Shown: positions 1 through 64,000 of the stretch, piece after piece
Layout of the letters: the number at the start of each line of letters is the position of its first letter
Position numbering within the stretch: position 1 is the stretch's first letter
Origin: a virus
IMG/VR virus record: IMGVR_UViG_3300020202_000062
Coordinates: 94,929-158,928 of that record
Direction: 5' to 3' (one strand)
Length of the DNA: 64,000 nt
Notes under the pieces: generated by a model
Database searches by the model: none
Told to the model about the DNA's origin: nothing
What the model saw: the letters and a program-made list of their open reading frames with translations, nothing else
Translations under genes and position numbers: made by a program

Positions 1-420
1 TTCCTGAGTTGCGAGGTCAGTACTTAACTGCCAGTACCTGGAGTCTCCTCTGGTGGTATTTAGATACTGAGTATGATCGTCATCCTCCAGGCCATCAAGG
101 TCTCCGTGATCCGTGATGTTGACATCCGCCTCGTCTGGGTCGATCGGCACCTGGATTTTTATGATACTTTGAGGAGTTCCGTCAATCGTAACGCGAAGAT
201 AATAAGTGCCAGGATTGGCGTAGAATGTGAGGTTGCTAAGGCTGTCTGTCAGAACGGGCTGCGTTACGGTTGCACCCTTGGTCCTGTCCGTGTATAGGGT
301 TGCGAGAGTAGTAGCTCCAGAATCTGTATAGATTCGAACTTCTCTACCTGACCCAATAACAAAACCGTTAGTCCCGAGAAGTGCCTCAGGACCCCACTGA
401 CCGGCAAAATCAAAAGCCAT
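1..420 (-). CDS. Tail fibre-like protein, N-terminal part (runs off the window edge; absent from the ORF track)
   Basis: ATG at 420 with GGAG upstream; open to position 1: MAFDFAGQWGPEALLG...LATLYTDRTKG...NLTFYANPGTY...DHGDLDGLEDDDHTQYL. This N-terminal module and the His/Asp motif resemble phage fibre proteins. Confidence 0.7.
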   Translation of the reverse strand, partial: MAFDFAGQWGPEALLGTNGFVIGSGREVRIYTDSGATTLATLYTDRTKGATVTQPVLTDSLSNLTFYANPGTYYLRVTIDGTPQSIIKIQVPIDPDEADVNITDHGDLDGLEDDDHTQYLNTTRGDSRYWQLSTDLATQE

Positions 421-462
421 AAGTCAACTCCAAGTCACATAGTCATACGACAACTATGTACT

Positions 463-470
463 TAGTAGTA
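463..470 (-). promoter_or_regulatory. Putative late promoter element TACTACTA
   Basis: Recurrent intergenic TACTA motif about 50 nt upstream of ATG 420, followed by hairpin ACATAGTTG-TCGTA-TGACTATGT. Confidence 0.5.
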
Positions 471-475
471 CCTTT

Positions 476-2653
476 TTAGTCGTTCTCCCCGTATAAGAAA
501 CGCAAACGATAGGAGTCTAAGGTGGGCGTGACGTTTGGATTGAGGATTGAGCGGCCAAACTCTGCCTTTAACCGTACTGCTCCAGGGGCTGAATTTGTAG
601 CCTTGGCATAGCGGAGGCGGAAGTTGTCTGTTGGTTTCCTGCGCGATACAATCTCACCATTGACAATAGTGAACGTCTTTGGCTGCCCAGTCTCGTTAAA
701 TTCCATATGGAATGGATCGATATACTTCCAATTGGCCAACTTAACGCTACCAAAATCGTATAGATCCGAGGTGGACATAAGGTCCAATGTTCCATTGTGG
801 GTATATGGGAACTCTCCTGTGTTCGCTGGAATGTTAATCATGAGGCAGACGTGATTAAGCCCCTCATTGAACTTCCAAGGCAAAACAAGATTGTCTGTGC
901 CCTGCGGCAAATCGCCAATCTCCCTACCGTTCAAGAATACCTTTACATCCCACTGCTGAGAATTGCTGTCAGCCTTTCTGAATTCCTTCAGTAGAAGATC
1001 CTGCTCTTCTGCGGAGTCAAGATAAGTCTCTACGTATACGCTACGCCCAGCCATACCTACATCTCCACCCCAGAAGAATTCGTTTCCACTGTCAATGGTT
1101 CCGTAGGCTGTGCTTGCTGTAGCAGTACCGTTGATGTAGTTTGTCCAGAATGACAGGCCAGTCTCTAGTGCCTCGGCATCCAGCGCAACGTGCATGATGC
1201 GGGTGGTATTAACGCCCTCTTCTAGGACGAGAGATTCTTTAAGGACATCTTCGTTAAATGCGGCGATTCTATAAGCCTCATCTACACCCTGGAATACCGA
1301 AGGGCTAGGATTACGCAATCTCAAATCGTTATTTGTCGCATCCAGAGGGATAAGAGGAAGATAACTGCCGTCCAACTCTCCTTCATCTGGAGTGCGAATA
1401 AACTTAGAGAATGACAAGGCACCATCGAAGCGGATGACAGTATTCTCGTTATTCGTTATCCCATTGCTGATAGGGTCAATGCTTCTCCAGTTGAAGTCAG
1501 AAACCTCTGGCTCCTCTTCTTCTACATCTGCGGCTACGTAGTATTTGATGCTAGTATCTGCGGGTACAGACTCCTGAACTACTAGCGATACGGCATCGAT
1601 TACATTGTCGTCTACGAGTTCCTCTGGAATATATAGTGGCTGAGAAACCCAGATAGCGTTATTGTCGTACACATGTTCGGTTATGCTGATTTCCTTAGCG
1701 CCAAAGATGTACCTGTACTTGATTGTGTTGTTCTGAGTACGGGTGTAATCTGGGGCTGTCTTTCTAAGCGTGATGAACATCCTGTGCACTTCGTTGGCGG
1801 GATGGACAAAGACCATCTTGTTTGCGCTGGTCTTGATCTGATCACCAAAGTCGAATCTTGTATTAGAAGATGCCTTAGTTGCCTCTACGAAAACCTGAAC
1901 TGGAGTCACACCGAACGGGTCGAACTCAAGCCTAGAAACAGTCACGGGTTCCTGTGCTGTACCTAGTTGTATAGCGATCTCACCAATTACTTCTACCGGT
2001 TCTGATGTCTCTACCTCAACGCTCCAGGCCGTATTAGTTAGGCCATCTAGCGCGCCAGTAAAAGGCGAGATTACCTCAGCCCTTACTTCTTTGCCTGCTA
2101 CAGTTGCCTTGAAACTCGTGCTGGTTACTCTACCTGCGGCCATCTTCTTGGTCATATTACTGACCGTAGGAAGTGTCACGCTACCAGTCGTAGTATCAAC
2201 GAACGCGGTAGTCATGGAGATGTCTGTGTAATCTAGGTCATTGAACTGGTCAGAAACACTTAGGTAATATCCGTCAGTGTTGTAGATACTGAACATGTAG
2301 TCATCAATAAGAGTTTCGATAGCCACCCTACGTACACGTAACCTCTCCAAGTAGGCTCGGAGAATAGTCGATAGTGTCATAGATTCGTTTAGGTGCTCTC
2401 GGCATACCTCGTATAGAATGTCGAGGTTGATCTGAGAATTTGTGAACAGTTCGTTAGCCTTGTCTACATTAGAACGTAGGCCGTCACCAAAGTATTCAAG
2501 TGGCAACTTGAGTGGCTGTCCTGCGGGATTCTTAGCAAAGAAACGAGATACCTCAGTCAGGATGTCGACTAGGCGTGGCTTCTCGCCCTTCGAGAATAGG
2601 ATCTTCGAAGTTTCTTCAAATACTCTTTCTGTCTGAATCTTTGAAATGCTCAC
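476..2653 (-). CDS. Virion structural protein (baseplate/fibre-associated), paralogue 1 of 3
   Basis: 725 aa; helical N-terminus then beta-rich domains; motifs shared with the two upstream genes (C-terminal VRLKAEF...TPTLDSYRLRF). Confidence 0.6.
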   Translation of the reverse strand: MSISKIQTERVFEETSKILFSKGEKPRLVDILTEVSRFFAKNPAGQPLKLPLEYFGDGLRSNVDKANELFTNSQINLDILYEVCREHLNESMTLSTILRAYLERLRVRRVAIETLIDDYMFSIYNTDGYYLSVSDQFNDLDYTDISMTTAFVDTTTGSVTLPTVSNMTKKMAAGRVTSTSFKATVAGKEVRAEVISPFTGALDGLTNTAWSVEVETSEPVEVIGEIAIQLGTAQEPVTVSRLEFDPFGVTPVQVFVEATKASSNTRFDFGDQIKTSANKMVFVHPANEVHRMFITLRKTAPDYTRTQNNTIKYRYIFGAKEISITEHVYDNNAIWVSQPLYIPEELVDDNVIDAVSLVVQESVPADTSIKYYVAADVEEEEPEVSDFNWRSIDPISNGITNNENTVIRFDGALSFSKFIRTPDEGELDGSYLPLIPLDATNNDLRLRNPSPSVFQGVDEAYRIAAFNEDVLKESLVLEEGVNTTRIMHVALDAEALETGLSFWTNYINGTATASTAYGTIDSGNEFFWGGDVGMAGRSVYVETYLDSAEEQDLLLKEFRKADSNSQQWDVKVFLNGREIGDLPQGTDNLVLPWKFNEGLNHVCLMINIPANTGEFPYTHNGTLDLMSTSDLYDFGSVKLANWKYIDPFHMEFNETGQPKTFTIVNGEIVSRRKPTDNFRLRYAKATNSAPGAVRLKAEFGRSILNPNVTPTLDSYRLRFLYGEND

Positions 2654-4395
2654 TAGCGCAACCTAACTTTCAACTTGTAAGACCTAACAATAGGACTAGA
2701 CGAAACCTTGTCTGCTGGTCTACTCATTTCAATCTTCAGTCGAAGAGAGTTCACCGTGTTCTTAACCGTCCTATAGTCAACGCCATCCTCTCTAAACTCT
2801 TCTGGGAGAGGATCATTGAATGAGATGACTTCCTTGATCCCAAAGATATCATCTTGAACTCTTGAGATCGGCACCCAAGTAAGACCGTCGTCTGGGCTGA
2901 TATAGAACTTTACCCAAATCTCATCCGTACCGAAATTACTTGGGATGAAGATGTCTGCCTCAAGAGCAACTCTGTCAATTATACCATTGACTCGGAAGGG
3001 TTTCGTAACAATGTAACTTGTTTCGTTGTATTGAACTTGCTCAACTGAGCAATCACGTATTCCGATAGCCCACCTCTGACCATTGAAGTATTCAACCTTC
3101 TTAATCAGATTGCCCTGTACAGCCTCACTATTCTCGTGATATCGGGTCGGGTCCGTAATCGGTGGCACTGGCCCTAATACTCTGCGATTTGAGTTCTCGC
3201 CCTCTACATAGTAAACGTGACCGATGTTAGAAGAAATTGAGTTAGGCTGTTCGATGCTTAATCTAATATATCTGACTTCCTTCTGATCGAAGGGCCAAAC
3301 TGCTGTGCCGATTACAATCTCGTCGCTAGCCCGAGCAGCCTGGATGTTAGCGTCTGTGCCAATCCACACCGCCTTACTGGAGATAGATTCCCAGTTGGTG
3401 TTGTCGCTAGACGCATGAACTCTAGTCACTTTTACGGGATGATTTTTGTTGTCAGTCAAACCATAAGGCGTATAGGAGATATTGTTAATTGTCTTGACGC
3501 TACCTAGATCAAACTCTAAGTCTAACTTCAGCACGTTGCCAGATGGCCCAAGTGCCCAATTGATTTCAGATGAGTCTGTTCCAGTCTCTTCATCTACGTT
3601 GGCATAAGTGAAGTTGAGATTCTTGGCACGGTTTCTATCGGCTTCGGATACGAAGTAATGCTCGTACTCAAACCATGTGTTAGGTTCGCTATCGATGACA
3701 GAGTCTAGGTCCGCACGGCGATCTGTAAGGGCCACAAATCGGTAATCCTTCTCGTTGGTGGTAGGATTGGTAGTGGCCGTCATTGGGTCTTGGATCTCTT
3801 GGTTGTTTCCCGCGAAACCATTGGACGTAGGTAGTATTCGCACTTCGGCATCATCGATGACGTTAATCGATTCATTCCTTCTGCCCAGGCTTAACACCCC
3901 AGCAGAAGTAAGAGAAGCCTTACTCGCGGGATCGATCATATCGCTATCAATAAACTCTTCGTTGATGAAATAGTCACCGAAGTTGACTAGGTTAATATCA
4001 CTAGCCGTTGAGTATAATTGAAGTGTCTTCATCTTGCCAGCGACACGGGCATTCTGATGCTCTGCCTTCTGAATCTCAGTTGAGATGAAGTTATGGAGAA
4101 ATACTGTAGAAGCCTTTAGGAGATCAACCTGATTCTGCATGAGGTTGACATCATGCTGGATGGATTCTGTTATCTCATTCATACGAGCACTTAACGCAGG
4201 CTCGCCCTTTACGAATGGCTTAAAGTTCATGATTGGGGTTTCAACGCCAGAACTGTACTTACTGATCAACTCGGTAATAGCATGGCCGATCTCTTCCGCG
4301 GTCTTAAACTCGCCGGAAGCGTACTTCTTTTTGAACTCCTCAAGAAGAACTATGGCCTGGCCATACAGGAGTGTGGTAGGGGACAACTGGGTCAT
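2653..4395 (-). CDS. Virion structural protein, paralogue 2 of 3
   Basis: 580 aa; discoidin-like segment (LEFDLGSVKTINNISY...VRYIRLSIEQ); C-terminal LRLKIEMSR...SPIVRSYKLKV. Confidence 0.6.
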   Translation of the reverse strand: MTQLSPTTLLYGQAIVLLEEFKKKYASGEFKTAEEIGHAITELISKYSSGVETPIMNFKPFVKGEPALSARMNEITESIQHDVNLMQNQVDLLKASTVFLHNFISTEIQKAEHQNARVAGKMKTLQLYSTASDINLVNFGDYFINEEFIDSDMIDPASKASLTSAGVLSLGRRNESINVIDDAEVRILPTSNGFAGNNQEIQDPMTATTNPTTNEKDYRFVALTDRRADLDSVIDSEPNTWFEYEHYFVSEADRNRAKNLNFTYANVDEETGTDSSEINWALGPSGNVLKLDLEFDLGSVKTINNISYTPYGLTDNKNHPVKVTRVHASSDNTNWESISSKAVWIGTDANIQAARASDEIVIGTAVWPFDQKEVRYIRLSIEQPNSISSNIGHVYYVEGENSNRRVLGPVPPITDPTRYHENSEAVQGNLIKKVEYFNGQRWAIGIRDCSVEQVQYNETSYIVTKPFRVNGIIDRVALEADIFIPSNFGTDEIWVKFYISPDDGLTWVPISRVQDDIFGIKEVISFNDPLPEEFREDGVDYRTVKNTVNSLRLKIEMSRPADKVSSSPIVRSYKLKVRLR

Positions 4396-4404
4396 GGAAA
4401 CCTC

Positions 4405-6882
4405 TTAGAAACTATATCTTGCGTCGGGCTTACGAGTCTTTGCCTTGATCTGGAAGGCGTCAACTTGTGGGCTGACGAAGTTCTTGTCATTTACTCTCAA
4501 CACGATACGTACCCTAACATTGCTGGGCTGGTATTGATAGTAAACCCTAAACGCCTGAGTTATCTCCTTATTGAAGATAAGACTGTTGCCGGTGTGTAGG
4601 TATTCATACCTCTCTGCTGAACTATCTACTCCAGCCTGGCTTCCTCCCTCATAATTGGTCAGGTTGGTGGCGATTGTCCCGTCCTCTAGCCTCACGATGA
4701 TTGGCTGATATGGTGTCATACCATCTGCGACAGTATATGAACTATCTGCCACTCTGTCCCTGTCCACGTAAGGAGTGTAATCTAGAGGAATGATAAGTTG
4801 TCCATTTGTTCCAGTAAACCCTTCTCCTGCACCGCTCTCGTCAAAAGATGAAACTAGTGGAACATCACGGAACCCTGACTCATAGAAGTTAACCACGGTG
4901 TGGTCTACCGCTGGAGTGTAATCCACAGTGAATACATCCTGAGAAGTGTAACCAATAGACGTAAAGTTGACAGACTCAAATGCTGTACGTGAAGAGTTTA
5001 GGCTTAGGATGTTTGCTACATCGGTTAGAACATACCCGTTCTTGTAGATGTTGATAGGACTATTGACTCCAGCCTCAAACCTAAACACAGCCTTACCTTG
5101 AGCGTCTAAAAGTAGGCGCTCCCCAATAACTTCAGTCGTACCTACTGGCATAATTGGCAGCCAGTCTGTTTCCTTCATTGGGTTAGATTTGTTTGTCACT
5201 GAATATTCGACAGAGGTGATTCTGGTTGAGTCACGATCGGTGTCTAGTATTGAGTAATTAGAATCCTGTGCCTTTAGTTTGATCTCGCCTACGTCACCAG
5301 GTGCTGGGATGACATTAGATACAAAGACAGCCTTGAATCCCTTGGCACCGCTGCCAATCTCAATTGTGCGGATACCGAGATCGTATTCATAATCGAATCC
5401 TGGCTCGTCCTTTAAGTACGATGTCTGATAGGTGCTACCAGGAACGACTGGAGAACCTAATGGGTTCGGACCTGATACTCGATTAAGTAAGTTTTCTAAG
5501 TCTTTCAGTACCGAGTCAAATAGTTGCGCCGAGGCTAAACCTGGTGCTGTCCCCATAATCTCTGGGTTATTCTCAAACAAGTTCCGCCTTATCAACTGAG
5601 ACATAATCTGCGCTGGGCGACTGTTATTCGTCCACACGCCAAATGAACTCTGTCGGTCCTTACGGAGTCTAGTCACTAGATCCTGTAGGCTTACTCCACC
5701 GTGGCGCTTCTCGAAAGAAGTCCTTGGAATGGAGTTCTTGAACATCTTGGCAAGCGTGCTGCTGTTATTTATGGCGTTCAGAAGCATTGTAGCGCGGATC
5801 ATACCGTTGCGCTGGCTCGTGTAAAAGTGACCATCAAAGTCAGATGCGTTAGAAGCCTCTCTGTGCTCTTCCTCTGATGAAATGCCCTTCTCTGAAGTGC
5901 GAGTATAAACTCCCTGACGGAGATATACCTTGAACTTGTATACAGACTGCATCGTGAAGAAAATGCTAGAGGCACTATTTAGAGTCATTGGCTCAGATAA
6001 CAGATCTTCGTATTTGGTCTCTCCAGAGTCTTTAAAGACTCGCACCTGAATTACTTCACAAGGAGTTTCGGTGAACGGACTTATTGTAATAGTGTCACAT
6101 GGGGATGGTTGGGCCAGGGTGTACTCGATAACAGCCAATGCTCCTGGGTAGGACACCTTACCGTGATGACCCTTAAAGTCGTTTAGGGTTGAGTTCAGTG
6201 GAGAAGGGGCGCGGACAGCCATACGCCATCCGGTATTAGATGCGGTGGTTACCGAGTTCTTAATTCCCGTGTCCGACGTAACCAACCCTTGTACATTGGT
6301 CGCAAGAATCTTGGCTGTCATTGGGTAGTTGCTACTAAGTTTTCCGCCGATTGACAACGTCCCTTCTGCGCCGTTTATCTGAGCATAATCTGATGGCCTA
6401 AAGGTTAGTCCACCTCGGTCTGGTAGAATCTCAAAGGACTTGTCCATACCACGGCTATCGCTGAATGACTCAAGAAATGCGTAGTCATATGCCTTAGCAT
6501 CAGAGAGCAAGAAGGCGTAGTTAGCCACAGCCTTTTCTAAGGAGTCTAGTTCTTTTTCTAGGCTTGCAACATCTGACATCAGTACTGACGCATGGCTGTC
6601 TAAGAGTAATGAGATCAGGTTTGACTGACGGTACATTTCCTTGATGGCAAGATCGGCACTTCGTAAGTTGCTTGCAACACGAGCGCCATTAGTGCGACCC
6701 TGCGTATCTTCTGGGCTTAGGACAATATTGGCCTGTGAGACAGATCTAGAGATCTTATCTGCCAGAGTGCTTAACTCTGACTTCTCAACCTTAGCCTCCT
6801 CAAGGAGGAAGGCTGCGCGTCTCTTGTTGCCACCGCGCAGTGTCTGAATGTAATCATCAATGAAACGCTTCATTAAGTCCAA
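4405..6882 (-). CDS. Virion structural protein, paralogue 3 of 3
   Basis: 825 aa; N-terminal coiled coil; C-terminal VRVRIVLR...SPQVDAFQIKA. Confidence 0.6.
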   Translation of the reverse strand: MDLMKRFIDDYIQTLRGGNKRRAAFLLEEAKVEKSELSTLADKISRSVSQANIVLSPEDTQGRTNGARVASNLRSADLAIKEMYRQSNLISLLLDSHASVLMSDVASLEKELDSLEKAVANYAFLLSDAKAYDYAFLESFSDSRGMDKSFEILPDRGGLTFRPSDYAQINGAEGTLSIGGKLSSNYPMTAKILATNVQGLVTSDTGIKNSVTTASNTGWRMAVRAPSPLNSTLNDFKGHHGKVSYPGALAVIEYTLAQPSPCDTITISPFTETPCEVIQVRVFKDSGETKYEDLLSEPMTLNSASSIFFTMQSVYKFKVYLRQGVYTRTSEKGISSEEEHREASNASDFDGHFYTSQRNGMIRATMLLNAINNSSTLAKMFKNSIPRTSFEKRHGGVSLQDLVTRLRKDRQSSFGVWTNNSRPAQIMSQLIRRNLFENNPEIMGTAPGLASAQLFDSVLKDLENLLNRVSGPNPLGSPVVPGSTYQTSYLKDEPGFDYEYDLGIRTIEIGSGAKGFKAVFVSNVIPAPGDVGEIKLKAQDSNYSILDTDRDSTRITSVEYSVTNKSNPMKETDWLPIMPVGTTEVIGERLLLDAQGKAVFRFEAGVNSPINIYKNGYVLTDVANILSLNSSRTAFESVNFTSIGYTSQDVFTVDYTPAVDHTVVNFYESGFRDVPLVSSFDESGAGEGFTGTNGQLIIPLDYTPYVDRDRVADSSYTVADGMTPYQPIIVRLEDGTIATNLTNYEGGSQAGVDSSAERYEYLHTGNSLIFNKEITQAFRVYYQYQPSNVRVRIVLRVNDKNFVSPQVDAFQIKAKTRKPDARYSF

Positions 6883-9800
6883 CTCCTACCATGGAGATCT
6901 TCCAACTTATATCTTACACCAGCGGTGATGTTACGCTCAATAACGTTGATGATCTCCTGCTCCTTCGGGAACTGAGTCTTTAGTTCCTCTGGCAGACGGA
7001 TGATAACGAAACCACCCTTCTGATAGGAGACCCCTCCACCAAAACCGATATCCCAGTATCCAATTGACTCAGACACCATACGACGAATCTCTTCTAGGTT
7101 CAGAGAATCCTTTGCTCCACCACCACGGCGGCGAGTATCTAGAATCACCAGATCATTGATATCTAGAGCGGGTGCGATATATACCACACCCAACTGGACT
7201 GCCAACGGATCGTACTCTGGATCTAGAGGATCGAAGATATTAGTATCCATCCTAAAGCGCAAAGTCCTTGTGTTGACTGAGTCTGTTATCACACTTCCGT
7301 TTGAATCCTTCACAAAGGCTGGGACGATGTAGATGTAGACTGGGCGACCAACTAGGTTTCTTGTGTTGCCTGGGTTGGGGTTCAAGTTGAGGTAGCGCCC
7401 GTCGTATTGCTTAAAGTTGTAGACTGAACGCTTAGTCGTGTAATCAACCTTAACGAGATTAGCCTCATCTGACGCTAATGGGGAAGCCAAAGTGATCTCG
7501 CCGGTCGAAGCATTGTAGTCTGCAATGTCGGGCCAAGATAACTCGGTCCATGGAGATGATGCTGTCGACCTCGTGTATACCTTTAGGGCCGGACGAACTG
7601 GATCAGCATATGAAGAACTGACGTTGCTCGGTTCCTTAACCATCAGCAGCGGTGCCTGACGTAGTTGAATTGTAGTTTCGTCAATTACCACAGGATGTTC
7701 ACCCTTGATATCTACGTTTGGTCGACCGTGTAGAGTTGACCATCCACCCAACTCCGACTCTGGAATTGAGTAAAACGCACGTACATCTGAACCCTGATAT
7801 GAACCCAAGTATCCATCAAGTGGTCCTTGGTTGCGTGGGCGGATCTTTACCTTACGGTTGAAGCTACCAATGCGAACTGGCACAGGCCAAACGTCAGCGG
7901 CACCTAGGTTCTCTGGAAGCGGCTCAATCTGGATCTGTGCACCAGACTTAACCTTCACACCGTAAACAGGCATCGCCCAGCGGAATGGGATCTTGGGGGC
8001 ATCTGCCGAAACAGGTAGTGTGTTGGTTGTGTTCAGTTCGTAGTTTGAGATAACGCCGACATATACGTTTTCGGGTCCGCGGTCTAGATATTCCATGTAA
8101 GTCATTTCTGGAATACCTGAACTATTGACAATGAATTCCTTCTTGCGCTTGTCGTAGAATCCTACAAACACAGAAGCATCGTTTGTGGTAAGATCCACAC
8201 TTAGGCTCATGTAATGACGCTGAGTTTCATTTGTTCCTACCGATGTAGGCATGGCGGGGAATCCGGCTGGTTTACCGTCCGCATCGCACAGTAACTTGAT
8301 GCCATCAGTCTTCCTGATCCATCCTGATTCTGGTGCTATGCGACGATTTCCATTCTCGTCCATTGAGTACCATGTTTCACTTGAGCCTGGCTCATACTCG
8401 GGACCGAATGTGTATCGACTATTGACGTGATTAACCACGATATTGTTACGTAGTCTAATAAGACCACTTGAAGTTGCACCGACGATAGAAACCTTTGGGT
8501 TGTTTACTGTAATGTTTGTCCAGTTTACATCACTTAAGGTTCCCGAAGCGTAATCGTGAGGGTTAGCCTGTACCGTGGTGTCGTATCCACTACGCACAAC
8601 AACGTTACGTCCTGAGGCGTTGATTGGATAATTGTTGATGGTTACTTGCCTAACTACCTCACGGCGCTCTGTCTTCTTGCCCTTGCCGTAGATCAAGATA
8701 TCCTTGATACCCAGCATGCGCGAATCGCCCCAGCCCGACTTACCATTCTGACCAACACCAACAATAACAACGTTGCCTTCATATGGTCCTACGGGGAAGT
8801 ATGTACCGGGTCCATCTGGGATAGGTAAGCCTAGGCTTGTTACTCTAGCCTTGCCCATATCATAACCACCAAGATGGAATGGACCGGGAGCAGAATGGGT
8901 CTTAACGTCAATAGCGTGGAGAAGCATCTGCTTGCTGTTTCCCTCAAGGTAGGGGGTAATCTTTACTCCGTGGATCTTGTATCTGTCGTCAAGTTCTACA
9001 GAGAATACGTCCCAAATATTGCCTGGGCTATTCTTCAGATCTGATCTCTTGGCATAGTATGTCTGAGCATTCCAGTCAGAGATGTGCTTCTTCATAATGC
9101 GGCCCTTTGGCCAATCGTAAAACTTTGTGTAGTCCCTACTACTAGTCGGACCTACTAGGCTTCCCAGATTGATTACTTGATATCCGATAGCAGCCCAAGT
9201 CTCGGCGTCTACTACTCCATTGCGGAATCGTAAATGGCATTTAGTTTGGAACTGCTTGATGGCCTCTTCGGTTTTCTTACCATTGGAACTATTATCGTAG
9301 CGACCATTAACCTCTAGGTATTCGGTGTTCTTTAGGAACCCGAAGAACTTCAGTTTGTTCATCGTCATCTGGACGAACTTAACCCAATCTGAAATGTTCC
9401 CCGAGCCACCTTTCTCTAATCTTACGGTCGCTCCCCAAAATGGCCAACTCAAAAGACCACCTGCTAAGGTGCCCTTTTCATCGCCGTAATAGTTATCATC
9501 CTGCCAAGTACGAAGGTAGTTGGGATGCTTAGTGCCCTGATCGAACGCACGTCCAGAAGTAAAGGTGGTCTTGTTCTTGCCGTGAGAAGACCATGACATG
9601 ATGATTTCTGTATCATCATCGACAGTTACATTCTCGTATTCTGTAACCTCACGGGTTAACTTAGCAGTTCCAGAAGCAGTCCAGTCTACAGTCTCTTCTG
9701 TTGAATCTTGAGCAGTTGCGTTGTAGTTTACTCGCACCTGTACGCCATATGGTTTTGGTGGGTATTCGCGGTAAACGTATTGACCCTCTTCGAAATCGCC

Positions 9801-12050
9801 AGTTACTAACTCTTCCCTAATTACGTGAGGACCGAGGTCAATCGGTACTTCGAACTTTGGAGTGTATGCTATGGTCCAGGCGGCAGGAATAACGCTGTCA
9901 CCAAGATCCTCTGGAACTTCTACATTAGGGTTAGTTACCTCAATCTGATAGGTTCTTGTTGCTCCACGAACGCGCTCTAAATCAGCAGCAGAGATGCTAG
10001 AATCAATGATTTGCTTAAGTGTCTGCTCTGAAAGTATGCGCTGCCATACGTTTGTGGGAGTTGCTGATGCAGTTGTGAGAGATACGAACCTATTGGCGTC
10101 CTTCTCGCGCTGTGATAACGCCTCTCCATCAATAACCCATGAAGCCTTCCAAGGCGAAGAGAATGTCCATGAGGTTGAGTAGTCTGTCTCATCCCTTCCA
10201 TCTAAGGCGCGATCTTTGACGGCCAGAAGGCAGAGATTGTAGAAGAACTTGTACGCACCCTCTACGGTGCTTGAATTAACATAACGGTTGTAGTCTGCCC
10301 TTGAAACTTCGTGCCCAGCAGTATCGAATCGATTACGTGCAACACGCTTACCGGTTACATGAGAGAACAGCATGTTAACTGCCTCAAGTGAACCGATCGT
10401 AGAGAAGATCAAATGCCCACCATTTAAGGTTGGCTTGTGTAAGAGACACGGCTTGTACTGACCAGAGTTATTCTGGGCTTCCATAAGTACGATGTAGTCA
10501 CCTGGGTAATCTAAGATGTACTGGCAGTAGCCATCCCCGAATGTTCCATATCCACCGTTCTTATATGGTGATATTGAGTTGTATTCATCGTCTGAGCCGT
10601 CATTAAAGTTCCATCCACCGTACTCTTGATCTGCGTTCCACAAGAAGTACTCGTCATTCTTTGGTCGGATGGTACCTCCATCGATCCATCCATAGTCGCC
10701 TTCTTCGGAGATACGGCTAGCGTCAGCGGCATTAACGGCACATGTAGTCTCGATACCGAGTCCCTCTGGGACGGTGTGGTTGTGCATGTCAATGATAAGA
10801 GTCTTTCCTAGTTGTTCGGTGAAGTATCTGATCTTCTGCATGTACGGCTGGAAGTCGAATGAAAGCACCCTTGGGCACCACAGTAGTATGTCGAATTTCC
10901 TTAGGTCGCTGTAACTAATATCATCAAAGTCAACGGTCCAGTAATCTTCGTCTTCCTGGTCATCGACAGATGCAGTATCTTCCTCGTCGGTGTGTAGAGG
11001 ATTGATGAACTGAATCTCGGTGGCGTTGTAATCACTACGCATGAGATTGAGGAATGCGTAGGTGGCATCGCTGTGTCTATTTCCGTCGGTGATGATAACA
11101 CCGGCTTTGATGGCTGCGGCTTCCTTGGATGGATCTACTGTGTAGTTCTCTGTGAAGCTAGCCTTTACTCTCCATCTGAACAGTTGGAAGATGCGCGGAT
11201 CAGCCATAGCCTTCTTGGGCACAAAGATGCGATATCCTTCTACGTCCGGATGAGGCTCACCTAGGATCTGTTCCTTCAGGGTGGCTGGCTTTGTTGAGTA
11301 CCACTTCTTGTTGCGGTTGTTTAGATCTACTACGTCAGACTCTTCTGGCCTGTATGAGTAGTATGCCTGAGGATTTAGGATCTCTTTGTATGAGAGTTCC
11401 TGATTCTTCAACTTGCCGTCAGTGCCTACCTCGACCTTATTGTAGGTTAGGTACAGGTTCTCGTTGTCGTCTACATCCACAAAAGCCCAGACACGATAAG
11501 CGTCTGTAGTTTGGTCGGTATCTTCAACTGTGGTATTTGCTGGTGTTATGCGGATTTTGTATCGCGCCCTACCCTGCTCATCTACATAGTCACGCCCATC
11601 GGCGTCTACCACTTTGATGTCTTCAAGTTCGAAAGTCCTTAGTTCTGATCCTAAGGTCAACCCCTGAAAGTCTACATGGAAGTAACGGCTTACGTGGACG
11701 TAAGGCAAGATTGAGTCTGATGTGTACTCAGATCCTGGGGTGGATAAGAAGTCTTCATCTATTGTGAATACGTCAGCGACAGCAGGGAACTCGTCCTCCA
11801 CTATCTGATTACCGCTCTCGTCCTCTAGAATGCCCATTCGGTTGGCATACATGATTCGATACTGGTCTGCTACTGACACAGTGTTCTCTTCGACCACATT
11901 TGATGTGTCGACAATTACCACATTCTTAGATGGGGTCAGTGATGGCGATTGAATCCAGGCAAGATTGACAGCATCCTCGGGGACTCTTACGCCTCGCCTA
12001 AATGCCTTTTCATTACCTTCGGTACTTCTGTCTTCAAACGCCTTCATCAC
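6873..12050 (-). CDS. Large baseplate/tail-associated protein with internal peptidoglycan-binding domain
   Basis: 1725 aa; segment LEKGGSG..VKFVQMTM..NGRYD..TEEAIKQFQ..NGVVDAETWAAI (about 9190-9420) fits the PG_binding_1 pattern. Confidence 0.65.
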   Translation of the reverse strand: MMKAFEDRSTEGNEKAFRRGVRVPEDAVNLAWIQSPSLTPSKNVVIVDTSNVVEENTVSVADQYRIMYANRMGILEDESGNQIVEDEFPAVADVFTIDEDFLSTPGSEYTSDSILPYVHVSRYFHVDFQGLTLGSELRTFELEDIKVVDADGRDYVDEQGRARYKIRITPANTTVEDTDQTTDAYRVWAFVDVDDNENLYLTYNKVEVGTDGKLKNQELSYKEILNPQAYYSYRPEESDVVDLNNRNKKWYSTKPATLKEQILGEPHPDVEGYRIFVPKKAMADPRIFQLFRWRVKASFTENYTVDPSKEAAAIKAGVIITDGNRHSDATYAFLNLMRSDYNATEIQFINPLHTDEEDTASVDDQEDEDYWTVDFDDISYSDLRKFDILLWCPRVLSFDFQPYMQKIRYFTEQLGKTLIIDMHNHTVPEGLGIETTCAVNAADASRISEEGDYGWIDGGTIRPKNDEYFLWNADQEYGGWNFNDGSDDEYNSISPYKNGGYGTFGDGYCQYILDYPGDYIVLMEAQNNSGQYKPCLLHKPTLNGGHLIFSTIGSLEAVNMLFSHVTGKRVARNRFDTAGHEVSRADYNRYVNSSTVEGAYKFFYNLCLLAVKDRALDGRDETDYSTSWTFSSPWKASWVIDGEALSQREKDANRFVSLTTASATPTNVWQRILSEQTLKQIIDSSISAADLERVRGATRTYQIEVTNPNVEVPEDLGDSVIPAAWTIAYTPKFEVPIDLGPHVIREELVTGDFEEGQYVYREYPPKPYGVQVRVNYNATAQDSTEETVDWTASGTAKLTREVTEYENVTVDDDTEIIMSWSSHGKNKTTFTSGRAFDQGTKHPNYLRTWQDDNYYGDEKGTLAGGLLSWPFWGATVRLEKGGSGNISDWVKFVQMTMNKLKFFGFLKNTEYLEVNGRYDNSSNGKKTEEAIKQFQTKCHLRFRNGVVDAETWAAIGYQVINLGSLVGPTSSRDYTKFYDWPKGRIMKKHISDWNAQTYYAKRSDLKNSPGNIWDVFSVELDDRYKIHGVKITPYLEGNSKQMLLHAIDVKTHSAPGPFHLGGYDMGKARVTSLGLPIPDGPGTYFPVGPYEGNVVIVGVGQNGKSGWGDSRMLGIKDILIYGKGKKTERREVVRQVTINNYPINASGRNVVVRSGYDTTVQANPHDYASGTLSDVNWTNITVNNPKVSIVGATSSGLIRLRNNIVVNHVNSRYTFGPEYEPGSSETWYSMDENGNRRIAPESGWIRKTDGIKLLCDADGKPAGFPAMPTSVGTNETQRHYMSLSVDLTTNDASVFVGFYDKRKKEFIVNSSGIPEMTYMEYLDRGPENVYVGVISNYELNTTNTLPVSADAPKIPFRWAMPVYGVKVKSGAQIQIEPLPENLGAADVWPVPVRIGSFNRKVKIRPRNQGPLDGYLGSYQGSDVRAFYSIPESELGGWSTLHGRPNVDIKGEHPVVIDETTIQLRQAPLLMVKEPSNVSSSYADPVRPALKVYTRSTASSPWTELSWPDIADYNASTGEITLASPLASDEANLVKVDYTTKRSVYNFKQYDGRYLNLNPNPGNTRNLVGRPVYIYIVPAFVKDSNGSVITDSVNTRTLRFRMDTNIFDPLDPEYDPLAVQLGVVYIAPALDINDLVILDTRRRGGGAKDSLNLEEIRRMVSESIGYWDIGFGGGVSYQKGGFVIIRLPEELKTQFPKEQEIINVIERNITAGVRYKLEDLHGRSWT

Positions 12051-15000
12051 TAAACATCCCTGTAGTCCGGGTGCATCGACTGCAAACCATCTAACGTAAC
12101 ATCATAAAACCCTGAACCTAAGAAGCCCAACTGGTACTGGTCGTATCGCGGAATTGCGTACCAAGCCGGTGGCTCCCATTCTATAGTAACAGGTGTCGCT
12201 GCGCTATTAGGAGTTGCTTCGTCATAATAAACAGGATATCCGTTTATATCAGAGTAATATGGGTTAGTGTCTGCTGCGTTTGCCATCTGGACTAGAGGAA
12301 CCGACAGATTGGTGAAGCCCTCTGAGCCGTATTGGAGATCAGGTGTCTCCAGCCAGAATACAACGTCACCAACCATGTCGTATTGAGGGGTTGCCGATGC
12401 AGAGACTCTGTCTGTTTCGACCATGACAAACCAGTAACCTGGATCCCATGGCGTTGCAGCCGTGAAGGGACCCACGGTGAATCGTCCCAATGAATCTGCG
12501 GTGACCGACCCATCGTATGGTAGGTCTGTGTTTAGTACTGTGTAGATATCCCTACCCTTACGGTAGTTAACCTTGGCCGAGGCTACTGGTAGCCGAGATG
12601 AATTCTCAACCTTACCGAATACCCTAACCTTGGTCAATCCATCGGCAGGGATGGTGTCTACTTCGGGTAGGGCAGTCAACCTATAAGATGGGGTGGCTGA
12701 CTGTTCAATGTCGAAGTTGAATGAGGCAGATACGTCACCGGTGATGGTCACTGTTCCTGTCATACTCGCAGTAGAACCGCCAGCGGTCAGGAATACAACT
12801 GCGCTACCGTTATCGTCTGTCAATACAACGAAGTTGGAACTTGATCCATTTCCGCTTGGGATAGCGAATCCGTCCGCATCCGTGACAGGGATATCGAACT
12901 CTCCCCATGAGGTGCTCATGTTGAAGGTTTGGTTTGGCTTAGGATTGCCATACTCATCAACCGAACGAATAGTGATAAGCATATAATCCTGGCCGTCTGC
13001 CAGAAGTTTAGATGGGCTGTACCTTACTTCGATTCCTGCTAACGAGTACTCTTCAAACGAGATGAAGAGGAACCCTTCTTCCACTGTCGTATAGAATGTG
13101 TTTAGCGGCACGTCGATTGGTGTAGCCTCATCGTATACTGAGTCCTCATAGGTTACAGTATACCCACTTGCACCGAAGTCTACAGGCAACTTATCGAAGA
13201 CCAACTTAGTTCTTTGGCTGCCGTCAGTATGGATGTAATCGTTGTATGCGTAGAATGAACGGTTGAGTTTGTATGTTACTTCGTAGATCTTGTCGCGATC
13301 GGTTACACCTACAGTACTGATTTCGTTTGTAAATGTCTCAGTGTCGGCCTCAACAGGTAGACCGGTCTCTAGATCTGTCACGGAAACCTCATACAGATCT
13401 TCGTAACCCAGGAACAGTTTGTTGGTGCCCGACCCGTAAACATTCTGCTTACCACGGAGAGTTAGTCCTGGCGTTGCAGTGTCATAGAATGCTACCTGAC
13501 GCATCAACTGTGGACTGGCTTCGTCGGTATACACAATAATGGGAGCACCCTGGCGAGCGACTGACTCAAGCACTGGTGTGGCTGAAGTGACTGTCTCGTC
13601 CTTGCGATTGGCATATAGGTAGTATTCGCTCTCTCGGTCATAGAACCACCCAGAGTGAACCTGTGGATGCCATGCCGGGTGAATGCCTGGGCGTAGGCGT
13701 GCTCGGATTGCTATAGGAGAGTATGCATACACTTCCGAATCGTCATCCCACTCCTCCTCGATAGCATCATCGGGGTAAGTAACTGATGTTCCATCATCAA
13801 AAGCGGGCTTAACTGTGTTGCTATCCATCCATACAATAACGTTGTCGTTATCTAAGACTTCTGCGCCCATCCAGGTTACAACGAAGTTCTCGGTATTGGG
13901 AATGTTGAAGTCATCCCTATTGAGGATAAGGCTAGTCAAGTAGAAGTTCGTGTTGCCAATAGGGGCAGGCACTCCGTTTCTCCATGGACCGTTCTCGTCT
14001 ACGTATCCCTCTACTTCTGTGGTTTGTGTTGCCTCGAAGATATTCCACTGACCACTCGCCACTGGGTAATCTGTAGCACCAGAGCCTATAGAGAATTCTA
14101 GGGTTGTAACAGCCGTTGAGAACTGCCTGACTCCCGCCCCATCCCAGTTGGCACTGCCATTGACTAGTAGATATTCCTTCGAAATGAAGGTTGAGTTAAA
14201 GTCGGGGTCAACAACATATGCTCCGTGTGTGCCGTCATCGTCCTGAGTAATGATTTCAACTTCATACTTCTTATTTGGAGTTGCTTCCAGATATGGGTTC
14301 CATGAAATTTCCGGAATGGTGATTGTCATACTCTGCTGAGTAAGATCAGGCACTGCTCCATTCATGAGGATGTTGAACATCTGCTTCTCTGACTTCCATC
14401 TACCAATAGTGTAGGAAGTTGTTAGCGGTTCAAATACAACACTAGGGGTTCCTGAACCACCGTAGGTTAGTGCAGTCTGAGCATTGTTTGCTGTCAACTT
14501 CGACGCAGAGTTATCTGACCACCATGCTCTGGCATTGCCAGTTGTGGGGAAGTCTGCAAATGCTTGGATATCTGGATTGAATCTACCGAAGTAAAGAGCA
14601 ACAGAGTCCACATCGTTAATATGAATAGAAAATGGTGTAGCGGCTGAAGTATCGTATTCGTTACCTGACGCATCGTACCAAATCTGCTCATCGTCCAGGT
14701 GTCCGTCTTCTGCCCAGATCCTGTAGGTTGCGTAGCAGTTGGCTGTATTTGTGGGGTTGGCTGCGTCTACGTTGCTCTTGCTTGAGAGTTGGAAACTGTG
14801 GTAGTAGACAGATGGTGTCGCTGCTGAGTCGGTGATTCGGACCGTCAGCCAGTCTTCCACTGTCGGATTGTCGTATACTTTACGGTCAGCAGATCCGTAG
14901 ATGTAAACGTCTGCTGCAACCTTTGGATATAAGTTGACTGAGTCGCGCTGTCTACCTCGGGCCTTTAGCCTAACAGTAAACTGCTGCGTGCCACCTGGTG

Positions 15001-16444
15001 CGTCTGGTCGGATAACCAATAGGTCGTCACCATCACCAACACCAGTCTGAATGTATTCTTCCGGAACTGGCGTAGCATCTAGCCTATATGGCAGGACTGC
15101 ATATCCCTCGTTCTCTAGGCCACCAACATCCCAGAACGATTGCTGCCACTTGAAGTATCCCCAGGTCGTTGGGTACTTTTCGGCAAGTTGTTCAACCAAT
15201 GAATAGAATCTTGGGTTTGGCACATTGTCATATCCCATATACGGGGTTGCGCCGTCTACATCGTCTTCGATGTCAGACATCTCTAAAACGTACGGTGTAG
15301 CCCCTGCATAGTTTGAGTCAGGAGTTGCGCCGAACGCCTGCCACAGATTGAGTTCTCGACGTAGAGCCAACTTGAATGCTTCGACGCCAACACCTGGCCT
15401 ATTGATATGCACGTCGAGAATACGGATCTTGTACGTTTCATTATCTTCTAGGAGGTGGCGGTCAAGGTCTACCATTAGACCAAAGTCATCGAACCAGTTC
15501 CATACATGATGGGGATTCTGATTGTAGATTTCTTCGTTGAGTTCTAGATTCTCATACGACTTGCGAGTGTAGACAACCCTCTTGAGTTCATCCCAGAAGA
15601 ATACATCTTCATCTTCTCCTGCGGCATAAAACTCTTCTAGGCTGGCTGTGCGAGCCAACTGAACGTCATCGCCAACAATGCTCCACAGAACCTCGGGAGC
15701 GTCAGCCGCAGCGTACACCCAGGCAACCTGAGTTACATCTGCCGTATCAATATAACGCTGTAGGTCCAAGTAGTTAAGACCGTAATCTAGATCATCTAGC
15801 CACTGACCGGCTACTGCATTGACTAACTGTGCGCCTACGCTAAGTGGGGTAGCAGACTCGGAGTCTAGATCGCGAGTCTCCATCCATTCTGGGAATGTAT
15901 CCAGAACGGTTCTGGTTCGGTCGTAGAGTGGTGCCATGACTGGAGTGTCAATCTCAATACGAATCAGAACCTCTACGCCAATATCAGCGGTGTCTAGTGT
16001 GGTGTTTAACCTCAATACAAACCTAGCGTATCTGTAAGAATCAATGATGAAGATAGGATTATTGGCATAGTTGTTAGTCTGGCTTGCCCACTCATCTGGA
16101 TACTCTAAGTCGGGATCGTCAATGGTGTAGATATCAAGTATGGGAGTGATATCACCTGTTCCGGGGAGATTTGTAAACTCCACCTGATACGACATGATGT
16201 CGATGCGGCCACTGTAATCAATGTAGCGGCCAGAAGAGATAATTCCGGAGTCTGTTACGTTTGCAGATATTTGATTGATACCCGTCCAGGTGCGATCACC
16301 CAGAGAGTTTAGACCATAGTTTGACTTGGTAGTCGAGTAGTTCTTGTAAACATCATTATTATACAGGTCTATAACCTCAGAAGACCAGACCGCACCGGCC
16401 TGGTCAAAATCATCCTGAGTTAGACGTAAGTAGTAAACCTTCAC
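12050..16444 (-). CDS. Large baseplate wedge-type protein with C-terminal Ig-like (Big_1-type) domains and 16 Ala-Thr-Pro motifs
   Basis: 1464 aa; FDDFGLMVDLDR..EDNETYKIRI resembles a wedge/tail-I motif; LLADGQD..VDEYGNP..TDDNGSA and IPADG..TADSLGRF resemble Big_1 repeats; GTG start with GGGAG. Confidence 0.65.
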   Translation of the reverse strand: MKVYYLRLTQDDFDQAGAVWSSEVIDLYNNDVYKNYSTTKSNYGLNSLGDRTWTGINQISANVTDSGIISSGRYIDYSGRIDIMSYQVEFTNLPGTGDITPILDIYTIDDPDLEYPDEWASQTNNYANNPIFIIDSYRYARFVLRLNTTLDTADIGVEVLIRIEIDTPVMAPLYDRTRTVLDTFPEWMETRDLDSESATPLSVGAQLVNAVAGQWLDDLDYGLNYLDLQRYIDTADVTQVAWVYAAADAPEVLWSIVGDDVQLARTASLEEFYAAGEDEDVFFWDELKRVVYTRKSYENLELNEEIYNQNPHHVWNWFDDFGLMVDLDRHLLEDNETYKIRILDVHINRPGVGVEAFKLALRRELNLWQAFGATPDSNYAGATPYVLEMSDIEDDVDGATPYMGYDNVPNPRFYSLVEQLAEKYPTTWGYFKWQQSFWDVGGLENEGYAVLPYRLDATPVPEEYIQTGVGDGDDLLVIRPDAPGGTQQFTVRLKARGRQRDSVNLYPKVAADVYIYGSADRKVYDNPTVEDWLTVRITDSAATPSVYYHSFQLSSKSNVDAANPTNTANCYATYRIWAEDGHLDDEQIWYDASGNEYDTSAATPFSIHINDVDSVALYFGRFNPDIQAFADFPTTGNARAWWSDNSASKLTANNAQTALTYGGSGTPSVVFEPLTTSYTIGRWKSEKQMFNILMNGAVPDLTQQSMTITIPEISWNPYLEATPNKKYEVEIITQDDDGTHGAYVVDPDFNSTFISKEYLLVNGSANWDGAGVRQFSTAVTTLEFSIGSGATDYPVASGQWNIFEATQTTEVEGYVDENGPWRNGVPAPIGNTNFYLTSLILNRDDFNIPNTENFVVTWMGAEVLDNDNVIVWMDSNTVKPAFDDGTSVTYPDDAIEEEWDDDSEVYAYSPIAIRARLRPGIHPAWHPQVHSGWFYDRESEYYLYANRKDETVTSATPVLESVARQGAPIIVYTDEASPQLMRQVAFYDTATPGLTLRGKQNVYGSGTNKLFLGYEDLYEVSVTDLETGLPVEADTETFTNEISTVGVTDRDKIYEVTYKLNRSFYAYNDYIHTDGSQRTKLVFDKLPVDFGASGYTVTYEDSVYDEATPIDVPLNTFYTTVEEGFLFISFEEYSLAGIEVRYSPSKLLADGQDYMLITIRSVDEYGNPKPNQTFNMSTSWGEFDIPVTDADGFAIPSGNGSSSNFVVLTDDNGSAVVFLTAGGSTASMTGTVTITGDVSASFNFDIEQSATPSYRLTALPEVDTIPADGLTKVRVFGKVENSSRLPVASAKVNYRKGRDIYTVLNTDLPYDGSVTADSLGRFTVGPFTAATPWDPGYWFVMVETDRVSASATPQYDMVGDVVFWLETPDLQYGSEGFTNLSVPLVQMANAADTNPYYSDINGYPVYYDEATPNSAATPVTIEWEPPAWYAIPRYDQYQLGFLGSGFYDVTLDGLQSMHPDYRDV

Positions 16445-16462
16445 TTGTAAACTCCCTAGGGC

Positions 16463-17368
16463 TTAACAGGAAGCTAAGCCTACATAATTAACACCTACAG
16501 ATCGGTGAGTATCCTTGAACCAACCCTTACATGACTGACATTGGTACTGCTGGAAGATCGCTGTTGTAGTACGGGAAACTCCGCGCTTCTGGACATGCTT
16601 AGATCCACATCTTGGGCATCCTGCGTCCACGTTGTATAGCCTTCTGTTTGGTAGGTTTGGAATCCATGGCAGTAGTTCGTGGTACATGTCTTCCATCAGG
16701 GTGACATCGCGCCTATTGTAACGCTCCATTGACTTCCACGCCTTAGCATCACCTGCTAGGCACTTCGCCCATAGTTCGAAGCCTTCATGCTGAACTTTGC
16801 CCTCTAAGCCTAACTGCTTGGATACATGCTCCAACTTCCGGCTCTGAAACTTAAACTTCTTGGATAGGCTATAAAGATCAACATTCTTGTACGGTGACGG
16901 TGGACCCATCTTTGCTTCTAGAAACTCTCTGTTCAGATGAGGGATGTCGAAAGTGGTGCCGTTGTAGTGCATCACTGCGTCTGCCTCATCTAAAAGGTTC
17001 CAAGCGGCTTCGATCATTTCCTGATGGCCATCTTGAGTTGAGAAGAACATAGTCTTCTTCTTCTGATCGCCTAACCATTTTGCCGAGAAACATATGACCT
17101 TGGCGGTCTCCACAATCTGGTTGAGTCCTACGTTCTGGTCCCAAAGGCCCCAAGTGTAAACTAGGTTAGGTGAAGTCTCGATATCTAGGAGAAGTATCTT
17201 GGGACCTTGCCCAGTCTCTCTGATAATCTCATCTAACTTCTCTTCGAACTCCAACTGCTTGTTGACCTTGTCAGCCTCGCGCTTACACTGAGGATTGTGG
17301 TACTTCTGGTTATGTGTTCTAGGGGTGAAATATTCACCACACTCAGAACTTGCACACTTGATAGTCAA
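16463..17368 (-). CDS. DnaQ/RNase H-fold 3'-5' exonuclease with N- and C-terminal Zn-binding motifs
   Basis: Exo I LLDIETS, Exo II YNGTTFDIPHL, Exo III YNRRDV; N-terminal CASSEC..HNPQC and C-terminal CPRC..CQSC; TTG start with GAGGAG. Confidence 0.85.
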   Translation of the reverse strand: MTIKCASSECGEYFTPRTHNQKYHNPQCKREADKVNKQLEFEEKLDEIIRETGQGPKILLLDIETSPNLVYTWGLWDQNVGLNQIVETAKVICFSAKWLGDQKKKTMFFSTQDGHQEMIEAAWNLLDEADAVMHYNGTTFDIPHLNREFLEAKMGPPSPYKNVDLYSLSKKFKFQSRKLEHVSKQLGLEGKVQHEGFELWAKCLAGDAKAWKSMERYNRRDVTLMEDMYHELLPWIPNLPNRRLYNVDAGCPRCGSKHVQKRGVSRTTTAIFQQYQCQSCKGWFKDTHRSVGVNYVGLASC

Positions 17369-17379
17369 ATCGACTCCTC

Positions 17380-18525
17380 TTATTGTGTTACTGCTACTTC
17401 AATTCGCCCAGCAACAACTAGTTCGTCTTCGTTAGGCTTGTAGTTCTTCCGCAACGTCTCTGTGCCGTTTTTGGCGAATGTAGTAATATGTAAGTCACTG
17501 ATCAGGTCTGAACTCTCTAGAACGATCTGAACAAGTCTATTATACACCAAAGTCTGGCCGGGTAGTAAAGAATTCAGATAACGAATTACCGCAATCCTTG
17601 CCCTACCTGCCACTACGTCAGCCTGCGCTGACGTTAGACTCGGTGTAATTAGTGATATCGTAATGTCAAATGGGACCAACTCTGGATCTTTGACAAACAT
17701 TGTAACACCGACAGGACGTACCGTTTCAAGTGCCGATAGAACTTCTCTTCTAACACGAGCCTGGAAGGTAGTATCTTCTGCGGTTAGGATTACCTCGAAG
17801 GACCCCAGGCCGTAAGGTGCTGTACGGATTCGGATATCTCTAACACCGTTGATGCTCAATGCTTTGAATCGAATAGCCTCCACAGTTCCAGATGCTGCGA
17901 CCCTTACTGACTTGATGATTCTGGCCCTATACGTAGCATCGTCTTCTGAACTGGCTTGCTGCTGAATAGACTTGGGATTGGTGCACTTAACTGATGCTCC
18001 TGCTGGAGACATAAAATTATGCACAGTTAGGGATCCTGCACCGGCCGTATGTACTGAATCATTGAAGGCTGGGCGGATACTACCAAATGCTCGCGTCCTA
18101 CCGGCAGGTATAACAACCTGCTCTGTCAAGACGTAAGTGAACTGAGCACCTACAAATCCATCGATGCTTGAGTAGACCCTGGTACCAGCAGGGATGGTGA
18201 TATCTGTATGATAGGGTGAATCTAGATAGAAGTAGAAACTACCACTTCTCTTGTCGATTGCGGTAAGTTCTGAAACCGTCTTACGCTGGACGTTATACAG
18301 GGAGCCAATAAGGTCTAAGGCTCGACCTGTAGCAGTAGACACAACGGACTGTGCCAAGTTGTAGTCAAGAGCGTCGTAGGCATCACCGATCTCATTGACA
18401 ATGGCTTCGGTAAACGCCCTGGCGACGGAGCCTGGTCCGATGGCCGTAATCGGTGTTTCATCTTGCAACTTCTGCAAAGCCTGCCTAAGGATGTCTGACT
18501 TCTTCTTCTTCACATATAGCGCCAT
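17380..18525 (-). CDS. Baseplate J-like wedge protein
   Basis: GSVARAF..STATGRALDLIG..ITIPAGT..EDDATYRARI..GTVEAIR..RPVGV; follows a gp25-like gene. Confidence 0.9.
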   Translation of the reverse strand: MALYVKKKKSDILRQALQKLQDETPITAIGPGSVARAFTEAIVNEIGDAYDALDYNLAQSVVSTATGRALDLIGSLYNVQRKTVSELTAIDKRSGSFYFYLDSPYHTDITIPAGTRVYSSIDGFVGAQFTYVLTEQVVIPAGRTRAFGSIRPAFNDSVHTAGAGSLTVHNFMSPAGASVKCTNPKSIQQQASSEDDATYRARIIKSVRVAASGTVEAIRFKALSINGVRDIRIRTAPYGLGSFEVILTAEDTTFQARVRREVLSALETVRPVGVTMFVKDPELVPFDITISLITPSLTSAQADVVAGRARIAVIRYLNSLLPGQTLVYNRLVQIVLESSDLISDLHITTFAKNGTETLRKNYKPNEDELVVAGRIEVAVTQ

Positions 18526-18908
18526 TATACTACCTCTAATTCCTGTTCGATAGATAGAAGCAGTGTATTCTGGCTGGGCGACCCTACGTATAGATCGAAC
18601 CTAATGGTCTGCGGACCTGTAGGTACGGCGTTGATCGTGATTTGCTTACCGTTGAATCTACCCTCCCTGTTAAGGGCGGCGCGGATCAGGGCTTTGCCGA
18701 ACTCTGCTGTTTCTCTAGTCTGAGGCTCTCCATACAGTTTACTTAACTCTGTACCGAGGCTTGGGTATAGCGTCCAATCTCCTGGCTCTGTCATAAGACG
18801 AATATAGGCCTGCTGTGCATCGTCTCTCCAGTTGGTGCCCGTCAAAGCCAGATCACCATTAGGAGATAGTTTGATGTCACCTGATTGCGAAAAATAAAAA
18901 TCTGCCAT
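18525..18908 (-). CDS. Baseplate wedge / sheath-initiator protein (gp25/gpW-like)
   Basis: 127 aa; GDLAL..QQAYIRLMTEPGDWTLYPSLGTEL; immediately upstream of the J-like gene. Confidence 0.8.
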   Translation of the reverse strand: MADFYFSQSGDIKLSPNGDLALTGTNWRDDAQQAYIRLMTEPGDWTLYPSLGTELSKLYGEPQTRETAEFGKALIRAALNREGRFNGKQITINAVPTGPQTIRFDLYVGSPSQNTLLLSIEQELEVV

Positions 18909-18927
18909 ACTCAGCCCCTGTTCATAA

Positions 18928-18935
18928 TACTAGTA
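18928..18935 (-). promoter_or_regulatory. Putative late promoter element TACTAGTA
   Basis: In the 33-nt gap, 27 nt upstream of the gp25-like gene. Confidence 0.5.
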
Positions 18936-18941
18936 GCGGAC

Positions 18942-19820
18942 CTAGGCCCTAAACGTCGGTCGACCATAACCAACAATCTTAGCATCGATTGGCCTATTGC
19001 GCCTATATACCCCGCCACCATTGGTCTGGGATCCTGAGTTACCTGATGCAGTATTGCCTTCTATGGTCTGGATTTCAGTTGAGGAGATAACCCTCTCTAC
19101 AATGCCGACATGATTCACGTAATATTCGTTGGTATCAAAATCGTAGAAGACGATATCTCCTGCCTTCGGACCTGTGGTAAACCACCTATTTGCTTTCTTA
19201 AATCCGTCAGCCATCGTAACCGTCCAAGCATCTGGATTGGGAATAGATACTCCTGCCTTCTTGGCCATAGCCGCAATAAAGGTAGCACACCATGATTGGT
19301 TGTTTGGGTGGCCCACCTGGGCAGCATACTTGTTGTCGTTATTGGATCCCTCTATATACCCCACCTCTGCTGCTGCCACAGCCAAGAACTTCCTAAGAGT
19401 TCCTGTGCTACTAACAGTGTTGTCTACGGATTTAGTGGTGGTTTTCTTGGTGGACTGAGTCTTCTTCTTGGAGTCTTCGAAATCATCTTCTATTCCGCGG
19501 TATAGGCTCTTGAAGTCATCATCAACATCGTGACTAGTCAAGGTGGGTTCAGAGAACTTTGTTGCCTTAGAGTTGAACTTCTTGTCATTCCACTTGAGGC
19601 CATCGTCCTCATTTGTTATTACCTTGACTGTATCCCCAACAAAACTGACAGACTTAGTCTCGGGACATATGACAATGCCTACACCATCTCCCGCGAAGAT
19701 TTCAATGTCGCCATTGTCTCTCACCCTGAAGAATGATGGGTTGTCAGGATGGGTTAAGCCTACCTCACGGGGCTGGAACTTCTTCTGTTCTTTTACGATC
19801 TTTGTAGGTCTCTTGATCAT
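18942..19820 (-). CDS. Spike-associated protein with C-terminal CHAP amidase/endopeptidase
   Basis: N-terminal short beta-strand region, Lys/Thr linker, then QSWCATF..GDIVFYD..HVGIVE..TIEGNT (catalytic Cys/His). Confidence 0.8.
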   Translation of the reverse strand: MIKRPTKIVKEQKKFQPREVGLTHPDNPSFFRVRDNGDIEIFAGDGVGIVICPETKSVSFVGDTVKVITNEDDGLKWNDKKFNSKATKFSEPTLTSHDVDDDFKSLYRGIEDDFEDSKKKTQSTKKTTTKSVDNTVSSTGTLRKFLAVAAAEVGYIEGSNNDNKYAAQVGHPNNQSWCATFIAAMAKKAGVSIPNPDAWTVTMADGFKKANRWFTTGPKAGDIVFYDFDTNEYYVNHVGIVERVISSTEIQTIEGNTASGNSGSQTNGGGVYRRNRPIDAKIVGYGRPTFRA

Positions 19821-19822
19821 GA

Positions 19823-20194
19823 TTACATCCTAAACAAAAATCTTGGCACACCTGTATCGGCATTGGTTTGGCGATCTAAATCGTACTTAGCATAAGAGTG
19901 GTTATAGAAATGAGTGATAACTGGATTGGCTTCGGATGCCCCTCGGAAAGCCACCCAACATAGGCGACCTGGCTCGGGTGCCACAGGTTGCACACCCAGC
20001 ATTGTGGGGCATGGTACGTGTTTGATAATGTCTGTCGGAAGATCTGAGTCTGATGCTGCAAGGAGCACAGTGGCAGTATTTGCCTCTATATTGTAGTCTA
20101 TGATAACACCTTGCCTACCACGTGGTTTCTCTAGTTCTCTTTGGTCAATCAGTTTTCTGATGTGCTCTGTGAACTTAGGATTCATTGGGGCCAT
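19823..20194 (-). CDS. Baseplate spike N-terminal OB-fold protein (gpV/gp5-like)
   Basis: 123 aa; GVIIDYN..TATV..VP..PEPGRLCWVAFRG..NPVI pattern; located between hub and wedge genes. Confidence 0.65.
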   Translation of the reverse strand: MAPMNPKFTEHIRKLIDQRELEKPRGRQGVIIDYNIEANTATVLLAASDSDLPTDIIKHVPCPTMLGVQPVAPEPGRLCWVAFRGASEANPVITHFYNHSYAKYDLDRQTNADTGVPRFLFRM

Positions 20195-21105
20195 TAGACA
20201 TCATCCTCTTCTTCTGGTTCTTCTTCGTCTTCTAGAAGTTTCGCAAAGACAGGACGGCCAAATCCCTGGACTCCTGAGGTTTGAATGTTTCTTGTCTTCC
20301 GCCAAACACCGCCACCGTTATCTTGTGATCCAGATTCAGAAGAACTTGTATTCCCCTCAATGGTGATAATCTCATTAGCTGAGATTACCTGCTCAACGAT
20401 ACCTACGTGCTGGATGCGATTCTTTGAATCATTTGGGAAGTCAAAAAAGACGATATCACCCGGCTCTGGGGTTGAAAACCATTGGCCCGCCGCCTTAAAC
20501 GCCTCGGCCATCGCTGGAGTATAGGCAGAGTCGGCCCCTGGCGGAAGGGTTACATTAGCCTGCTTGCACATGGCAACGATAAATGTTGCGCACCATGCCT
20601 GACCATTAGCATGACCTGCTATCTCTGCGTATGGATTCATGTTTGAGTTTCGTGGATTCTCTGTAGTACCCAATTCATCTGTTACATATGTAAGGAATTG
20701 ACCCACTTCACCAGAGGCTTCAATGTTTACTTTGCCTTCTGTGGTTGTGTTGTCAAAGTATCCATTACCAAATCCATCCTTTAGCATGATGTCAAATGGC
20801 AATAGGCTTGCGCGACCTTCACCAAGAACAGCGTTTTCCCCCCCGCCCCACTTCAATAACCCTTGCAGATCTGTCGATAATGTCTGATTGAAAGCGTTAA
20901 GGGTTGATTCCTTTGGGCGATATAGGGCAGCACCTTGCATGATGTCAGATATGCTCAAAGTTGTTACGCCCACCTGAGGGATGCCCCTGTTTGAAGCAGA
21001 AGTCTTCATAGGTGGACGCCCAGAAAGTTGTTGACCAGATGTCTTCTTTACGAAGCGTTCAGGTTTAGAATCATCGAAGTCATCAATTGTATATCTGAAA
21101 TTCAT
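20194..21105 (-). CDS. CHAP-domain cell-wall hydrolase (virion-associated)
   Basis: QAWCATF..PGDIVFFDF..HVGIVE..TIEGNT; acidic C-terminal tail. Confidence 0.8.
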   Translation of the reverse strand: MNFRYTIDDFDDSKPERFVKKTSGQQLSGRPPMKTSASNRGIPQVGVTTLSISDIMQGAALYRPKESTLNAFNQTLSTDLQGLLKWGGGENAVLGEGRASLLPFDIMLKDGFGNGYFDNTTTEGKVNIEASGEVGQFLTYVTDELGTTENPRNSNMNPYAEIAGHANGQAWCATFIVAMCKQANVTLPPGADSAYTPAMAEAFKAAGQWFSTPEPGDIVFFDFPNDSKNRIQHVGIVEQVISANEIITIEGNTSSSESGSQDNGGGVWRKTRNIQTSGVQGFGRPVFAKLLEDEEEPEEEDDV

Positions 21106-21107
21106 GG

Positions 21108-24100
21108 CTAGTCCTTATAGGCGTCAGCGCCACGCTCTGTGTCGTTGGTTAGTAGATCCTTGAAGTATATAGTAGCGAGACCTGACATAACCATAGCCCA
21201 GTTTGCGGTGTAAGGACGGGAATCTTCCATATAGGAATCCCATGCGATAAGCGGATGCTTCTCCGCCAAGCCTCGGAGAACCGTATCCCTATCTCCTGGT
21301 GGAGTTCCTTGCGGAACGTTGTGGAATACTACCGCTAGCAAACGAGCACTGTCTGTGCTGTCGTACTTATTATACCTGTTGTAGCGAAGGGCGACGGTAG
21401 GCTCATAACCTGCTGCTTTTGGATCATCGATAAGAATCTTCTTAAGATAGGCTGTAGCCAAAACCGATCGGGCACTGTTTCTGTTTGATGAAATTCCCTC
21501 GTCCTGAGGATCCTGGAACGGCATGTTCTCGCCGGTAATTGCATCATAATCAAGTTCGTAAACATCCCTATCGTGGATCTGCAACTCGGCGGTGTTGATA
21601 CCAGTGAGACGAACCGTAACTCTACCGTGCTCGGTTTCAACGTCGATGGTGTCACCGTCCTCGATATCTACGACAGTTCCGATTTCGACTTCTGGCTTGT
21701 TTAGCGCAATCTCGTCCGGAGTTCTACCTGCCATTTCCATGATCTTCACCTGAGTCTGAGCATTCCACCAACTTACCTCACGAACTAGGCGTGTGATGTC
21801 GATTGGCTTCCAACCAAGAGCAGATAGAAGATCATCTGACCGAATAAAACTATTCCCATGTTGGTCTTGTGTGTTAACTCGCACGCCCAAAATACCAGGC
21901 AGTAGGTTGATGCTGTGATGCCTTCCTACCGCTACACCCTGTGCGTATGACAGCCCTGCATCCATAGGCTTACCGTCTTTGTTTAGGTACTGGATGTAGC
22001 ACCCATGCTGATCTAGGAGATTATCCCTAACCCACTTCCAAGCATCCCAAGCTAGGTCACCAGCAGCAAGGCCGCCGACACCGCCGATGACAGCACCCGC
22101 AGGACCGCCACCAAGGAGGAACCCTGCGCCTGCACCCACCACGGGAGCGAGGCCAGTCGCAGCCATAGGAAGTAGAGCCTCAGCCAATCCGCCACCCTGG
22201 TTACCAAGTGCGCCTACATTGACCAATCCCATCTGCGAAGCAGAAGCCAAATCCTTAACTAAAGCACTTGAACCCTGAGTGTATTGGAGGTGGCCGTACA
22301 TCTGAGTCCTCATAACTTCAGCCAGATTTCTAGATGTGATCTTCTCAGACACAAAGTAACTCTCTGCATCTTGTGTCTTGTCGATTATCTGACGTACATC
22401 GTCTCGCATGTTCTTAACTGCCCACCAACTCCAGATCCAAGAGATCATTGACCACCTTGCGGGATCGTTGATCGTTACAATAGCGTTAGGGGTAACAGAT
22501 GTGATGAACCCTTGATCGGGAGTAAAGTGATGTACAACTTGCTCAACTTCGAACATACCGTAGCAACGCTCGTAAATATCAGCAATGTAAATTAGATCGT
22601 GAGGTCTGATATCTGGGTTTCCAAGAAGGATTATTTCTCCACTGTAGATATCCTTCAAATTTTCCTTAAGATGCCATAAGGCAACGCGCTTCGACAACAT
22701 TTCGTCAGCAGATCCTGTAGTTACCTTAGCAATGCTTCGTGCTGTTTCAATTGGATGAAGCAGTGGATGCAAGAACCCAAGGATACCGCTACCTTTAGCG
22801 TTATCCCAGAATAGGCCAGTCTCTACCGCAATTTCAGTCTGCCTTTCTGGCGGCGCACCCTTGTCCATATGGACTGTTACTGGATACTTACCGTCAGAGG
22901 TAGCCGTAACTACTGTTGCAACATTGCTATTCTCTTCAATTTGATTAGAGATGATGTGCTGGAATGAGTTGATGTAGTGCATACGCTGGAATGGCTCACG
23001 CACCTCAACTACAGGTTCTCCATATTCGCGAGTGAATGGGTTGTCTGCTAGGCGCAGGATTGAGCCCTCTTCTCCAGCCTTGAAGTAGATAGAATCGTTG
23101 AATACCTTGTTTAGTAGGTTGGCCTGCTTCTGCATTGAACCCACCATGTTTAATCCTTGCCCCATGGTCATCATTGACATACGGAACATAGATACTAAAC
23201 CAGACAATCCTGCGCTTACTGCGGTGAGCAACTTCCCAATAGTTGCGTCAAGTGCCTGATCAATATCCTCAAGGGCAGCACCAAGTAGAGAATCGGCTTC
23301 GTCACCTTCGGAAGCGTTCTGTTCCATCCATGCTTTTAGTTCTTGCTCGAAAGCAGATATTGGCATAGGTTCGACTGTGGAATGCTTGATCCTCATGTAC
23401 TCTTTCCACAGCTTTTCAACGCGGTTAAACTTCCAACCTTCGCCCCCAAAGATAGCGTCAGGAGTGAAATCGAACAATTCTCCGGTATCGCCCAAGGCTT
23501 CAATCGAGTTGTCGGTGAAGAGTTGACCCTTATCAACCTTCCTACTGACGACTACCACTACCCAAGCACGACGCCATGGATCCTGCCATAGCCACTTCTT
23601 GAATTCCTCAATATACTCACCATAAAGATCTTCGTTGTCCTCATGGTTTTCTAGTGTTATCTTCTCCCACTCTCCTTCTACCGAATCATAATCTTGGAAT
23701 TCTTTTCTGAACTGATCCCAGATCTCTTCTGCTTCGTCTACAGTTCTCTTGCCTATGAGTCTAGCCGTAGAGTTTTCGCGCTCCGCAAATTCCTCATCAT
23801 ACAGAAGCCTAGCAAGGTAACCGATGTTCTGGGTTTTGTCATCCTGGTAAAGTCCAGATCCCCTATTTATATATACGGGCACGTTCTCTTCTAGGCCACC
23901 CTGCTCAAACTCATACAGGCCAGCGCTATCGGCACGTTCTTCATCGAACCAGTCGAAGGTTCCGTCTGAATATGTGTTTCCATCAGACGATTCTTCTAGT
24001 TCGATTTCTTCGTCTGAGGAATCTGCAATCGCTTCCTGGCCACCTTCGCGATCTGCGTTTCTCATTCCTGGTGATCTACCAGATGAATCAATGCCAGTGA

Positions 24101-27100
24101 TACCTGAAGAAGCAAGGCTTGTTACTGGACCCAATTTAGAGTTGTCGTCAACGAAACCAACCCAAATGTTTGTGTCGCCGTTCTTGATCCCTAACACTTC
24201 AGCAACATCGGGAGATACACCAATGTGGTGACCTGTACTTGGGCTCGGTCCTTTATCTCCAGGAGTACAGACACATGCTCTGCCATTGTTAGCATTGAAT
24301 ACAAGGATTCTTGATCCCTTCAATTCATCACGCTTCACATGTGCACTATCCCAGTACATATTCATGTACCAACGCTCTGACTCTGGATCTAGAACGCCAA
24401 AGAATCCAGTTCGACCCGGCCAATCCGGATTGTCACCTTCCTTAATCGTGCCGCCCTCTGAGTATTCATTATTCCCGTGAACACCACCCACACCACCTTG
24501 TTGACCCCTTGCCGAGCCATCGGAAGACCGGTCCATATAGAATGGATGACGCTTCTCTGGAGGTAGTGTCGATGATTGCTGATGTTGCTTCATGTCTTCC
24601 TCTAGGCTGCTGCTAGTTGGAAGATGCATCTCTTCTACAATGCTTCCTGTTCTATGGGGCAGCAAGACTTTTTTGGTAGATTCATCTCTATAAAGTGGAA
24701 GAGTCTTAAATTCTCTCAGCGCCCAATCCGGAACATCTACTGATCCATTTGGCTGAACCTGCTGCATTGAGAACGGATGCGATTTCTCTAGATTCTCATA
24801 AAACTGCATTTCATTCTTAAGATCCGCTAGAGGGTTAGCGAGGCCTGCCGCATTTTGCAGCATTCGCTCCAACTCTTCATTAGAATCCTCGACCTTTAGG
24901 GTTGAACTCTTAGGAATACCTGTAGTCAAAGGGATTACACCCGAGGTATACAGCCAATGTGGCTTGCCATAGAATACTGTTGAGCGATCTTCAAATGGTC
25001 GAACTGCAACTATGTAGTTTGGTAGAAGTGCTGCACAGAGTCTAAATAAGTCCCATACGGACTTCATGTATGTCTGAGCACGGAATGATACTTCATCAAA
25101 TCCATTGACATCATCGTCACTATTCGTCAAACCAAGAGCCTTCATGAATGGGTGGTTCTCGCGGCGTGATCGTACAGCCTCGAAGATTCGAGGATCAGTT
25201 GCGGTATTAATGTCCCCTCCGTCTAGGGCGACAGCAACTTCATTCGGATCAAGACCAGAATTACGAAGTGCTCGCGCATCATCATCCTCACCAGAACTTT
25301 GGACATCTGCTATAGTGGCATTCGCTTGTGCTTGTGCGCTTAATCCGTCAAAAACTCTAGTCTCTTGAGGTGTCTTTGAGTTGCGACCCTCATGCGTAGC
25401 GGCCATGGTTAAAGCGCCGTCCATTAGGTCGCCACCCAAGTACTGAGCAACGCCCAATCCGTTTCCTGGATAGATATTTCTCTTGAATAGTTCGTAGTCT
25501 CTGCGATTTACAAAGTTAGCCCACATATTCTGCATCAGATCGATAGCAGGTGAGCGGATCCCCTCTCCAGCGAGAGATGAGAAAAGTGTCCCGGTTCCAT
25601 CCCCACCGGATGCAAAGAAGCTTGTTAGGCCACCAAAGGCTTCACCTAGGCTACTTACGGGATCATTGCCTTCTAAATCTCCTGTAAACTGTTGTAGGTT
25701 ATTCTTTACAATCTCGTATCTGTCAGCGTGTCGCTTTTCTTCTCCATCTGACATTGGCTCGTAAAGGATGTGCCCAAAGTGACGGATTCCGAATCGGCTC
25801 TCTGAGAAGATCTGACCTTTGAACGCATGAGCGATCTGCTCTTTAACTCCACTTGCTCCCATAGACAGAAGTCGCACCATAAGATCTCTTGGCTCAGATA
25901 GCCACATAGATCCCATGAAGCCTTCGTTCATATCTCCGGAATGCCCCTTCTTATCAGTAGTGTTGATAATAGGGCTTAGTTCAATAGCGTCTGACTGGCA
26001 AGTGATCGTGATGATGTCGCCAGTTTCAACAGTTGTTACGACGCCGTTAAATACGGTTGGTAGTGCGTTTGGATTGGCACTATATCCCATACGTAAGTGA
26101 ACCCTAACACCAGGCTTAAGTCTGATATTTTCAATCTCAACAATATGAGAATCTACTGTACCGCTCATTAGGTTGCGGCCTGCGTCACGGATGGTGTCGA
26201 TGACGGCTAGGGCCATATCTGGCTCTTCCTCATCGGTGAGACGCGTGTCAGTCTTCCCGTTGATTACGGCCTTGTATTCCGAAGATAGTTTGGAGTATAG
26301 GTTAGAGACTCTAAGGATCAAAGTATCGCCTAAGATGTCTTCGGACTGAACTATCGAAAAGTCAATAACGGACTGTAGCCCGTAGAAATTGTCGAACAAC
26401 TTAACGCCAGTGAAGTATCCACCCTCATCAATTAGCCACAACATATAAGTTGGGAAGGCTCGAACCATACGACCAGACAAGTCACGGTACTGTGCATCCT
26501 GCATCATTAGATGGAACTGATGGTTGGGATTAGCTGTACCCTTGTCTTCGTAAGGGTGACCATAAGATGCAAATGGTGCTGTATCGGCGGTTGGTGTAGT
26601 TGGTTCAACTTGAACTCTTGATGCAATGTCATCATCTACATTGATTCCACGAGCAGCCCATTCGGTCTGTCCAGTGTCGATATCTTCTTTTCCGAAAGCC
26701 CAGCCGTAGTCATCCAACTCAATAATGGAGTTGGACTTCATATCCTTATCATATACACCAAGGTTCAACTTGTACTTGTGGCTGTAACCTTCTGCTGTGC
26801 GATCCTGGATGGTCGCTACTTCTCCCAGACCTAGATCGAGTTCCCTAGTTAAATGGCTGACTGACGGAGTGTAGTCCTCAATTGGTGTGGTCTTGTTTGA
26901 ATCCTCGACACCAAGGTAGTTAGCCAAAGCCTCATATCCGGTTGTTGCTTCTTTTCTTTGCAGCGATCCCTGAACGATATCGTCATCAATGGTCTGAAAA
27001 GCGTGGAAGTAATAGTCTGGGTCCAGGTGCCCTACAATCTTTCCATCTTCGTCTTTCACAGACAGAGGGAAATCTGGGTATGCATTAAAGGCACCCCAGA

Positions 27101-29486
27101 GTTGCTTGATTCTTAGGAATGGGTTTCTCTTGCCGAAAGCCTCAACCAGTTCCTTCTGTTGCTCGCTGGACAACTGCTCACGCATCTGCTGCTTTACATC
27201 AAAATCTGTAAATGAAAGCCTTACACTGTAGACGCGTGGGAATCCTGGGATTGTATCCACTTCGAATGCTAGAGGTAGAACATACTTGATTCCTGCAAGT
27301 GCAGTTAGAACATTCTTAACGCCCATGAATCCGAGCACTCCGTGTGCGTGCTCTAGTCGGGCTAGGTTATTGACGTGGTTGTACGCTTGCTTAAGACGTA
27401 TAAGTTCTTCCTCACCAAAGACAGTCATGGAGACATCGATACGTGAGTCGCGGCCACCAATATGCTGATGAACTGGTTCTTCCTGCATCTGTAACTGGAG
27501 CCTTGCAATATTGTTAGCAATAGTTACGCTCACGCCATTGACGATTACCTTAGACCAGTCAATGGGGAGACGAGCCATAGGAACTTCCCATTCACGGATC
27601 GTTAGGTGGGAGTCTTTGAACATTGCATCTTCAAGGTACGCCTGGAAGTAAGGTGTAGTCTTGTAATTATTGAAGATGTAGTCAAACCAATATAGAGCGG
27701 CTTCTAGGTTTAGCTTGTCAATAGCCGCATCTGTCAGTGAACTTCCAGTTCCTAGGACCGAAAGATTCCTATAAAAGCCCTGCCACTCGGCCATCTTCTC
27801 TAGTGACATTGCAGAAGGGTTGCCATAAAGTGAATTATCACGAAGGTAATTGTGTAGAACACTCCTAGTACTTGATAACTCAGAAGCGGAGATCCTCTGA
27901 CTAAATGAAGAGAGGGTATCAAATCCTAATTCCTCCCATACGTAACCAGGGGCGGTGTCTACGTCAATATTCATAGCACCTAAGAATGACTCCCACCAAG
28001 ACTTCTCACGAACGGCATCAAAGTCTTCGTTCTCACCTGGTTGCCTGAAGTTGGCTAAGTCAGGGCCGAAAACCTGAAGAGGAGTCTTGATTGGGTAGTA
28101 GATGTTGAAGTTTTTACCATCTAGCCATTCTTGCTTCTTGTTAAAACTTGTTGGGATCTCATGTTCATAAGCAGGCACGGTCTGCATTGCGTCTTCTGGA
28201 TTGTTTGGGTCGATCTTCTCAACCATACTATCTTGACGCTCACTGAATATGCCGTACTCTCCATAGTATGAGACTTCCTTCTCAATAAGGAATCCCTGAG
28301 TAGCAGAGGCGGCCAATTGCTTTGCTGCACGACCCATATACTGACGGTACTTACCCCAGTGAATAGCGTTATTGAAGTCGTGAATCATAGGCAAATATGC
28401 CTTATGGTTAAACTTCAGTAGATTTAGGTTTACGGCGACACAGAATGGGAAGTCTTCAACCGTTGAGATTGTCATGCTCTGAAGCACGACTCCGGTAATG
28501 TCCCATGTCTGGTTGAGGTACTGGTTCTTTATAGGTAGGAATGGAGCATACTTAAACTGAGCAACAAGGCCACGCAGTGACGACAGGAACCTATCTACCT
28601 CTTCCTCATTGCCATCCGCGTCGAAATTGATGTCAATCTTCTCTCCATCTGAACTATCTAAGAATGAGGTTGCATCCATGTCCCCACCCCAGATTGATTC
28701 TTGGTTTGGGAAGTACAAGGTCATAGTGATCATGGTCTCGCTGTGGCCACTATTGAACTTGGGCGCAATCTGCTGCCTTAGAGCACCGCCCGTTAAGCTT
28801 CCTGCTCGTCCCTGCTGGCTAACATTGATGTTTAGCGGCGGGACCACAAACCTAGACGCACCGATCCTGCACTCCCATGGGAAAACTGGTAGTGGTGCTA
28901 CGTTCTCTCGGATATGCTCATTGAAGATTTCGCCCAGGCGAACCTGAGTATCCAAATATCCAAATGCCATCTCAAACCCAGAGGCGCTGTCACTACCACG
29001 ACTGAACGCATCTGCGATTTGGTCTAAGATATATTCGCTACGGTTCTCTCCCTCCGGGACTTCCAGGTGTGTCTGGTTGTACCATATGGTATACGCGGTC
29101 CAGAGTTCTTCGGTTAGGGGGAACCACTTGTATAGCTTTTTCTTGAAGGCGTGTGCGTTCGAGTCAGAGTAATTGCCGAGCCTATTCAACCAAACCAAGT
29201 GTTGTTGGGTGGGATTCCCGGCTCGCACTGCCGAAAGAACCGTTTCTAGGTTCTTGATAAGATCCTCAAGTCCATGATCTACAATGACGCGAATGAGTGC
29301 TTCTTTTTCTGCTCTCTGGGCGTCGTTATCGAAGTCCACGCCCTGGAAGAGAAGTTCGTCTGAATAGGCTTGTTCGACGGCTTCGTCAAACTCCTCTGGC
29401 GTGGTAGCCGCCCAGAGGTCCTGTTCTTCTTCGTAACTTAAGCCATCTCCGTCACCGTATAGGCTCATTCCGCCAGATTCAGACAT
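21108..29486 (-). CDS. Giant baseplate hub protein with RlpA-like DPBB, glycine zipper and C-terminal thermonuclease (SNase-like) domain
   Basis: 2792 aa; hub motifs LKPGVRVHLRMGY..VFNG and GEIILLGNPDIRP..FEVEQVVHHF; NGRACV..DKGP..VSPDVAEVLG (RlpA-like); GAGAGFLLGGGPAGAVIGGVGG; EDGDT..VRLTGINTAE..RLLA..GLA (SNase-like). Confidence 0.75.
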   Translation of the reverse strand: MSESGGMSLYGDGDGLSYEEEQDLWAATTPEEFDEAVEQAYSDELLFQGVDFDNDAQRAEKEALIRVIVDHGLEDLIKNLETVLSAVRAGNPTQQHLVWLNRLGNYSDSNAHAFKKKLYKWFPLTEELWTAYTIWYNQTHLEVPEGENRSEYILDQIADAFSRGSDSASGFEMAFGYLDTQVRLGEIFNEHIRENVAPLPVFPWECRIGASRFVVPPLNINVSQQGRAGSLTGGALRQQIAPKFNSGHSETMITMTLYFPNQESIWGGDMDATSFLDSSDGEKIDINFDADGNEEEVDRFLSSLRGLVAQFKYAPFLPIKNQYLNQTWDITGVVLQSMTISTVEDFPFCVAVNLNLLKFNHKAYLPMIHDFNNAIHWGKYRQYMGRAAKQLAASATQGFLIEKEVSYYGEYGIFSERQDSMVEKIDPNNPEDAMQTVPAYEHEIPTSFNKKQEWLDGKNFNIYYPIKTPLQVFGPDLANFRQPGENEDFDAVREKSWWESFLGAMNIDVDTAPGYVWEELGFDTLSSFSQRISASELSSTRSVLHNYLRDNSLYGNPSAMSLEKMAEWQGFYRNLSVLGTGSSLTDAAIDKLNLEAALYWFDYIFNNYKTTPYFQAYLEDAMFKDSHLTIREWEVPMARLPIDWSKVIVNGVSVTIANNIARLQLQMQEEPVHQHIGGRDSRIDVSMTVFGEEELIRLKQAYNHVNNLARLEHAHGVLGFMGVKNVLTALAGIKYVLPLAFEVDTIPGFPRVYSVRLSFTDFDVKQQMREQLSSEQQKELVEAFGKRNPFLRIKQLWGAFNAYPDFPLSVKDEDGKIVGHLDPDYYFHAFQTIDDDIVQGSLQRKEATTGYEALANYLGVEDSNKTTPIEDYTPSVSHLTRELDLGLGEVATIQDRTAEGYSHKYKLNLGVYDKDMKSNSIIELDDYGWAFGKEDIDTGQTEWAARGINVDDDIASRVQVEPTTPTADTAPFASYGHPYEDKGTANPNHQFHLMMQDAQYRDLSGRMVRAFPTYMLWLIDEGGYFTGVKLFDNFYGLQSVIDFSIVQSEDILGDTLILRVSNLYSKLSSEYKAVINGKTDTRLTDEEEPDMALAVIDTIRDAGRNLMSGTVDSHIVEIENIRLKPGVRVHLRMGYSANPNALPTVFNGVVTTVETGDIITITCQSDAIELSPIINTTDKKGHSGDMNEGFMGSMWLSEPRDLMVRLLSMGASGVKEQIAHAFKGQIFSESRFGIRHFGHILYEPMSDGEEKRHADRYEIVKNNLQQFTGDLEGNDPVSSLGEAFGGLTSFFASGGDGTGTLFSSLAGEGIRSPAIDLMQNMWANFVNRRDYELFKRNIYPGNGLGVAQYLGGDLMDGALTMAATHEGRNSKTPQETRVFDGLSAQAQANATIADVQSSGEDDDARALRNSGLDPNEVAVALDGGDINTATDPRIFEAVRSRRENHPFMKALGLTNSDDDVNGFDEVSFRAQTYMKSVWDLFRLCAALLPNYIVAVRPFEDRSTVFYGKPHWLYTSGVIPLTTGIPKSSTLKVEDSNEELERMLQNAAGLANPLADLKNEMQFYENLEKSHPFSMQQVQPNGSVDVPDWALREFKTLPLYRDESTKKVLLPHRTGSIVEEMHLPTSSSLEEDMKQHQQSSTLPPEKRHPFYMDRSSDGSARGQQGGVGGVHGNNEYSEGGTIKEGDNPDWPGRTGFFGVLDPESERWYMNMYWDSAHVKRDELKGSRILVFNANNGRACVCTPGDKGPSPSTGHHIGVSPDVAEVLGIKNGDTNIWVGFVDDNSKLGPVTSLASSGITGIDSSGRSPGMRNADREGGQEAIADSSDEEIELEESSDGNTYSDGTFDWFDEERADSAGLYEFEQGGLEENVPVYINRGSGLYQDDKTQNIGYLARLLYDEEFAERENSTARLIGKRTVDEAEEIWDQFRKEFQDYDSVEGEWEKITLENHEDNEDLYGEYIEEFKKWLWQDPWRRAWVVVVVSRKVDKGQLFTDNSIEALGDTGELFDFTPDAIFGGEGWKFNRVEKLWKEYMRIKHSTVEPMPISAFEQELKAWMEQNASEGDEADSLLGAALEDIDQALDATIGKLLTAVSAGLSGLVSMFRMSMMTMGQGLNMVGSMQKQANLLNKVFNDSIYFKAGEEGSILRLADNPFTREYGEPVVEVREPFQRMHYINSFQHIISNQIEENSNVATVVTATSDGKYPVTVHMDKGAPPERQTEIAVETGLFWDNAKGSGILGFLHPLLHPIETARSIAKVTTGSADEMLSKRVALWHLKENLKDIYSGEIILLGNPDIRPHDLIYIADIYERCYGMFEVEQVVHHFTPDQGFITSVTPNAIVTINDPARWSMISWIWSWWAVKNMRDDVRQIIDKTQDAESYFVSEKITSRNLAEVMRTQMYGHLQYTQGSSALVKDLASASQMGLVNVGALGNQGGGLAEALLPMAATGLAPVVGAGAGFLLGGGPAGAVIGGVGGLAAGDLAWDAWKWVRDNLLDQHGCYIQYLNKDGKPMDAGLSYAQGVAVGRHHSINLLPGILGVRVNTQDQHGNSFIRSDDLLSALGWKPIDITRLVREVSWWNAQTQVKIMEMAGRTPDEIALNKPEVEIGTVVDIEDGDTIDVETEHGRVTVRLTGINTAELQIHDRDVYELDYDAITGENMPFQDPQDEGISSNRNSARSVLATAYLKKILIDDPKAAGYEPTVALRYNRYNKYDSTDSARLLAVVFHNVPQGTPPGDRDTVLRGLAEKHPLIAWDSYMEDSRPYTANWAMVMSGLATIYFKDLLTNDTERGADAYKD

Positions 29487-29500
29487 TTACATCTCCACAC

Positions 29501-29908
29501 TTAAAACAATCTATTGAGGCGCATTGCCTTCTTTAGTCTCATCATAGAACTATTAGGAGTGCTACGATAAGTGTAATCAAAAACATTCTTACTTATTGTA
29601 CCTACTCTGTTGACCGGATTGCTAGTCTGAACCCCCAACTTAGTAGGTATTCTCATGCCGCGAGCCTTTTGCGCTCCTTTGGCCAGATAGCCTGAGTCGT
29701 TCATTTGGATGGGTGCTGACGACCCATGCATGTAACCTTCCCAAGAACCGCCTCGCTTACTAGGTGCACTAGTAACCGAAGATCTCCTATTCTGACCTAA
29801 GGAAACTTTGACGGCTTCTCTTCTTTCTGCGACGTTATCATTTGCGACATTTCGCTTACCAACAGCCGCTTTGTACTTTGAGTGCTGGTCGTTTATTGAT
29901 CCGCTCAT
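29501..29908 (-). CDS. Small basic hypothetical protein
   Basis: 135 aa, Lys/Arg/Ser-rich; ATGA overlap with the upstream gene. Confidence 0.65.
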   Translation of the reverse strand: MSGSINDQHSKYKAAVGKRNVANDNVAERREAVKVSLGQNRRSSVTSAPSKRGGSWEGYMHGSSAPIQMNDSGYLAKGAQKARGMRIPTKLGVQTSNPVNRVGTISKNVFDYTYRSTPNSSMMRLKKAMRLNRLF

Positions 29909-32900
29909 GGCCTATAGTCCTGATCGATGATACTGAAGATGTCTTCAAATCCTGGAGACGCATTATACATTGAGCCTGTTGCTGGTGCACCAGTCAGCAT
30001 CTCTGCTTGAAGTAGTAAAGTATCTGAGTGAACATTACCGCCACTTCCCCTTACCCTATATGTCACACCCTGTCCACTAGAAGAACCACGAGAGTATCCC
30101 ATGTCTGGCATTGGGTCGGTGTACATTCCTTCGTAGAAAGATCCACCAGGAAGGAAGTCTGGCCCAGAAGCATCCTCTGGGGTGACATCCTTTTGAGACT
30201 GGAACAAGAAACTGAAGCCAATAAGACCAGCCGCTATCATTGCGCCGCGATTTACCGCTTTCACATCCCACACTTTCCAAAGTTCATCCTTGCTGATCCT
30301 TGTAAGGTCTTTCATCTTTCTTGCAGCACCAGTTGCCATGGACTTAACAGCAGCCTTCTTCGCACCAGGGACGTATCCTTCTGGTAAGAAATCTCCAACA
30401 CTAATCTCTTTAGCGTGCATTCTACGAAGGTGCTTTAGCTGATCTCTTGTGAGTCCTGGGAAATGAGTCTCGTGAATCTTCTTTAAGTTGCCCCCTGTCA
30501 ACATTCTGGCTGTAGCGACGTTTGTTAGGTCGGCCATATTTGCAGCCTTCCCTGTGCGCCCCATTAGAACGTTCCAATCTCTACCCTCATTGTGAGTAAT
30601 CTGCATAAGCGCACCAATAACGCGGAATGCCTTGTTTCCTGCCTTGCCGTCTTCAAAGTTCTCAGCCATAGCAATAGCCGCAGCGCGATGTGCCGATCGG
30701 AATGGGTCTTGTTTATGAGCCATCAATTCCAACAAGTCGCCAGGGGTATCTGTTATCTGATCTCCCATTGCTTCGTCAAATGCGCTCAGAACCCTTTGGG
30801 CCGATTCTATTTCCTCTGGTGTATAAACACCCTCAATAGCCTCTTTGATCCAAGGTGTCTTTGCTACTTCTTTCCTTGCGATTTCTTTCGCTGCCTCGAT
30901 TTGGAGTTGTCGTGCGTGCACTGCTCTAGACCATATTGCTCTTTCATCTTCTCTCCCCAGCAAATACGCACTAAGGTCATGGTCTTCGGGGCTCAACCCC
31001 AACCTTGCAGCAGCATCAGCCAACCCGGCTGCAACGTTTGCCTTGTTCTTTAGCCTTTGCTCTACTAGCAATTGATCTAAGCCTATGTCGATACCTTTAG
31101 CCCTAGCCACAGCCAACAATTCGCCTAGTGCACGCTCGATCCTTGGCATTTCTGTGTTCTCAAGTTTTGCTACTGCTCTTGGATCTGGGTTAATGACAGC
31201 GTCAATGATTGACTCAGTGTCTAGTTTCAATAAGGGGTTTGCGTACTTACCCTTCTTCGGTATGGTTGCTAGTTGATCTCCGAACTGATTGTTAAGGTAA
31301 TAGACCAACATATGGACGTTCTCAAGCATACCGAGAATAGGCTTCGCTTGAGCCATTCTCTCCGCTACTACCATTTGCTGGCGTCCCAACCTAATACCGC
31401 TAACATCCATGATTTTCTTTTTCAACTCAAATGGAGCAATTGTAAGAGCGCGATCTAGTTGACTTAACTTGTCCTCACGTCTAAGACTCATGAACTCATT
31501 TATGTCATCTATTCTTCGTATGTGCTCCTTTATAAGGTTGCGCTTCTCTATGCGCGCCTTTTGCCATGCCCTTTTAGCAGAGGCATCAATGAGATGTATT
31601 CCATCCGCTGAATGAAATAGCATGGTTTCATGTAAGTTTTGCAACTGTGCGGCAACTGTGTCCATGCCCTTCAGTTTGAATACGTGCTTAAGCGTGTCAA
31701 TATCATCTTCGGCAATATTGAACACTCCAAACTCACCTGCTGCTGTAGGTGAACGGAACGATAGCAGTTTAAGATTGTATCCGCCTTTACCTTTGTTGTC
31801 CCAGACTAATCTACCAGTTAAAGCGTCGTCTAAGTCCCATCCACCGAAGGAGTGGTAAAACTCATTTGGAATATTCTGCTCTAGGATCCATCCAATATTC
31901 GGTCGGAAAGTAACTTGATTTTTGGCGAGCCGCAAAGGCTTATCCAGTAATCCAGACTGGTTGACAGTATGCTGGTCGATAATGTATCCGCGCATAGCAT
32001 CAGGCACTTCGGCTCTGAATATAGGATTACCGTATCTATCCTTCGACTCCATCCATGCTACGTACGAATCCAGAATGGCTTTCTTCAGCACTGGGCTGGT
32101 TCTCGCGTCCAGTCCCTGATCTACATAATCGATTACAGACCTAGCATATGATTGCTTTTCTAGAAACTCATCTGTAGACATATTGCTTGGCTTTTCGCGC
32201 TCTAGGATTTCACGTAAAGACTCAATAAAGGCTTCAACCTTACCGTGCGTTCCACTGCCATTAAGATCTTCAATGAATCTCTGGAACTGCGTATCATTGT
32301 ACTCAAGGATGTTATTTACATCGTACAAATTACGATGGGCCATCATTGACTGGATGTCTGAGAATACGATTCCCTTACTAGACTTACGTGCATCTAAAGA
32401 GATCCATCCGTTCATGTGGTCAGCAAAGCTTAACTGCTTTGTGATTCCGCTTTCGTGAACAACGATATCGGAACCAAAAAACTTACCACCCTTAGCAAAG
32501 GCTGCCTTTGATCCAATAAGGACGTTTCCCTTGATTTGACCCTTACCAACATTAAGACCCATTGCACGCATGTTAAATACGCCGCCCTCGTTGATGGCTT
32601 TGTGTAATTGTTTGGCGGCAGCGTGCATCTTCTTTACTTCGCGTCTACCCTTGACGGCAGCAGCAGTTCTTTTTCCGGCTAACTTAATACCCTCTTCATC
32701 GGCTCTCTTCTTTAGGTTCTGAGCCATGGCACGAGCAACCTTAGGGTTGATAATAGCGATACCGTCCTTAGACCTTAGAGCGGCTTCTTCTGTCATGCCG
32801 GGGAACATACTGCTAAGATCATTCCATGCAGCAGTGTTTACCTTAAGTTTCCTATCAAGAGAAGTGGCGTAGCCACGCTCACTGAAAAGTGCCTTAAGTC

Positions 32901-33429
32901 GCTTAGAAGACCTGGCAAAGTCTTTGGTGTTATCAACATCCATTTCTAGACCTAGGGCCTTCATGGCACTTTGGGTGTCTAGTTCCTTACCGCCCTTAAA
33001 TACGCGTACGACAGTATTCACATCTTGATCAGTAACGTGAATACCATAAACCTTGTTGCCCTTAGTGAACCTACTCTTATACTCTCCGATGTTGGTTCTG
33101 TCGAGATGATAAGCCTCTCTAACAATATCCAACTTACCACGTATAGCAGCCTGTTCTAGGAAATCGTAATAGAGCGGTCCATTCTGAGGTCGGACTCCAC
33201 GAAGATGATTACCGCGCGTCCTGCTACCTAGGAATTCTTCTCGCTTAGTTAGGCCGGTGCTGTGTATGTACTTCAAGAACTCTGAAGGATCCGAGAACTC
33301 CTGATGACCTAGACCTGTTGTGCCCAACTGAACCAATTGGACTTTGCCATTCTTTACATCGATCCTATGTGTGATCCTATTTGTTCTATCGTCCTCACTA
33401 AAGAGTCTCTTTATTTGATCACCATTCAT
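29905..33429 (-). CDS. Putative single-subunit two-barrel RNA polymerase-like protein (YonO/QDE-1-like), possibly virion-packaged
   Basis: Ordered motifs DGIAII (aa ~222), FNMR..IKG (~288-300), DIVVHES..K (~321), FRAEVP..R (~471), GGWDLDD..LVWD (~529), RSP..GE (~559); C-terminal hydrophobic segment. The ORF is solid; the function is inferred. Confidence 0.55.
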   Translation of the reverse strand: MNGDQIKRLFSEDDRTNRITHRIDVKNGKVQLVQLGTTGLGHQEFSDPSEFLKYIHSTGLTKREEFLGSRTRGNHLRGVRPQNGPLYYDFLEQAAIRGKLDIVREAYHLDRTNIGEYKSRFTKGNKVYGIHVTDQDVNTVVRVFKGGKELDTQSAMKALGLEMDVDNTKDFARSSKRLKALFSERGYATSLDRKLKVNTAAWNDLSSMFPGMTEEAALRSKDGIAIINPKVARAMAQNLKKRADEEGIKLAGKRTAAAVKGRREVKKMHAAAKQLHKAINEGGVFNMRAMGLNVGKGQIKGNVLIGSKAAFAKGGKFFGSDIVVHESGITKQLSFADHMNGWISLDARKSSKGIVFSDIQSMMAHRNLYDVNNILEYNDTQFQRFIEDLNGSGTHGKVEAFIESLREILEREKPSNMSTDEFLEKQSYARSVIDYVDQGLDARTSPVLKKAILDSYVAWMESKDRYGNPIFRAEVPDAMRGYIIDQHTVNQSGLLDKPLRLAKNQVTFRPNIGWILEQNIPNEFYHSFGGWDLDDALTGRLVWDNKGKGGYNLKLLSFRSPTAAGEFGVFNIAEDDIDTLKHVFKLKGMDTVAAQLQNLHETMLFHSADGIHLIDASAKRAWQKARIEKRNLIKEHIRRIDDINEFMSLRREDKLSQLDRALTIAPFELKKKIMDVSGIRLGRQQMVVAERMAQAKPILGMLENVHMLVYYLNNQFGDQLATIPKKGKYANPLLKLDTESIIDAVINPDPRAVAKLENTEMPRIERALGELLAVARAKGIDIGLDQLLVEQRLKNKANVAAGLADAAARLGLSPEDHDLSAYLLGREDERAIWSRAVHARQLQIEAAKEIARKEVAKTPWIKEAIEGVYTPEEIESAQRVLSAFDEAMGDQITDTPGDLLELMAHKQDPFRSAHRAAAIAMAENFEDGKAGNKAFRVIGALMQITHNEGRDWNVLMGRTGKAANMADLTNVATARMLTGGNLKKIHETHFPGLTRDQLKHLRRMHAKEISVGDFLPEGYVPGAKKAAVKSMATGAARKMKDLTRISKDELWKVWDVKAVNRGAMIAAGLIGFSFLFQSQKDVTPEDASGPDFLPGGSFYEGMYTDPMPDMGYSRGSSSGQGVTYRVRGSGGNVHSDTLLLQAEMLTGAPATGSMYNASPGFEDIFSIIDQDYRP

Positions 33430-36400
33430 TAGACACCCAACTGCATCTCTAGTCTAGTTCCAGGATAAGGAGTTATCACTGGGTACACATCGCCGTTCAC
33501 GCCTTGCTGACGTAATAGTAACCTCAACTGCTGTTCTACATTCCTTCTTGAGGTGTCGTTATCAAAGGTTGGGTATGATGGGTTGACTAGGTTTGCTTCA
33601 CGAACTTCCTGAGGGAAGAATCCCATCTGCGATAGATCTAGACCAAGGCTCTGCCCGATCTTCACTTTGATGTGGTTCATGTTAGTGTTGGGGTGCCACC
33701 CTTCCCAGTTGGCATTAGGGAGTTCGTGCTTTGAGAAGTAGTCCACCAATTCTGGGCGCGCCTCTACTGGGCGGCCCCAAGCAGCCTGATAGATGCGGCG
33801 CTCTAGTCTACCTGCTGTAGATAGGATCTTCTCGTGTTCCTGTTCTGGAGCGAGAACCATCTCACGGAAGTGTTCTCTCTTTCTTCTTGGTAGAGCCTGC
33901 GCTAGTTGTTCTAGGTTAGCGTTGTAAATATCCACACCATACATTGTGCTCTGTGCCATGTTTCGGAACTGTTCGGCCATCTGCATGTCGCCAAGCATAC
34001 GAGCATGCTGCATACCTTTCATGCCTTTAACGTACTGAAGCATGTCAGTGTATTCTTCCAGCGCCAATTCCTGACGACGACGCTTAGGGATAAACCTATC
34101 TCCGGTAATCTTCTCGTACACATCTCCCGCGATGCTGGAGGTTGCACCAATCGCGCCACCAATCACCGTTCCAAGTGCTTTTGCTTCGTGGCTAGCCCCA
34201 AACATTCTACCTACGGTACCTAAGGCCAAGGCAGAAATGATGGGATTACGTTGTGTTGCGTTGTAGGCCATTGGCTTTAAGAAGTCCTCAATTGGATGAG
34301 ACCACTGAGGGAAAGTAGCCCCATAAACGTTTTCGCGCTCCCAATCCTCAAGGGCGCTTTTATGAGGAAGGAACTTAGTATGGAATGGTGTATTCCTGTG
34401 TGCGAACGCCTCTCCAAATCTACGCAGTGCAAACTGAGTATCGGTTAAACCTAACTCTTCTGGGCTGCTGTACTTGTATTTGTATGGGTGGAACTCGTGA
34501 CGACGAGCCTTTGAGTCAACCTGCTGACGAGTCTGCTCGATGAGCATATTCTCTGCGGCATTATTGCCCATACCAACGGCGCGATCTACCATACGGTACG
34601 CGTCGGACCATGGTGCCACATCGCCCAAGATCTTATGCTGATCTACTAGACCGTACTTACCATACATGTCTGAATGAAGAGTGTTAAATCTCTCATACCC
34701 CATACCAGGCAAACGCATCTCACCTTCCTGAACAGCAGTATATGGGTCACCATTCTTGAAGTTCATGAAGTACTCTGAGCCAGGCAGCCACGGATGCATC
34801 ATACCCAGTTGATTTGGGATTGGGTTTATGAACTGTGTGCCTGTTCTCTCCTTTGGAATGAATCGACGTGCGATTTCAGAGAACTCTAAGTTAGCTAAGT
34901 TACCCTCAATAGGTAGAGGAGCATCACCAAGACCGCCCAGGTTAAGATCCCAGAACTGCCTAGATGACCCATATGCTGCTGCTGAACTTGTTAACCTTGG
35001 GATGTTGTCAGATAGATCTGCACTCCCTAGGCCAAGTTGTTCACGTATGGTTCCGAAGGCGAAGCCGTAAATACCGAACAACTCCTGGAACTCATGAGCC
35101 AGTTTCTTTCCTTGGTATCCAAATTCACTCGTAGGCTGAGGGTTAACTCCAGCAATAATACGAGGAGTCATAGACCCTGGGGATACAGGAATTCCATACG
35201 ATCCTGGTCCGAAAGTGTTAGCCCCAGAAGAAAAGCCAACTGGCGAAACTGCACCGCGAGGTGTTACGCCACTTGCAGCAGACAACATTGCGTTGCTAGT
35301 GCTAATGGCTTCATTGACCATGTTTCGGGCAGTATTACGTGGAGATGCTGCTCCCGCATAGCGCAAGTTCATAGCAGACTGAATACCGTCACTTGCTGGA
35401 CCATCCCCACCAGATGACCCCTGTGGGCGCATAGGAGCACCAGGGATATATGCGCCGTATTCTCCGACTGGAAGTATTTGACTTAGGCCGAACTCAACCT
35501 CATCCTTGTGCATCTTTACTTGTGGCTTAAGTACCTTGCCGAAGGTCATGTTCAGAGCCGTGGTAATTGGACCCCATGGCCCAGTAAAGTATTCACCAGT
35601 CACCGGGTATGGGCGCTCGTCATAATGCTTACGCTCAAACCTATATGGATCCAATGGGCGCAATGGGGAGAAATCATAACCAAAGGCTAGGCGCTCTAAT
35701 GGAGATCCAAAGGTCTGATCTGTGTAGAGATGTCCAGCCTGCAATCGCCGGTACCAAGACGGCCTGTAGTATTGGATGCGACCACCCTTAAATGGTGTGT
35801 TTCCTAGAGGCCAGAATCTACCAGACCTAATGGCCACTTCACCATGCTTAAGTTGGTCTAACTTCTCCTCATAACCCATACCCCACGGCATAATACCGGA
35901 AATCGCTGCCTGTGCGTGTACGAGCCCTGTAGCGGCCTTTCCGACGAAGTATGGCGAGTACACCCTATCGCCGTATTCGTCTTTAGGATTCATAAATCCA
36001 CCGATAGTACGATCAGCAGTAAGGGCTACGGTACCACCGGCCACAATCGGGAGGACCCGCTTACCAACCATACCCCTAGCGTAGAAGTCTAGAGGCCCTG
36101 AGTACTTGGTTGGGTCAATACCGATACTGGCAGCAGAGAAGTACCTGTTCATACGTTCGAACATGTGTGATACTGGAACAGATGCGCCAGAGAATGCAGC
36201 AGGATTAGACCAAGTGTTACCACCAACTACGCTAGATACTGCGCCCCATCGCTCTTGCTGCCATGCAGTTCTGAATGTCGGCACGAATACAGTGGAAGTA
36301 TTGCCGAATGGATTATATTCAACTCCCTCAAACTGAGCAGGTGCTGGAGAGAATCTTCTTCTCATAGCGGCAGTAGCAGCATTGCGCCAAGGCGATCCAT

Positions 36401-39400
36401 GCAAACCAAGTTGACCAGACGCCACCGTTCCAAGGAGATCTTTTGATGATTCTCTAGAAATCAGACCAGAAAAAACACCTAAGGCATTTTGTAGTGGGCT
36501 GTTCTCCCTTGAGTAGATGAAGAAACTCTGATTGTCGATTTGCATAGACAACAGGGCTGCGCGAGCTTCTGTGAATTCAGCCTGGCTGATTTGGCCGCGA
36601 CTTCTCATCTGCCCAAGTTTGTTCATTAACTTAGGAACTTGATACTGGAACTCTCTACCGCTTCCCAAGATTCCATCTCGAATACCCAGGTAAGAGTAGA
36701 AACTTTGCCTGAATTCGTCCTGGCGTGTAGAGATTGTTGCGTTACGTGGACCCTTTACTGTTGAATCCCAGTAACTGTCAGACCCCGAATTATCTAAGTG
36801 CCTCCACAGCAGAGATCTCTGAGCGCGCCTAAGTGTTGCGCCCTCGTCTGCTGCTAATGACCTTGCGTGTCTAGCGTCTTCACGCAGAACTAAACGAGCC
36901 GCCTCTTCTAACTGTGTGGCGCTCGTTAGGTCTGATATCTTTGTTTCGCCCATCGGGCCGGGTGTAAAGGTAACTGGCTTAGACCCTGTGAATCGGTAAC
37001 CGAACATACCAGATAGAGAAGAGTCTGCTTCGAATTCGCTCAGAACCTTAGTGCTTAATGCGTTTCTACGGATGGAATATCCCATCATCTGGAATGCCTT
37101 GGCTACATCCGCTTCACCATATAAGACTGACCCAGATTCGTCTACAATTCTGTTGTTTTGTAATCTGTAGATCGAACCCTTTACCTTGATCTGACCCTTA
37201 GACATAAACTCCGCCATTACAGTCGGGTTGTTGATGTCTAACTTGCGGTTAGAGAATCGCTTGATATATCCGAGGATTGAGTTGGACTGGTTGGGATTGA
37301 CATCGAAGGCATTCTTCATCCGACCGTAGCGAGTGTCGTCAGAGTAACGACGCTCACCAAGATCCCCAATGGCAATACGTGTCTGGCGAGCAAAGAGACC
37401 AGAACCGCTAGTGTCGCCCGGTCTGAATAATCCCTTTATCTCGGTAGCACCTATGATTCCAGCCTTGTCTGCACCTACAGCGGTAACCCTACCTCTTGTT
37501 CCCATTCCCTTTGATCGCATCCAGACATAGAAGTCTGCGTTAGCCTGTTGCTGAGACTTCCCAATGAATGGCTGGATGGAGTTACCTGGGCCAATGTGTA
37601 GGATGGCGCGCTCACGTGCTTCTCTAACTGAGTCATACCCAAATAAGGAAAGTGGCTTGGTTTGGATAAGTGGAATCTTGAAATCGTCAGCTACCTTGTC
37701 TAAGAACCTTGTGGCCCTACGACGAAGCATGGTTGTATCTAAGATCTGTCCAGATGAACTTTGATAGACGCCCTTCATCTTGAAGAGACCCATGGTATCC
37801 GAAACTGGGTCGTTTACCGCTAGACGTGAAATGATGTTAGCAATCTGACTTTCAGATCTATCATCGGTAGCAAAGTATCCCCTGTTTAGACCCTCTGAAA
37901 CCGTAAGAGCCTTTAAGCCAAAGATATTCCTTCCACCCTTGGTCCAAGGTGCGGATATATGCTTCTTGCCAACCAAGAATGCTTTAAGTTGTTCTGGGTT
38001 TCCTGGATCAAAACCTCTACGTATTAGATGTGAGTTAACCACACCTTCAGAGATTCTTCTTCCTGTTGGGTCCGCCATAGTTAGGCCAGTGGACTCTGCG
38101 GTCTTTCTGCGTAGATACTGAACCTTAGAAGCGTTCAGATCATAGAAATCTTCGTACGGCAACTTGCCATGACTCAAGAACCCACTAGCGAACTTGGGTG
38201 CGATCTTGCCTTCGACAAGATTCCACTCATGGCGAATCTTGCTGTCTAGAAGTCTCCTGTACTCCTTGTTTCTAAAGAGAACATCTACATTCTTGATCGA
38301 CTTAGAGATACTACCCGCAATAGCATCACGATCGGCGGATTCGAACATGGACAGTCGATTTTTGAATGCCGCCATCCAATCTGATTCATTCTCTGGTAAG
38401 ATATCACCCTTGCCGAATCCTACTCTGGCTGCGAGGTTGAATTCATCATCTGCCGAACCCGGCAAACTAAGCCGCGCCAAAGATGAGAACTTATGAGCAA
38501 CTTTGTCGTTAACTCCATTGTTTCTTAGTTCTCTAGCAAGTAAACGACTGTACTCGTTGGCACTGACAATCTTATGGAATTCGCTCTGACCAAACGCTTT
38601 GTTTCCTGACCTAGCGCCACCATTGCCATAAGACTGAAGCCTGCCTGCCAACTCACTGATTGACGAAGACCCAGAACCCAACATAGCCTGAACGTTTTTC
38701 AACTTGGCTGGGTTAGTCTTATAGATTTCGTTATATCGTGAAGCACCGAGTCTTAGATACTCTGCGTAGTCGTCATACTGCTCACCAATTCTTCGGTAAG
38801 TAGATTTGGCCGCTCTGATTCCTGCACCCAAACCACGGAATGGTCCCGGTAGAGCGTTGTAGATATCAGCCATCTCACCTGGGGCACCGATGGCTGACTT
38901 ATTCCTAAAAAGGAAGTCAAAGCGAGCGCGCTTTCTTGTGGCCTTGTCCATGGCTGCACCAGCCATACGCGCATCAAGTGCCTGAAGTCCGTGGCGAGTC
39001 TTGTGGAGGTAATCGGTTAGATGAAGGCCACGCTGGCGTGCCTCATTAACTGCGCTAGAAAACGCACCTGTGCTTTGAGCAGAGAACTTAACACCCGCGT
39101 TCAGAAGGTCTGTGGCGTCAGTGCCAATCTTTGTAAGCACAGTGCGCAGCATAACTGAGCCTGTCTGAAAGCGCTGCTGGCGGGGCGACAGATTAACCAT
39201 GTCATCGCCGTAGGTCATAGCCTTTCGCCAAAGATGCTTTCCCGATGCTGCACCCATCTCGAATGGGGTGATCATAAAGGCAAGGTTCTTCGTGCTTTGT
39301 GTTACGAAGTCTGTGATTACATCTACTGGGTTGTACCAGTTAATATGCTTCTTATTCTCATCCGAGCCGAAGACATTATCCGTAAGTCCGCGCTGCACGA

Positions 39401-39962
39401 AGTATGCTGCTGGAAGTTCGTAAGGAAGGCGGCGAGCCTGCGCGACCATGCGCTGCTGGATTTCGTCACGCCATAACCATTCGTCTGGCTGCTCAAGTCC
39501 GAGGCGCTGAGCGCGTTCTTTTGCGCCCTTGGAGAAGAAGAACCCTTGTAGGGTTACTGTATCTGAACCAGATTGAATCTTCCCATCAGGCCCCTTAATG
39601 AAGAGTTTGCCTGTAGGGTTATCATCTTTTAGGGTTCTGGTAACGCCCTGCCATTCGTCAAGAATTTGCTGAGTCTTGCGAACATCTTTAATCAGGTTGG
39701 TCTGCCAGGCGACTCCGCTCTCCTGCATTTGGTAAGCAAGTTTGATTCCGCCTTTACGGATCAGGTTTCCACCGGCCACCATACCCACCATAGTGGCTGC
39801 GGACGCGGCAAAGAAGCGCATGACCGGATGTCCCCGGAACGCTTTAGCAATTACACCTGATTCGGGGTCTATGCCCTCGGTTTCACCTTCATCCCAACGA
39901 AGATGCTGACGACTGTTGACCCCGAACCCCAGGTTAAACTGAGGTCCTTGATCTCTCTGCAT
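33429..39962 (-). CDS. Tape-measure-like / ejection protein
   Basis: 2177 aa directly after the tail chaperones; Gly/Ala/Arg-rich with hydrophobic Gly-rich segments. Assignment is mainly positional. Confidence 0.65.
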   Translation of the reverse strand: MQRDQGPQFNLGFGVNSRQHLRWDEGETEGIDPESGVIAKAFRGHPVMRFFAASAATMVGMVAGGNLIRKGGIKLAYQMQESGVAWQTNLIKDVRKTQQILDEWQGVTRTLKDDNPTGKLFIKGPDGKIQSGSDTVTLQGFFFSKGAKERAQRLGLEQPDEWLWRDEIQQRMVAQARRLPYELPAAYFVQRGLTDNVFGSDENKKHINWYNPVDVITDFVTQSTKNLAFMITPFEMGAASGKHLWRKAMTYGDDMVNLSPRQQRFQTGSVMLRTVLTKIGTDATDLLNAGVKFSAQSTGAFSSAVNEARQRGLHLTDYLHKTRHGLQALDARMAGAAMDKATRKRARFDFLFRNKSAIGAPGEMADIYNALPGPFRGLGAGIRAAKSTYRRIGEQYDDYAEYLRLGASRYNEIYKTNPAKLKNVQAMLGSGSSSISELAGRLQSYGNGGARSGNKAFGQSEFHKIVSANEYSRLLARELRNNGVNDKVAHKFSSLARLSLPGSADDEFNLAARVGFGKGDILPENESDWMAAFKNRLSMFESADRDAIAGSISKSIKNVDVLFRNKEYRRLLDSKIRHEWNLVEGKIAPKFASGFLSHGKLPYEDFYDLNASKVQYLRRKTAESTGLTMADPTGRRISEGVVNSHLIRRGFDPGNPEQLKAFLVGKKHISAPWTKGGRNIFGLKALTVSEGLNRGYFATDDRSESQIANIISRLAVNDPVSDTMGLFKMKGVYQSSSGQILDTTMLRRRATRFLDKVADDFKIPLIQTKPLSLFGYDSVREARERAILHIGPGNSIQPFIGKSQQQANADFYVWMRSKGMGTRGRVTAVGADKAGIIGATEIKGLFRPGDTSGSGLFARQTRIAIGDLGERRYSDDTRYGRMKNAFDVNPNQSNSILGYIKRFSNRKLDINNPTVMAEFMSKGQIKVKGSIYRLQNNRIVDESGSVLYGEADVAKAFQMMGYSIRRNALSTKVLSEFEADSSLSGMFGYRFTGSKPVTFTPGPMGETKISDLTSATQLEEAARLVLREDARHARSLAADEGATLRRAQRSLLWRHLDNSGSDSYWDSTVKGPRNATISTRQDEFRQSFYSYLGIRDGILGSGREFQYQVPKLMNKLGQMRSRGQISQAEFTEARAALLSMQIDNQSFFIYSRENSPLQNALGVFSGLISRESSKDLLGTVASGQLGLHGSPWRNAATAAMRRRFSPAPAQFEGVEYNPFGNTSTVFVPTFRTAWQQERWGAVSSVVGGNTWSNPAAFSGASVPVSHMFERMNRYFSAASIGIDPTKYSGPLDFYARGMVGKRVLPIVAGGTVALTADRTIGGFMNPKDEYGDRVYSPYFVGKAATGLVHAQAAISGIMPWGMGYEEKLDQLKHGEVAIRSGRFWPLGNTPFKGGRIQYYRPSWYRRLQAGHLYTDQTFGSPLERLAFGYDFSPLRPLDPYRFERKHYDERPYPVTGEYFTGPWGPITTALNMTFGKVLKPQVKMHKDEVEFGLSQILPVGEYGAYIPGAPMRPQGSSGGDGPASDGIQSAMNLRYAGAASPRNTARNMVNEAISTSNAMLSAASGVTPRGAVSPVGFSSGANTFGPGSYGIPVSPGSMTPRIIAGVNPQPTSEFGYQGKKLAHEFQELFGIYGFAFGTIREQLGLGSADLSDNIPRLTSSAAAYGSSRQFWDLNLGGLGDAPLPIEGNLANLEFSEIARRFIPKERTGTQFINPIPNQLGMMHPWLPGSEYFMNFKNGDPYTAVQEGEMRLPGMGYERFNTLHSDMYGKYGLVDQHKILGDVAPWSDAYRMVDRAVGMGNNAAENMLIEQTRQQVDSKARRHEFHPYKYKYSSPEELGLTDTQFALRRFGEAFAHRNTPFHTKFLPHKSALEDWERENVYGATFPQWSHPIEDFLKPMAYNATQRNPIISALALGTVGRMFGASHEAKALGTVIGGAIGATSSIAGDVYEKITGDRFIPKRRRQELALEEYTDMLQYVKGMKGMQHARMLGDMQMAEQFRNMAQSTMYGVDIYNANLEQLAQALPRRKREHFREMVLAPEQEHEKILSTAGRLERRIYQAAWGRPVEARPELVDYFSKHELPNANWEGWHPNTNMNHIKVKIGQSLGLDLSQMGFFPQEVREANLVNPSYPTFDNDTSRRNVEQQLRLLLRQQGVNGDVYPVITPYPGTRLEMQLGV

Positions 39963-39965
39963 TGG

Positions 39966-40595
39966 TTACCTTAGTTCGCTCATAAGGCGAGCGGCAATTG
40001 GGTCGTCTGCGCGAACCTTTACTTTACCAAACTCATCCTTCATTTCGATAAACTCTGGCTTTTCCTGAGGTCCCTCTTCCTCTTCTCCGTGGAAGTTTAG
40101 ATGTAGACCCGAGTTCTCAACGCCAACTTCTGCTTGTCGAACTTCGATGACCTTCTCGGCTAGGGCTAGTAGCTCGGCCAACTCTTCGTAAGTGAATTCA
40201 TCTAATTCGTGTTTCTTATAAGAAGGCATAGCCGCGATGATGAATGCGTACATCATCTTCCTGAACTCTTTGGCTTCTTCGCGCTTCTTGTATAGAACTT
40301 CTTTAGTAAAGGTATCTCCTGGCAGGAAGCCTGATACTTGCAGGATCTCTCCTGCCAGAGTCGTAATGATACCTGCGGGAATTCTATCCAGATTTAGGTT
40401 GTAAGGATAGACAGTACATAATGATACGATGACATCTTCCGCCTCTGCCGAGTCAGATTCGCTATCGTAGATATTAGCGATTTCATCGAACTCCTTAAAT
40501 GTCAGAGCACGGAAGACATATTCAACGTTCTTAATCTCTACGGAATAGATCCTCTTATATCGCTTCTTTAGTTCAATAAGAGTTTCATCTTCCAT
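39966..40595 (-). CDS. Tail assembly chaperone 2
   Basis: LKKRY..IY..YVFRALTFKEF..EDVIV..GIITTLAGEILQVSGF; paralogue of the adjacent gene; precedes the tape measure. Confidence 0.7.
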   Translation of the reverse strand: MEDETLIELKKRYKRIYSVEIKNVEYVFRALTFKEFDEIANIYDSESDSAEAEDVIVSLCTVYPYNLNLDRIPAGIITTLAGEILQVSGFLPGDTFTKEVLYKKREEAKEFRKMMYAFIIAAMPSYKKHELDEFTYEELAELLALAEKVIEVRQAEVGVENSGLHLNFHGEEEEGPQEKPEFIEMKDEFGKVKVRADDPIAARLMSELR

Positions 40596-41107
40596 TAGAG
40601 TTGACGCACCTCTAGTGCCACGAAGCCGGATGCATCCATTACTTCCTGTGCGATGATGGTGGCCACGCCAGCCATCTCCTGAACCAACTGCTCACCGTTT
40701 AGGCTCGGGAACAGTAGACACTTTGAGGCGATATACTCTTCTTGGTACATCTGAGCCTCTGGTGCGGTTAGTTGACCTGAACTAGTAAGACGCTCCATGT
40801 CCTTGATCATTGCCCTGTACTCAAGGCGTGACATAGTGCGCCAAACATAGTGCTTGTCCATAGTTAAAGACGTAACGTATACGTCACCGAACTTTTCTTT
40901 CCATGCGAGGATGCTACCAACGGTAGGGCCAGAGGGCCACAGCTCCTCACTTGGGTCTAGGTCTTCTAGGGCTACTGGCTCCCCAAAGTCTTCGAAGTCG
41001 TCACCAGTCTCGCCTTCATCTTCGACATCGACTGGATCTGGAGTTACGATAAGATCCTCTACTTCTGGTGTCTCGTCGTCGTCTCCTGGGATAATTACAT
41101 TTGGCAT
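40595..41107 (-). CDS. Tail assembly chaperone 1
   Basis: WKEKFGDVY..YVWRTMSRLEY..EEYI..GVATIIAQEVMDASGF. Confidence 0.7.
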   Translation of the reverse strand: MPNVIIPGDDDETPEVEDLIVTPDPVDVEDEGETGDDFEDFGEPVALEDLDPSEELWPSGPTVGSILAWKEKFGDVYVTSLTMDKHYVWRTMSRLEYRAMIKDMERLTSSGQLTAPEAQMYQEEYIASKCLLFPSLNGEQLVQEMAGVATIIAQEVMDASGFVALEVRQL

Positions 41108-41109
41108 TG

Positions 41110-41979
41110 TTACCTCACATTACCTGTATTGCCAGCATCAAATATGTCTCTGGCAAAGAAACTGTACACTTCCGAACATACTGCCCCATCTGGGGTATAC
41201 TCAACTTGCATTGCATTTAACTCTACGTTTTCGATGACAAACCTCATATGTGTAATGGGATCTGACACCAAACGTTCATTCTGGTCCATCATTAAGGTGT
41301 AGTCATCGTCATTGTATGCCTTCCTTAATTCGTCTGCTCTTCTAGTTGGATCTTCGACAATACTCGTAGACTGCATTCCGTAAACGCAAACAAAGTTAAA
41401 AGGCGGATGACTACTAAAGATACGCTTACTCTCCAGTGTATATGGATCTACGTTGCGATGCCAGTATTTCTCGATATTGGCTTCGTCTGTATCTAGTCCT
41501 CGTATGTGGAAGTCGTAGCCCTTTTTCTGAACCCTCGCAGCGGCAGCCTCACTGATGAGGTTCTTCATATAGTCTGTTGACTTTGTGGCGATCCTGAACT
41601 GACCGGTTACAATTCGAGTGCCGCGCATGACCGCATCATAAGTGTAACTCCAGAAACCATAGACTGGAGTCTTCTGCTGCTGAATATTGAAGGCGAAATC
41701 CATAATAGGTAACTCGCCATATTCACTACTCTCCGCGCCGTCTACGTAAACACAAACGTCTTGGCCAGAGAAGTAGTAATCATAATAAGAACTGGCTGCT
41801 AACTGGCCATTGGCGTCTTTTGACCACTTGATATCGAGGGCTGGGTCAAGTAGATGAAGTGTTTTTGGATTAGTAGTATTTCTTGCTATAGCCTCAGCAG
41901 TTCTTACCTCTGTAGCGGTAAGGCTTTGGCGAACTGTTTCTTGTCCGTCAACATCTTTCCTGAATCTAGGTGACGACAT
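41110..41979 (-). CDS. Tail tube-fold protein (tube initiator / hub-proximal)
   Basis: FSGQDV..KTPVYGF..GTRIVTGQF..PPFN..FFARD; aligns by eye with the two upstream tube genes. Confidence 0.7.
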   Translation of the reverse strand: MSSPRFRKDVDGQETVRQSLTATEVRTAEAIARNTTNPKTLHLLDPALDIKWSKDANGQLAASSYYDYYFSGQDVCVYVDGAESSEYGELPIMDFAFNIQQQKTPVYGFWSYTYDAVMRGTRIVTGQFRIATKSTDYMKNLISEAAAARVQKKGYDFHIRGLDTDEANIEKYWHRNVDPYTLESKRIFSSHPPFNFVCVYGMQSTSIVEDPTRRADELRKAYNDDDYTLMMDQNERLVSDPITHMRFVIENVELNAMQVEYTPDGAVCSEVYSFFARDIFDAGNTGNVR

Positions 41980-42581
41980 TACTGTTCTCCCGACCTAAAG
42001 ATGACACCACTATTGTATAGGGAAGAACGAGCGCCCTCATATCCGTGTGGCACATATGCAGTTAGCGGCTGAATACCTCTAGCCATGAATGTATAGGTCT
42101 GCTCGGTAATCAAGTCGTCTACCGACATTGTGGTTCCTTCGTCTACAATGGTGCAGCCATAGATTTTCATCTTAGAGAATGATCCCAACTCATTTGAGAA
42201 TGTGAGCACAATGTCGAATGGAGGAAGCATATCTGCTAGGCAGTAGACATTCTTCGTGGAAACCAATTCAGAGAACTGCTTCAGCCTGTAGAAGGTGTAG
42301 TAGTTGAACTGGGTGAATATCATGCTACCGGCAATAGTTCTAGAGCCTTTTACGAATCCACGTGGATTAACTCTGCCGAGCGTTCTAACAGGAGTGTTCT
42401 CTCTGTGGAGTGAGTAGGAAATCGTCTGTAGTTCGCCCAATTCCAAAGGGGTAGGCTCGTTAGGTAAGACGATAAGAGCGGCGATGTCAACACCGGCATA
42501 CGATGTGTACTGATAGTTCTCTGTGATGAACTTGTTGGGATCGTTTAGGTCCGGTGATGCCACATTGTTGACTTCTGCCAT
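41979..42581 (-). CDS. Tail tube-fold protein (second paralogue)
   Basis: YAGVDI..ISYSLHRE..GSRTIAGSMIFT..LPPFDI..FMARG. Start placed at ATG 42581 (GGAG upstream) rather than GTG 42593. Confidence 0.75.
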   Translation of the reverse strand: MAEVNNVASPDLNDPNKFITENYQYTSYAGVDIAALIVLPNEPTPLELGELQTISYSLHRENTPVRTLGRVNPRGFVKGSRTIAGSMIFTQFNYYTFYRLKQFSELVSTKNVYCLADMLPPFDIVLTFSNELGSFSKMKIYGCTIVDEGTTMSVDDLITEQTYTFMARGIQPLTAYVPHGYEGARSSLYNSGVIFRSGEQ

Positions 42582-42614
42582 GCTTGTCTCCACATATCAC
42601 ATAGGGTGCTGATC

Positions 42615-42623
42615 TATTAGTAA
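42615..42623 (-). promoter_or_regulatory. Putative late promoter element TTACTAATA
   Basis: Downstream of the UUCG hairpin, about 41 nt upstream of ATG 42581. Confidence 0.5.
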
Positions 42624-42644
42624 GACTCTTTCCAGAAATAGCAA

Positions 42645-42668
42645 TGAGGGCCACCGAAGTGACCCTCA
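42645..42668 (-). terminator. Stem-loop with C(UUCG)G tetraloop after the tube gene (terminator or mRNA stabiliser)
   Basis: TGAGGGTCAC-TTCG-GTGGCCCTCA followed by TTGCTATTTCT (weak U-tract). Confidence 0.7.
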
Positions 42669-42694
42669 CTACTGTAACCCTGTATTGGTTAGAG

Positions 42695-43357
42695 TTACGG
42701 GATGATGATGTTTGGATTGAGATCGGTCGCTGTACCTGGAGCAAAATCACTTAAAGCGTTTACTCGGTACATCGGGCCGACATCGCGTGCTACGTAGGTC
42801 ATGGTCTCCTCGATGACGATGTCATCCATTGAGGCACCTGATCCTTCGTTTAGAAGTTCTACACCGTAGATCTGACGCATCGAAGCGTTACCATACTCGT
42901 TCACGAATGACACTGTGATGTTGAATGGGGGAATCTGGTCAGCGTACCAAGGTAGGCCCGAACGAACATCTAGTGCTCGCTGGTCATCGTGAGGTACGAT
43001 ACCACGGTTAACTAGAACATCTGAGTTATCCATGCCAGGCAGGATGTTTGATGCTCTTGTGAAGAACTTCATGTAATCCTTCTGAGTCTCCTTTGCGTTT
43101 ACGATCAGATCGTAAAGTGCAGGGCGATCAAAGACGGTGAAGATCAAAGATCCAGCGATACCACGCTTGCCTCGTGAGAATGAGCGTGGGTTTGGTGAAC
43201 CCATCGTATAGATTGGAGCCTTTTCACGAGTTACCGACCACGTAATGCCAGACAGGGTTCCAATGATAACGCCATTGAAGGTTGCCTGAATGTCAGCGCC
43301 CGAGTAAGTTGTGTAAGTCGCTTGGTATCTATCGTAAAGAGGATCTGTTTCAGCCAT
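42695..43357 (-). CDS. Major tail tube protein
   Basis: Directly after the sheath gene; AGGAGG RBS; YSGADI..TREKAPIYTMG..GKRGIAGSLIFT..IPPFNI..YVARD; followed by a strong hairpin. Confidence 0.8.
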   Translation of the reverse strand: MAETDPLYDRYQATYTTYSGADIQATFNGVIIGTLSGITWSVTREKAPIYTMGSPNPRSFSRGKRGIAGSLIFTVFDRPALYDLIVNAKETQKDYMKFFTRASNILPGMDNSDVLVNRGIVPHDDQRALDVRSGLPWYADQIPPFNITVSFVNEYGNASMRQIYGVELLNEGSGASMDDIVIEETMTYVARDVGPMYRVNALSDFAPGTATDLNPNIIIP

Positions 43358-43375
43358 TAAAAGTCACTCCTCCTA

Positions 43376-44611
43376 TTAGAGTTGAACTGAGACGCTAACT
43401 TCGATATTGCGTAGTTCGAATGCTGGCGTTAGGATGAGATCGATAACGGCCTTATTCTCGGCTCCAATATATGAAACCGTGAAGTCGCTGGCCAATAGTG
43501 CTCCTGCTAACTGCATTGAACGTAGTCCAGACGTGATCTGTGTCTCAAGGGCGTTTCGTGCCTGGATGCTTGATGCCTCACCAACGAATGGCTGAGCAAC
43601 AGTTCTGACGAGTCCAATTGCATCGAAGGCAATTCGAAGAGTCGTTAGACGCTTGAAGTCCGATGTGGTTGGGCTGTAGGTCTGGGCGTCAACCCAGATT
43701 GGGTTCCTGTTGAAATCTACAGCAACTGGAACGACACCCTTGTCAACTAGGTTGGACTGCTGTGTGCGAGTTGGGCTATAGCGCAACTTCTCCACGCGGT
43801 AGATAACCTTGTTGGTTGGTGCTGAGAATGCTGGAAGACTTGCTACAGCACCTGCGTAGTATGCCGCACCATTTGAGTATCCGAACTCATCTGAATATCC
43901 AAGAGGCTTGATTTCGGCAGCCACAACTGAGACGTAGATACCGTTAGTCATTGATGCTCTTGAGTAGAGGTTTGACAGGGCTAGGTGAGTTGACACCTGG
44001 CTGGGGGTCATTGCCTCAGTTGAGCCTGTGTAAGGCTTGATTCCCATGACAGCGAAGCATGGGGTGGCGTTAGCGGTGATGTCTGCAATCTTTGCTGCGA
44101 CCTTGTAGGCCCATGAGTTGGTGCTAGCTGCATTGTCAGCGTGGAAGCCCAACTCTGCGTTGGTAACCGTTGCCCCATCGTCCTCGTATTCACTTGGATG
44201 ACCACCGCGACCCCAAGGTACGATGATATCAGCCTGTGCAGTCTCAACTGCCTCCCACAGAGTATCCCAAAGGCTCACGCCAGAGTTTGCTGCGGTGAAG
44301 GTAGCAGATGAAATTGTACCTGCGCTATGGTTGAACGCTGTATCTGAAGGAAGAGCAACTAGAGTGATTCTCTGTGCTCCACCGGTTGCTAATTCCACAT
44401 AGGCCCTGTGCAGCATTGACCCTTCACCGAAGATATCAATGACATCTTCTTCGCTAGTAGCGTTGTATGGATCTAAATCGGCTACGTCGCCTTCACCATC
44501 GTCAGTATCTCTGGTGCCGATAGCTAGAACGCGAGGTCCTAAAGGAATGTTTGTTCTGTTAAGGATAGTGAACCCATCCTTGATTCTTGTATTGACTCCA
44601 GGGAGTGACAA
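43376..44611 (-). CDS. Tail sheath protein
   Basis: Start reassigned to TTG 44611 (GGAGG RBS), giving MSLPGV..; C-terminal LTTLRI..FVGE..LETQI..VIDLILTPAFELRNIEVSV sheath signature. Confidence 0.88.
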   Translation of the reverse strand: MSLPGVNTRIKDGFTILNRTNIPLGPRVLAIGTRDTDDGEGDVADLDPYNATSEEDVIDIFGEGSMLHRAYVELATGGAQRITLVALPSDTAFNHSAGTISSATFTAANSGVSLWDTLWEAVETAQADIIVPWGRGGHPSEYEDDGATVTNAELGFHADNAASTNSWAYKVAAKIADITANATPCFAVMGIKPYTGSTEAMTPSQVSTHLALSNLYSRASMTNGIYVSVVAAEIKPLGYSDEFGYSNGAAYYAGAVASLPAFSAPTNKVIYRVEKLRYSPTRTQQSNLVDKGVVPVAVDFNRNPIWVDAQTYSPTTSDFKRLTTLRIAFDAIGLVRTVAQPFVGEASSIQARNALETQITSGLRSMQLAGALLASDFTVSYIGAENKAVIDLILTPAFELRNIEVSVSVQL

Positions 44612-44667
44612 CTTAACCTCCAAAGTAATGTGTTTATCTAAGCTATAGATACACCAGGTCAAACTCA

Positions 44668-44754
44668 ATAGTAACCTGAAAATTATACAAGTTTAGTTTT
44701 GACAAGGCGTGGCCCGGAGTGGTAAAGACTAAACTTCTACACAAGGTAGTAGTA
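44668..44754 (-). promoter_or_regulatory. Two putative late promoter elements upstream of the sheath gene
   Basis: TACTACTA at 44747-44754 and TTACTAT at 44668-44674. Confidence 0.5.
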
Positions 44755-44777
44755 CCTAGGAGGGGATCATTCCACCT

Positions 44778-45452
44778 TTAATACCAGGATGGAGTTGCCG
44801 AGTACGTGTCGGTCAGATTGGCTACAATCGGCGTAGCACCGTCGTCTGGGGGAGCCATTCCTAAAGTCTGGCCATTTAGATATAGGCGCAGATCAATAAT
44901 GATCTCTGTAAGCCTTCCTTGTGGGATCAGGCGGATCTTCTCTTCCGTCATCTGATAGGCCACAGTCCTAGTCAAAAAGTCCTGTCCATGATCTTTTACA
45001 TCGTTGTCGGGCATTCGTCTTGAGTAGAAGAACTCGGATACACCCATCTCCTTGAAGATTGGAGTGCTCTCAAGCATGAAATTCTCGAATGCCTCTATAG
45101 CCATGTCTGCACGGAAGGGGTCGTCTCTGTCAATGATGGTGAAGGTTACGATATTGACGAACCTCTGGGCTTCTACCCTGTAGGCATTTCCGTCTATAAT
45201 GACTTCTTCTCTAATTCTAGGCTTTGGCTCACTAGCGTGAGACTTCCTAACCTCTAACTTGTGAACGATGGCTGTATTGAATAGCGAATCGTTCACCACA
45301 TCACTTGTAAAGATTGGTGAGTTTGCGTGGTACATCGGAACATCAGGATGACCCTGGTCCCATAGGTAGCGAACCATCTCAAGAAACTCGATATAGGTGA
45401 TATTGGCTTTCGCCTTTGATCTGGGCTGCGGATATCCGCTCTCTCTAATCAT
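44778..45452 (-). CDS. Tail terminator/completion-like protein
   Basis: 224 aa; position immediately before the sheath gene; two ATP motifs near the C-terminus. Confidence 0.55.
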   Translation of the reverse strand: MIRESGYPQPRSKAKANITYIEFLEMVRYLWDQGHPDVPMYHANSPIFTSDVVNDSLFNTAIVHKLEVRKSHASEPKPRIREEVIIDGNAYRVEAQRFVNIVTFTIIDRDDPFRADMAIEAFENFMLESTPIFKEMGVSEFFYSRRMPDNDVKDHGQDFLTRTVAYQMTEEKIRLIPQGRLTEIIIDLRLYLNGQTLGMAPPDDGATPIVANLTDTYSATPSWY

Positions 45453-46945
45453 TAGACTCCTGGTCCTACTTCTACTCCAAAGGAGATTTCTCTTACGCCC
45501 ATATATGGACTTAATGAAACCTCAACTAATACACGCCCCTTCTCTAAGGGGTCTTTGATCATATTCAGTTTGTAATCGCGGATATAGTTATTGCGGACCA
45601 TCGAATTCATGAAATCCTTTACCTCACGATTAAACTGAGGATAGTTAACCGTACCGATCGCAGCCCTACCTAGGGCTCGAATATGTTGGATGGTGACGTT
45701 TACAATTCTAATATTACTTACTGACCAGAAGTCAGAACCGTCTGGGGTTAAGGTGTTATCAGTCGCCATAACAATCTGGAATGGCGTTCCCCTCTTTGCT
45801 TTCGGAGTGCGAATTGCGGGGTTTACCTTAGCGTTACATAAGGATGATATCTCTGCCTTGGTTAGATCCCTACCTACTAGGCTCGCCGTATATGGCAACC
45901 GCGAGTATGTGAATCCCTTGTTGACTTCTTTCGAAGCTAAGATCCCTGCAACGCAGGTGGCAACCGACCCAGTATAAGAGAATGGCATTTGGGGTAGTAA
46001 GTTTACTCCCTCGCCAGCACAAATGACTACAAACTTTCCTGAGTCAGTATAGTCATTTAGACGTACATCATTAGCCATAGCCTCGATGTCGTCAGTTGTC
46101 CAATTATCGATTCTTGTGCCTATGAATCCGATACGTGGATTGCCAGTGTTGCTCATTGCGTCTAAGCAGTGATCTGCCAACTGCGTTAAGAAGTCTACGT
46201 CGTGAGCATCATAAAATGGTGCTTCTAGCGGGACGAGTAACTCTACCAAATCCCACTGACGTAGTTCCTCATATGTTGCCTCTAGGCGATCATAGTATTT
46301 CTCATAGAAATTCTTATCGTCCCACTCTGCTCTGGGTGTGGTTCGTGCGGCTAGGTCTGACACGTATTCGCGCATTGGTGCTGCGGCCACTAACCAGATG
46401 TCCCTAGCACCAAGGTTGTAAATCTCAAGAAGGGCACGGACGAGTGGAGACTCAGTATCGGCACCCATCCTATTGATAGCCTCTTGCATGTTAACAACCT
46501 GGTATGGGTCGTTGATTCCCATTCCGTCAGCATGACCGACTAAGAAGATTCGATCTGTCTCACCAAAGCCAAGATCCGTGTAGCGGAAGTTTTCCTTTAT
46601 CACACCGTATCTACGTGGTGCGTCCAAAAGAGTAGACGCCTCTGGGTCTTCTTCGCTTATCTGGATCTCGTCATATTCGTAGGTGGTTTCGCCATCAATG
46701 ACTGCGGTCCACTTACCTGTGTAAATCCCAGGTGTCGCATAAGTAGGAACTTCGTAGTCGTACTGATAGCGACCTAAAGAGAGGCGGGTAATATCACCAG
46801 AAGAATAACTGAAGATATTGGTTACCGACTGTGACGCATTTCGGATGATCTGAAACTGGACACTGGTTGGGTCAGTAAGTGCACCATCACTATCATAAAA
46901 TGATTTAGTAAAGGAGTGAGTATCTCCCAGAATTACAGTATCCAT
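45452..46945 (-). CDS. Sheath-family protein with N-terminal Ig-like domain (second sheath paralogue)
   Basis: SPLVRALLEIY..GARDIWLV; C-terminal NIRIV..IRDYKL..VEVSLSPYMGVREISFGV matches the sheath C-terminal domain. Confidence 0.7.
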   Translation of the reverse strand: MDTVILGDTHSFTKSFYDSDGALTDPTSVQFQIIRNASQSVTNIFSYSSGDITRLSLGRYQYDYEVPTYATPGIYTGKWTAVIDGETTYEYDEIQISEEDPEASTLLDAPRRYGVIKENFRYTDLGFGETDRIFLVGHADGMGINDPYQVVNMQEAINRMGADTESPLVRALLEIYNLGARDIWLVAAAPMREYVSDLAARTTPRAEWDDKNFYEKYYDRLEATYEELRQWDLVELLVPLEAPFYDAHDVDFLTQLADHCLDAMSNTGNPRIGFIGTRIDNWTTDDIEAMANDVRLNDYTDSGKFVVICAGEGVNLLPQMPFSYTGSVATCVAGILASKEVNKGFTYSRLPYTASLVGRDLTKAEISSLCNAKVNPAIRTPKAKRGTPFQIVMATDNTLTPDGSDFWSVSNIRIVNVTIQHIRALGRAAIGTVNYPQFNREVKDFMNSMVRNNYIRDYKLNMIKDPLEKGRVLVEVSLSPYMGVREISFGVEVGPGV

Positions 46946-46958
46946 ATTTACATCTCAC

Positions 46959-47333
46959 TTATTCTAGGGTTGCCCCTACAGTCCAATACTCAACACGACC
47001 ACCTACGCCACGATTTGGAATAGCGTAGTCAATCGTAAAAACACGTGCAGTCTTATCTGCTACTTCACCTTCATAGATTCGGTCACCAGACGATGGGTTA
47101 GCATCCCACCTGAAATAGAATACCATATCCGCGCTATGGGTGACGCCTGGCATCTGTTCGTTGGCGACTATTGGTAGCGACCCGCTACCGGGGTACATAG
47201 ACCTGACGGTATGGCGCTCTAATACGTTCGCAAACTTCTTAGTAGTAGCCTCTGTCTTTTCGATTCTTCTCTGGAGGAGAACGTCGTGGCCATACTTCTT
47301 TAGGATTGCATCCATAGATTTCCGTGCGTCCAT
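46959..47333 (-). CDS. Head-closure/stopper-like protein
   Basis: 124 aa; ILKKYGHDVLLQRR..FYF..PSSGDRIYE; position after the adaptor gene. Confidence 0.6.
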   Translation of the reverse strand: MDARKSMDAILKKYGHDVLLQRRIEKTEATTKKFANVLERHTVRSMYPGSGSLPIVANEQMPGVTHSADMVFYFRWDANPSSGDRIYEGEVADKTARVFTIDYAIPNRGVGGRVEYWTVGATLE

Positions 47334-48112
47334 TAAAACCTCTTTAGTTTACGATGAGGTATTGGGTTAGCCCAGTTGGCTGACTTGACTACACCTATCA
47401 TGCCCGTGTTTGCTGACACTAACTCATTCCTAAGAGCGTATGCCAACTCACACCATGTGGTGGCGTTACCGCGAGTAATCTTGCTCTTAGCATAGTTTCT
47501 ATTCGTAACGGATAGGTCACCTAACCTGAATGACATTTCATCAGCAGGGGATAACTCATAAGTCTTACTCAGGGTGCACGACACTGCTGCACGCACGTAG
47601 TCGAATACTAGAAGGGGAATATCCTCTTCCTCTAAATCATCGTCCAGATCGAGTAGGCTCTTTGCCTCGGTTGAGTAAATAAAGATTTGCTCTGCGATGT
47701 CAATTAGTGGAGCCTCAGGAAATGAGACTGCGATTTCTTCAGCGGAGATATACATTGGGCTTAGGCCAGACGCAAAACTGAGAATAACGTCTTCGCTAAG
47801 TGAATTAGTCGTAGTAGATGAACTCGATGACCCAACTGTGAAGGATTGGTCAATGATGTCGGTGCTTCCGTCTGAGAACTCGCCAGTCATGCGAAGGATG
47901 AAGTCACCCTCTTCTGTGGGCGTCCAGTCTACATAATACTCTGCTGTGTCGTCACCAGATTCAACGTCAAGGCTTGTCTCTTCATCTGTGTCTACGTTTA
48001 TGACGACGGCTGTGACTGTATCTGGATCTTCAGGATCGGCGTCACCACCCTCCGACCATTCTCGGAAGGTTACCGTCATTCTGATCGTATCATTTACATA
48101 TGCTGTTGACAT
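47333..48112 (-). CDS. Head-tail adaptor-like protein with N-terminal Ig-like domain
   Basis: C-terminal helical part with SFRLGDLSV motif; N-terminal beta domain similar to that of 45452..46945. Confidence 0.55.
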   Translation of the reverse strand: MSTAYVNDTIRMTVTFREWSEGGDADPEDPDTVTAVVINVDTDEETSLDVESGDDTAEYYVDWTPTEEGDFILRMTGEFSDGSTDIIDQSFTVGSSSSSTTTNSLSEDVILSFASGLSPMYISAEEIAVSFPEAPLIDIAEQIFIYSTEAKSLLDLDDDLEEEDIPLLVFDYVRAAVSCTLSKTYELSPADEMSFRLGDLSVTNRNYAKSKITRGNATTWCELAYALRNELVSANTGMIGVVKSANWANPIPHRKLKRF

Positions 48113-48131
48113 TTTGCCTCAGATCTGGGGT

Positions 48132-51100
48132 TTATGGGTCTATCCGTATGGATTTGTCAGACGATCTAGAAATGACGCTACCTTCTCCTGATCGACCAGA
48201 CATCCTTATGTCTGAACTGCGACGAGATACTGAAGTGCTAGATGACTTACCCGTGTCAGCCTCCGTTATCACTTCAATAGTACTGTTTCTTCTTAGGATA
48301 ACTATTGTGCTAGAAACAGTCTTGATCAGTACTGTGGGTGCGTTTGCCTGTGCAGTTCCAGAGGCTGCTGTAGCCTGAACTTCCACAAGACGCTGTGTGG
48401 TTATCGTTGGAGCGTTTGATGCAGAAGTTCCAGTAGCAGTAGGAGATGAGATGCTCGTAGATGTTACCGCTGTAACTACTGGCTCATATGCGACTGCTGT
48501 TCCAGAAATAACTGGGGCTTCTATGGTCGCAGATCTAGTTATCGAAACTACAGGAGTGTGAGCGGCAGAAGTTGCGCTCGACACAGGGGCAGATACACTG
48601 CACGATCTAGTTGCCGAGACAACGGGAGTGTGTAGAGTTGCCGTTCCGGTTGACTCAGGCGGTAATAGTGTTACCGACCTTACGACTGATACAGTTGGAG
48701 ATAACGCCTGCCCGGATGCCTCTGCTGCGGGAGAACTTATGGTCGTGCTCCGCTGCGTCGTTATAGTTGGTACGCTAGATTGTCCAGTCGCGGTCGAGTT
48801 GAGTGCTTGGACTGAAACGTTCTTAACAGCCGAGACTGTAGACTCATGAGACTGAGCAGTTCCAGTTGCTGTAGTGACAGAAATAGATACGCTAATAGAG
48901 ATACTAGGCGCACTTACTTCAGTAGTTCCCGTAGATGTAGGAACGCTTACTGAAACATTTCTTACTGCCGAAATTGTAGGATTGTTTGACTGACCCGTAG
49001 CCGTAGAGGTTGGGGCGGATACTGAAGTATTCTTTACTGCTGTAATTGTGGGTGCACTAGCCTCTGCACTGCCGGTAGCCGGGGGTGCGTTGATCTGTAC
49101 AGAAGATCCAGAAACAACCGTAATCGTAGGAGCATATGCTTGAGCAGATCCGGTAGCAATTTCTCCGATTACCAATGGGGCAGCAAAGATCCAACCCGTG
49201 TTGTTAGATACGTTAGTGGAGTTCGTTGCGTAGAACTTAGCTCCACCTGTCGCCGTACAATCCCGCATCGATACATAATCAGCTACAACTCTATGTCCTG
49301 AGCACGACAGCGTGAACGCTGAACCAGCCGCAGTGGTGTTGATGGTCAACAGGTTCCCAGAGGTTCCGCTGATAGACATATTGTTGGCTGTGATCGTCTG
49401 TCCCGCCGTAACGGTGAGAGTTCTCAATCCGGCTGGATTAAGATCGAAGTTGTTGAATGTTGCACCAACAGTTATAAAAATAGTGAATGTACCACCGCCA
49501 GTATGTTCAAAATCGTTGTAGGTATGTCCGCCAAAAGATAGCGTTTTGTTTCCGCTGCCGTTATTCGTTACAGCAATTGTTGATGTTTCAGCATTGATCG
49601 TTAATCCTGTGGCTGCTGTGTTCCAGATCGTTGTAGCGCCGCTCTGACCGTGAACGGTCCACGTTCCGCTACCCATGTTGAGGGTTCTGGTCGATGTGCT
49701 TCCTGCTGAGAGTCCACCTACTCTTACATCGAAATCATTGGCGTCAAAATTTCCACTGTTGTATTGCAGAAGACCTTGACCTGTAGCGCTGAAATCCATA
49801 TCTCCCAACAGGGTGAAGGTTGCGTCCTGACTTCCCTCTACTCTCACATTTCCTTGTTGAATGTTGCTGGTGGGAGGATAGATGGTGACAGAACTTCTGG
49901 CAGCAAAGATAAATGGAGTCCAGTTGGCGGTAGAGTTCCACATCATGTATCGCATATCGCAATTGCCCATATAGTAAACTTCCCAGCCAGCAGCAGGTCT
50001 GTTCCAGAAGAGTCTGGCCGCACCCGTATATGATGACATGTCGAAATTGCGGCAGAAGAACATGGTATTTGGAGAGATACCTTTGTTTGTACTTCCGCTG
50101 AATGAGTTGTCGTCAAAGACAATATCGTCGTGGGCAAGGGGGATATCTGTTCCGGCTGATCCGCCAGAGGTCAGTGACCAGTTTGAGACGGTGTTTGAAG
50201 CCTGCGATGTTGTGGACGTGTTGATCCAGTAATAGGTACGTGACGCTGGAAAAGTGATTCCACTGTTCCCTAGAGCATCGCCCACTCTACTGCTAGACAG
50301 ATTCCATGACGCTGAGCCTGCTCCTACAATATCACGTAAATTCACATTGTTTATTGAAACAGTACCATTGCAGATAATACTTCTTTGTGTTGATAGAGTG
50401 TCGCTTTTAACGTTGATAGGCCAACTAACACTACCGCCAGACATCGTTAGAGTACCGTTGACTGTGATATCTGAGGTTAGGTTTACAACCTCTTGTTCAC
50501 TTACCGCATGACCAGTAATAGTTAAATTGTTACATGTAAAACTACCAATATTTGCTAAATTGCAATCAATCTCTAGGTTATAGATCGTAAGTCCACTAAA
50601 TCCAACAGTACGAGTTACCCCAGCAGTATTGGAGACAATAGATGTTGCAGTGCCAGCGGTTAATGTCATACCGGTTGCGCCTACGTTAATAGTTCCTGAT
50701 CCATAAAAGCGCCAGGTACCGCTACCCATATTGATTGCTCGGGTCTGAACACCAGCAGCAGAAACGTTTCCACCGCCGCCATTGAGGACACCAACAGTGA
50801 CATCGTAGATGCTAGAATTAAATGTACCCCTTGTGAGAGTGAGTGTACCAGTTACGGTTACAGCAGAATTTAGAATATAACTAGATGATGTACCAGCACT
50901 GTTGTTACTTAGGTTAACAACGCTTTTACCAGCAAAGTCTAATGTTTGTTGTGTGGCGCTAGTTGACTGAATGCTGACGGTGTTTGAGCCACCCCAAGTT
51001 AGGGTCATTCCGGATGAGAATTTAAGGGCAATGTTACTTGCCCCTGGCGTAGACGTACCAATGATCCAACCGATAGAACCAGAGGTAGAAATCGTTCCTG

Positions 51101-51308
51101 CAAAACCTGTGCAGTTAATTGATCGCATGTTGGCAGTAGCGCTAATAGTCGTTGTTCCGGTACCACTATTAGCATCGAAGAAAACATCATCTGCCACTGT
51201 AGGTACAGACTGGTTGTTAGCCCCGCCCGAAGTCGAAGCCCAATTCGTAGGCCCTGTTGCGTTCCATGCGTTTGATGAGCCTCCACCAACCCAATATCTA
51301 TTAGCCAT
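48132..51308 (-). CDS. Fibre-like protein: N-terminal beta-solenoid plus about 12 Thr/Ser/Ala-rich 24-aa repeats
   Basis: YWV..NW..TSGG..P...DD(V/I)xFDxNS module present twice; C-terminal repeats with approximate consensus ATGxAxAxAPTIT/VS. Confidence 0.7.
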   Translation of the reverse strand: MANRYWVGGGSSNAWNATGPTNWASTSGGANNQSVPTVADDVFFDANSGTGTTTISATANMRSINCTGFAGTISTSGSIGWIIGTSTPGASNIALKFSSGMTLTWGGSNTVSIQSTSATQQTLDFAGKSVVNLSNNSAGTSSSYILNSAVTVTGTLTLTRGTFNSSIYDVTVGVLNGGGGNVSAAGVQTRAINMGSGTWRFYGSGTINVGATGMTLTAGTATSIVSNTAGVTRTVGFSGLTIYNLEIDCNLANIGSFTCNNLTITGHAVSEQEVVNLTSDITVNGTLTMSGGSVSWPINVKSDTLSTQRSIICNGTVSINNVNLRDIVGAGSASWNLSSSRVGDALGNSGITFPASRTYYWINTSTTSQASNTVSNWSLTSGGSAGTDIPLAHDDIVFDDNSFSGSTNKGISPNTMFFCRNFDMSSYTGAARLFWNRPAAGWEVYYMGNCDMRYMMWNSTANWTPFIFAARSSVTIYPPTSNIQQGNVRVEGSQDATFTLLGDMDFSATGQGLLQYNSGNFDANDFDVRVGGLSAGSTSTRTLNMGSGTWTVHGQSGATTIWNTAATGLTINAETSTIAVTNNGSGNKTLSFGGHTYNDFEHTGGGTFTIFITVGATFNNFDLNPAGLRTLTVTAGQTITANNMSISGTSGNLLTINTTAAGSAFTLSCSGHRVVADYVSMRDCTATGGAKFYATNSTNVSNNTGWIFAAPLVIGEIATGSAQAYAPTITVVSGSSVQINAPPATGSAEASAPTITAVKNTSVSAPTSTATGQSNNPTISAVRNVSVSVPTSTGTTEVSAPSISISVSISVTTATGTAQSHESTVSAVKNVSVQALNSTATGQSSVPTITTQRSTTISSPAAEASGQALSPTVSVVRSVTLLPPESTGTATLHTPVVSATRSCSVSAPVSSATSAAHTPVVSITRSATIEAPVISGTAVAYEPVVTAVTSTSISSPTATGTSASNAPTITTQRLVEVQATAASGTAQANAPTVLIKTVSSTIVILRRNSTIEVITEADTGKSSSTSVSRRSSDIRMSGRSGEGSVISRSSDKSIRIDP
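48320..49160 (-). repeat. Degenerate ~72-bp (24-aa) coding tandem repeats
   Basis: For example ATGSAQAYAPTITV, ATGSAEASAPTITA, ATGQSNNPTISA, ATGQSSVPTITT, ATGTSASNAPTITT, ASGTAQANAPTVL. Boundaries approximate. Confidence 0.75.
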
Positions 51309-51465
51309 CTATATCATATCCTAAGTGAACAAAGAAATCTCGTTCTGCACCCGGCCCAACACTAAGAAAGCCACAAGTGCAGATACGACAAATTTGACCG
51401 TCCACTGTGTAGCCGGTCAAATCCTGTCGATAATGCACATCTTCCTGTGGCTCTAAGTCGCTCAA
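51301..51465 (-). CDS. Small hypothetical protein, 54 aa (below the ORF-track cutoff), CxxCxC..H motif
   Basis: GGAGG then TTG; MSDLEPQEDVHYRQDLTGYTVDGQICRICTCGFLSVGPGAERDFFVHLGYDIDG; fills the gap, and its stop overlaps the start region of the next gene. Confidence 0.6.
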   Translation of the reverse strand: MSDLEPQEDVHYRQDLTGYTVDGQICRICTCGFLSVGPGAERDFFVHLGYDIDG

Positions 51466-51477
51466 GAGGTGCCTCCG

Positions 51478-51918
51478 TTATGAGACTGTGAAGGTAAAGA
51501 TCCCGTTCGCGTGCCAAGTAATTACAAAGTTGCCCGAAGAAGACACTTCGTCCTGACCAAAGTCTACATATGCAATCAAGGGCTTAGTAGCCGCAGTTGC
51601 TGGAGTGTCATCGTATATGACAGCATATCTAGCGGTAATAGTCGAGGTGGACCATGTTACGTCGTCAGCATCAAATGTAAAGGTGTTCGAACCTGCCGTG
51701 TAGGTAAGGCTCTTGCTTGCAAGAGTTGCACCGCCTGCCGTGTAGTTTGTTCCAGTTACCTCATTGGCGCTTACGTCATTCCAATAGTCGTGGGCGTCCT
51801 GGTCTGGAGTGTATGAAGAGGTCAGAAGCGCCACCTTAATGGTGTCACTGTCTAGATCGATCTCCTTGTTGAAGGCTGATAGTATCGCCTTGCCGTATAG
51901 TTTTGCTGTGACAGCCAT
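51478..51918 (-). CDS. Small virion structural protein (fibre-base/collar type)
   Basis: 146 aa; IDLDSDTIKVAL..NEV.GTNYTAGG..FDADDVTW..ARYAVIY..LIAYVDFG pattern, familiar from phage structural modules. Confidence 0.65.
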   Translation of the reverse strand: MAVTAKLYGKAILSAFNKEIDLDSDTIKVALLTSSYTPDQDAHDYWNDVSANEVTGTNYTAGGATLASKSLTYTAGSNTFTFDADDVTWSTSTITARYAVIYDDTPATAATKPLIAYVDFGQDEVSSSGNFVITWHANGIFTFTVS

Positions 51919-51926
51919 TATGTCTC

Positions 51927-52706
51927 CTAGTTAGAAACTTCTTGTGAGATGATAATCCGATACTTGTATCCTTCTTCGAAATAATCCGAGCCTGTAGTTG
52001 CGTAGACTGGAGTATCATCCAGAGAAGGAAAATCGACGTAGACCCAAGGCTTTGTCGAATGCTTAGAAACTCTTACATCAAGAGTCTCCCAGCGAATAGG
52101 TGTTCTCTGAATCTTCTTGCGCTGCGCCTTGAAATAGGTTGAGTTAATGAACTCGGCAGAAGGGTCTTCTGAGAACTTAAGGGTCATACGTCCTTTGTTG
52201 TGGTCTGTGTCAAGTAAGTATTCACCGTGCTTTGGGTCACTACCAGTGAATGCAAACGAATCAGATCCAGCAGGATTGACCGTGTATGGGGAGGTGAAGA
52301 TCTCAGTCTTTATAGAATGATCCTCGACCATTACCGGAGTCTCGGTAGTTGGCACCTCAGATTCGTCAGGCGTTACGCTCTCGCCTATTGTGAATGTTAC
52401 TGATTCGTCTGGAATGGTGTTGCCAGCAGAATCTACTAATCCAGTGACTGTCAGTCGGTAGTCAGTATTGGCCTCTAACTTACCTTCGTTCCAGACAAGG
52501 ACTAAAACTCGTGAGATAGAACCGTAATCTGTTTGCAGATTGATTGTTTCAAACGGGTCTGAGATTGTAGTCGGTGTTGCGCCCGAGATGTCTTCGACTT
52601 CAAAGGCTGCGTTAACTAGACTCGTGATCTTTGGTGTCCTGGAGAACTTCAAAGTCACTGTCGTAACAGTGATCTTGTACTCTTGGATTAAAGTTGAATA
52701 CGCCAC
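51927..52706 (-). CDS. Ig-like head-accessory protein
   Basis: LEANTDYRLTVTGLVDSAGN..FT (Big_5-like); start placed at GTG 52706 (GAAGGGG upstream). Confidence 0.6.
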   Translation of the reverse strand: MAYSTLIQEYKITVTTVTLKFSRTPKITSLVNAAFEVEDISGATPTTISDPFETINLQTDYGSISRVLVLVWNEGKLEANTDYRLTVTGLVDSAGNTIPDESVTFTIGESVTPDESEVPTTETPVMVEDHSIKTEIFTSPYTVNPAGSDSFAFTGSDPKHGEYLLDTDHNKGRMTLKFSEDPSAEFINSTYFKAQRKKIQRTPIRWETLDVRVSKHSTKPWVYVDFPSLDDTPVYATTGSDYFEEGYKYRIIISQEVSN

Positions 52707-52734
52707 GAAGTACCCCTTCACTAACCGGTCAGGT

Positions 52735-52743
52735 ATATAGTAA
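52735..52743 (-). promoter_or_regulatory. Putative late promoter element TTACTATAT overlapping the capsid terminator U-tract
   Basis: 36 nt upstream of GTG 52706. Confidence 0.5.
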
Positions 52744-52774
52744 AAGGGGAGTCGGTTGTTACACCAACTCCCCT
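52742..52774 (-). terminator. Rho-independent terminator after the major capsid gene
   Basis: AGGGGAGTTGGT-GTAACA-ACCGACTCCCCT followed by TTT. Confidence 0.85.
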
Positions 52775-52803
52775 CTCAGTTAGTCCCCGTTAGAGGGCTT
52801 AGG

Positions 52804-53853
52804 TTATGCCATCTCGTTGGTGACCTGAACATCGTAGTTGCGTGCTAGGCGTACGCCCTTGGCAACCGTGATGCCCTCGCCGTCTCCAAGAGCGACGATA
52901 TCGTAGCGTTCCTTCATCTTTAGTGAACGGATGTCACGTGTTGGGTCATTCCACTCGTCAGTTGACAGATCGTCCTTGACTAGAAGAACTCCAACCTCGC
53001 TGCGGTCGATCAGGAAGACATCTGACTTCGCTGGGGTCCCGCCGCTCTTAGCGGTGAAGGATACGAATGGTGAAACGATTACGTTCAGACCGAGAGGAGC
53101 AGTGCTGTTTACAGCGCCTTCCTTTGAGCCTGGCTTGAAGTTCCAAGCACCACCGTAGTTAGCGCCACCTGCGTGGAATACGCTGTCCTTGAGGAACAGG
53201 CTCCACATAAGTGGGTGGAGGATGAAGTCGGTTGGGACGTGGTTCTCTGCCATTAGAGCAGCAGCCATGTCGACTACGTCATCCCAAGTTAGGGTTAGGT
53301 TAGCGGCACCATTGATATCGCGACCAGTGGTGTCATCACCTGTACCATCGTTGTTGAATACAATCGTAGCGGCTTCGCCAAAGACATCAAGAGCAATCTG
53401 CTCCTTCAGACGGGCCATGGCACGACCGGCTGCACGTACGTGTAGTCCGACGATGTCCCATAGTGAGTCAGCGATAACTTCCTCTGTGAAGGCGACCTTC
53501 ACACCCTTCTTTGAGACCTTACCCTCGATCTGCTCAGCGAATGCTAGAGCCTGCTCTGGGTATTCCTGACCTTCAGGAATCTCTGCGGCCTGGATTGCAT
53601 TGATAGCAGGGAACTGTAACGAACGACCCTTCCCAAGACGAACAGTCGAAAGGAGAGGAGTTACGAGCGCCTGTGGTTCTGCTGCTTCCTTAAGGGTACG
53701 TGAAATAACCTTAGGGAACAGGATTGGGGCATCTGGAGAAGCGAATGCTTCCTTGATAGTAACCCGGTGGTTGTCATCTAAGTAGCCATCTTCTGCTAGG
53801 GCATTCTGCCATGCTGGCAGATCCGCTAGTAACTCGGCAATTTCTTTGCTCAT
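52804..53853 (-). CDS. Major capsid protein (HK97-fold)
   Basis: 349 aa; AAEIPEGQEYPE..KKGVKVAFTEEVIADS..AGRAMARLKE; AGGAGG RBS; terminator downstream; position after protease and decoration genes. Confidence 0.92.
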   Translation of the reverse strand: MSKEIAELLADLPAWQNALAEDGYLDDNHRVTIKEAFASPDAPILFPKVISRTLKEAAEPQALVTPLLSTVRLGKGRSLQFPAINAIQAAEIPEGQEYPEQALAFAEQIEGKVSKKGVKVAFTEEVIADSLWDIVGLHVRAAGRAMARLKEQIALDVFGEAATIVFNNDGTGDDTTGRDINGAANLTLTWDDVVDMAAALMAENHVPTDFILHPLMWSLFLKDSVFHAGGANYGGAWNFKPGSKEGAVNSTAPLGLNVIVSPFVSFTAKSGGTPAKSDVFLIDRSEVGVLLVKDDLSTDEWNDPTRDIRSLKMKERYDIVALGDGEGITVAKGVRLARNYDVQVTNEMA

Positions 53854-53883
53854 CTTAGGAATTATCCTCCTGTTAAATTATTC

Positions 53884-54639
53884 TTAAAGAATTAGGTTTG
53901 CGCGGATTGCGCCGACAGCCAAGTCAACATCGAGGTTGGCGCGGATGCCTAGCTTTCCACTGTACGGACCAGTCTTGGTCAACTCGTATACATGCTTTAG
54001 TGCGCCTGGGTCAGCAGGAAGCTGCATGTATGAAAGTAGACCATCGTCGTAGTTGGTTGCGAAGTACTCGACCTCGATAACCTTGGCTACGTTTAGGTGT
54101 GCATCAGTTCCAGGGGCTGCTGCGCGAACTGGACGGCCCATGTGATCAGCGCGAAGGATGTCTCCAACCTTAACACCGTCGTTTAGGCCCTGAACCATTG
54201 GCCACTCTACGTAACCGTGGGTGATCCAGCCTGCGCCCTGTGAGGTACCCTTATCGAACATGCGATACAGGTCGTACTGAGCGCAACCAATTGGTGTTGA
54301 CTTAGCAGGAACGATAACTACATCCTCATCGCCAGTGACGTTGGTTGGAGTAGCGCCTGAATCGTAGTCAACTAGATCTGCATCGCCCCATACCTGGTTT
54401 GATGAAGTTCCGTTAGCAGGAACCAAACGAGTGTCATCAGTTGAAATCTGGATGGCACTTAGGATGGTACCCTTAGTCATTACGACCTCGAAACGATCGT
54501 CGTAATCTGAGTGATTCGTGTAAAGAGTTGGAAGACCCTCGTGTGGGTGCGCCCAAACTGCGGGAGCGATACCCTCTGAAACCACGAAACGGCCTGAACC
54601 CTGCTTGCCGAATACCTTGCGGAATGTTGCCTTTGACAT
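53884..54639 (-). CDS. Capsid decoration / minor capsid protein
   Basis: 251 aa between protease-scaffold and capsid genes; AGGAG RBS. Confidence 0.65.
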   Translation of the reverse strand: MSKATFRKVFGKQGSGRFVVSEGIAPAVWAHPHEGLPTLYTNHSDYDDRFEVVMTKGTILSAIQISTDDTRLVPANGTSSNQVWGDADLVDYDSGATPTNVTGDEDVVIVPAKSTPIGCAQYDLYRMFDKGTSQGAGWITHGYVEWPMVQGLNDGVKVGDILRADHMGRPVRAAAPGTDAHLNVAKVIEVEYFATNYDDGLLSYMQLPADPGALKHVYELTKTGPYSGKLGIRANLDVDLAVGAIRANLIL

Positions 54640-54659
54640 ACTAATAGTCTCCTATAGTT

Positions 54660-55439
54660 TTAGAATTGTAGGGAAGTTCTACCCATTAGAGCGTCGACAA
54701 GGATATCCTCAGCGACGGCCTTTGGATCAGCCGAACTCTCGCTCTCTTCAGAGTCGATAGTAACGACCTGCTCCTCGTCACCAACAACTTCGGATTGCTC
54801 CTCCATGTCGATTTCGGGAGTTACTGGAGTTGAACGCTTTGTTGGAGCCACTGAAGCAAAATCACGGATTGAATCTGCAAGTGACTGAGGCGTACGAGTT
54901 ACGTGCTCCTCGATTGCAGTCTTACGGTCTGTTGCTTCGATAACTCCTGCCGCAATCTTTGCATCTACAGCCTGCTCAGCGAGCTTCTTGTGTAGTGCCT
55001 TCTTTAGGCGGGCATTCTCTTCCTTCAGAGCCTCTACTTCTGACTTCAACTCTTCCACAAGTGGCTCAGTGACGGATTCTTCCTCTTCACTGAGTTCTGC
55101 GTCGTCAGTCTGCTCTTCGGTTTCGGTCTCTGATTCCGCTACCTCTTCTGACTCGTCAGTTGACTCGTCATCTGATTCACGGCTAACTGGTGCTCCTTCG
55201 GAAGTGTCAGGATCAACGTCTTTGTTACCTGGGGTTTCTTGCCCCTCAGGTCGTTCTCCCTCTTCTACTTCCTCGGACTCGTCAGTTGACTCTTCCTCTG
55301 TAACCTCTGCGGTCTCTTCGGTTTCATCATCTGACTCGGCTGTCTCTTCAGCCTCTTCTGCTACAGGGGTCTCTTCATCCTCTAGTCCTTCGACTACAGA
55401 AAGAATGTCATCCTGCACATCTGTATTGGCGTTTGCCAT
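54660..55439 (-). CDS. Putative nested in-frame scaffold protein (internal start)
   Basis: In-frame ATG at 55439 with GAGGAG 6 nt upstream and a TACTA motif at 55478-55482. Confidence 0.5.
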   Translation of the reverse strand: MANANTDVQDDILSVVEGLEDEETPVAEEAEETAESDDETEETAEVTEEESTDESEEVEEGERPEGQETPGNKDVDPDTSEGAPVSRESDDESTDESEEVAESETETEEQTDDAELSEEEESVTEPLVEELKSEVEALKEENARLKKALHKKLAEQAVDAKIAAGVIEATDRKTAIEEHVTRTPQSLADSIRDFASVAPTKRSTPVTPEIDMEEQSEVVGDEEQVVTIDSEESESSADPKAVAEDILVDALMGRTSLQF

Positions 55440-56291
55440 TGAGGTCTCCTCGGCTAAATCATCAGCATCTGATGAACTAGTATTATCGATATCGGCTTTT
55501 ACACCTTTTTCTGCTTCTTCTATAGCTAAAGCTGACAAAAATGCTCCCTTGAGTTTTAGATACAGGGGAGTTGCTTCTTTCTTCTTCATATTAGCCAGCG
55601 AATCCACAGTACCGGACTCTGTATACTCCACGATTCCTTCACGCCTCATATCTAGTGCAAAGAAGTGTGCTTGTGAAGATACATCTTCTGCCTCAGCCTC
55701 CGAAGCGGTGAGGATTGATCTTACAGAAGAATGACTATCTGCTGGAACGTTTACAAATGAGTATTCCTTGAAGCCGATCTTACGCATGTCCATGTGAGCG
55801 ATCTTGCCACGATATGACTTGCCGCGCCTATGTGCACAAGGTAGTCCCGTTCCTTCGTACGATGCCCAGTCCTTATTGCAGATATTGCAAACTGCCTCTT
55901 CGGCTTTGCCACCTACAGATCCAGTGAGGTATCTTTTGTCCTTTACCTTCTGGATTGCTTCTGGTGATGTAATTGCTACCTGAAGCATAACGAACGGGCG
56001 ACCGTCTGATTCCTTTGCCATACGGGCACCGATGACTCTACCTAGAGGCTCAGTGTGAACGTCGTGGTTCAGGATGATTGGCTTCTCGTAGGGAGTCGTC
56101 CAAGAGGGGAGTGATGCTTCTAACTCTGCCTCAGAGTAATGGTTGTAGTTTGAGGTTGTGCCCTCGTGAATAGCAGCGATCTCAATGATCAATCCGTGGC
56201 TCTCTGTGAACTCTGAATTTGAGAACTTTGAAAGGCTCTCTTCCACATCAGGTAAGGCCAACGTAAGTGTTTCTGAAAAATCGAATGCCAT
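54660..56291 (-). CDS. Prohead protease fused to acidic scaffold
   Basis: KPIILNHD..PLGRV..YLTGSVG..CNIC..CAH..EYSFVNVPAD, then Glu-rich linker and coiled coil. Confidence 0.85.
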   Translation of the reverse strand: MAFDFSETLTLALPDVEESLSKFSNSEFTESHGLIIEIAAIHEGTTSNYNHYSEAELEASLPSWTTPYEKPIILNHDVHTEPLGRVIGARMAKESDGRPFVMLQVAITSPEAIQKVKDKRYLTGSVGGKAEEAVCNICNKDWASYEGTGLPCAHRRGKSYRGKIAHMDMRKIGFKEYSFVNVPADSHSSVRSILTASEAEAEDVSSQAHFFALDMRREGIVEYTESGTVDSLANMKKKEATPLYLKLKGAFLSALAIEEAEKGVKADIDNTSSSDADDLAEETSMANANTDVQDDILSVVEGLEDEETPVAEEAEETAESDDETEETAEVTEEESTDESEEVEEGERPEGQETPGNKDVDPDTSEGAPVSRESDDESTDESEEVAESETETEEQTDDAELSEEEESVTEPLVEELKSEVEALKEENARLKKALHKKLAEQAVDAKIAAGVIEATDRKTAIEEHVTRTPQSLADSIRDFASVAPTKRSTPVTPEIDMEEQSEVVGDEEQVVTIDSEESESSADPKAVAEDILVDALMGRTSLQF

Positions 56292-56338
56292 GTATCACAC
56301 TCCATAAAGATAGGACGCCCTCGACGGGGCTACGTAAA

Positions 56339-56347
56339 ATATAGTAA
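56339..56347 (-). promoter_or_regulatory. Putative late promoter element TTACTATAT upstream of the protease gene
   Basis: 55 nt upstream of ATG 56291. Confidence 0.5.
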
Positions 56348-56384
56348 CCAGTGACCATTCTGAGTCACATTTTTACATGTTTAA

Positions 56385-57149
56385 CTAGGCGCGCGGATCG
56401 CCCTCGCGCTTATACTCATTCAGCATCCACTTATGCATGATGTGTGGAGTGTAGAGATTTGTAGCACAGTAGAGTTTGAATCCATGCCTAGTGCATTCGG
56501 CTGACCATCCCAAGTCTTCACCCTTAGGGTGCCATTCATACCTGACAGATTTGAAGACCTGTGGTGTCATCATTTTGGATGCCATGATGATATCTGCCTG
56601 AATGACAGATCCAATGTCATATCCATTTGGGTCACGGCGGGCGTTTCCTCCGACTTCGTTAACCCAACTCATAATACTAGGAAACGCAGTGCCCCTTGGG
56701 GTCATATATGCCAGGGTAGACACTGCGTCTCTAGTGTGCGTTAATTCAACTAAAGTAGATATAGTGTTAGGATCCCGAAGTAGTATGTCTGAATCTAAGG
56801 AAAAGTAGCGATCAGGATTGATGCAGTTTACTCTCTCCAGAAGGGAGTTTCGGAAGTTGACCATTTTATGGTACTTGGCCCAATTCCAGATTCTCTTATC
56901 TTCTGGGTGGTGGTCGTGCTTTTCGCCGCCGTCTTCTCTTACATCAAAGCAGAATACTTCTGGATGTTTTGCGTGCCATTCAAATAGTGCGTTATGTGTA
57001 GCCTTATCGTTTGGCCCTAATTCAAAGATAAATCCTAAATCAGAAAGGTCATAGTTCTGGTTCTCGATTGCGGCAAACCAATCGGGCAATATCCACTCCC
57101 TCTTATACACCGGACAACCTATTAGAACCTTAACCATGACCTTCCCCAT
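56385..57149 (-). CDS. GT-A fold (family 2-like) glycosyltransferase
   Basis: VLIGCPV..; RNSLL; DxD motif FSLDSDILL; GEDLGWS; PHIM. Confidence 0.8.
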   Translation of the reverse strand: MGKVMVKVLIGCPVYKREWILPDWFAAIENQNYDLSDLGFIFELGPNDKATHNALFEWHAKHPEVFCFDVREDGGEKHDHHPEDKRIWNWAKYHKMVNFRNSLLERVNCINPDRYFSLDSDILLRDPNTISTLVELTHTRDAVSTLAYMTPRGTAFPSIMSWVNEVGGNARRDPNGYDIGSVIQADIIMASKMMTPQVFKSVRYEWHPKGEDLGWSAECTRHGFKLYCATNLYTPHIMHKWMLNEYKREGDPRA

Positions 57150-57189
57150 AAACTAACCTTCTCCAGTATCGAATGTGGAGAAGTATTGC

Positions 57190-57447
57190 CTACAGTTTAC
57201 GAACGCCTCGGTATCTGTAAACTGCGCTTCTTGGATTATCCCACGTCAACTCATAAACATGAGACTCCATTCCCTCTTCGGGGAGAGCGGCCATAACAGG
57301 GAAACCTAATATGTCCGCTAAAATGAATTTCTCAGTGATAGGAATAATGTAGTACTCTGGCGGCGTAATCGATTGATACGCTTGATCGCCGTCTCTGGGT
57401 CCTCCCCAGAATGATAAGGTAATTAACTTACTCCCCGCTGTCTCCAT
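57190..57447 (-). CDS. Hypothetical protein (GGPxDG motif)
   Basis: 85 aa; GGAAG upstream; overlaps the 3' end of the previous gene. Confidence 0.6.
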   Translation of the reverse strand: METAGSKLITLSFWGGPRDGDQAYQSITPPEYYIIPITEKFILADILGFPVMAALPEEGMESHVYELTWDNPRSAVYRYRGVRKL

Positions 57448-57733
57448 CTTCCTCTTCCACCTCCGGTGCGGGCTTCTTGCGAGTAGCCTTCGGCGCTGGT
57501 GTTGGTTCTGGCTCTGGAGTAGGCTCGGGTTCTGGAGTTGGATCTTCTACAGGTTCAGCCTGCTGATTAAGTAGTTGATCAAATAGAACAACTGCATACT
57601 CCATAGCAAGGCGTGTCTGCCCATTTCTTACCGCTCGACGGAACTCGCCGTAAGCATCTTGTACATTCAACTCGTAGGGAATACCCTTAGTTGATACTTC
57701 GCGGAACTTGCGCTCCCTGATTACATTTGACAT
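57428..57733 (-). CDS. Hypothetical protein with Pro/Glu/Thr linker
   Basis: 101 aa; AAGGAG RBS; PTPEPEPTPEPEPTPAP repeat. Confidence 0.7.
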   Translation of the reverse strand: MSNVIRERKFREVSTKGIPYELNVQDAYGEFRRAVRNGQTRLAMEYAVVLFDQLLNQQAEPVEDPTPEPEPTPEPEPTPAPKATRKKPAPEVEEEDGDSGE

Positions 57734-57735
57734 TC

Positions 57736-59391
57736 TTACTCCTTATTGTCACCTTCTAAGTCTACACCATCACTTAGAAGTGACTCAACTTCTGTTAGCC
57801 AGTCTTCGTCTAGGTCGTGGCGAATATCGGGAGAGGTTCTCCTACCATGTTGGTTAGATGGCCTAATGATATTGCCTGCGCCTCTACGTAGGTTTTTCGG
57901 ATTCGGTCTCCCACCTGTGGAAGACTTCTGTGTATCTGCTTTAGCGGCTGCCGGTGTAGTGTCAACCAACTTAGGTGCGCCCGGAGTTCCGGCTGCTGTC
58001 TTTGTCTGCGTAATTGTGTCTGGAGTCATACGAGCCATGAGTGCCGCAGCCGTCTTTGACTCATCCAGTTCAGGACTCTTCTTAAGAGCAAGGCGCGCCT
58101 CATCGCTTGTGGTGAGGTTGCTGTTGTACTTCTGCATCTCGTGAGTTTCTTTCTTGACCTGCGTGTCAACGTCAATCTCATTAAACGCAAAGTAGCAACG
58201 ATCTGACTCGGTTACCATAGGGTTAGACATCGGATCAAAGCCACCCTCAATAAGAAGTTCGTTGAAGATAGTTCTACGGATCTCATCAGCCAAGTATGTC
58301 TGGTAGGTCTTTACCTTGTCGTATAGGGCGATATCTAAACGGTCGGTAGCCTCACGGTTACCACCTTCTGACATACCCAAGTGATGAGGATATAAACCTA
58401 GACCGTTAGCAACTCTGTGCTTCCAGTGTGTTAGGTATGGCCCAGCATCGAGCGCCTTACCTTCTGATCCAATTACGTCAACGTCGTGACGATGAGGTAG
58501 AACGATGCCGCCTTCTACACGAAGGCTCTCGATTTCAAACGCAGCCTTTTCTAGCTCTGCCTGTGTTGCTGGGTGCTCATCTGTACCGATCATATACTTG
58601 TACAGCGGCGCAAGTTCGCGGTGAACTAGGTTGATCGAATCTTCTTCAATCTGACGCAAAGAAATAACATCATCAAGAGCAGAGATAACGAATGGAGTAC
58701 CGAATGCCCTACCTGGCTTCTTGTCCCAATGTAGATGGATTACATCGTTAGCATTCCATACCGGCCCTCTGCCACCATCATTGCCCCATCCAGCATCATC
58801 TAGTCGTTGCCTGTACCAGCGCGGCTTGTTGTGCTTATCTCGCAGGATCTCTACACGTTCTGTTGGAATGACGTAATATCCCACAATGGGGCTCTTGCCC
58901 TCCGGTGTATAGAGTGGGCCTGGGAAGAATTCTCTGAGTGAGTCGTTTCTCGCCTTGGCAATGAAGACGTTTGAGTACTTGACTAGTTGGTCTGCTACCT
59001 CAACTAAGAATGATTGGAATGAGCGATTCATGGCTACTTCTAGGTAGTCAATCCTCTGCCATAGATAATTCTCAGCCTCTGGGTTTTCGCTGACGATATC
59101 CCAGCCTTCTTTCCACAAGAGTTCTTGGTATTTTGAGAATGCTTGACGAACATATGAGTCGGTGTCAATTGCGGCGGTAATTTTGTCAAACTCGTAAGGA
59201 GATGTCTCGAACGTCGCACGCTGTGAAAGACTCGATGGTAACCCCTGGAACCCCAGAGCCAACGCACCGACCTTAAATACCTTACCTAAAGCCTTCTGAT
59301 GCTCAGGTGGAAGAACTTGGGCTGGCTTTTTTATAGGTTTGGGTGCTGGCTTAGGTGCCGCCAAAAAGGGGAAATAGTCTCTAATTGCCAT
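57736..59391 (-). CDS. Portal protein
   Basis: 551 aa; QLVKYSNVFI..VIHLHWD..AFGTPF..; upstream of protease and capsid; AGGAG RBS. Confidence 0.85.
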   Translation of the reverse strand: MAIRDYFPFLAAPKPAPKPIKKPAQVLPPEHQKALGKVFKVGALALGFQGLPSSLSQRATFETSPYEFDKITAAIDTDSYVRQAFSKYQELLWKEGWDIVSENPEAENYLWQRIDYLEVAMNRSFQSFLVEVADQLVKYSNVFIAKARNDSLREFFPGPLYTPEGKSPIVGYYVIPTERVEILRDKHNKPRWYRQRLDDAGWGNDGGRGPVWNANDVIHLHWDKKPGRAFGTPFVISALDDVISLRQIEEDSINLVHRELAPLYKYMIGTDEHPATQAELEKAAFEIESLRVEGGIVLPHRHDVDVIGSEGKALDAGPYLTHWKHRVANGLGLYPHHLGMSEGGNREATDRLDIALYDKVKTYQTYLADEIRRTIFNELLIEGGFDPMSNPMVTESDRCYFAFNEIDVDTQVKKETHEMQKYNSNLTTSDEARLALKKSPELDESKTAAALMARMTPDTITQTKTAAGTPGAPKLVDTTPAAAKADTQKSSTGGRPNPKNLRRGAGNIIRPSNQHGRRTSPDIRHDLDEDWLTEVESLLSDGVDLEGDNKE

Positions 59392-59410
59392 AAGGTGTAT
59401 ACTCCTATAT

Positions 59411-59444
59411 AAAAAGGGTCACTCACTGTAATAGTAAGCGACCC
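59411..59444 (-). terminator. Rho-independent terminator with embedded TACTA motif, upstream of the portal gene
   Basis: GGGTCGCTTACT-ATTAC-AGTGAGTGACCC followed by TTTTT (12-bp stem including two G-U pairs). Confidence 0.75.
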
Positions 59445-59469
59445 ATAGACATAACCGTATTTATATAGG

Positions 59470-59700
59470 TTAGACGAAGTCAGATGCTGTGGCTGGTTCC
59501 TTAACATCTGCCGACTCAGCCTTGAGAGCCTCTAGTTCGTCTGTTACTTCCTTAAGACGCCTAGCGAGGCTTTCCGCCTGATGCTCTAGCAGGATGTTGG
59601 TGGAAGTAAGTTCCCCTACCCTAGCCTGGAACCTAGCCAGTAAGCGATTGATCTCTTCGATGTCAACGTTATTCGGTTGGGACATCTTCGCTTGCTCCAT
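59470..59700 (-). CDS. Small coiled-coil protein
   Basis: Heptad pattern; the true start may be ATG 59685 (MSQPNN). Confidence 0.6.
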   Translation of the reverse strand: MEQAKMSQPNNVDIEEINRLLARFQARVGELTSTNILLEHQAESLARRLKEVTDELEALKAESADVKEPATASDFV

Positions 59701-59815
59701 TGTTTAAGATGTGGGTCTTGGCGTACTCTAGCCAAAAGACCAACTCGAAAGGATCGCAATCCGTCTGGATGTCGAAGTCGTCCTCTCTGATTGTAATTGC
59801 AATTTTCTTTTCCAA
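59669..59815 (-). CDS. Small hypothetical protein, 48 aa (below the ORF-track cutoff)
   Basis: GAGGT then TTG; MEKKIAITIREDDFDIQTDCDPFELVFWLEYAKTHILNNGASEDVPTE. Confidence 0.55.
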   Translation of the reverse strand: MEKKIAITIREDDFDIQTDCDPFELVFWLEYAKTHILNNGASEDVPTE

Positions 59816-59851
59816 TTTTACCTCACATGTGATTTTAACTCTATAAGTATA

Positions 59852-62173
59852 CTACTCGCCTTGAAGTGCTGCAACCTGCTCCTGGAGTTCTTGAACAGCT
59901 TTAACTAGCAAAGTAACTATAATATTATAAGCTATTCCTTCGGGCTGGCCTTGATTATCTAGAGATACAGATTCTGGAATTGCATCAAACATCTCTTCGG
60001 CAATGAATCCGATATCTTCTCTTTGCTGCGAGATCCATCTAAAACGAGTAGGATTGAGTTCGGCTATCTTACTTAGCGCACTGTATTCAATGGGGCGTAG
60101 GTCTTCCTTCCACCTGATAGATGATCCGTTTGTGTAAGTCCCGCCGATAAGATTGGCGTAGTCACCTGTATCGTAATTAATGAACTGAACTCGGTTATCA
60201 TCCGAAGAACCCTCATCGATAATAATCAAGGTATTAGTTTCTGTGCCATCCGAATCGGCCTGTAGGGCTATTCCTGCAATTTGTCCAGTGCCCCTCGCTT
60301 GCACCGGTAGGTTAGTGGGGCTAGCGTTTCCGGTGCTGATGCTTCCTGTAGAAGCGATCAGTTCGTCACATGTAACATCGCCACTAGCCGTAATTGTCCC
60401 GATGTTGACAAGGTTCCTAGAACTATCAACGATCTGAGTACCGTTAAGTTGATATTGGGAAGTGGCGTTAACTGTCGAAGGAGAGAATGTTCCTGTGGTT
60501 AGGGTGCCCGGAATGTCAACTGTGCCACCTGCACTAATGGTCAACCTATTCGATCCGGCGACTTCCATGAAGATATCCGAGTCCGCCTGGATATACATAT
60601 CTCCACCAGTAGTGGTGTAGATGGTTCCCTCAGTATCAGAACCCGCAAGATCGTACCACTTGATCTTGTTGCTGTTTCCGGTTCCTACGATAAGTTTGAT
60701 GCCAGTGCTAGCATCAATGACGACAGTACCTGCTGAGGCGGTCAGTGTTCCGGACACTGTAAACGAACCCGTGATGTTAGCGTCAGTGGCCGTCAAAGCT
60801 CCAGCAGGTGTGACCTGAAAAACAGTCCCTGATCCAGTGTTGATCTGTCCTGCGGCCGAAACCCTAAATGCAGTTGCTGTTGCATATGTGGATGTTGCAG
60901 GGTTACCCTGCCAGATGTTGCCGCTGTTATCTACGTTGAATCCACCAGAGGAACCAAGGCCAATAACACCCCTTCTGAAGTAAGCGAGTCCATCCGCCGT
61001 CAAGTAGAATGAATCTGTCGAGGCTCCGTCCCACAGCCTGAGGTACTTATTGGCACCTGTGGCGCTTGGGTCGATTTCAAACCTATGAGTTCCACCCGAT
61101 GTTGGGGACTGAAACTTCACTGCGCCCGCAGAAGTTACATACATCGTTGCGTTTGATGTAGACGTTCCGTTCAGGAAGATACCATTACCATCAACATAAA
61201 AGCGTGTGTTGCTTGAGTATGCGATTTGGAACTTGTTCGAGTCCAATGTGATAGCACTTGTGCCTCCCACATTATGCCCCACAATACTGATAGCCCCATT
61301 TTGGAATGTAATTCCATCTTTACTTAGCCGGTAACCTTTTGGTGTCCCGCTAGGAGTGTATCCAAAACTCTGAATGAAACCATTAGTATCGATGATGAAA
61401 GTTTTGGCGGCCCATGTACCCTCAAGGAGGTTGTCTACGGATACCTCTGTTTCAAGCGTCGTACCACTAGCGACTGGGGAGTAACCAGTTGACAACTGAT
61501 CAAACTGATCCCTTACCTTAAAACGGTAATAGTGAGTATCGGTGTCTGAAAGTTCATGGAAGTAAGTATCGGTTCCAGCGAGATCAGCAAGCGTTGACCA
61601 AGAACTCCCATCTAAAGAATGCTCAAGAAGGAATCCCTTATAGTCAAGCAGTCCGTCTGGTGGTATCATCGTGATACTGATACCAGTAAATACACCCACG
61701 AGAATAGGAGCATCTGTTGGATCTGTTGGGTCTTCGTTGCTGTCAGATCCAACCAAAGCCGCTGACTCATTACCGTGAATATCAACAGCCTTTACGGTAA
61801 CCGAAATAGAACTCTGGAGAGAACCAAAGTCAGAAGTGTTTTGATCTCTACTGTATAGGAAGTATGCGTCTGTTACTTCGTAAACTTTCGTAATGGAGTT
61901 GGCCGTAAGGGTAACCTTATATCCCTTTAGGTCCATAAGCGTACTGCCGTCAGTATTTGTGGTTGGCGGCGTCCAAGTTACGATGAAGGCTGTGGCTGAG
62001 AAATTCGTAACAAGGTTGGTTGGTGCGCTAGGAGTACTTTCATCAGACATTGTCTCGAAAGTTAGAGATTCAGACCATTCTGACTGAACGCCTAGATTGT
62101 TGTTAGATCGAACTCGCACCACATAGCGAGAGTCGGGCAATAGATTAGGTAGAACTCTGATCACTTCGGCCAT
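59852..62173 (-). CDS. Tail fibre / receptor-binding protein with FN3 domains and C-terminal intramolecular chaperone (peptidase S74)
   Basis: FN3 motifs (LLPDSRYVVRVRS; PSAPTNL..VTWTPP); SSIRWKEDL..IGFIAEEM..LLVKAVQEL at the C-terminus. Confidence 0.85.
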   Translation of the reverse strand: MAEVIRVLPNLLPDSRYVVRVRSNNNLGVQSEWSESLTFETMSDESTPSAPTNLVTNFSATAFIVTWTPPTTNTDGSTLMDLKGYKVTLTANSITKVYEVTDAYFLYSRDQNTSDFGSLQSSISVTVKAVDIHGNESAALVGSDSNEDPTDPTDAPILVGVFTGISITMIPPDGLLDYKGFLLEHSLDGSSWSTLADLAGTDTYFHELSDTDTHYYRFKVRDQFDQLSTGYSPVASGTTLETEVSVDNLLEGTWAAKTFIIDTNGFIQSFGYTPSGTPKGYRLSKDGITFQNGAISIVGHNVGGTSAITLDSNKFQIAYSSNTRFYVDGNGIFLNGTSTSNATMYVTSAGAVKFQSPTSGGTHRFEIDPSATGANKYLRLWDGASTDSFYLTADGLAYFRRGVIGLGSSGGFNVDNSGNIWQGNPATSTYATATAFRVSAAGQINTGSGTVFQVTPAGALTATDANITGSFTVSGTLTASAGTVVIDASTGIKLIVGTGNSNKIKWYDLAGSDTEGTIYTTTGGDMYIQADSDIFMEVAGSNRLTISAGGTVDIPGTLTTGTFSPSTVNATSQYQLNGTQIVDSSRNLVNIGTITASGDVTCDELIASTGSISTGNASPTNLPVQARGTGQIAGIALQADSDGTETNTLIIIDEGSSDDNRVQFINYDTGDYANLIGGTYTNGSSIRWKEDLRPIEYSALSKIAELNPTRFRWISQQREDIGFIAEEMFDAIPESVSLDNQGQPEGIAYNIIVTLLVKAVQELQEQVAALQGE

Positions 62174-62947
62174 TTAGGTTGCTCCACTCATAACACTGGC
62201 CCACTCCACATTGTAAATCTCTTCAGATCCTACAGTTGAATCGATGGGCGTAAGATAACTAACTGCCTGCACATTGACCTCAGCACTAGAAGATCCCGGA
62301 AACTTACGTCCAGTGGCGCGCATCTGGAATAGGTGCTGCCCCTCTGTGAGGTCGTACTTCGTGTAGACAATAGTAGTGCTAGATTCTACGTTGAATAAGT
62401 CAACTTCTTCCCAATCCCCGCCATCTACAGAAACCTCCATTATACCCTTGTCCAATCCAACTTCTGAAGATAGTTTGATCCTCTCACCATAGGTGATGAT
62501 AGACGCAACAGCATCCTTGCTTGATGCCACGCCGTCAACCCAGTGATCTCCAGGACGAGTGTACATGATTCGGTAATCGTCATACCTACGAGTTACTGTC
62601 CATAGATTCTCTGCATAAGTGGGTCGAGTTGGAGCGTTCGTTAGGTTCCAATTCCCGAAGTAAAGGAAGTACTCATCGTTCGAGTCACCCTCGTCTAGAT
62701 TTCCCTCCAAGAAGAATCTGACATACTCATCATCTACCTCGCGAGCAAGGACAGTGTAAGTTGGGGTGGCAGCACCGTTTGAGTGAATAACCTCAACGTC
62801 AGCATAATCTTCGCGAGTTTTGCCTGCGTCGTAATATCCGAGCATGTCAACGGGGACCGTCACGCAATGGCCCTCTAGAACGTCTTCGAATTCATTTGTG
62901 AGTACTAGTTGCCTTCTAAATAGGTATTTAGCATTCCACCAAGACAT
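62174..62947 (-). CDS. Virion protein with DUF2341-like N-terminus and carbohydrate-binding-like C-terminus
   Basis: MSWWN..YLFRRQL..YFLYFGN; GIMEVSVDG..VDLF..LTEGQH. Confidence 0.55.
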   Translation of the reverse strand: MSWWNAKYLFRRQLVLTNEFEDVLEGHCVTVPVDMLGYYDAGKTREDYADVEVIHSNGAATPTYTVLAREVDDEYVRFFLEGNLDEGDSNDEYFLYFGNWNLTNAPTRPTYAENLWTVTRRYDDYRIMYTRPGDHWVDGVASSKDAVASIITYGERIKLSSEVGLDKGIMEVSVDGGDWEEVDLFNVESSTTIVYTKYDLTEGQHLFQMRATGRKFPGSSSAEVNVQAVSYLTPIDSTVGSEEIYNVEWASVMSGAT

Positions 62948-64000
62948 TAGTCCTCCACTCTGTGGATCTGAACTTCATAACCAGCGTCGTCGCCATCCCA
63001 TGCCAATGTTACTTCAATACCAACTGTTCCGGGATTTGTCATTACTGCCCTTTGGGATAATAGCCTAAGGCTAGTCGGAACATCCGGCTGATCTGACGTA
63101 TCCACAGTTGAATTAGGGAGCGTGCCTCCCACAAGGTCAATACCACGAATCTTCTGGGATCCATCTAAACCTGTGTGGGCATGGGTGTTGATGTCAACTC
63201 CATCAATTGTAACACCTGGTTCCACTTCGATGTCGCCCGTGATGGTATCTCCCGCCTTTAGAAGATACTGCTCATGGGCATCATCTGCGTCTCTATCTCT
63301 TAGTTCTGAGTGACTAGAGTTGAATTCATCTACAACCGGCTGAATATTGCTCCAGGTTTCTGTCTCTGTTGGAGTTGGAGGAGTTGGGTTGAACTTAGCC
63401 TTTAGTGGCTTGCCCTTGACTTCTAGGTCTCGAATGGCCTTAACCCAACCGTCCCTGATCTTGAGTTGTTTCTTTAGATCCTCTGTCTTACTGTTGAAGA
63501 TTTCATTGCGGCGCATCTGATCAGCAAGTAGCATCTGTAGGTCGTCGTTTAACTTGGGGTTAGTCTTAGTTACAGACTCTCCCAACATACCCTTGTCTAG
63601 AAGCGCCTGCTCAAAGTCCTTAGTTACAGCCAATCTCATATTCATGGCTGGACCTAAGAATCTCTTGAAGTATGCGTCTGAAAACGTCGTGTGATTCTTT
63701 GTGATTTCTTCTTGTAGAGAGGCGATCTTGTTATTTACTTCATTGAGTCTAACCTTAAAAAGAGCCTGGTATTTTGCGGCTCTTTCTCCATTGATAGAAC
63801 CCAACTCGGAAGCGGAGATTGGAGAGACTTTCCCTCTTTCTTGGTAGATGCTCCGGACATTCCTCGTGTGGCGGAGCGCATTTTCCGCCCAGTCTTGAAG
63901 TAATTCGACTGTCCTCTTCTCTGATGCATCACTTACATCGCCAACGTAGTCATCTAGAAACTCCTCAATGTTAACAGCCTCATGGTGCACTGCCCTTGCT
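62947..64000 (-). CDS. Structural/fibre-associated protein, probably 5'-truncated by the window edge
   Basis: Frame stays open upstream of GTG 63990 to the edge; coiled coil then HSELRDRDADDAHEQYL..GVTIDGVDINTHAH. Confidence 0.6.
   Translation of the reverse strand, partial: ARAVHHEAVNIEEFLDDYVGDVSDASEKRTVELLQDWAENALRHTRNVRSIYQERGKVSPISASELGSINGERAAKYQALFKVRLNEVNNKIASLQEEITKNHTTFSDAYFKRFLGPAMNMRLAVTKDFEQALLDKGMLGESVTKTNPKLNDDLQMLLADQMRRNEIFNSKTEDLKKQLKIRDGWVKAIRDLEVKGKPLKAKFNPTPPTPTETETWSNIQPVVDEFNSSHSELRDRDADDAHEQYLLKAGDTITGDIEVEPGVTIDGVDINTHAHTGLDGSQKIRGIDLVGGTLPNSTVDTSDQPDVPTSLRLLSQRAVMTNPGTVGIEVTLAWDGDDAGYEVQIHRVED

Follow-up and report, generated by a model that had tools for sequence, protein, structure and literature searches.

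Short sequons read by glycosylating enzymes include N-x-S/T and, in Bacteroidota, D-(S/T)-(A/I/L/V/M/T), and the GT-A-fold polypeptide GalNAc-transferases show a preference for Thr-Pro. Virus-encoded glycosyltransferases act on Vp54, the capsid protein of the chlorovirus PBCV-1, which is N-glycosylated at atypical sequons in an algal host. For the glycosylation of mycobacteriophage virions no discrete sequon has, to our knowledge, been described. The O-glycosylation of these virions by phage-encoded glycosyltransferases is said to have been set out by Freeman et al. in Cell Host Microbe in 2023. A further article (PMC12619734) reports mycobacteriophage glycans at the C-termini of capsid and tail-tube subunits; the 'Moraphage' of that article was considered as the lineage studied here and was ruled out, being a separate T4-like lineage. 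A literature search on Ala-Thr-Pro and glycosylation found no paper describing the tag that we analyse below.

The window, that is, the whole stretch of viral DNA analysed here, is 64,000 nucleotides long and comes from a phage with a GC content of 47%. A sequence-only reading of it had noted 16 Ala-Thr-Pro (ATP) tripeptides in a 1464-aa protein, where fewer than one was estimated from composition. Our count also gave exactly 16, in the contexts listed in that reading (residues 198, 373, 382, 399, 457, 542, 602, 721, 955, 990, 1107, 1250, 1330, 1351, 1410 and 1416), against an expectation of 0.52 from composition (Poisson p = 8.6e-19). The maximum reached in 20,000 shuffles of the protein was 5, and ATP is its sole outlier tripeptide, the runner-up having a p of ~6e-4. 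In 16 of the 19 AT dipeptides the next residue is P, and in 16 of the 20 TP dipeptides the residue before is A. The sequence-only reading had quoted four codon coordinates to illustrate codon variety; these are correct, and over the 16 sites every Ala codon and every Thr codon (four each) occurs, as do three of the Pro codons. Since synonymous codons vary in this way, selection acts on the protein and not on the DNA. A DNA-level repeat or a restriction/methylation site was ruled out by the codon variety and by the frame-specificity of the motif, and an internal protein repeat by the unrelated flanks of the ATP sites.

Table 1. Features discussed in the text; coordinates are those of the window except where G000 is named.
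Feature	Coordinates	Strand	Remarks
1464-aa outer baseplate 'arm' protein	12050..16444	(-)	16 Ala-Thr-Pro tags
ATP codon triplets, arm protein, sites 1-8	15845-53, 15320-28, 15293-301, 15242-50, 15068-76, 14813-21, 14633-41, 14276-84	(-)	
ATP codon triplets, arm protein, sites 9-16	13574-82, 13469-77, 13118-26, 12689-97, 12449-57, 12386-94, 12209-17, 12191-99	(-)	
Baseplate_J (gp6/gpJ-like) wedge protein	17380..18525	(-)	PF04865 E 2e-18; phrog_6 E 1.5e-42
224-aa virion protein between two sheath paralogues	44778..45452	(-)	phrog_20284; two ATP in C-terminal tail
ATP codons of 224-aa protein	44829-44837 and 44790-44798	(-)	
251-aa head protein directly upstream of major capsid gene	53884..54639	(-)	decoration-like, by position only
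GATP of 251-aa head protein, ATP codons	54346-54354	(-)	within most variable loop
254-aa GT-A-fold glycosyltransferase, between portal and protease-scaffold genes	56385..57149	(-)	DSD (DxD-type) motif
773-aa fibre-like protein	59852..62173	(-)	0 ATP; N-terminus homologous to G001 ATP-rich fibre
268-aa GT2	G000 81076-81882		13-16 kb past low end of window, with its pair
229-aa GT2_4	G000 78996-79685		paired with 268-aa GT2, past low end of window

The neighbouring Baseplate_J gene, from which the gene for the 1464-aa protein (the arm protein) is separated by an exonuclease gene, places the latter in the baseplate module. CHAP and PG_binding_1 domains are also found in this module. The N-terminal part of the arm protein consists of a beta-sandwich (aa 1-165) and a wedge-type alpha/beta domain (aa 175-430), and aa 177-369 match phrog_21059, a 'virion structural protein' (E 3e-26). 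In tblastn searches the arm protein recovered ORF162 of the Bacillus jumbo phage 0305phi8-36 and Bacillus jumbo-phage proteins that lie beside 'baseplate J/gp47' (E 1e-13). The low-copy virion protein ORF162 shares homology with the arm protein over aa 177-457 of the latter and likewise adjoins Baseplate_J; it differs in being 372 aa long, without the Ig-like arm and with 0 ATP and 0 STP. Judged by homology and position, the predicted arm protein is a baseplate wedge protein adjacent to gpJ, of the phrog_21059/ORF162-like type.

Beta-sandwiches of Ig-, MG- and Fn3-like type follow one another from aa 500 to aa 1464 of the arm protein. AF2 models of the protein have pLDDT values of 85 and 86. 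With the C-terminal half, Foldseek retrieved InvE, intimin and MG-domain chains (E 1e-8 to 1e-6), and the N-terminal half gave nothing significant; in these models, the fold resemblance of the C-terminal half to the Ig-like InvE and intimin is clear. Matches to Big_1 and Invasin_D3 at aa 1139-1235 stay under the Pfam cut-offs (for Big_1, PF02369, 32.1 bits vs a gathering cut-off of 34.9), and PF02369 is present in the precomputed Pfam annotation of most homologues. The tag had been expected in loops and this is where the predicted models, scored by secondary structure only, put it: 15 of the 16 ATP sites are DSSP coil, mostly at local dips in pLDDT, and the site at 1107 falls in a short strand. 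Many of the sites lie 1-4 residues ahead of a beta-strand.

The tag extends across the arm-protein family. ATP-rich homologues make up 70 of 72 in the database set and 80 of 80 in IMG/VR, and a scan of GTDB contigs yielded one family member, which is ATP-positive. When 137 distinct homologues were pooled, 1744 ATP were seen vs 57.9 expected (30-fold); over the same sequences STP was 6.7-fold and ASP 3.4-fold over expectation, and the remaining xTP, AxP and ATx variants were all below 3.5-fold, most being close to 1. The flanks of the sites are weakly biased. The 958 sites are spread over 154 alignment columns and imply, by parsimony, 439 or more gains or losses, with the Jaccard overlap of tag sites going down to 0.13 at 20-29% identity; despite this turnover the density of tags stays at 8.6 +/- 2.1 per 1000 aa, and in lineage-specific insertions it is equal or higher. 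A few tag positions are near-invariant (383 in 67/71, 1108 in 52/72 and 374 in 50/71 sequences). Because of these positions, and because several tags abut strands, the signal may in part reflect structure.

Two members of the family, the sisters P0043 and P0046, have lost the tag as a block. They are nested within tagged clades and have 1 ATP each, on a scaffold that is retained (the window protein is matched at 40% identity and 98-100% coverage); at the most conserved site, GATPE has become GAYPE. A substitute motif was sought in this clade and none was found, and searches that used P0043 or the P0043/P0046 alignment as query had an ATP-positive fragment as their sole match. In its distribution over these sequences, the arm-family tag combines strong over-representation with a sharp [A>S]-T-P core, variable flanks, turnover at constant density and block loss in a subclade, as an enzyme-read sequon or a short linear motif would; this is the sequon-like behaviour that the sequence-only reading had proposed. 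For a trans-acting reader, a tripeptide enriched 30-fold, kept in ~150 diverged proteins and lost en bloc makes an unusually clean signature.

How far does the tag reach beyond the arm protein? A virion-wide tag had been suggested. By count this does not hold in the window genome, where essentially a single protein holds the excess: the rest of the window has 9 ATP vs ~4.4 expected and the rest of the 159-kb contig 16 vs ~10, and of the 805 ORFs that neighbour the gene in 80 related loci, only frameshifted pieces of the arm family are ATP-enriched. The individual occurrences that had been listed for other proteins were mostly found again (two in the 224-aa protein, and one each in both sheath paralogues and in the 251-, 264-, 543- and 1725-aa proteins), as was the lack of ATP in the 2177-, 1174- and 2792-aa proteins. 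The exception is the protein called 'DUF2341-like': we saw no DUF2341 match, and a 1058-aa ORF of the window has 0 ATP. What did stand of the virion-wide proposal is a set of conserved sites in a few other virion proteins.

Two [A/S]TP occur in the C-terminal tail of 21 of 22 orthologues of the 224-aa protein, which are 30-45% identical; A and S swap at the same tag site, and the final tag lies 2-11 residues (usually 2) from the C-terminus, except in the G001 orthologue. The GATP of the 251-aa head protein recurs in 16/16 and 80/80 orthologues (60-70% identity), whose flanks and loop length vary, and in distant relatives (30-55% identity) the loop or the site is missing. Relative G001 has a second ATP-rich protein, a 1618-aa Fn3 fibre with 11 ATP and 2 STP (p 1.5e-9), and over aa 3-143 of this fibre the N-terminus of the 773-aa protein of the window is 33% identical to it.

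The sequence-only reading had named one glycosyltransferase (GT) as a possible modifying enzyme. This ORF, the 254-aa head GT of Table 1, is indeed a GT, with a GT-A fold, a precomputed PF13704 annotation and a DxD-type motif, and it is a core gene of the lineage. PF13704 (Glyco_tranf_2_4) is precomputed for the head GT and for most of the homologues listed. Its Atlas structure aligns with a viral 'GT25 N-terminal / Glyco_tranf_2_4' cluster at a TM of 0.92 and with eukaryotic GT25 enzymes at 0.82-0.84, and an LDSDIL motif is visible. An hmmscan of the protein against Pfam gave no match at E 0.01, and phmmer against the PDB gave a weak match to COLGALT1 (E 0.4). All five records (5/5) with a completeness of 90% or more have the gene, as do 15/23 of the full set, and wherever a head-module locus offers space for it, it is there (46/46). 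The 268-aa GT2 and the 229-aa GT2_4 are each present in 22/23 records. These three GTs are core to the phage lineage, and the head GT is therefore one of three conserved candidates, predicted from sequence, for the reader of the tag. Beside the GT2 pair, the window phage carries four accessory GTs and two FkbM-type methyltransferases. Genes for GT47-like, GT4, GT1-like and 200-aa GT2 enzymes were ruled out as tag readers, being absent from 23/23 tagged relatives.

Pairing contigs across the homologue lists by their length, we found the head GT and a tagged protein on the same contig in at least nine contigs of at least 147 kb; for three more distant long contigs, the head GT was not among the matches listed. 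None of the isolates in the phage collection has the head GT or the 251-aa protein; the lineage is uncultured. In three distant head modules the portal gene directly abuts the protease-scaffold gene, leaving no GT slot, and there is no GATP loop. Likewise, the head GT query gave no match in Bacillus phage 0305phi8-36 when run against the phage collection. Outgroups without the GT slot are thus also without the tag. Every record examined has both and the outgroups have neither, so that the co-occurrence of tag and GT, as read from these sequences, amounts to one evolutionary gain.

We consider that [Ala>Ser]-Thr-Pro has about an even chance (roughly 0.5) of being an O-glycosylation sequon on Thr that is read by a phage-encoded GT. 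The tag would then be a short linear signal recognised by something beyond the fold of the protein that carries it, displayed in flexible loops of the arm's chain of Ig-like domains, often just ahead of beta-strands. The reader would most likely be a phage-encoded GT that adds a sugar to the Thr hydroxyl, and the three core GTs may carry out a conserved priming and core step, with accessory GTs and methyltransferases extending the glycan in a strain-specific manner. The gene content of the window phage, core GTs together with accessory GTs and FkbM-type methyltransferases, fits such a division of labour. The particle would thereby be covered with sugar on its outermost parts, those that face the host. 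We infer from these patterns the modification of Thr, the sugar as its nature, the identity of the reading GT and the role of the coat; the core GTs could instead serve DNA, the host envelope or other targets.

Turnover at constant density, block loss and spread over unrelated virion proteins fit any trans-acting reader, and hence also a partner (a fibre, a decoration protein, an assembly chaperone or a Thr-Pro peptidyl-prolyl isomerase) that binds the ATP loops non-covalently and modifies nothing. The final tag of the 224-aa protein, so near the C-terminus, even looks like a docking peptide. However, three residues with nearly free flanks offer a tiny binding surface, and motifs so short are typically enzyme-read. 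We identified no conserved partner or PPIase and saw nothing else notable among the 805 neighbouring ORFs, whereas the three conserved GTs constitute a ready enzymatic reader, and we regard a docking or chaperone code as unlikely. A reader could also be dispensed with if A-T-P were a favoured loop or beta-strand N-cap in a beta-sandwich chain, kept by fold stability. The many sites just before strands, the strand placement of site 1107 and the near-invariant positions 383, 1108 and 374 all speak for this, but other proteins rich in beta-sandwiches make no use of the motif (the 1725-aa neighbour has its single ATP, and 0 of the 805 ORFs are enriched) and sites turn over freely while density holds. 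Moreover, the P0043/P0046 subclade drops the motif and keeps the fold, unrelated proteins have kept the tripeptide, in tails that are disordered and in loops that vary, and the distant 0305phi8-36 homologue has none. A purely structural reading is accordingly disfavoured, and we hold it to be improbable.

Other enzymes that would agree with the strict preference for Thr over Ser and with the need for a Pro include proline-directed kinases, prolyl hydroxylases and isomerases. Indeed, a Pro at +1 combined with Thr over Ser (ATP 30-fold vs ASP 3.4-fold) is classic for proline-directed enzymes, and the covalent change might be Thr phosphorylation, Pro hydroxylation or an ester-linked ubiquitin-like protein. 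A prolyl hydroxylase was rejected as the reader because the contig yielded no 2OG-Fe(II) oxygenase domain; ubiquitin-like tags normally attach to Lys, and given three core GTs and a variable glyco-cluster a sugar is the simpler assumption, so that we see another covalent modification as decidedly unlikely. The enzyme might, on the other hand, be the host's, for instance a general O-glycosylation system, with the tag-less clade representing a host switch. A change of host could have left one clade without the tag en bloc, and a thick-walled host is suggested by the CHAP and PG_binding_1 domains of the baseplate module. Known general O-glycosylation systems of hosts, however, act on exported proteins and phage particles assemble in the cytoplasm; in addition, the phage lineage is deep and diverse and what is constant across it is the phage GTs, not a single host. 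A host enzyme as the reader strikes us as very improbable.

Taken as a whole, the O-glycosylation reading would mean that an uncultured jumbo-phage lineage runs its own cytoplasmic O-glycosylation, with an [A/S]-T-P sequon, a priming core of three GTs and strain-specific extension, giving a variable glycan coat on baseplate arms, fibres and some head and tail surfaces; for this full picture we put the odds slightly below even. If true, no sequon for a phage-encoded protein glycosyltransferase would have been defined earlier, and phage biology would gain its first simple sequence-readable code for virion glycosylation. The sugar-coated surfaces of uncultured phages would become predictable from genomes alone, and the enzyme and tripeptide would form a compact system for site-directed protein glycosylation. 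A coat on the host-recognition apparatus could shield it from proteases or host defences, alter adsorption or alter particle stability.

Compared with the systems described at the outset, the putative [A/S]-T-P code resembles the short sequons in having two or three residues, free flanks, a predicted placement in loops that would be exposed, and de novo origin and turnover, and it resembles the target preference of the GalNAc-transferases in the GT-A fold of the candidate reader, in Thr over Ser and in a nearby Pro. It is none of the sequons listed there; in particular the Bacteroidota motif does not describe it, as Ala, less often Ser, precedes the Thr and Pro comes after, and the enzymes here are small, soluble phage GT2/GT-A proteins that are presumably cytoplasmic. 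With PBCV-1 it would share virus-encoded machinery that works without host pathways of the ER/Golgi type and non-canonical short sequons on a structural protein, here predicted; PBCV-1 glycosylation is N-linked and on the capsid of a eukaryotic algal virus, whereas the predicted linkage here is O-linked and on the baseplate and fibres of a bacteriophage. The likeness to mycobacteriophages, on our side predicted from sequence, lies in dedicated GTs, in exposed targets on structural proteins that include a C-terminal tail (in the 224-aa protein here) and in a surface coat. Unlike in mycobacteriophages, a strict three-residue tag recurs here across the loops of the baseplate arm and fibres, in an unrelated host and phage lineage.

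The 1464-aa baseplate protein contains exactly 16 Ala-Thr-Pro (ATP) tripeptides, against 0.52 expected from its composition (Poisson p = 8.6e-19). The sequence-only reading had given this count, the residue contexts of the sites and an expectation of under one, and all three agree with our values. The maximum in 20,000 shuffles of the protein was 5, and ATP is the sole outlier among all its tripeptides: P follows 16 of the 19 AT dipeptides, and A precedes 16 of the 20 TP dipeptides. All four codons of Ala, all four of Thr and three of Pro occur at the sites, so the signal lies on the protein and not on the DNA, as had been argued from their codon diversity.

The commonest tripeptide is ATP or its variant Ser-Thr-Pro (STP) in 70 of 72 database homologues (27-48% identity), ATP ranking top in 68 of the 70 with 7-21 copies per protein; the IMG/VR homologues are ATP-rich without exception (80/80). 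When 137 distinct sequences were pooled, ATP was enriched 30-fold (1744 observed vs 57.9 expected), STP 6.7-fold and Ala-Ser-Pro 3.4-fold, and the remaining xTP, AxP and ATx tripeptides all lay below 3.5-fold, most of them near 1. Flanking bias is mild (G/S/D at -1, D/E at -2, Y/F at -3, E/N/S after Pro). The motif is accordingly [A>S]-[T>>S]-P, its surroundings being almost unconstrained. In the 72-sequence alignment, the ATP sites number 958 and are spread over 154 columns; 64 columns are singletons and a few are nearly fixed (query residues 383 in 67/71, 1108 in 52/72 and 374 in 50/71). Parsimony on the family tree requires at least 439 gains or losses, some of which will be alignment noise, and the Jaccard index of site sharing between protein pairs is down to 0.13 where their identity is 20-29%. 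Tag density is 8.6 ± 2.1 per 1000 residues over the family (range 4.6-12.5), with 9.3 per 1000 in lineage-specific insertions and 40 per 1000 in loops of intermediate occupancy. With positions turning over at constant density, selection acts to maintain tag number and not just individual sites. The sole family member found in GTDB genomes (locus L248, 5162-8000 of the 17-kb contig CAYOVR010000017.1; 8 ATP in 946 aa) lies on a contig assigned to a Candidatus Saccharibacteria MAG; this is probably a phage contig placed in the wrong bin and gives a weak host hint at best.

The IMG/VR record (158,928 bp, estimated by CheckV to be 75% complete) has its structural half in the window, where GC is about 47% and the long ORFs are all on the minus strand. 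The tagged gene belongs to the baseplate module. Residues 177-369 of its product match phrog_21059 and also resemble a small wedge-type protein beside Baseplate_J in Bacillus jumbo phages, e.g. 0305phi8-36 ORF162. In two AlphaFold models (mean pLDDT 85 and 86), an N-terminal beta-sandwich is followed by an alpha/beta wedge domain; the beta-sandwiches strung together from roughly residue 500 onward are similar to the Ig-like domain chains of invasin, intimin and macroglobulin type (Foldseek, E 1e-8). In our reading the protein forms an outer arm of the baseplate, in which a long Ig-like stalk is fused to a wedge anchor. The motifs had been expected in loops. In the models, 15 of the 16 sites are DSSP coil, many in hairpin loops or one to four residues ahead of a strand, and most coincide with local pLDDT dips; the exception is site 1107, in a three-residue strand. 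In the same module, the exonuclease is a replication-type gene at an odd site and may be a mobile insertion. The CHAP and PG_binding_1 domains hint, as wall-degrading equipment, at a thick-walled (Gram-positive-type) host, and the distal F5/8 type C (discoidin, sugar-binding) protein is likely a receptor-binding module.

Tagged proteins, neighbouring genes and glycosyltransferase (GT) genes; positions are in the window unless marked G000 (the full record contig)
Feature	Position	Strand	Remarks
580-aa distal tail protein	2653-4395	-	F5/8 type C domain, aa 273-385 (PF00754, E 2e-8)
1725-aa protein	6873-12050	-	PG_binding_1 domain; translationally coupled; follows the 1464-aa gene in the baseplate module
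1464-aa tagged protein	12050-16444	-	Baseplate module
Inserted exonuclease, 301 aa	16463-17368	-	Between Baseplate_J and the 1464-aa gene; RNase_H-fold 3'-5' exonuclease (PF13482, E 6e-15), C-terminal zinc ribbon; phrog_403 'DNA polymerase exonuclease subunit' (E 1e-86)
Baseplate_J	17380-18525	-	Baseplate module; PF04865, E 2e-18
gp25-like protein	18525-18908	-	Baseplate module; weak match, below Pfam cut-off
CHAP-domain protein	18942-19820	-	Baseplate module
CHAP-domain protein	20194-21105	-	Baseplate module
220-aa ORF	42695-43357	-	Just after the sheath paralogues; phrog_9206 'major head protein' (E 3e-52)
Tail-sheath paralogue, 430 aa	43376-44668	-	Flanks the 224-aa gene
224-aa virion protein	44778-45452	-	Between the sheath paralogues; twin C-terminal tags
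Tail-sheath paralogue, 497 aa	45452-46945	-	Flanks the 224-aa gene
251-aa head protein	53884-54639	-	Beside the major capsid gene; one GATP
Head GT-A, 254 aa	56385-57149	-	Candidate tag reader
101-aa ORF	57428-57733	-	Two genes upstream of head GT-A, an 85-aa ORF in between
773-aa ORF	59852-62173		0 ATP
Accessory part of glyco-cluster	G000 73247-78996		200-aa GT2 through 376-aa GT4; 16-22 kb past the low end of the window, next to two core GT2 genes

An enrichment throughout the virion, as the sequence-only reading proposed, is not borne out by counts: the other 36 window ORFs together hold 9 ATP vs about 4.4 expected, the contig outside the 1464-aa protein holds 16 vs about 10, and none of 805 ORFs (≥100 aa) flanking 80 related loci is enriched save frameshifted pieces of the family. 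The proposal stands in part by conservation. In a complete 231-kb relative (G001) a second protein is ATP-rich: tail-fibre-like, Fn3-containing and 1618 aa long, it has 11 ATP and 2 STP (p 1.5e-9), and its N-terminus is homologous to the untagged 773-aa ORF. A 590-aa neighbour of this protein has 3 ATP. The C-terminal tail of the 224-aa protein has two [A/S]TP in 21 of 22 orthologues (30-45% identity), A and S interchanging at the same site and the last tag lying usually 2 residues (range 2-11) from the C-terminus. The most variable loop of the 251-aa protein has at its centre an invariant GATP (16/16 and 80/80 orthologues). With G001, 8 further ATP sites of the window genome are alignable; 3 of these are conserved (29-56% identity). 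That one tripeptide recurs in unrelated folds within the same particles points to a common reader.

Some neighbouring observations concern these modules. In another relative, G003, the orthologue of the 224-aa protein (locus L110, G003 15596-19003) is without the twin-ATP tail and its gene may be frameshifted (two separate matches), although the baseplate protein of that phage has 17 ATP and the GTs are present. Duplication of the sheath gene is unusual, and the 220-aa ORF occupies the expected place of the tail tube, its 'major head protein' label being probably misleading. The 101-aa ORF contains DPTPEPEPTPEPEPTPAP, three Thr-Pro within a Pro/Glu-rich linker, which could be another acceptor or merely linker.

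The ORF suggested as modifying enzyme is indeed a GT-A-fold glycosyltransferase: precomputed Pfam places PF13704 on it and on most homologues among the matches listed, its Atlas structure has a TM of 0.92 to a viral 'GT25 N-terminal / Glyco_tranf_2_4' cluster and of 0.82-0.84 to eukaryotic GT25 enzymes, and a DSD motif is visible, although hmmscan gave no match at E 0.01. A PDB phmmer search reached only COLGALT1, at E 0.4. The gene belongs to the core set of the lineage: it occurs in all records that are at least 90% complete (5/5), in all head-module loci whose upstream sequence is long enough (46/46) and in 15 of 23 records overall; of the 8 without it, 7 are roughly half-genome fragments and 1 is 81% complete. 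It shares a contig with the tagged protein in at least nine contigs of at least 147 kb (contigs matched by length); three more distant long contigs do not figure among the matches listed.

More GTs lie in a glyco-cluster 13-22 kb past the low end of the window, in the order 268-aa GT2, DNA N6/N4 methylase, 229-aa GT2_4, 200-aa GT2, 315-aa Glyco_trans_1_2, two FkbM-type methyltransferases, 568-aa GT47/RXYLT1-like and 376-aa GT4. The two GTs on either side of the methylase are core (22/23 records each, 45-62% identity); the four accessory GTs (200, 315, 568 and 376 aa) occur in none of 23 relatives; at the syntenic position the relatives have GT2 genes of their own, in sets of 2-4. The lineage thus combines a conserved three-GT core with a strain-specific extension, as glycan-synthesis loci usually do.

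The GATP loop is missing from distant relatives of the 251-aa protein (30-55% identity). In three distant head modules (L231, L232 and L233) the portal directly adjoins the protease-scaffold, the slot is without a GT and the ORFs have 0-1 ATP each. ORF162 of 0305phi8-36 has neither ATP nor STP, and a phage-collection search with head GT-A returned only a distant archaeal-virus GT. These controls are consistent with the hypothesis, yet jointly represent a single evolutionary transition.

Two homologues of the 1464-aa protein, P0043 and P0046, have a single ATP apiece. They form a sister pair (support 100) deep within tagged clades and share 40-41% identity with the window protein and 48% with one another, at 98-100% coverage. 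Columns that hold ATP in other family members show unrelated residues in the pair, and the best-conserved site reads GAYPE in both instead of GATPE. A replacement motif enriched in the pair was looked for and none was found. Near-total loss of the sites with the scaffold kept would be expected after the disappearance of a trans-acting reader and is difficult to square with a purely structural loop motif, which we consider improbable. We favor a short tag read in trans (probability roughly 0.8). That the tag is an O-glycosylation sequon, the conserved phage GTs putting a sugar on its Thr, would have about an even chance. A non-covalent docking or chaperone code is an unlikely form of reading, another modification of Thr or Pro slightly more so, and a host-encoded reader is the least probable of all; these weights are rough, were set independently and overlap, and do not sum to one. 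As a pattern in the sequence the tag is well supported; its chemistry is unproven.

We found no cultured phage with these genes and, in the literature searched, no strict tripeptide code in baseplate-arm or fibre loops tied to a three-GT core. Phage-encoded virion glycosylation itself is already known: in mycobacteriophages it is reported on capsid and tail-tube subunits, at their C-termini (as cited in PMC12619734). In the window lineage, by contrast, the tripeptide is scattered in baseplate-arm and fibre loops and the glycan is a proposal; the new element would be the strict tripeptide code together with the conserved three-GT core.

Follow-up and report, generated by a model that had tools for sequence, protein, structure and literature searches.

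Single-chain RNA polymerases are encoded by several phages. In Thermus phage P23-45, gp96 is a virion RNA polymerase fused to the tape measure and gp64 is its paralogue (Chaban et al. 2024, PMC10770324; PDB 8h2m, 8h2n, 8f72, 8f5m), and gp96 was shown to carry out early transcription from the entering DNA (PMC10770324). The metal loop of gp96 reads DFDGD at residues 779-783 (PMC10770324), while that of gp64 reads DYDGD at residues 326-330. Bacillus phage 0305phi8-36 gp99 and SPbeta YonO are QDE-1-like DNA-dependent RNA polymerases of phages (PMC2147016, PMC5467207, PMC7824862). In the tail module of 0305phi8-36, the gene lying between gp145 and gp147 is gp146, which is assigned as the tape measure; the annotation of both gp145 and gp146 states that mass spectrometry detected them in virions, and Hardies et al. 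reported that only the last 60 residues of gp146 are conserved among its own relatives.

We analysed a window of 64,000 nucleotides (positions 94,929 to 158,928 of IMG/VR virus record IMGVR_UViG_3300020202_000062) in which the ORF list and its translation reveal a gene of 1174 codons for a two-barrel polymerase-like protein, P0001 (29905..33429, minus strand). This ORF and every motif that a sequence-only reading had quoted from it are present in the translation: KDGIAIINP (aa 221-229), FNMR (aa 285-288), QIKGNVL (aa 298-304), DIVVHESGITK (aa 321-331), SDIQ (aa 357-360), FRAEVPDAMRGYI (aa 471-483), LAKNQV (aa 500-505), RP (aa 510-511), GGWDLDD (aa 529-535), WD (aa 543-544) and FRSPTAAGE (aa 558-566). 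The C-terminal hydrophobic helix noticed in the same reading was recovered by a Kyte-Doolittle scan at aa 1062-1078 (30196..30246, minus strand), within a model helix spanning aa 1057-1079. It is followed by a conserved tail domain (29908..30192, minus strand) recognised in the alignment consensus by the motifs PED..GP.LLPGGS.YE and G.TY.V. No part of the family is conserved more widely than this C-terminal tail, aa 1030-1165 being the best stretch in most of 185 hits.

Sequence searches with P0001 returned no match in Pfam, PHROGs, PDB sequences or a PDB profile search, and PF05183 (RdRP, QDE-1 family) gave no match at E <= 1 in either the protein scan or the genome scan. Comparison of the family profile with gp96 (aa 1-1200), gp99, gp145 and gp146 by hhalign gave no significant match; the single, statistically insignificant match to gp99 pairs GGfDlDD with GGaDtDGD. 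At 50% identity the family falls into 185 clusters, all of them uncultured. Querying 50,697 phage records by tblastn with P0001, P0002 and P0086 yielded nothing, so that no cultured relative carries P0001. The metal-loop motif is absent from the slot proteins of cultured relatives. The same protein as P0001 is carried by a complete contig of 236 kb (ENA ERZ27257313, k141_2097778).

The relationship to polymerases emerges from predicted structure. An AlphaFold model of aa 170-600, computed without templates and from an alignment containing only P0001's own unannotated family, reached a pLDDT of 88.8 and a pTM of 0.86 (pLDDT 72 for the full-length protein). Two double-psi barrels (DPBBs) are predicted in one chain, the beta-like barrel preceding the beta-prime-like one, which is the arrangement that marks the single-chain QDE-1/YonO clade of the two-barrel superfamily. 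The first, beta-like region (DPBB-B; ~aa 185-350, 32380..32877, minus strand) was recognised from model strands and conservation, its boundaries following the strands; it holds D222-G223, FNxR (R288) and K300-G301 in the same order as in gp99, and the model shows a long helical hairpin (aa 229-281) interrupting it. The second, beta-prime-like region (DPBB-A; ~aa 470-575, 31705..32022, minus strand) is predicted from model strands at 478-485, 505-509, 513-516, 536-544, 552-558 and 567-572 and from weak Foldseek matches to the aa 170-600 model, among which are bacterial beta-prime chains.

When the full-length model was searched with Foldseek, all 14 listed matches at E <= 0.001 were QDE-1 and RDR2 chains (best E 6e-6), and VIA aligned 400-637 of its residues. 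The only folds matched over long stretches were those of QDE-1, RDR2 and P23-45 gp64/gp96. These matches between modelled and known folds, obtained by the AlphaFold and Foldseek route that the sequence-only reading had suggested, support its proposal of a divergent single-chain two-barrel polymerase. Structural alignment to QDE-1 and RDR2 delimits a predicted polymerase body at ~aa 70-1000 (30430..33222, minus strand). The DxDD loop falls in register with the loops of gp96 and gp64, and the structural alignments stop 10 residues past the last Asp (376 versus 366 in the model, 793 versus 783 in gp96, 340 versus 330 in gp64). Matches in the BFVD viral library include proteins named RNA-dependent RNA polymerase as well as crAss-like phage proteins, and a fold search of the ESM Atlas returned one unnamed cluster (TM 0.48).

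The polymerase gene lies within a tail module homologous to that of 0305phi8-36. Before the module, a tail sheath gene (43376-44668), two tube-like genes and three small genes (39966..44668, minus strand; PHROG matches) follow the same order as ORF139-144 of 0305phi8-36. The gene immediately upstream (33429..39962, minus strand) encodes 2177 aa and had been taken for the tape measure; we reject this assignment, as BLASTP shows the product to be homologous to the virion protein gp145 (E 1e-49 and 2e-40). Nothing informative came from searching the Atlas for features of this 2177-aa protein. The overlap of its stop codon with the polymerase start, TAATG, is real. Downstream, a basic ORF of 135 aa (29501..29908, minus strand) overlaps the polymerase stop (ATGA) and keeps its position in homologous loci, where alignment identifies counterparts of 127, 151 and 145 aa (L002, L004 and L005, respectively). 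Next comes a 2792-aa homologue of the baseplate hub gp147 with a cell-wall-degrading part (21108..29486, minus strand; tblastn E 2e-31 to ORF147, phrog_20474 4.7e-124). These three divergent loci keep both the order of the four genes and the 1-nt overlap. Because its flanking genes are homologous to gp145 and gp147, the polymerase gene is, judging from these sequence comparisons, in the tape-measure slot of a 0305phi8-36-like tail module and, by slot equivalence, is encoded in or as the tape-measure gene of that module. Both the slot and the C-terminal helix and tail fit a tape measure; ~aa 70-1000, for their part, align to globular polymerases, and since such alignments cover nearly the entire chain as far as ~residue 1000, little is left to serve as a length ruler.

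Since the gene sits where related phages keep their tape measure, it is probable that the phage delivers a transcription enzyme of its own by injection. We propose, with a probability of roughly 70%, that P0001 belongs to the QDE-1/YonO clade as a highly divergent single-chain polymerase, occupies the tape-measure slot and is likely delivered with the virion for early transcription; delivery itself we infer from synteny. An active polymerase could instead remain unpackaged, being made late with the tail genes and acting in the infected cell, for instance on late genes. That almost the whole chain to ~residue 1000 is polymerase would suit such an enzyme, as would the precedent of gp99, which is encoded outside the structural module of 0305phi8-36. 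However, in all loci examined the gene is fixed, with overlapping codons, between the gp145-like and hub genes, at the very place where it replaces the 0305phi8-36 tape measure, and neither the hydrophobic helix nor the most conserved C-terminal domain has an obvious use in a cytoplasmic enzyme. We thus regard an unpackaged polymerase as unlikely.

The enzyme might also travel in the virion and do another job there, as an RNA-dependent polymerase, in primer or DNA synthesis (cf. PolD) or as a genome-pulling motor. Substrate choice could be altered by the DxDD loop and by the shifted position of the RxP hairpin; in cellular enzymes, the RxP arginine helps select ribonucleotides. QDE-1 and RDR2, which match best in structure, are RNA-dependent and can also use DNA (PMC9508822), and polymerase-driven injection was raised for gp99 by Hardies et al. 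Yet the characterised phage members of the clade, YonO, phi14:2 gp66, gp64 and gp96, are all DNA-dependent RNA polymerases (PMC5467207, PMC10770324), and no alternative polymerase or sigma factor for early transcription is apparent in the 159-kb record, from which 25% of the genome is missing. Searches of this record with PF00623, PF04542 and PF05183 found neither a second polymerase nor a sigma factor, and a gp99 query, the family profile and a regular-expression scan for DxDxD likewise found no second polymerase; no gp99 homologue was detected there. PF00940 gave no hit in a search run without a positive control. Another job is, in our estimation, rather unlikely. As for promoters, counting k-mers exactly and with one mismatch across 70 regions upstream of genes revealed no conserved non-host motif and returned only tRNA T-loop words. 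Sigma-70-like sites show no enrichment in the first 20 kb, where 17 were counted and 23.9 expected.

Two features of the active site count against our proposal, as P0001 shows neither the canonical DxDxD spelling nor RxP in its canonical position. Together with the structural slot, these losses could speak for a catalytically dead descendant serving only as a tail-lumen or ejection protein, an alternative that had been raised from the sequence. To assess the conservation of these features, we aligned 45 homologues at ~20% identity and counted motifs in 125 long family members. K176, R177, K300, G529, D532, D534, D535, R559, P561, E566 and D743 are invariant in the alignment, and because they are so at this level of identity, the motifs of P0001 exceed what chance would produce. 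The metal-loop motif GGWDLDD (31825..31845, minus strand) includes the three invariant aspartates; the loop G[GTSA]xDxDD is kept in 121 of the 125 long members, and DxDxD occurs in none, so that the DLDD spelling remarked on in place of DxDGD proves to be fixed in the family. Among the basic residues of the first barrel, K300 is invariant, G301 is retained in 82% and R288 in 80% of the 45 homologues, and this R..KG pattern corresponds to FQIR..KG of gp99.

The relocation of RxP also extends to the family. The motif RxP..GE (aa 559-566, 31732..31755, minus strand), in which R559, P561 and E566 are invariant, ends the first of two model strands C-terminal to the metal loop, and RxP..E/D is located 18-31 residues after the loop in 118 of the 125 long members. 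Motif order read directly from the sequences is the opposite in gp99, gp64 and gp96, where RxP precedes the loop, which bears out the unusual order described by the sequence-only reading. The family lacks an R/K-x-P strand ~35-40 residues ahead of the loop, the invariant RxP..E sitting after it. R510-P511, which had been matched to QDE-1 as 'RP..GG', was accordingly rejected as a family motif; it is specific to P0001 and not conserved in homologues. The retention of the DxDD loop, RxP..E/D and K300 across the family makes a dead derivative very unlikely, the pattern being typical of a working active site and not of a relic, and on this conservation we reject it. That the polymerase fold is a modelling artefact concealing some other fold is barely credible, given the confidence of the domain model, the independent agreement of two aligners, the matching of four sequence-unrelated polymerase families over 180-290 residues with metal loops in register, and a hand-read motif order that agrees with gp99.

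A virion-delivered polymerase encoded in the tape-measure slot might operate as follows. The active site would combine the Asp triad D532, D534 and D535 of the second barrel with K300, together with R288, of the first, and the Arg-x-Pro hairpin would follow the metal loop instead of coming before it as usual. Encoded in a slot of what appears to be a jumbo myovirus tail module, with gp145 and gp147 homologues on either side, the protein, which ends in the hydrophobic helix and tail domain, would use its C-terminal part to become built into the tail or virion. On infection, the polymerase would exit through the tail and the first phage genes would be transcribed from the entering DNA, as with gp96 of P23-45. 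Only tentatively do we suggest the fuller scenario, in which the catalytic barrel has been rewired by the moved RxP hairpin and DxDD yet remains active, and in which the tape measure was replaced in a jumbo myovirus lineage by an enzyme that travels in the tail lumen, is anchored in the membrane by its C-terminal helix and transcribes the entering genome.

Tail-delivered two-barrel polymerases were first shown in 2024, in one Thermus siphovirus group only. If our proposal is true, the P0001 family extends this delivery strategy to large contractile-tailed phages common in metagenomes. It would also show nature experimenting with an active site more conserved than any other in biology, in which the loop spacing has changed and the substrate-contacting Arg-x-Pro has moved; the relocated RxP and the DxDD loop bear on how double-psi barrel active sites evolve and what change they tolerate. 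As the family is invisible to searches of Pfam, PHROGs and PDB sequences, such phages are currently annotated without any polymerase.

P0001 shares features with several known systems and differs from each of them. The virion-packaged single-chain two-barrel polymerase of a podovirus is likewise encoded among structural genes, but is packaged in the head, carries a DFDxD loop and gives only weak Foldseek matches to P0001 (E 0.065-0.09). QDE-1 of Neurospora and plant RDR2 (PDB 2j7n, 7y7p, 7w84, 7rqs) are eukaryotic RNA-silencing polymerases that belong to PF05183, whereas P0001 falls outside it; their loop reads DxDGD and is preceded by RxP, and their sequential alignments with P0001 end at residue 545, ahead of the relocated hairpin. 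The Thermus phage protein gp96, whose virion presence and activity are proven where those of P0001 are predicted, has no detectable sequence similarity to P0001. It is a true siphovirus tape measure of 5002 aa with DFDGD and RxP before the loop; P0001, by contrast, has 1174 aa, almost no ruler, DxDD and RxP after the loop, and belongs to a contractile-tailed jumbo phage. The assigned tape measure gp146 of 0305phi8-36 occupies the same slot between gp145 and the hub gp147, but is a protein of 2537 aa with neither DxDD nor DxDxD and no polymerase similarity, and resembles P0001 only weakly, at the C-terminal hydrophobic helix and tail (hhalign E 0.026). By motif content (DG, QxR..KG, RIxVP..L..G, FRSP..E and GGxDxD), P0001 is like gp99 and YonO. 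While gp99 is encoded in a non-structural arm and has the canonical motif order with GGADTDGD, it comes from a phage lineage that shares a homologous tail module with the phage of P0001.

The candidate two-barrel polymerase P0001 (1174 residues by ORF list and translation) is encoded on the minus strand at 29905-33429 of the window, which forms the final 64 kb of a 158,928-bp IMG/VR record with a completeness of 75% by CheckV estimate. All the motifs reported by the sequence-only reading were recovered in the translation where it had placed them, and the metal-loop motif GGWDLDD spans residues 529-535 (nt 31825-31845, minus strand). The overlap with the upstream gene was likewise seen, the P0001 start codon sharing bases with the stop of a 2177-aa ORF (TAATG), as was the C-terminal hydrophobic helix, of moderate hydrophobicity, at residues 1062-1078. 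The P0001 stop codon shares bases with the start of a 135-aa ORF (ATGA).

P0001 matched nothing in Pfam, PF05183 included, nor in PHROGs or among PDB sequences, and the 50,697 phage records searched by tblastn contained no match. When 1.84 billion cluster representatives were searched exhaustively with HMMER, 185 relatives emerged at E <= 0.001, for the most part of 1100-1700 aa. A profile built from 45 relatives matched no solved structure by sequence, and our literature search found no paper on this family or on any DxDD two-barrel polymerase. In the 45-sequence alignment, where identity to the query is about 20%, K176, R177, K300, G529, D532, D534, D535, R559, P561, E566 and D743 are invariant, while D222-G223, R288 and K300-G301 are likewise widely conserved among relatives. 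Motif counts were taken over 125 family representatives of at least 900 aa. G[GTSA]xDxDD was found in 121, S[GT]FDLDD in 2 of the 4 others, and DxDxD at the metal-loop place in none, in agreement with the proposal that the loop reads DxDD instead of DxDGD. An RxP..E/D element follows the loop by 18-31 residues in 118/125. The pair R510-P511, previously matched to the "RP..GxDxDGD" of QDE-1 ahead of the loop, was rejected as its counterpart, being peculiar to the P0001 sequence.

AlphaFold2 models were generated from the family alignment and no templates, giving a pLDDT of 72 and a pTM of 0.66 for full-length P0001, and 88.8 and 0.86 for residues 170-600. The structural relatedness suggested to QDE-1 was supported by Foldseek: for the full-length model, the 14 listed PDB matches at E <= 0.001 are QDE-1 and RDR2 chains, with a best E of 6e-6 among the matches listed, followed by weak matches to phi14:2 gp66 and P74 gp62. 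Many bacterial beta-prime chains appear among the matches of the domain model, with weak E-values. In BFVD, the domain model matched two uncharacterised uncultured-phage proteins at E 2e-16 and, lower down, crAss-like phage proteins and proteins named RNA-dependent RNA polymerase. The two former, A0A6J5NTF7 (851 aa) and A0A6J5M9G6 (1141 aa) from uncultured Caudovirales, have a TM of 0.6 by query; A0A6J5NTF7 could be a compact version of the family protein, perhaps one that is not carried in the virion. Prediction and conservation together show the modelled fold of P0001 with a conserved catalytic set, and this conservation suggests that P0001 would have polymerase activity.

The same-strand gene order is tail sheath, two tube-like genes, three small genes, the 2177-aa gene (33429-39962, minus strand), P0001, the 135-aa ORF and a 2792-aa gene. 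The product of the 2792-aa gene shares homology with the baseplate hub (ORF147) of Bacillus phage 0305phi8-36 and with those of related jumbo myoviruses. The 2177-aa protein had been taken for the tape measure; this was rejected, as it is homologous to 0305phi8-36 gp145 (BLASTP 1e-49 and 2e-40). In 0305phi8-36, gp146, the assigned tape measure, sits between gp145 and gp147, and therefore P0001 lies in the tape-measure slot. Two well-conserved blocks of the 2177-aa protein are common with gp145 (residues 1268-1772 and 1848-2176); its N-terminal 1200 residues have no match, and it falls in no Pfam or PHROG family. The four-gene order and the one-base overlap of the first two genes are kept in the loci of the divergent homologues P0003, P0086 and P0019. 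According to their annotation, gp145 and gp146 were both detected by mass spectrometry in virions. From the equivalence of the slot with these proven virion proteins, and from the anchor-like C-terminal part, we infer that P0001 is in the virion. Cultured relatives have slot proteins (gp146, ME3_36 and Moorella phage CDS0027) with neither the DxDD signature nor polymerase similarity, and gp146 weakly resembles the P0001 family in the C-terminal hydrophobic helix and tail only.

The 135-aa ORF (29501-29908, minus strand) encodes a strongly basic product rich in Ser, Asn, Arg and Lys. Three divergent homologous loci have a counterpart in the corresponding position, with common motifs YKAAVGK, GSWEGY, QKAR and LNRL, and 0305phi8-36 and ME3 have none; the product is a possible P0001 partner. 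In the cultured jumbo Acinetobacter phage vB_AbaM_ME3 (locus L013:9747-14558), the slot of P0001 is filled by ME3_36, a hypothetical protein of 1603 aa that lacks the DxDD loop and reads GGDHDQD, a canonical GG-DxDxD spelling, at residues 1214-1220. ME3_36 may be a cryptic polymerase of a different sort, encoded in the tape-measure slot of a phage that can be cultivated.

The 159 kb encodes a DnaB-like helicase besides a DnaE-type polymerase and a class II ribonucleotide reductase (jointly listed at 62972-66307 and 84779-86797 of the whole record, G000:C1, minus strand). The DnaE-type protein is a full DNA polymerase III alpha subunit with PHP, NTPase, finger, HhH and OB domains. These 159 kb, an estimated three quarters of the genome, yielded no homologue of beta, beta-prime or gp99 of 0305phi8-36, no sigma factor and no P0001 paralogue; the search for a T7-type polymerase was run over them without a positive control. 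No promoter word common to upstream regions emerged, and sigma-70-like matches in the first 20 kb of G000:C1 (17) were not above the shuffled expectation (23.9). The tRNA T-loop word GGTTCGAATCC occurs in at least 7 intergenic regions at about 1-52000 of G000:C1, upstream of the window. By analogy with P23-45 gp96 (PMC10770324), P0001 would be ejected and then carry out early transcription.

Structural alignments stop at chain residue 793 in gp96 (DFDGD at 779-783), at 340 in gp64 (DYDGD at 326-330) and at 376 in the P0001 domain model, where D535 is numbered 366. In all three the distance from the last Asp is thus 10 residues, placing the DxDD loop and the next strand on the canonical metal loop. 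Aligning the family profile to gp99 with hhalign gave a single, statistically insignificant match (E 0.19) pairing GGfDlDD with GGaDtDGD. In the P0001 model, only two short strands separate the first barrel-A strand (478-485) from the loop, another two come after it (552-558 and 567-572), and sequential alignments to QDE-1, RDR2 and gp64 end at residue 545, just ahead of the moved hairpin; the modelled strand pattern and the alignment end fit its proposed relocation. Such a rearrangement would amount to a block swap rather than a simple circular permutation. Read directly, gp99 runs RIPV.., L..GEY, FRSP..E, LIMNP and GGADTDGD, gp64 has RRP at 288 and then DYDGD at 326, and gp96 carries FRNP about 35 residues ahead of DFDGD. 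Like these polymerases, P0001 keeps the first two elements and the pre-loop strand in place; unlike them, it carries its FRSP..E hairpin, spelled nearly identically to that of gp99, about 24 residues after the loop instead of before it.
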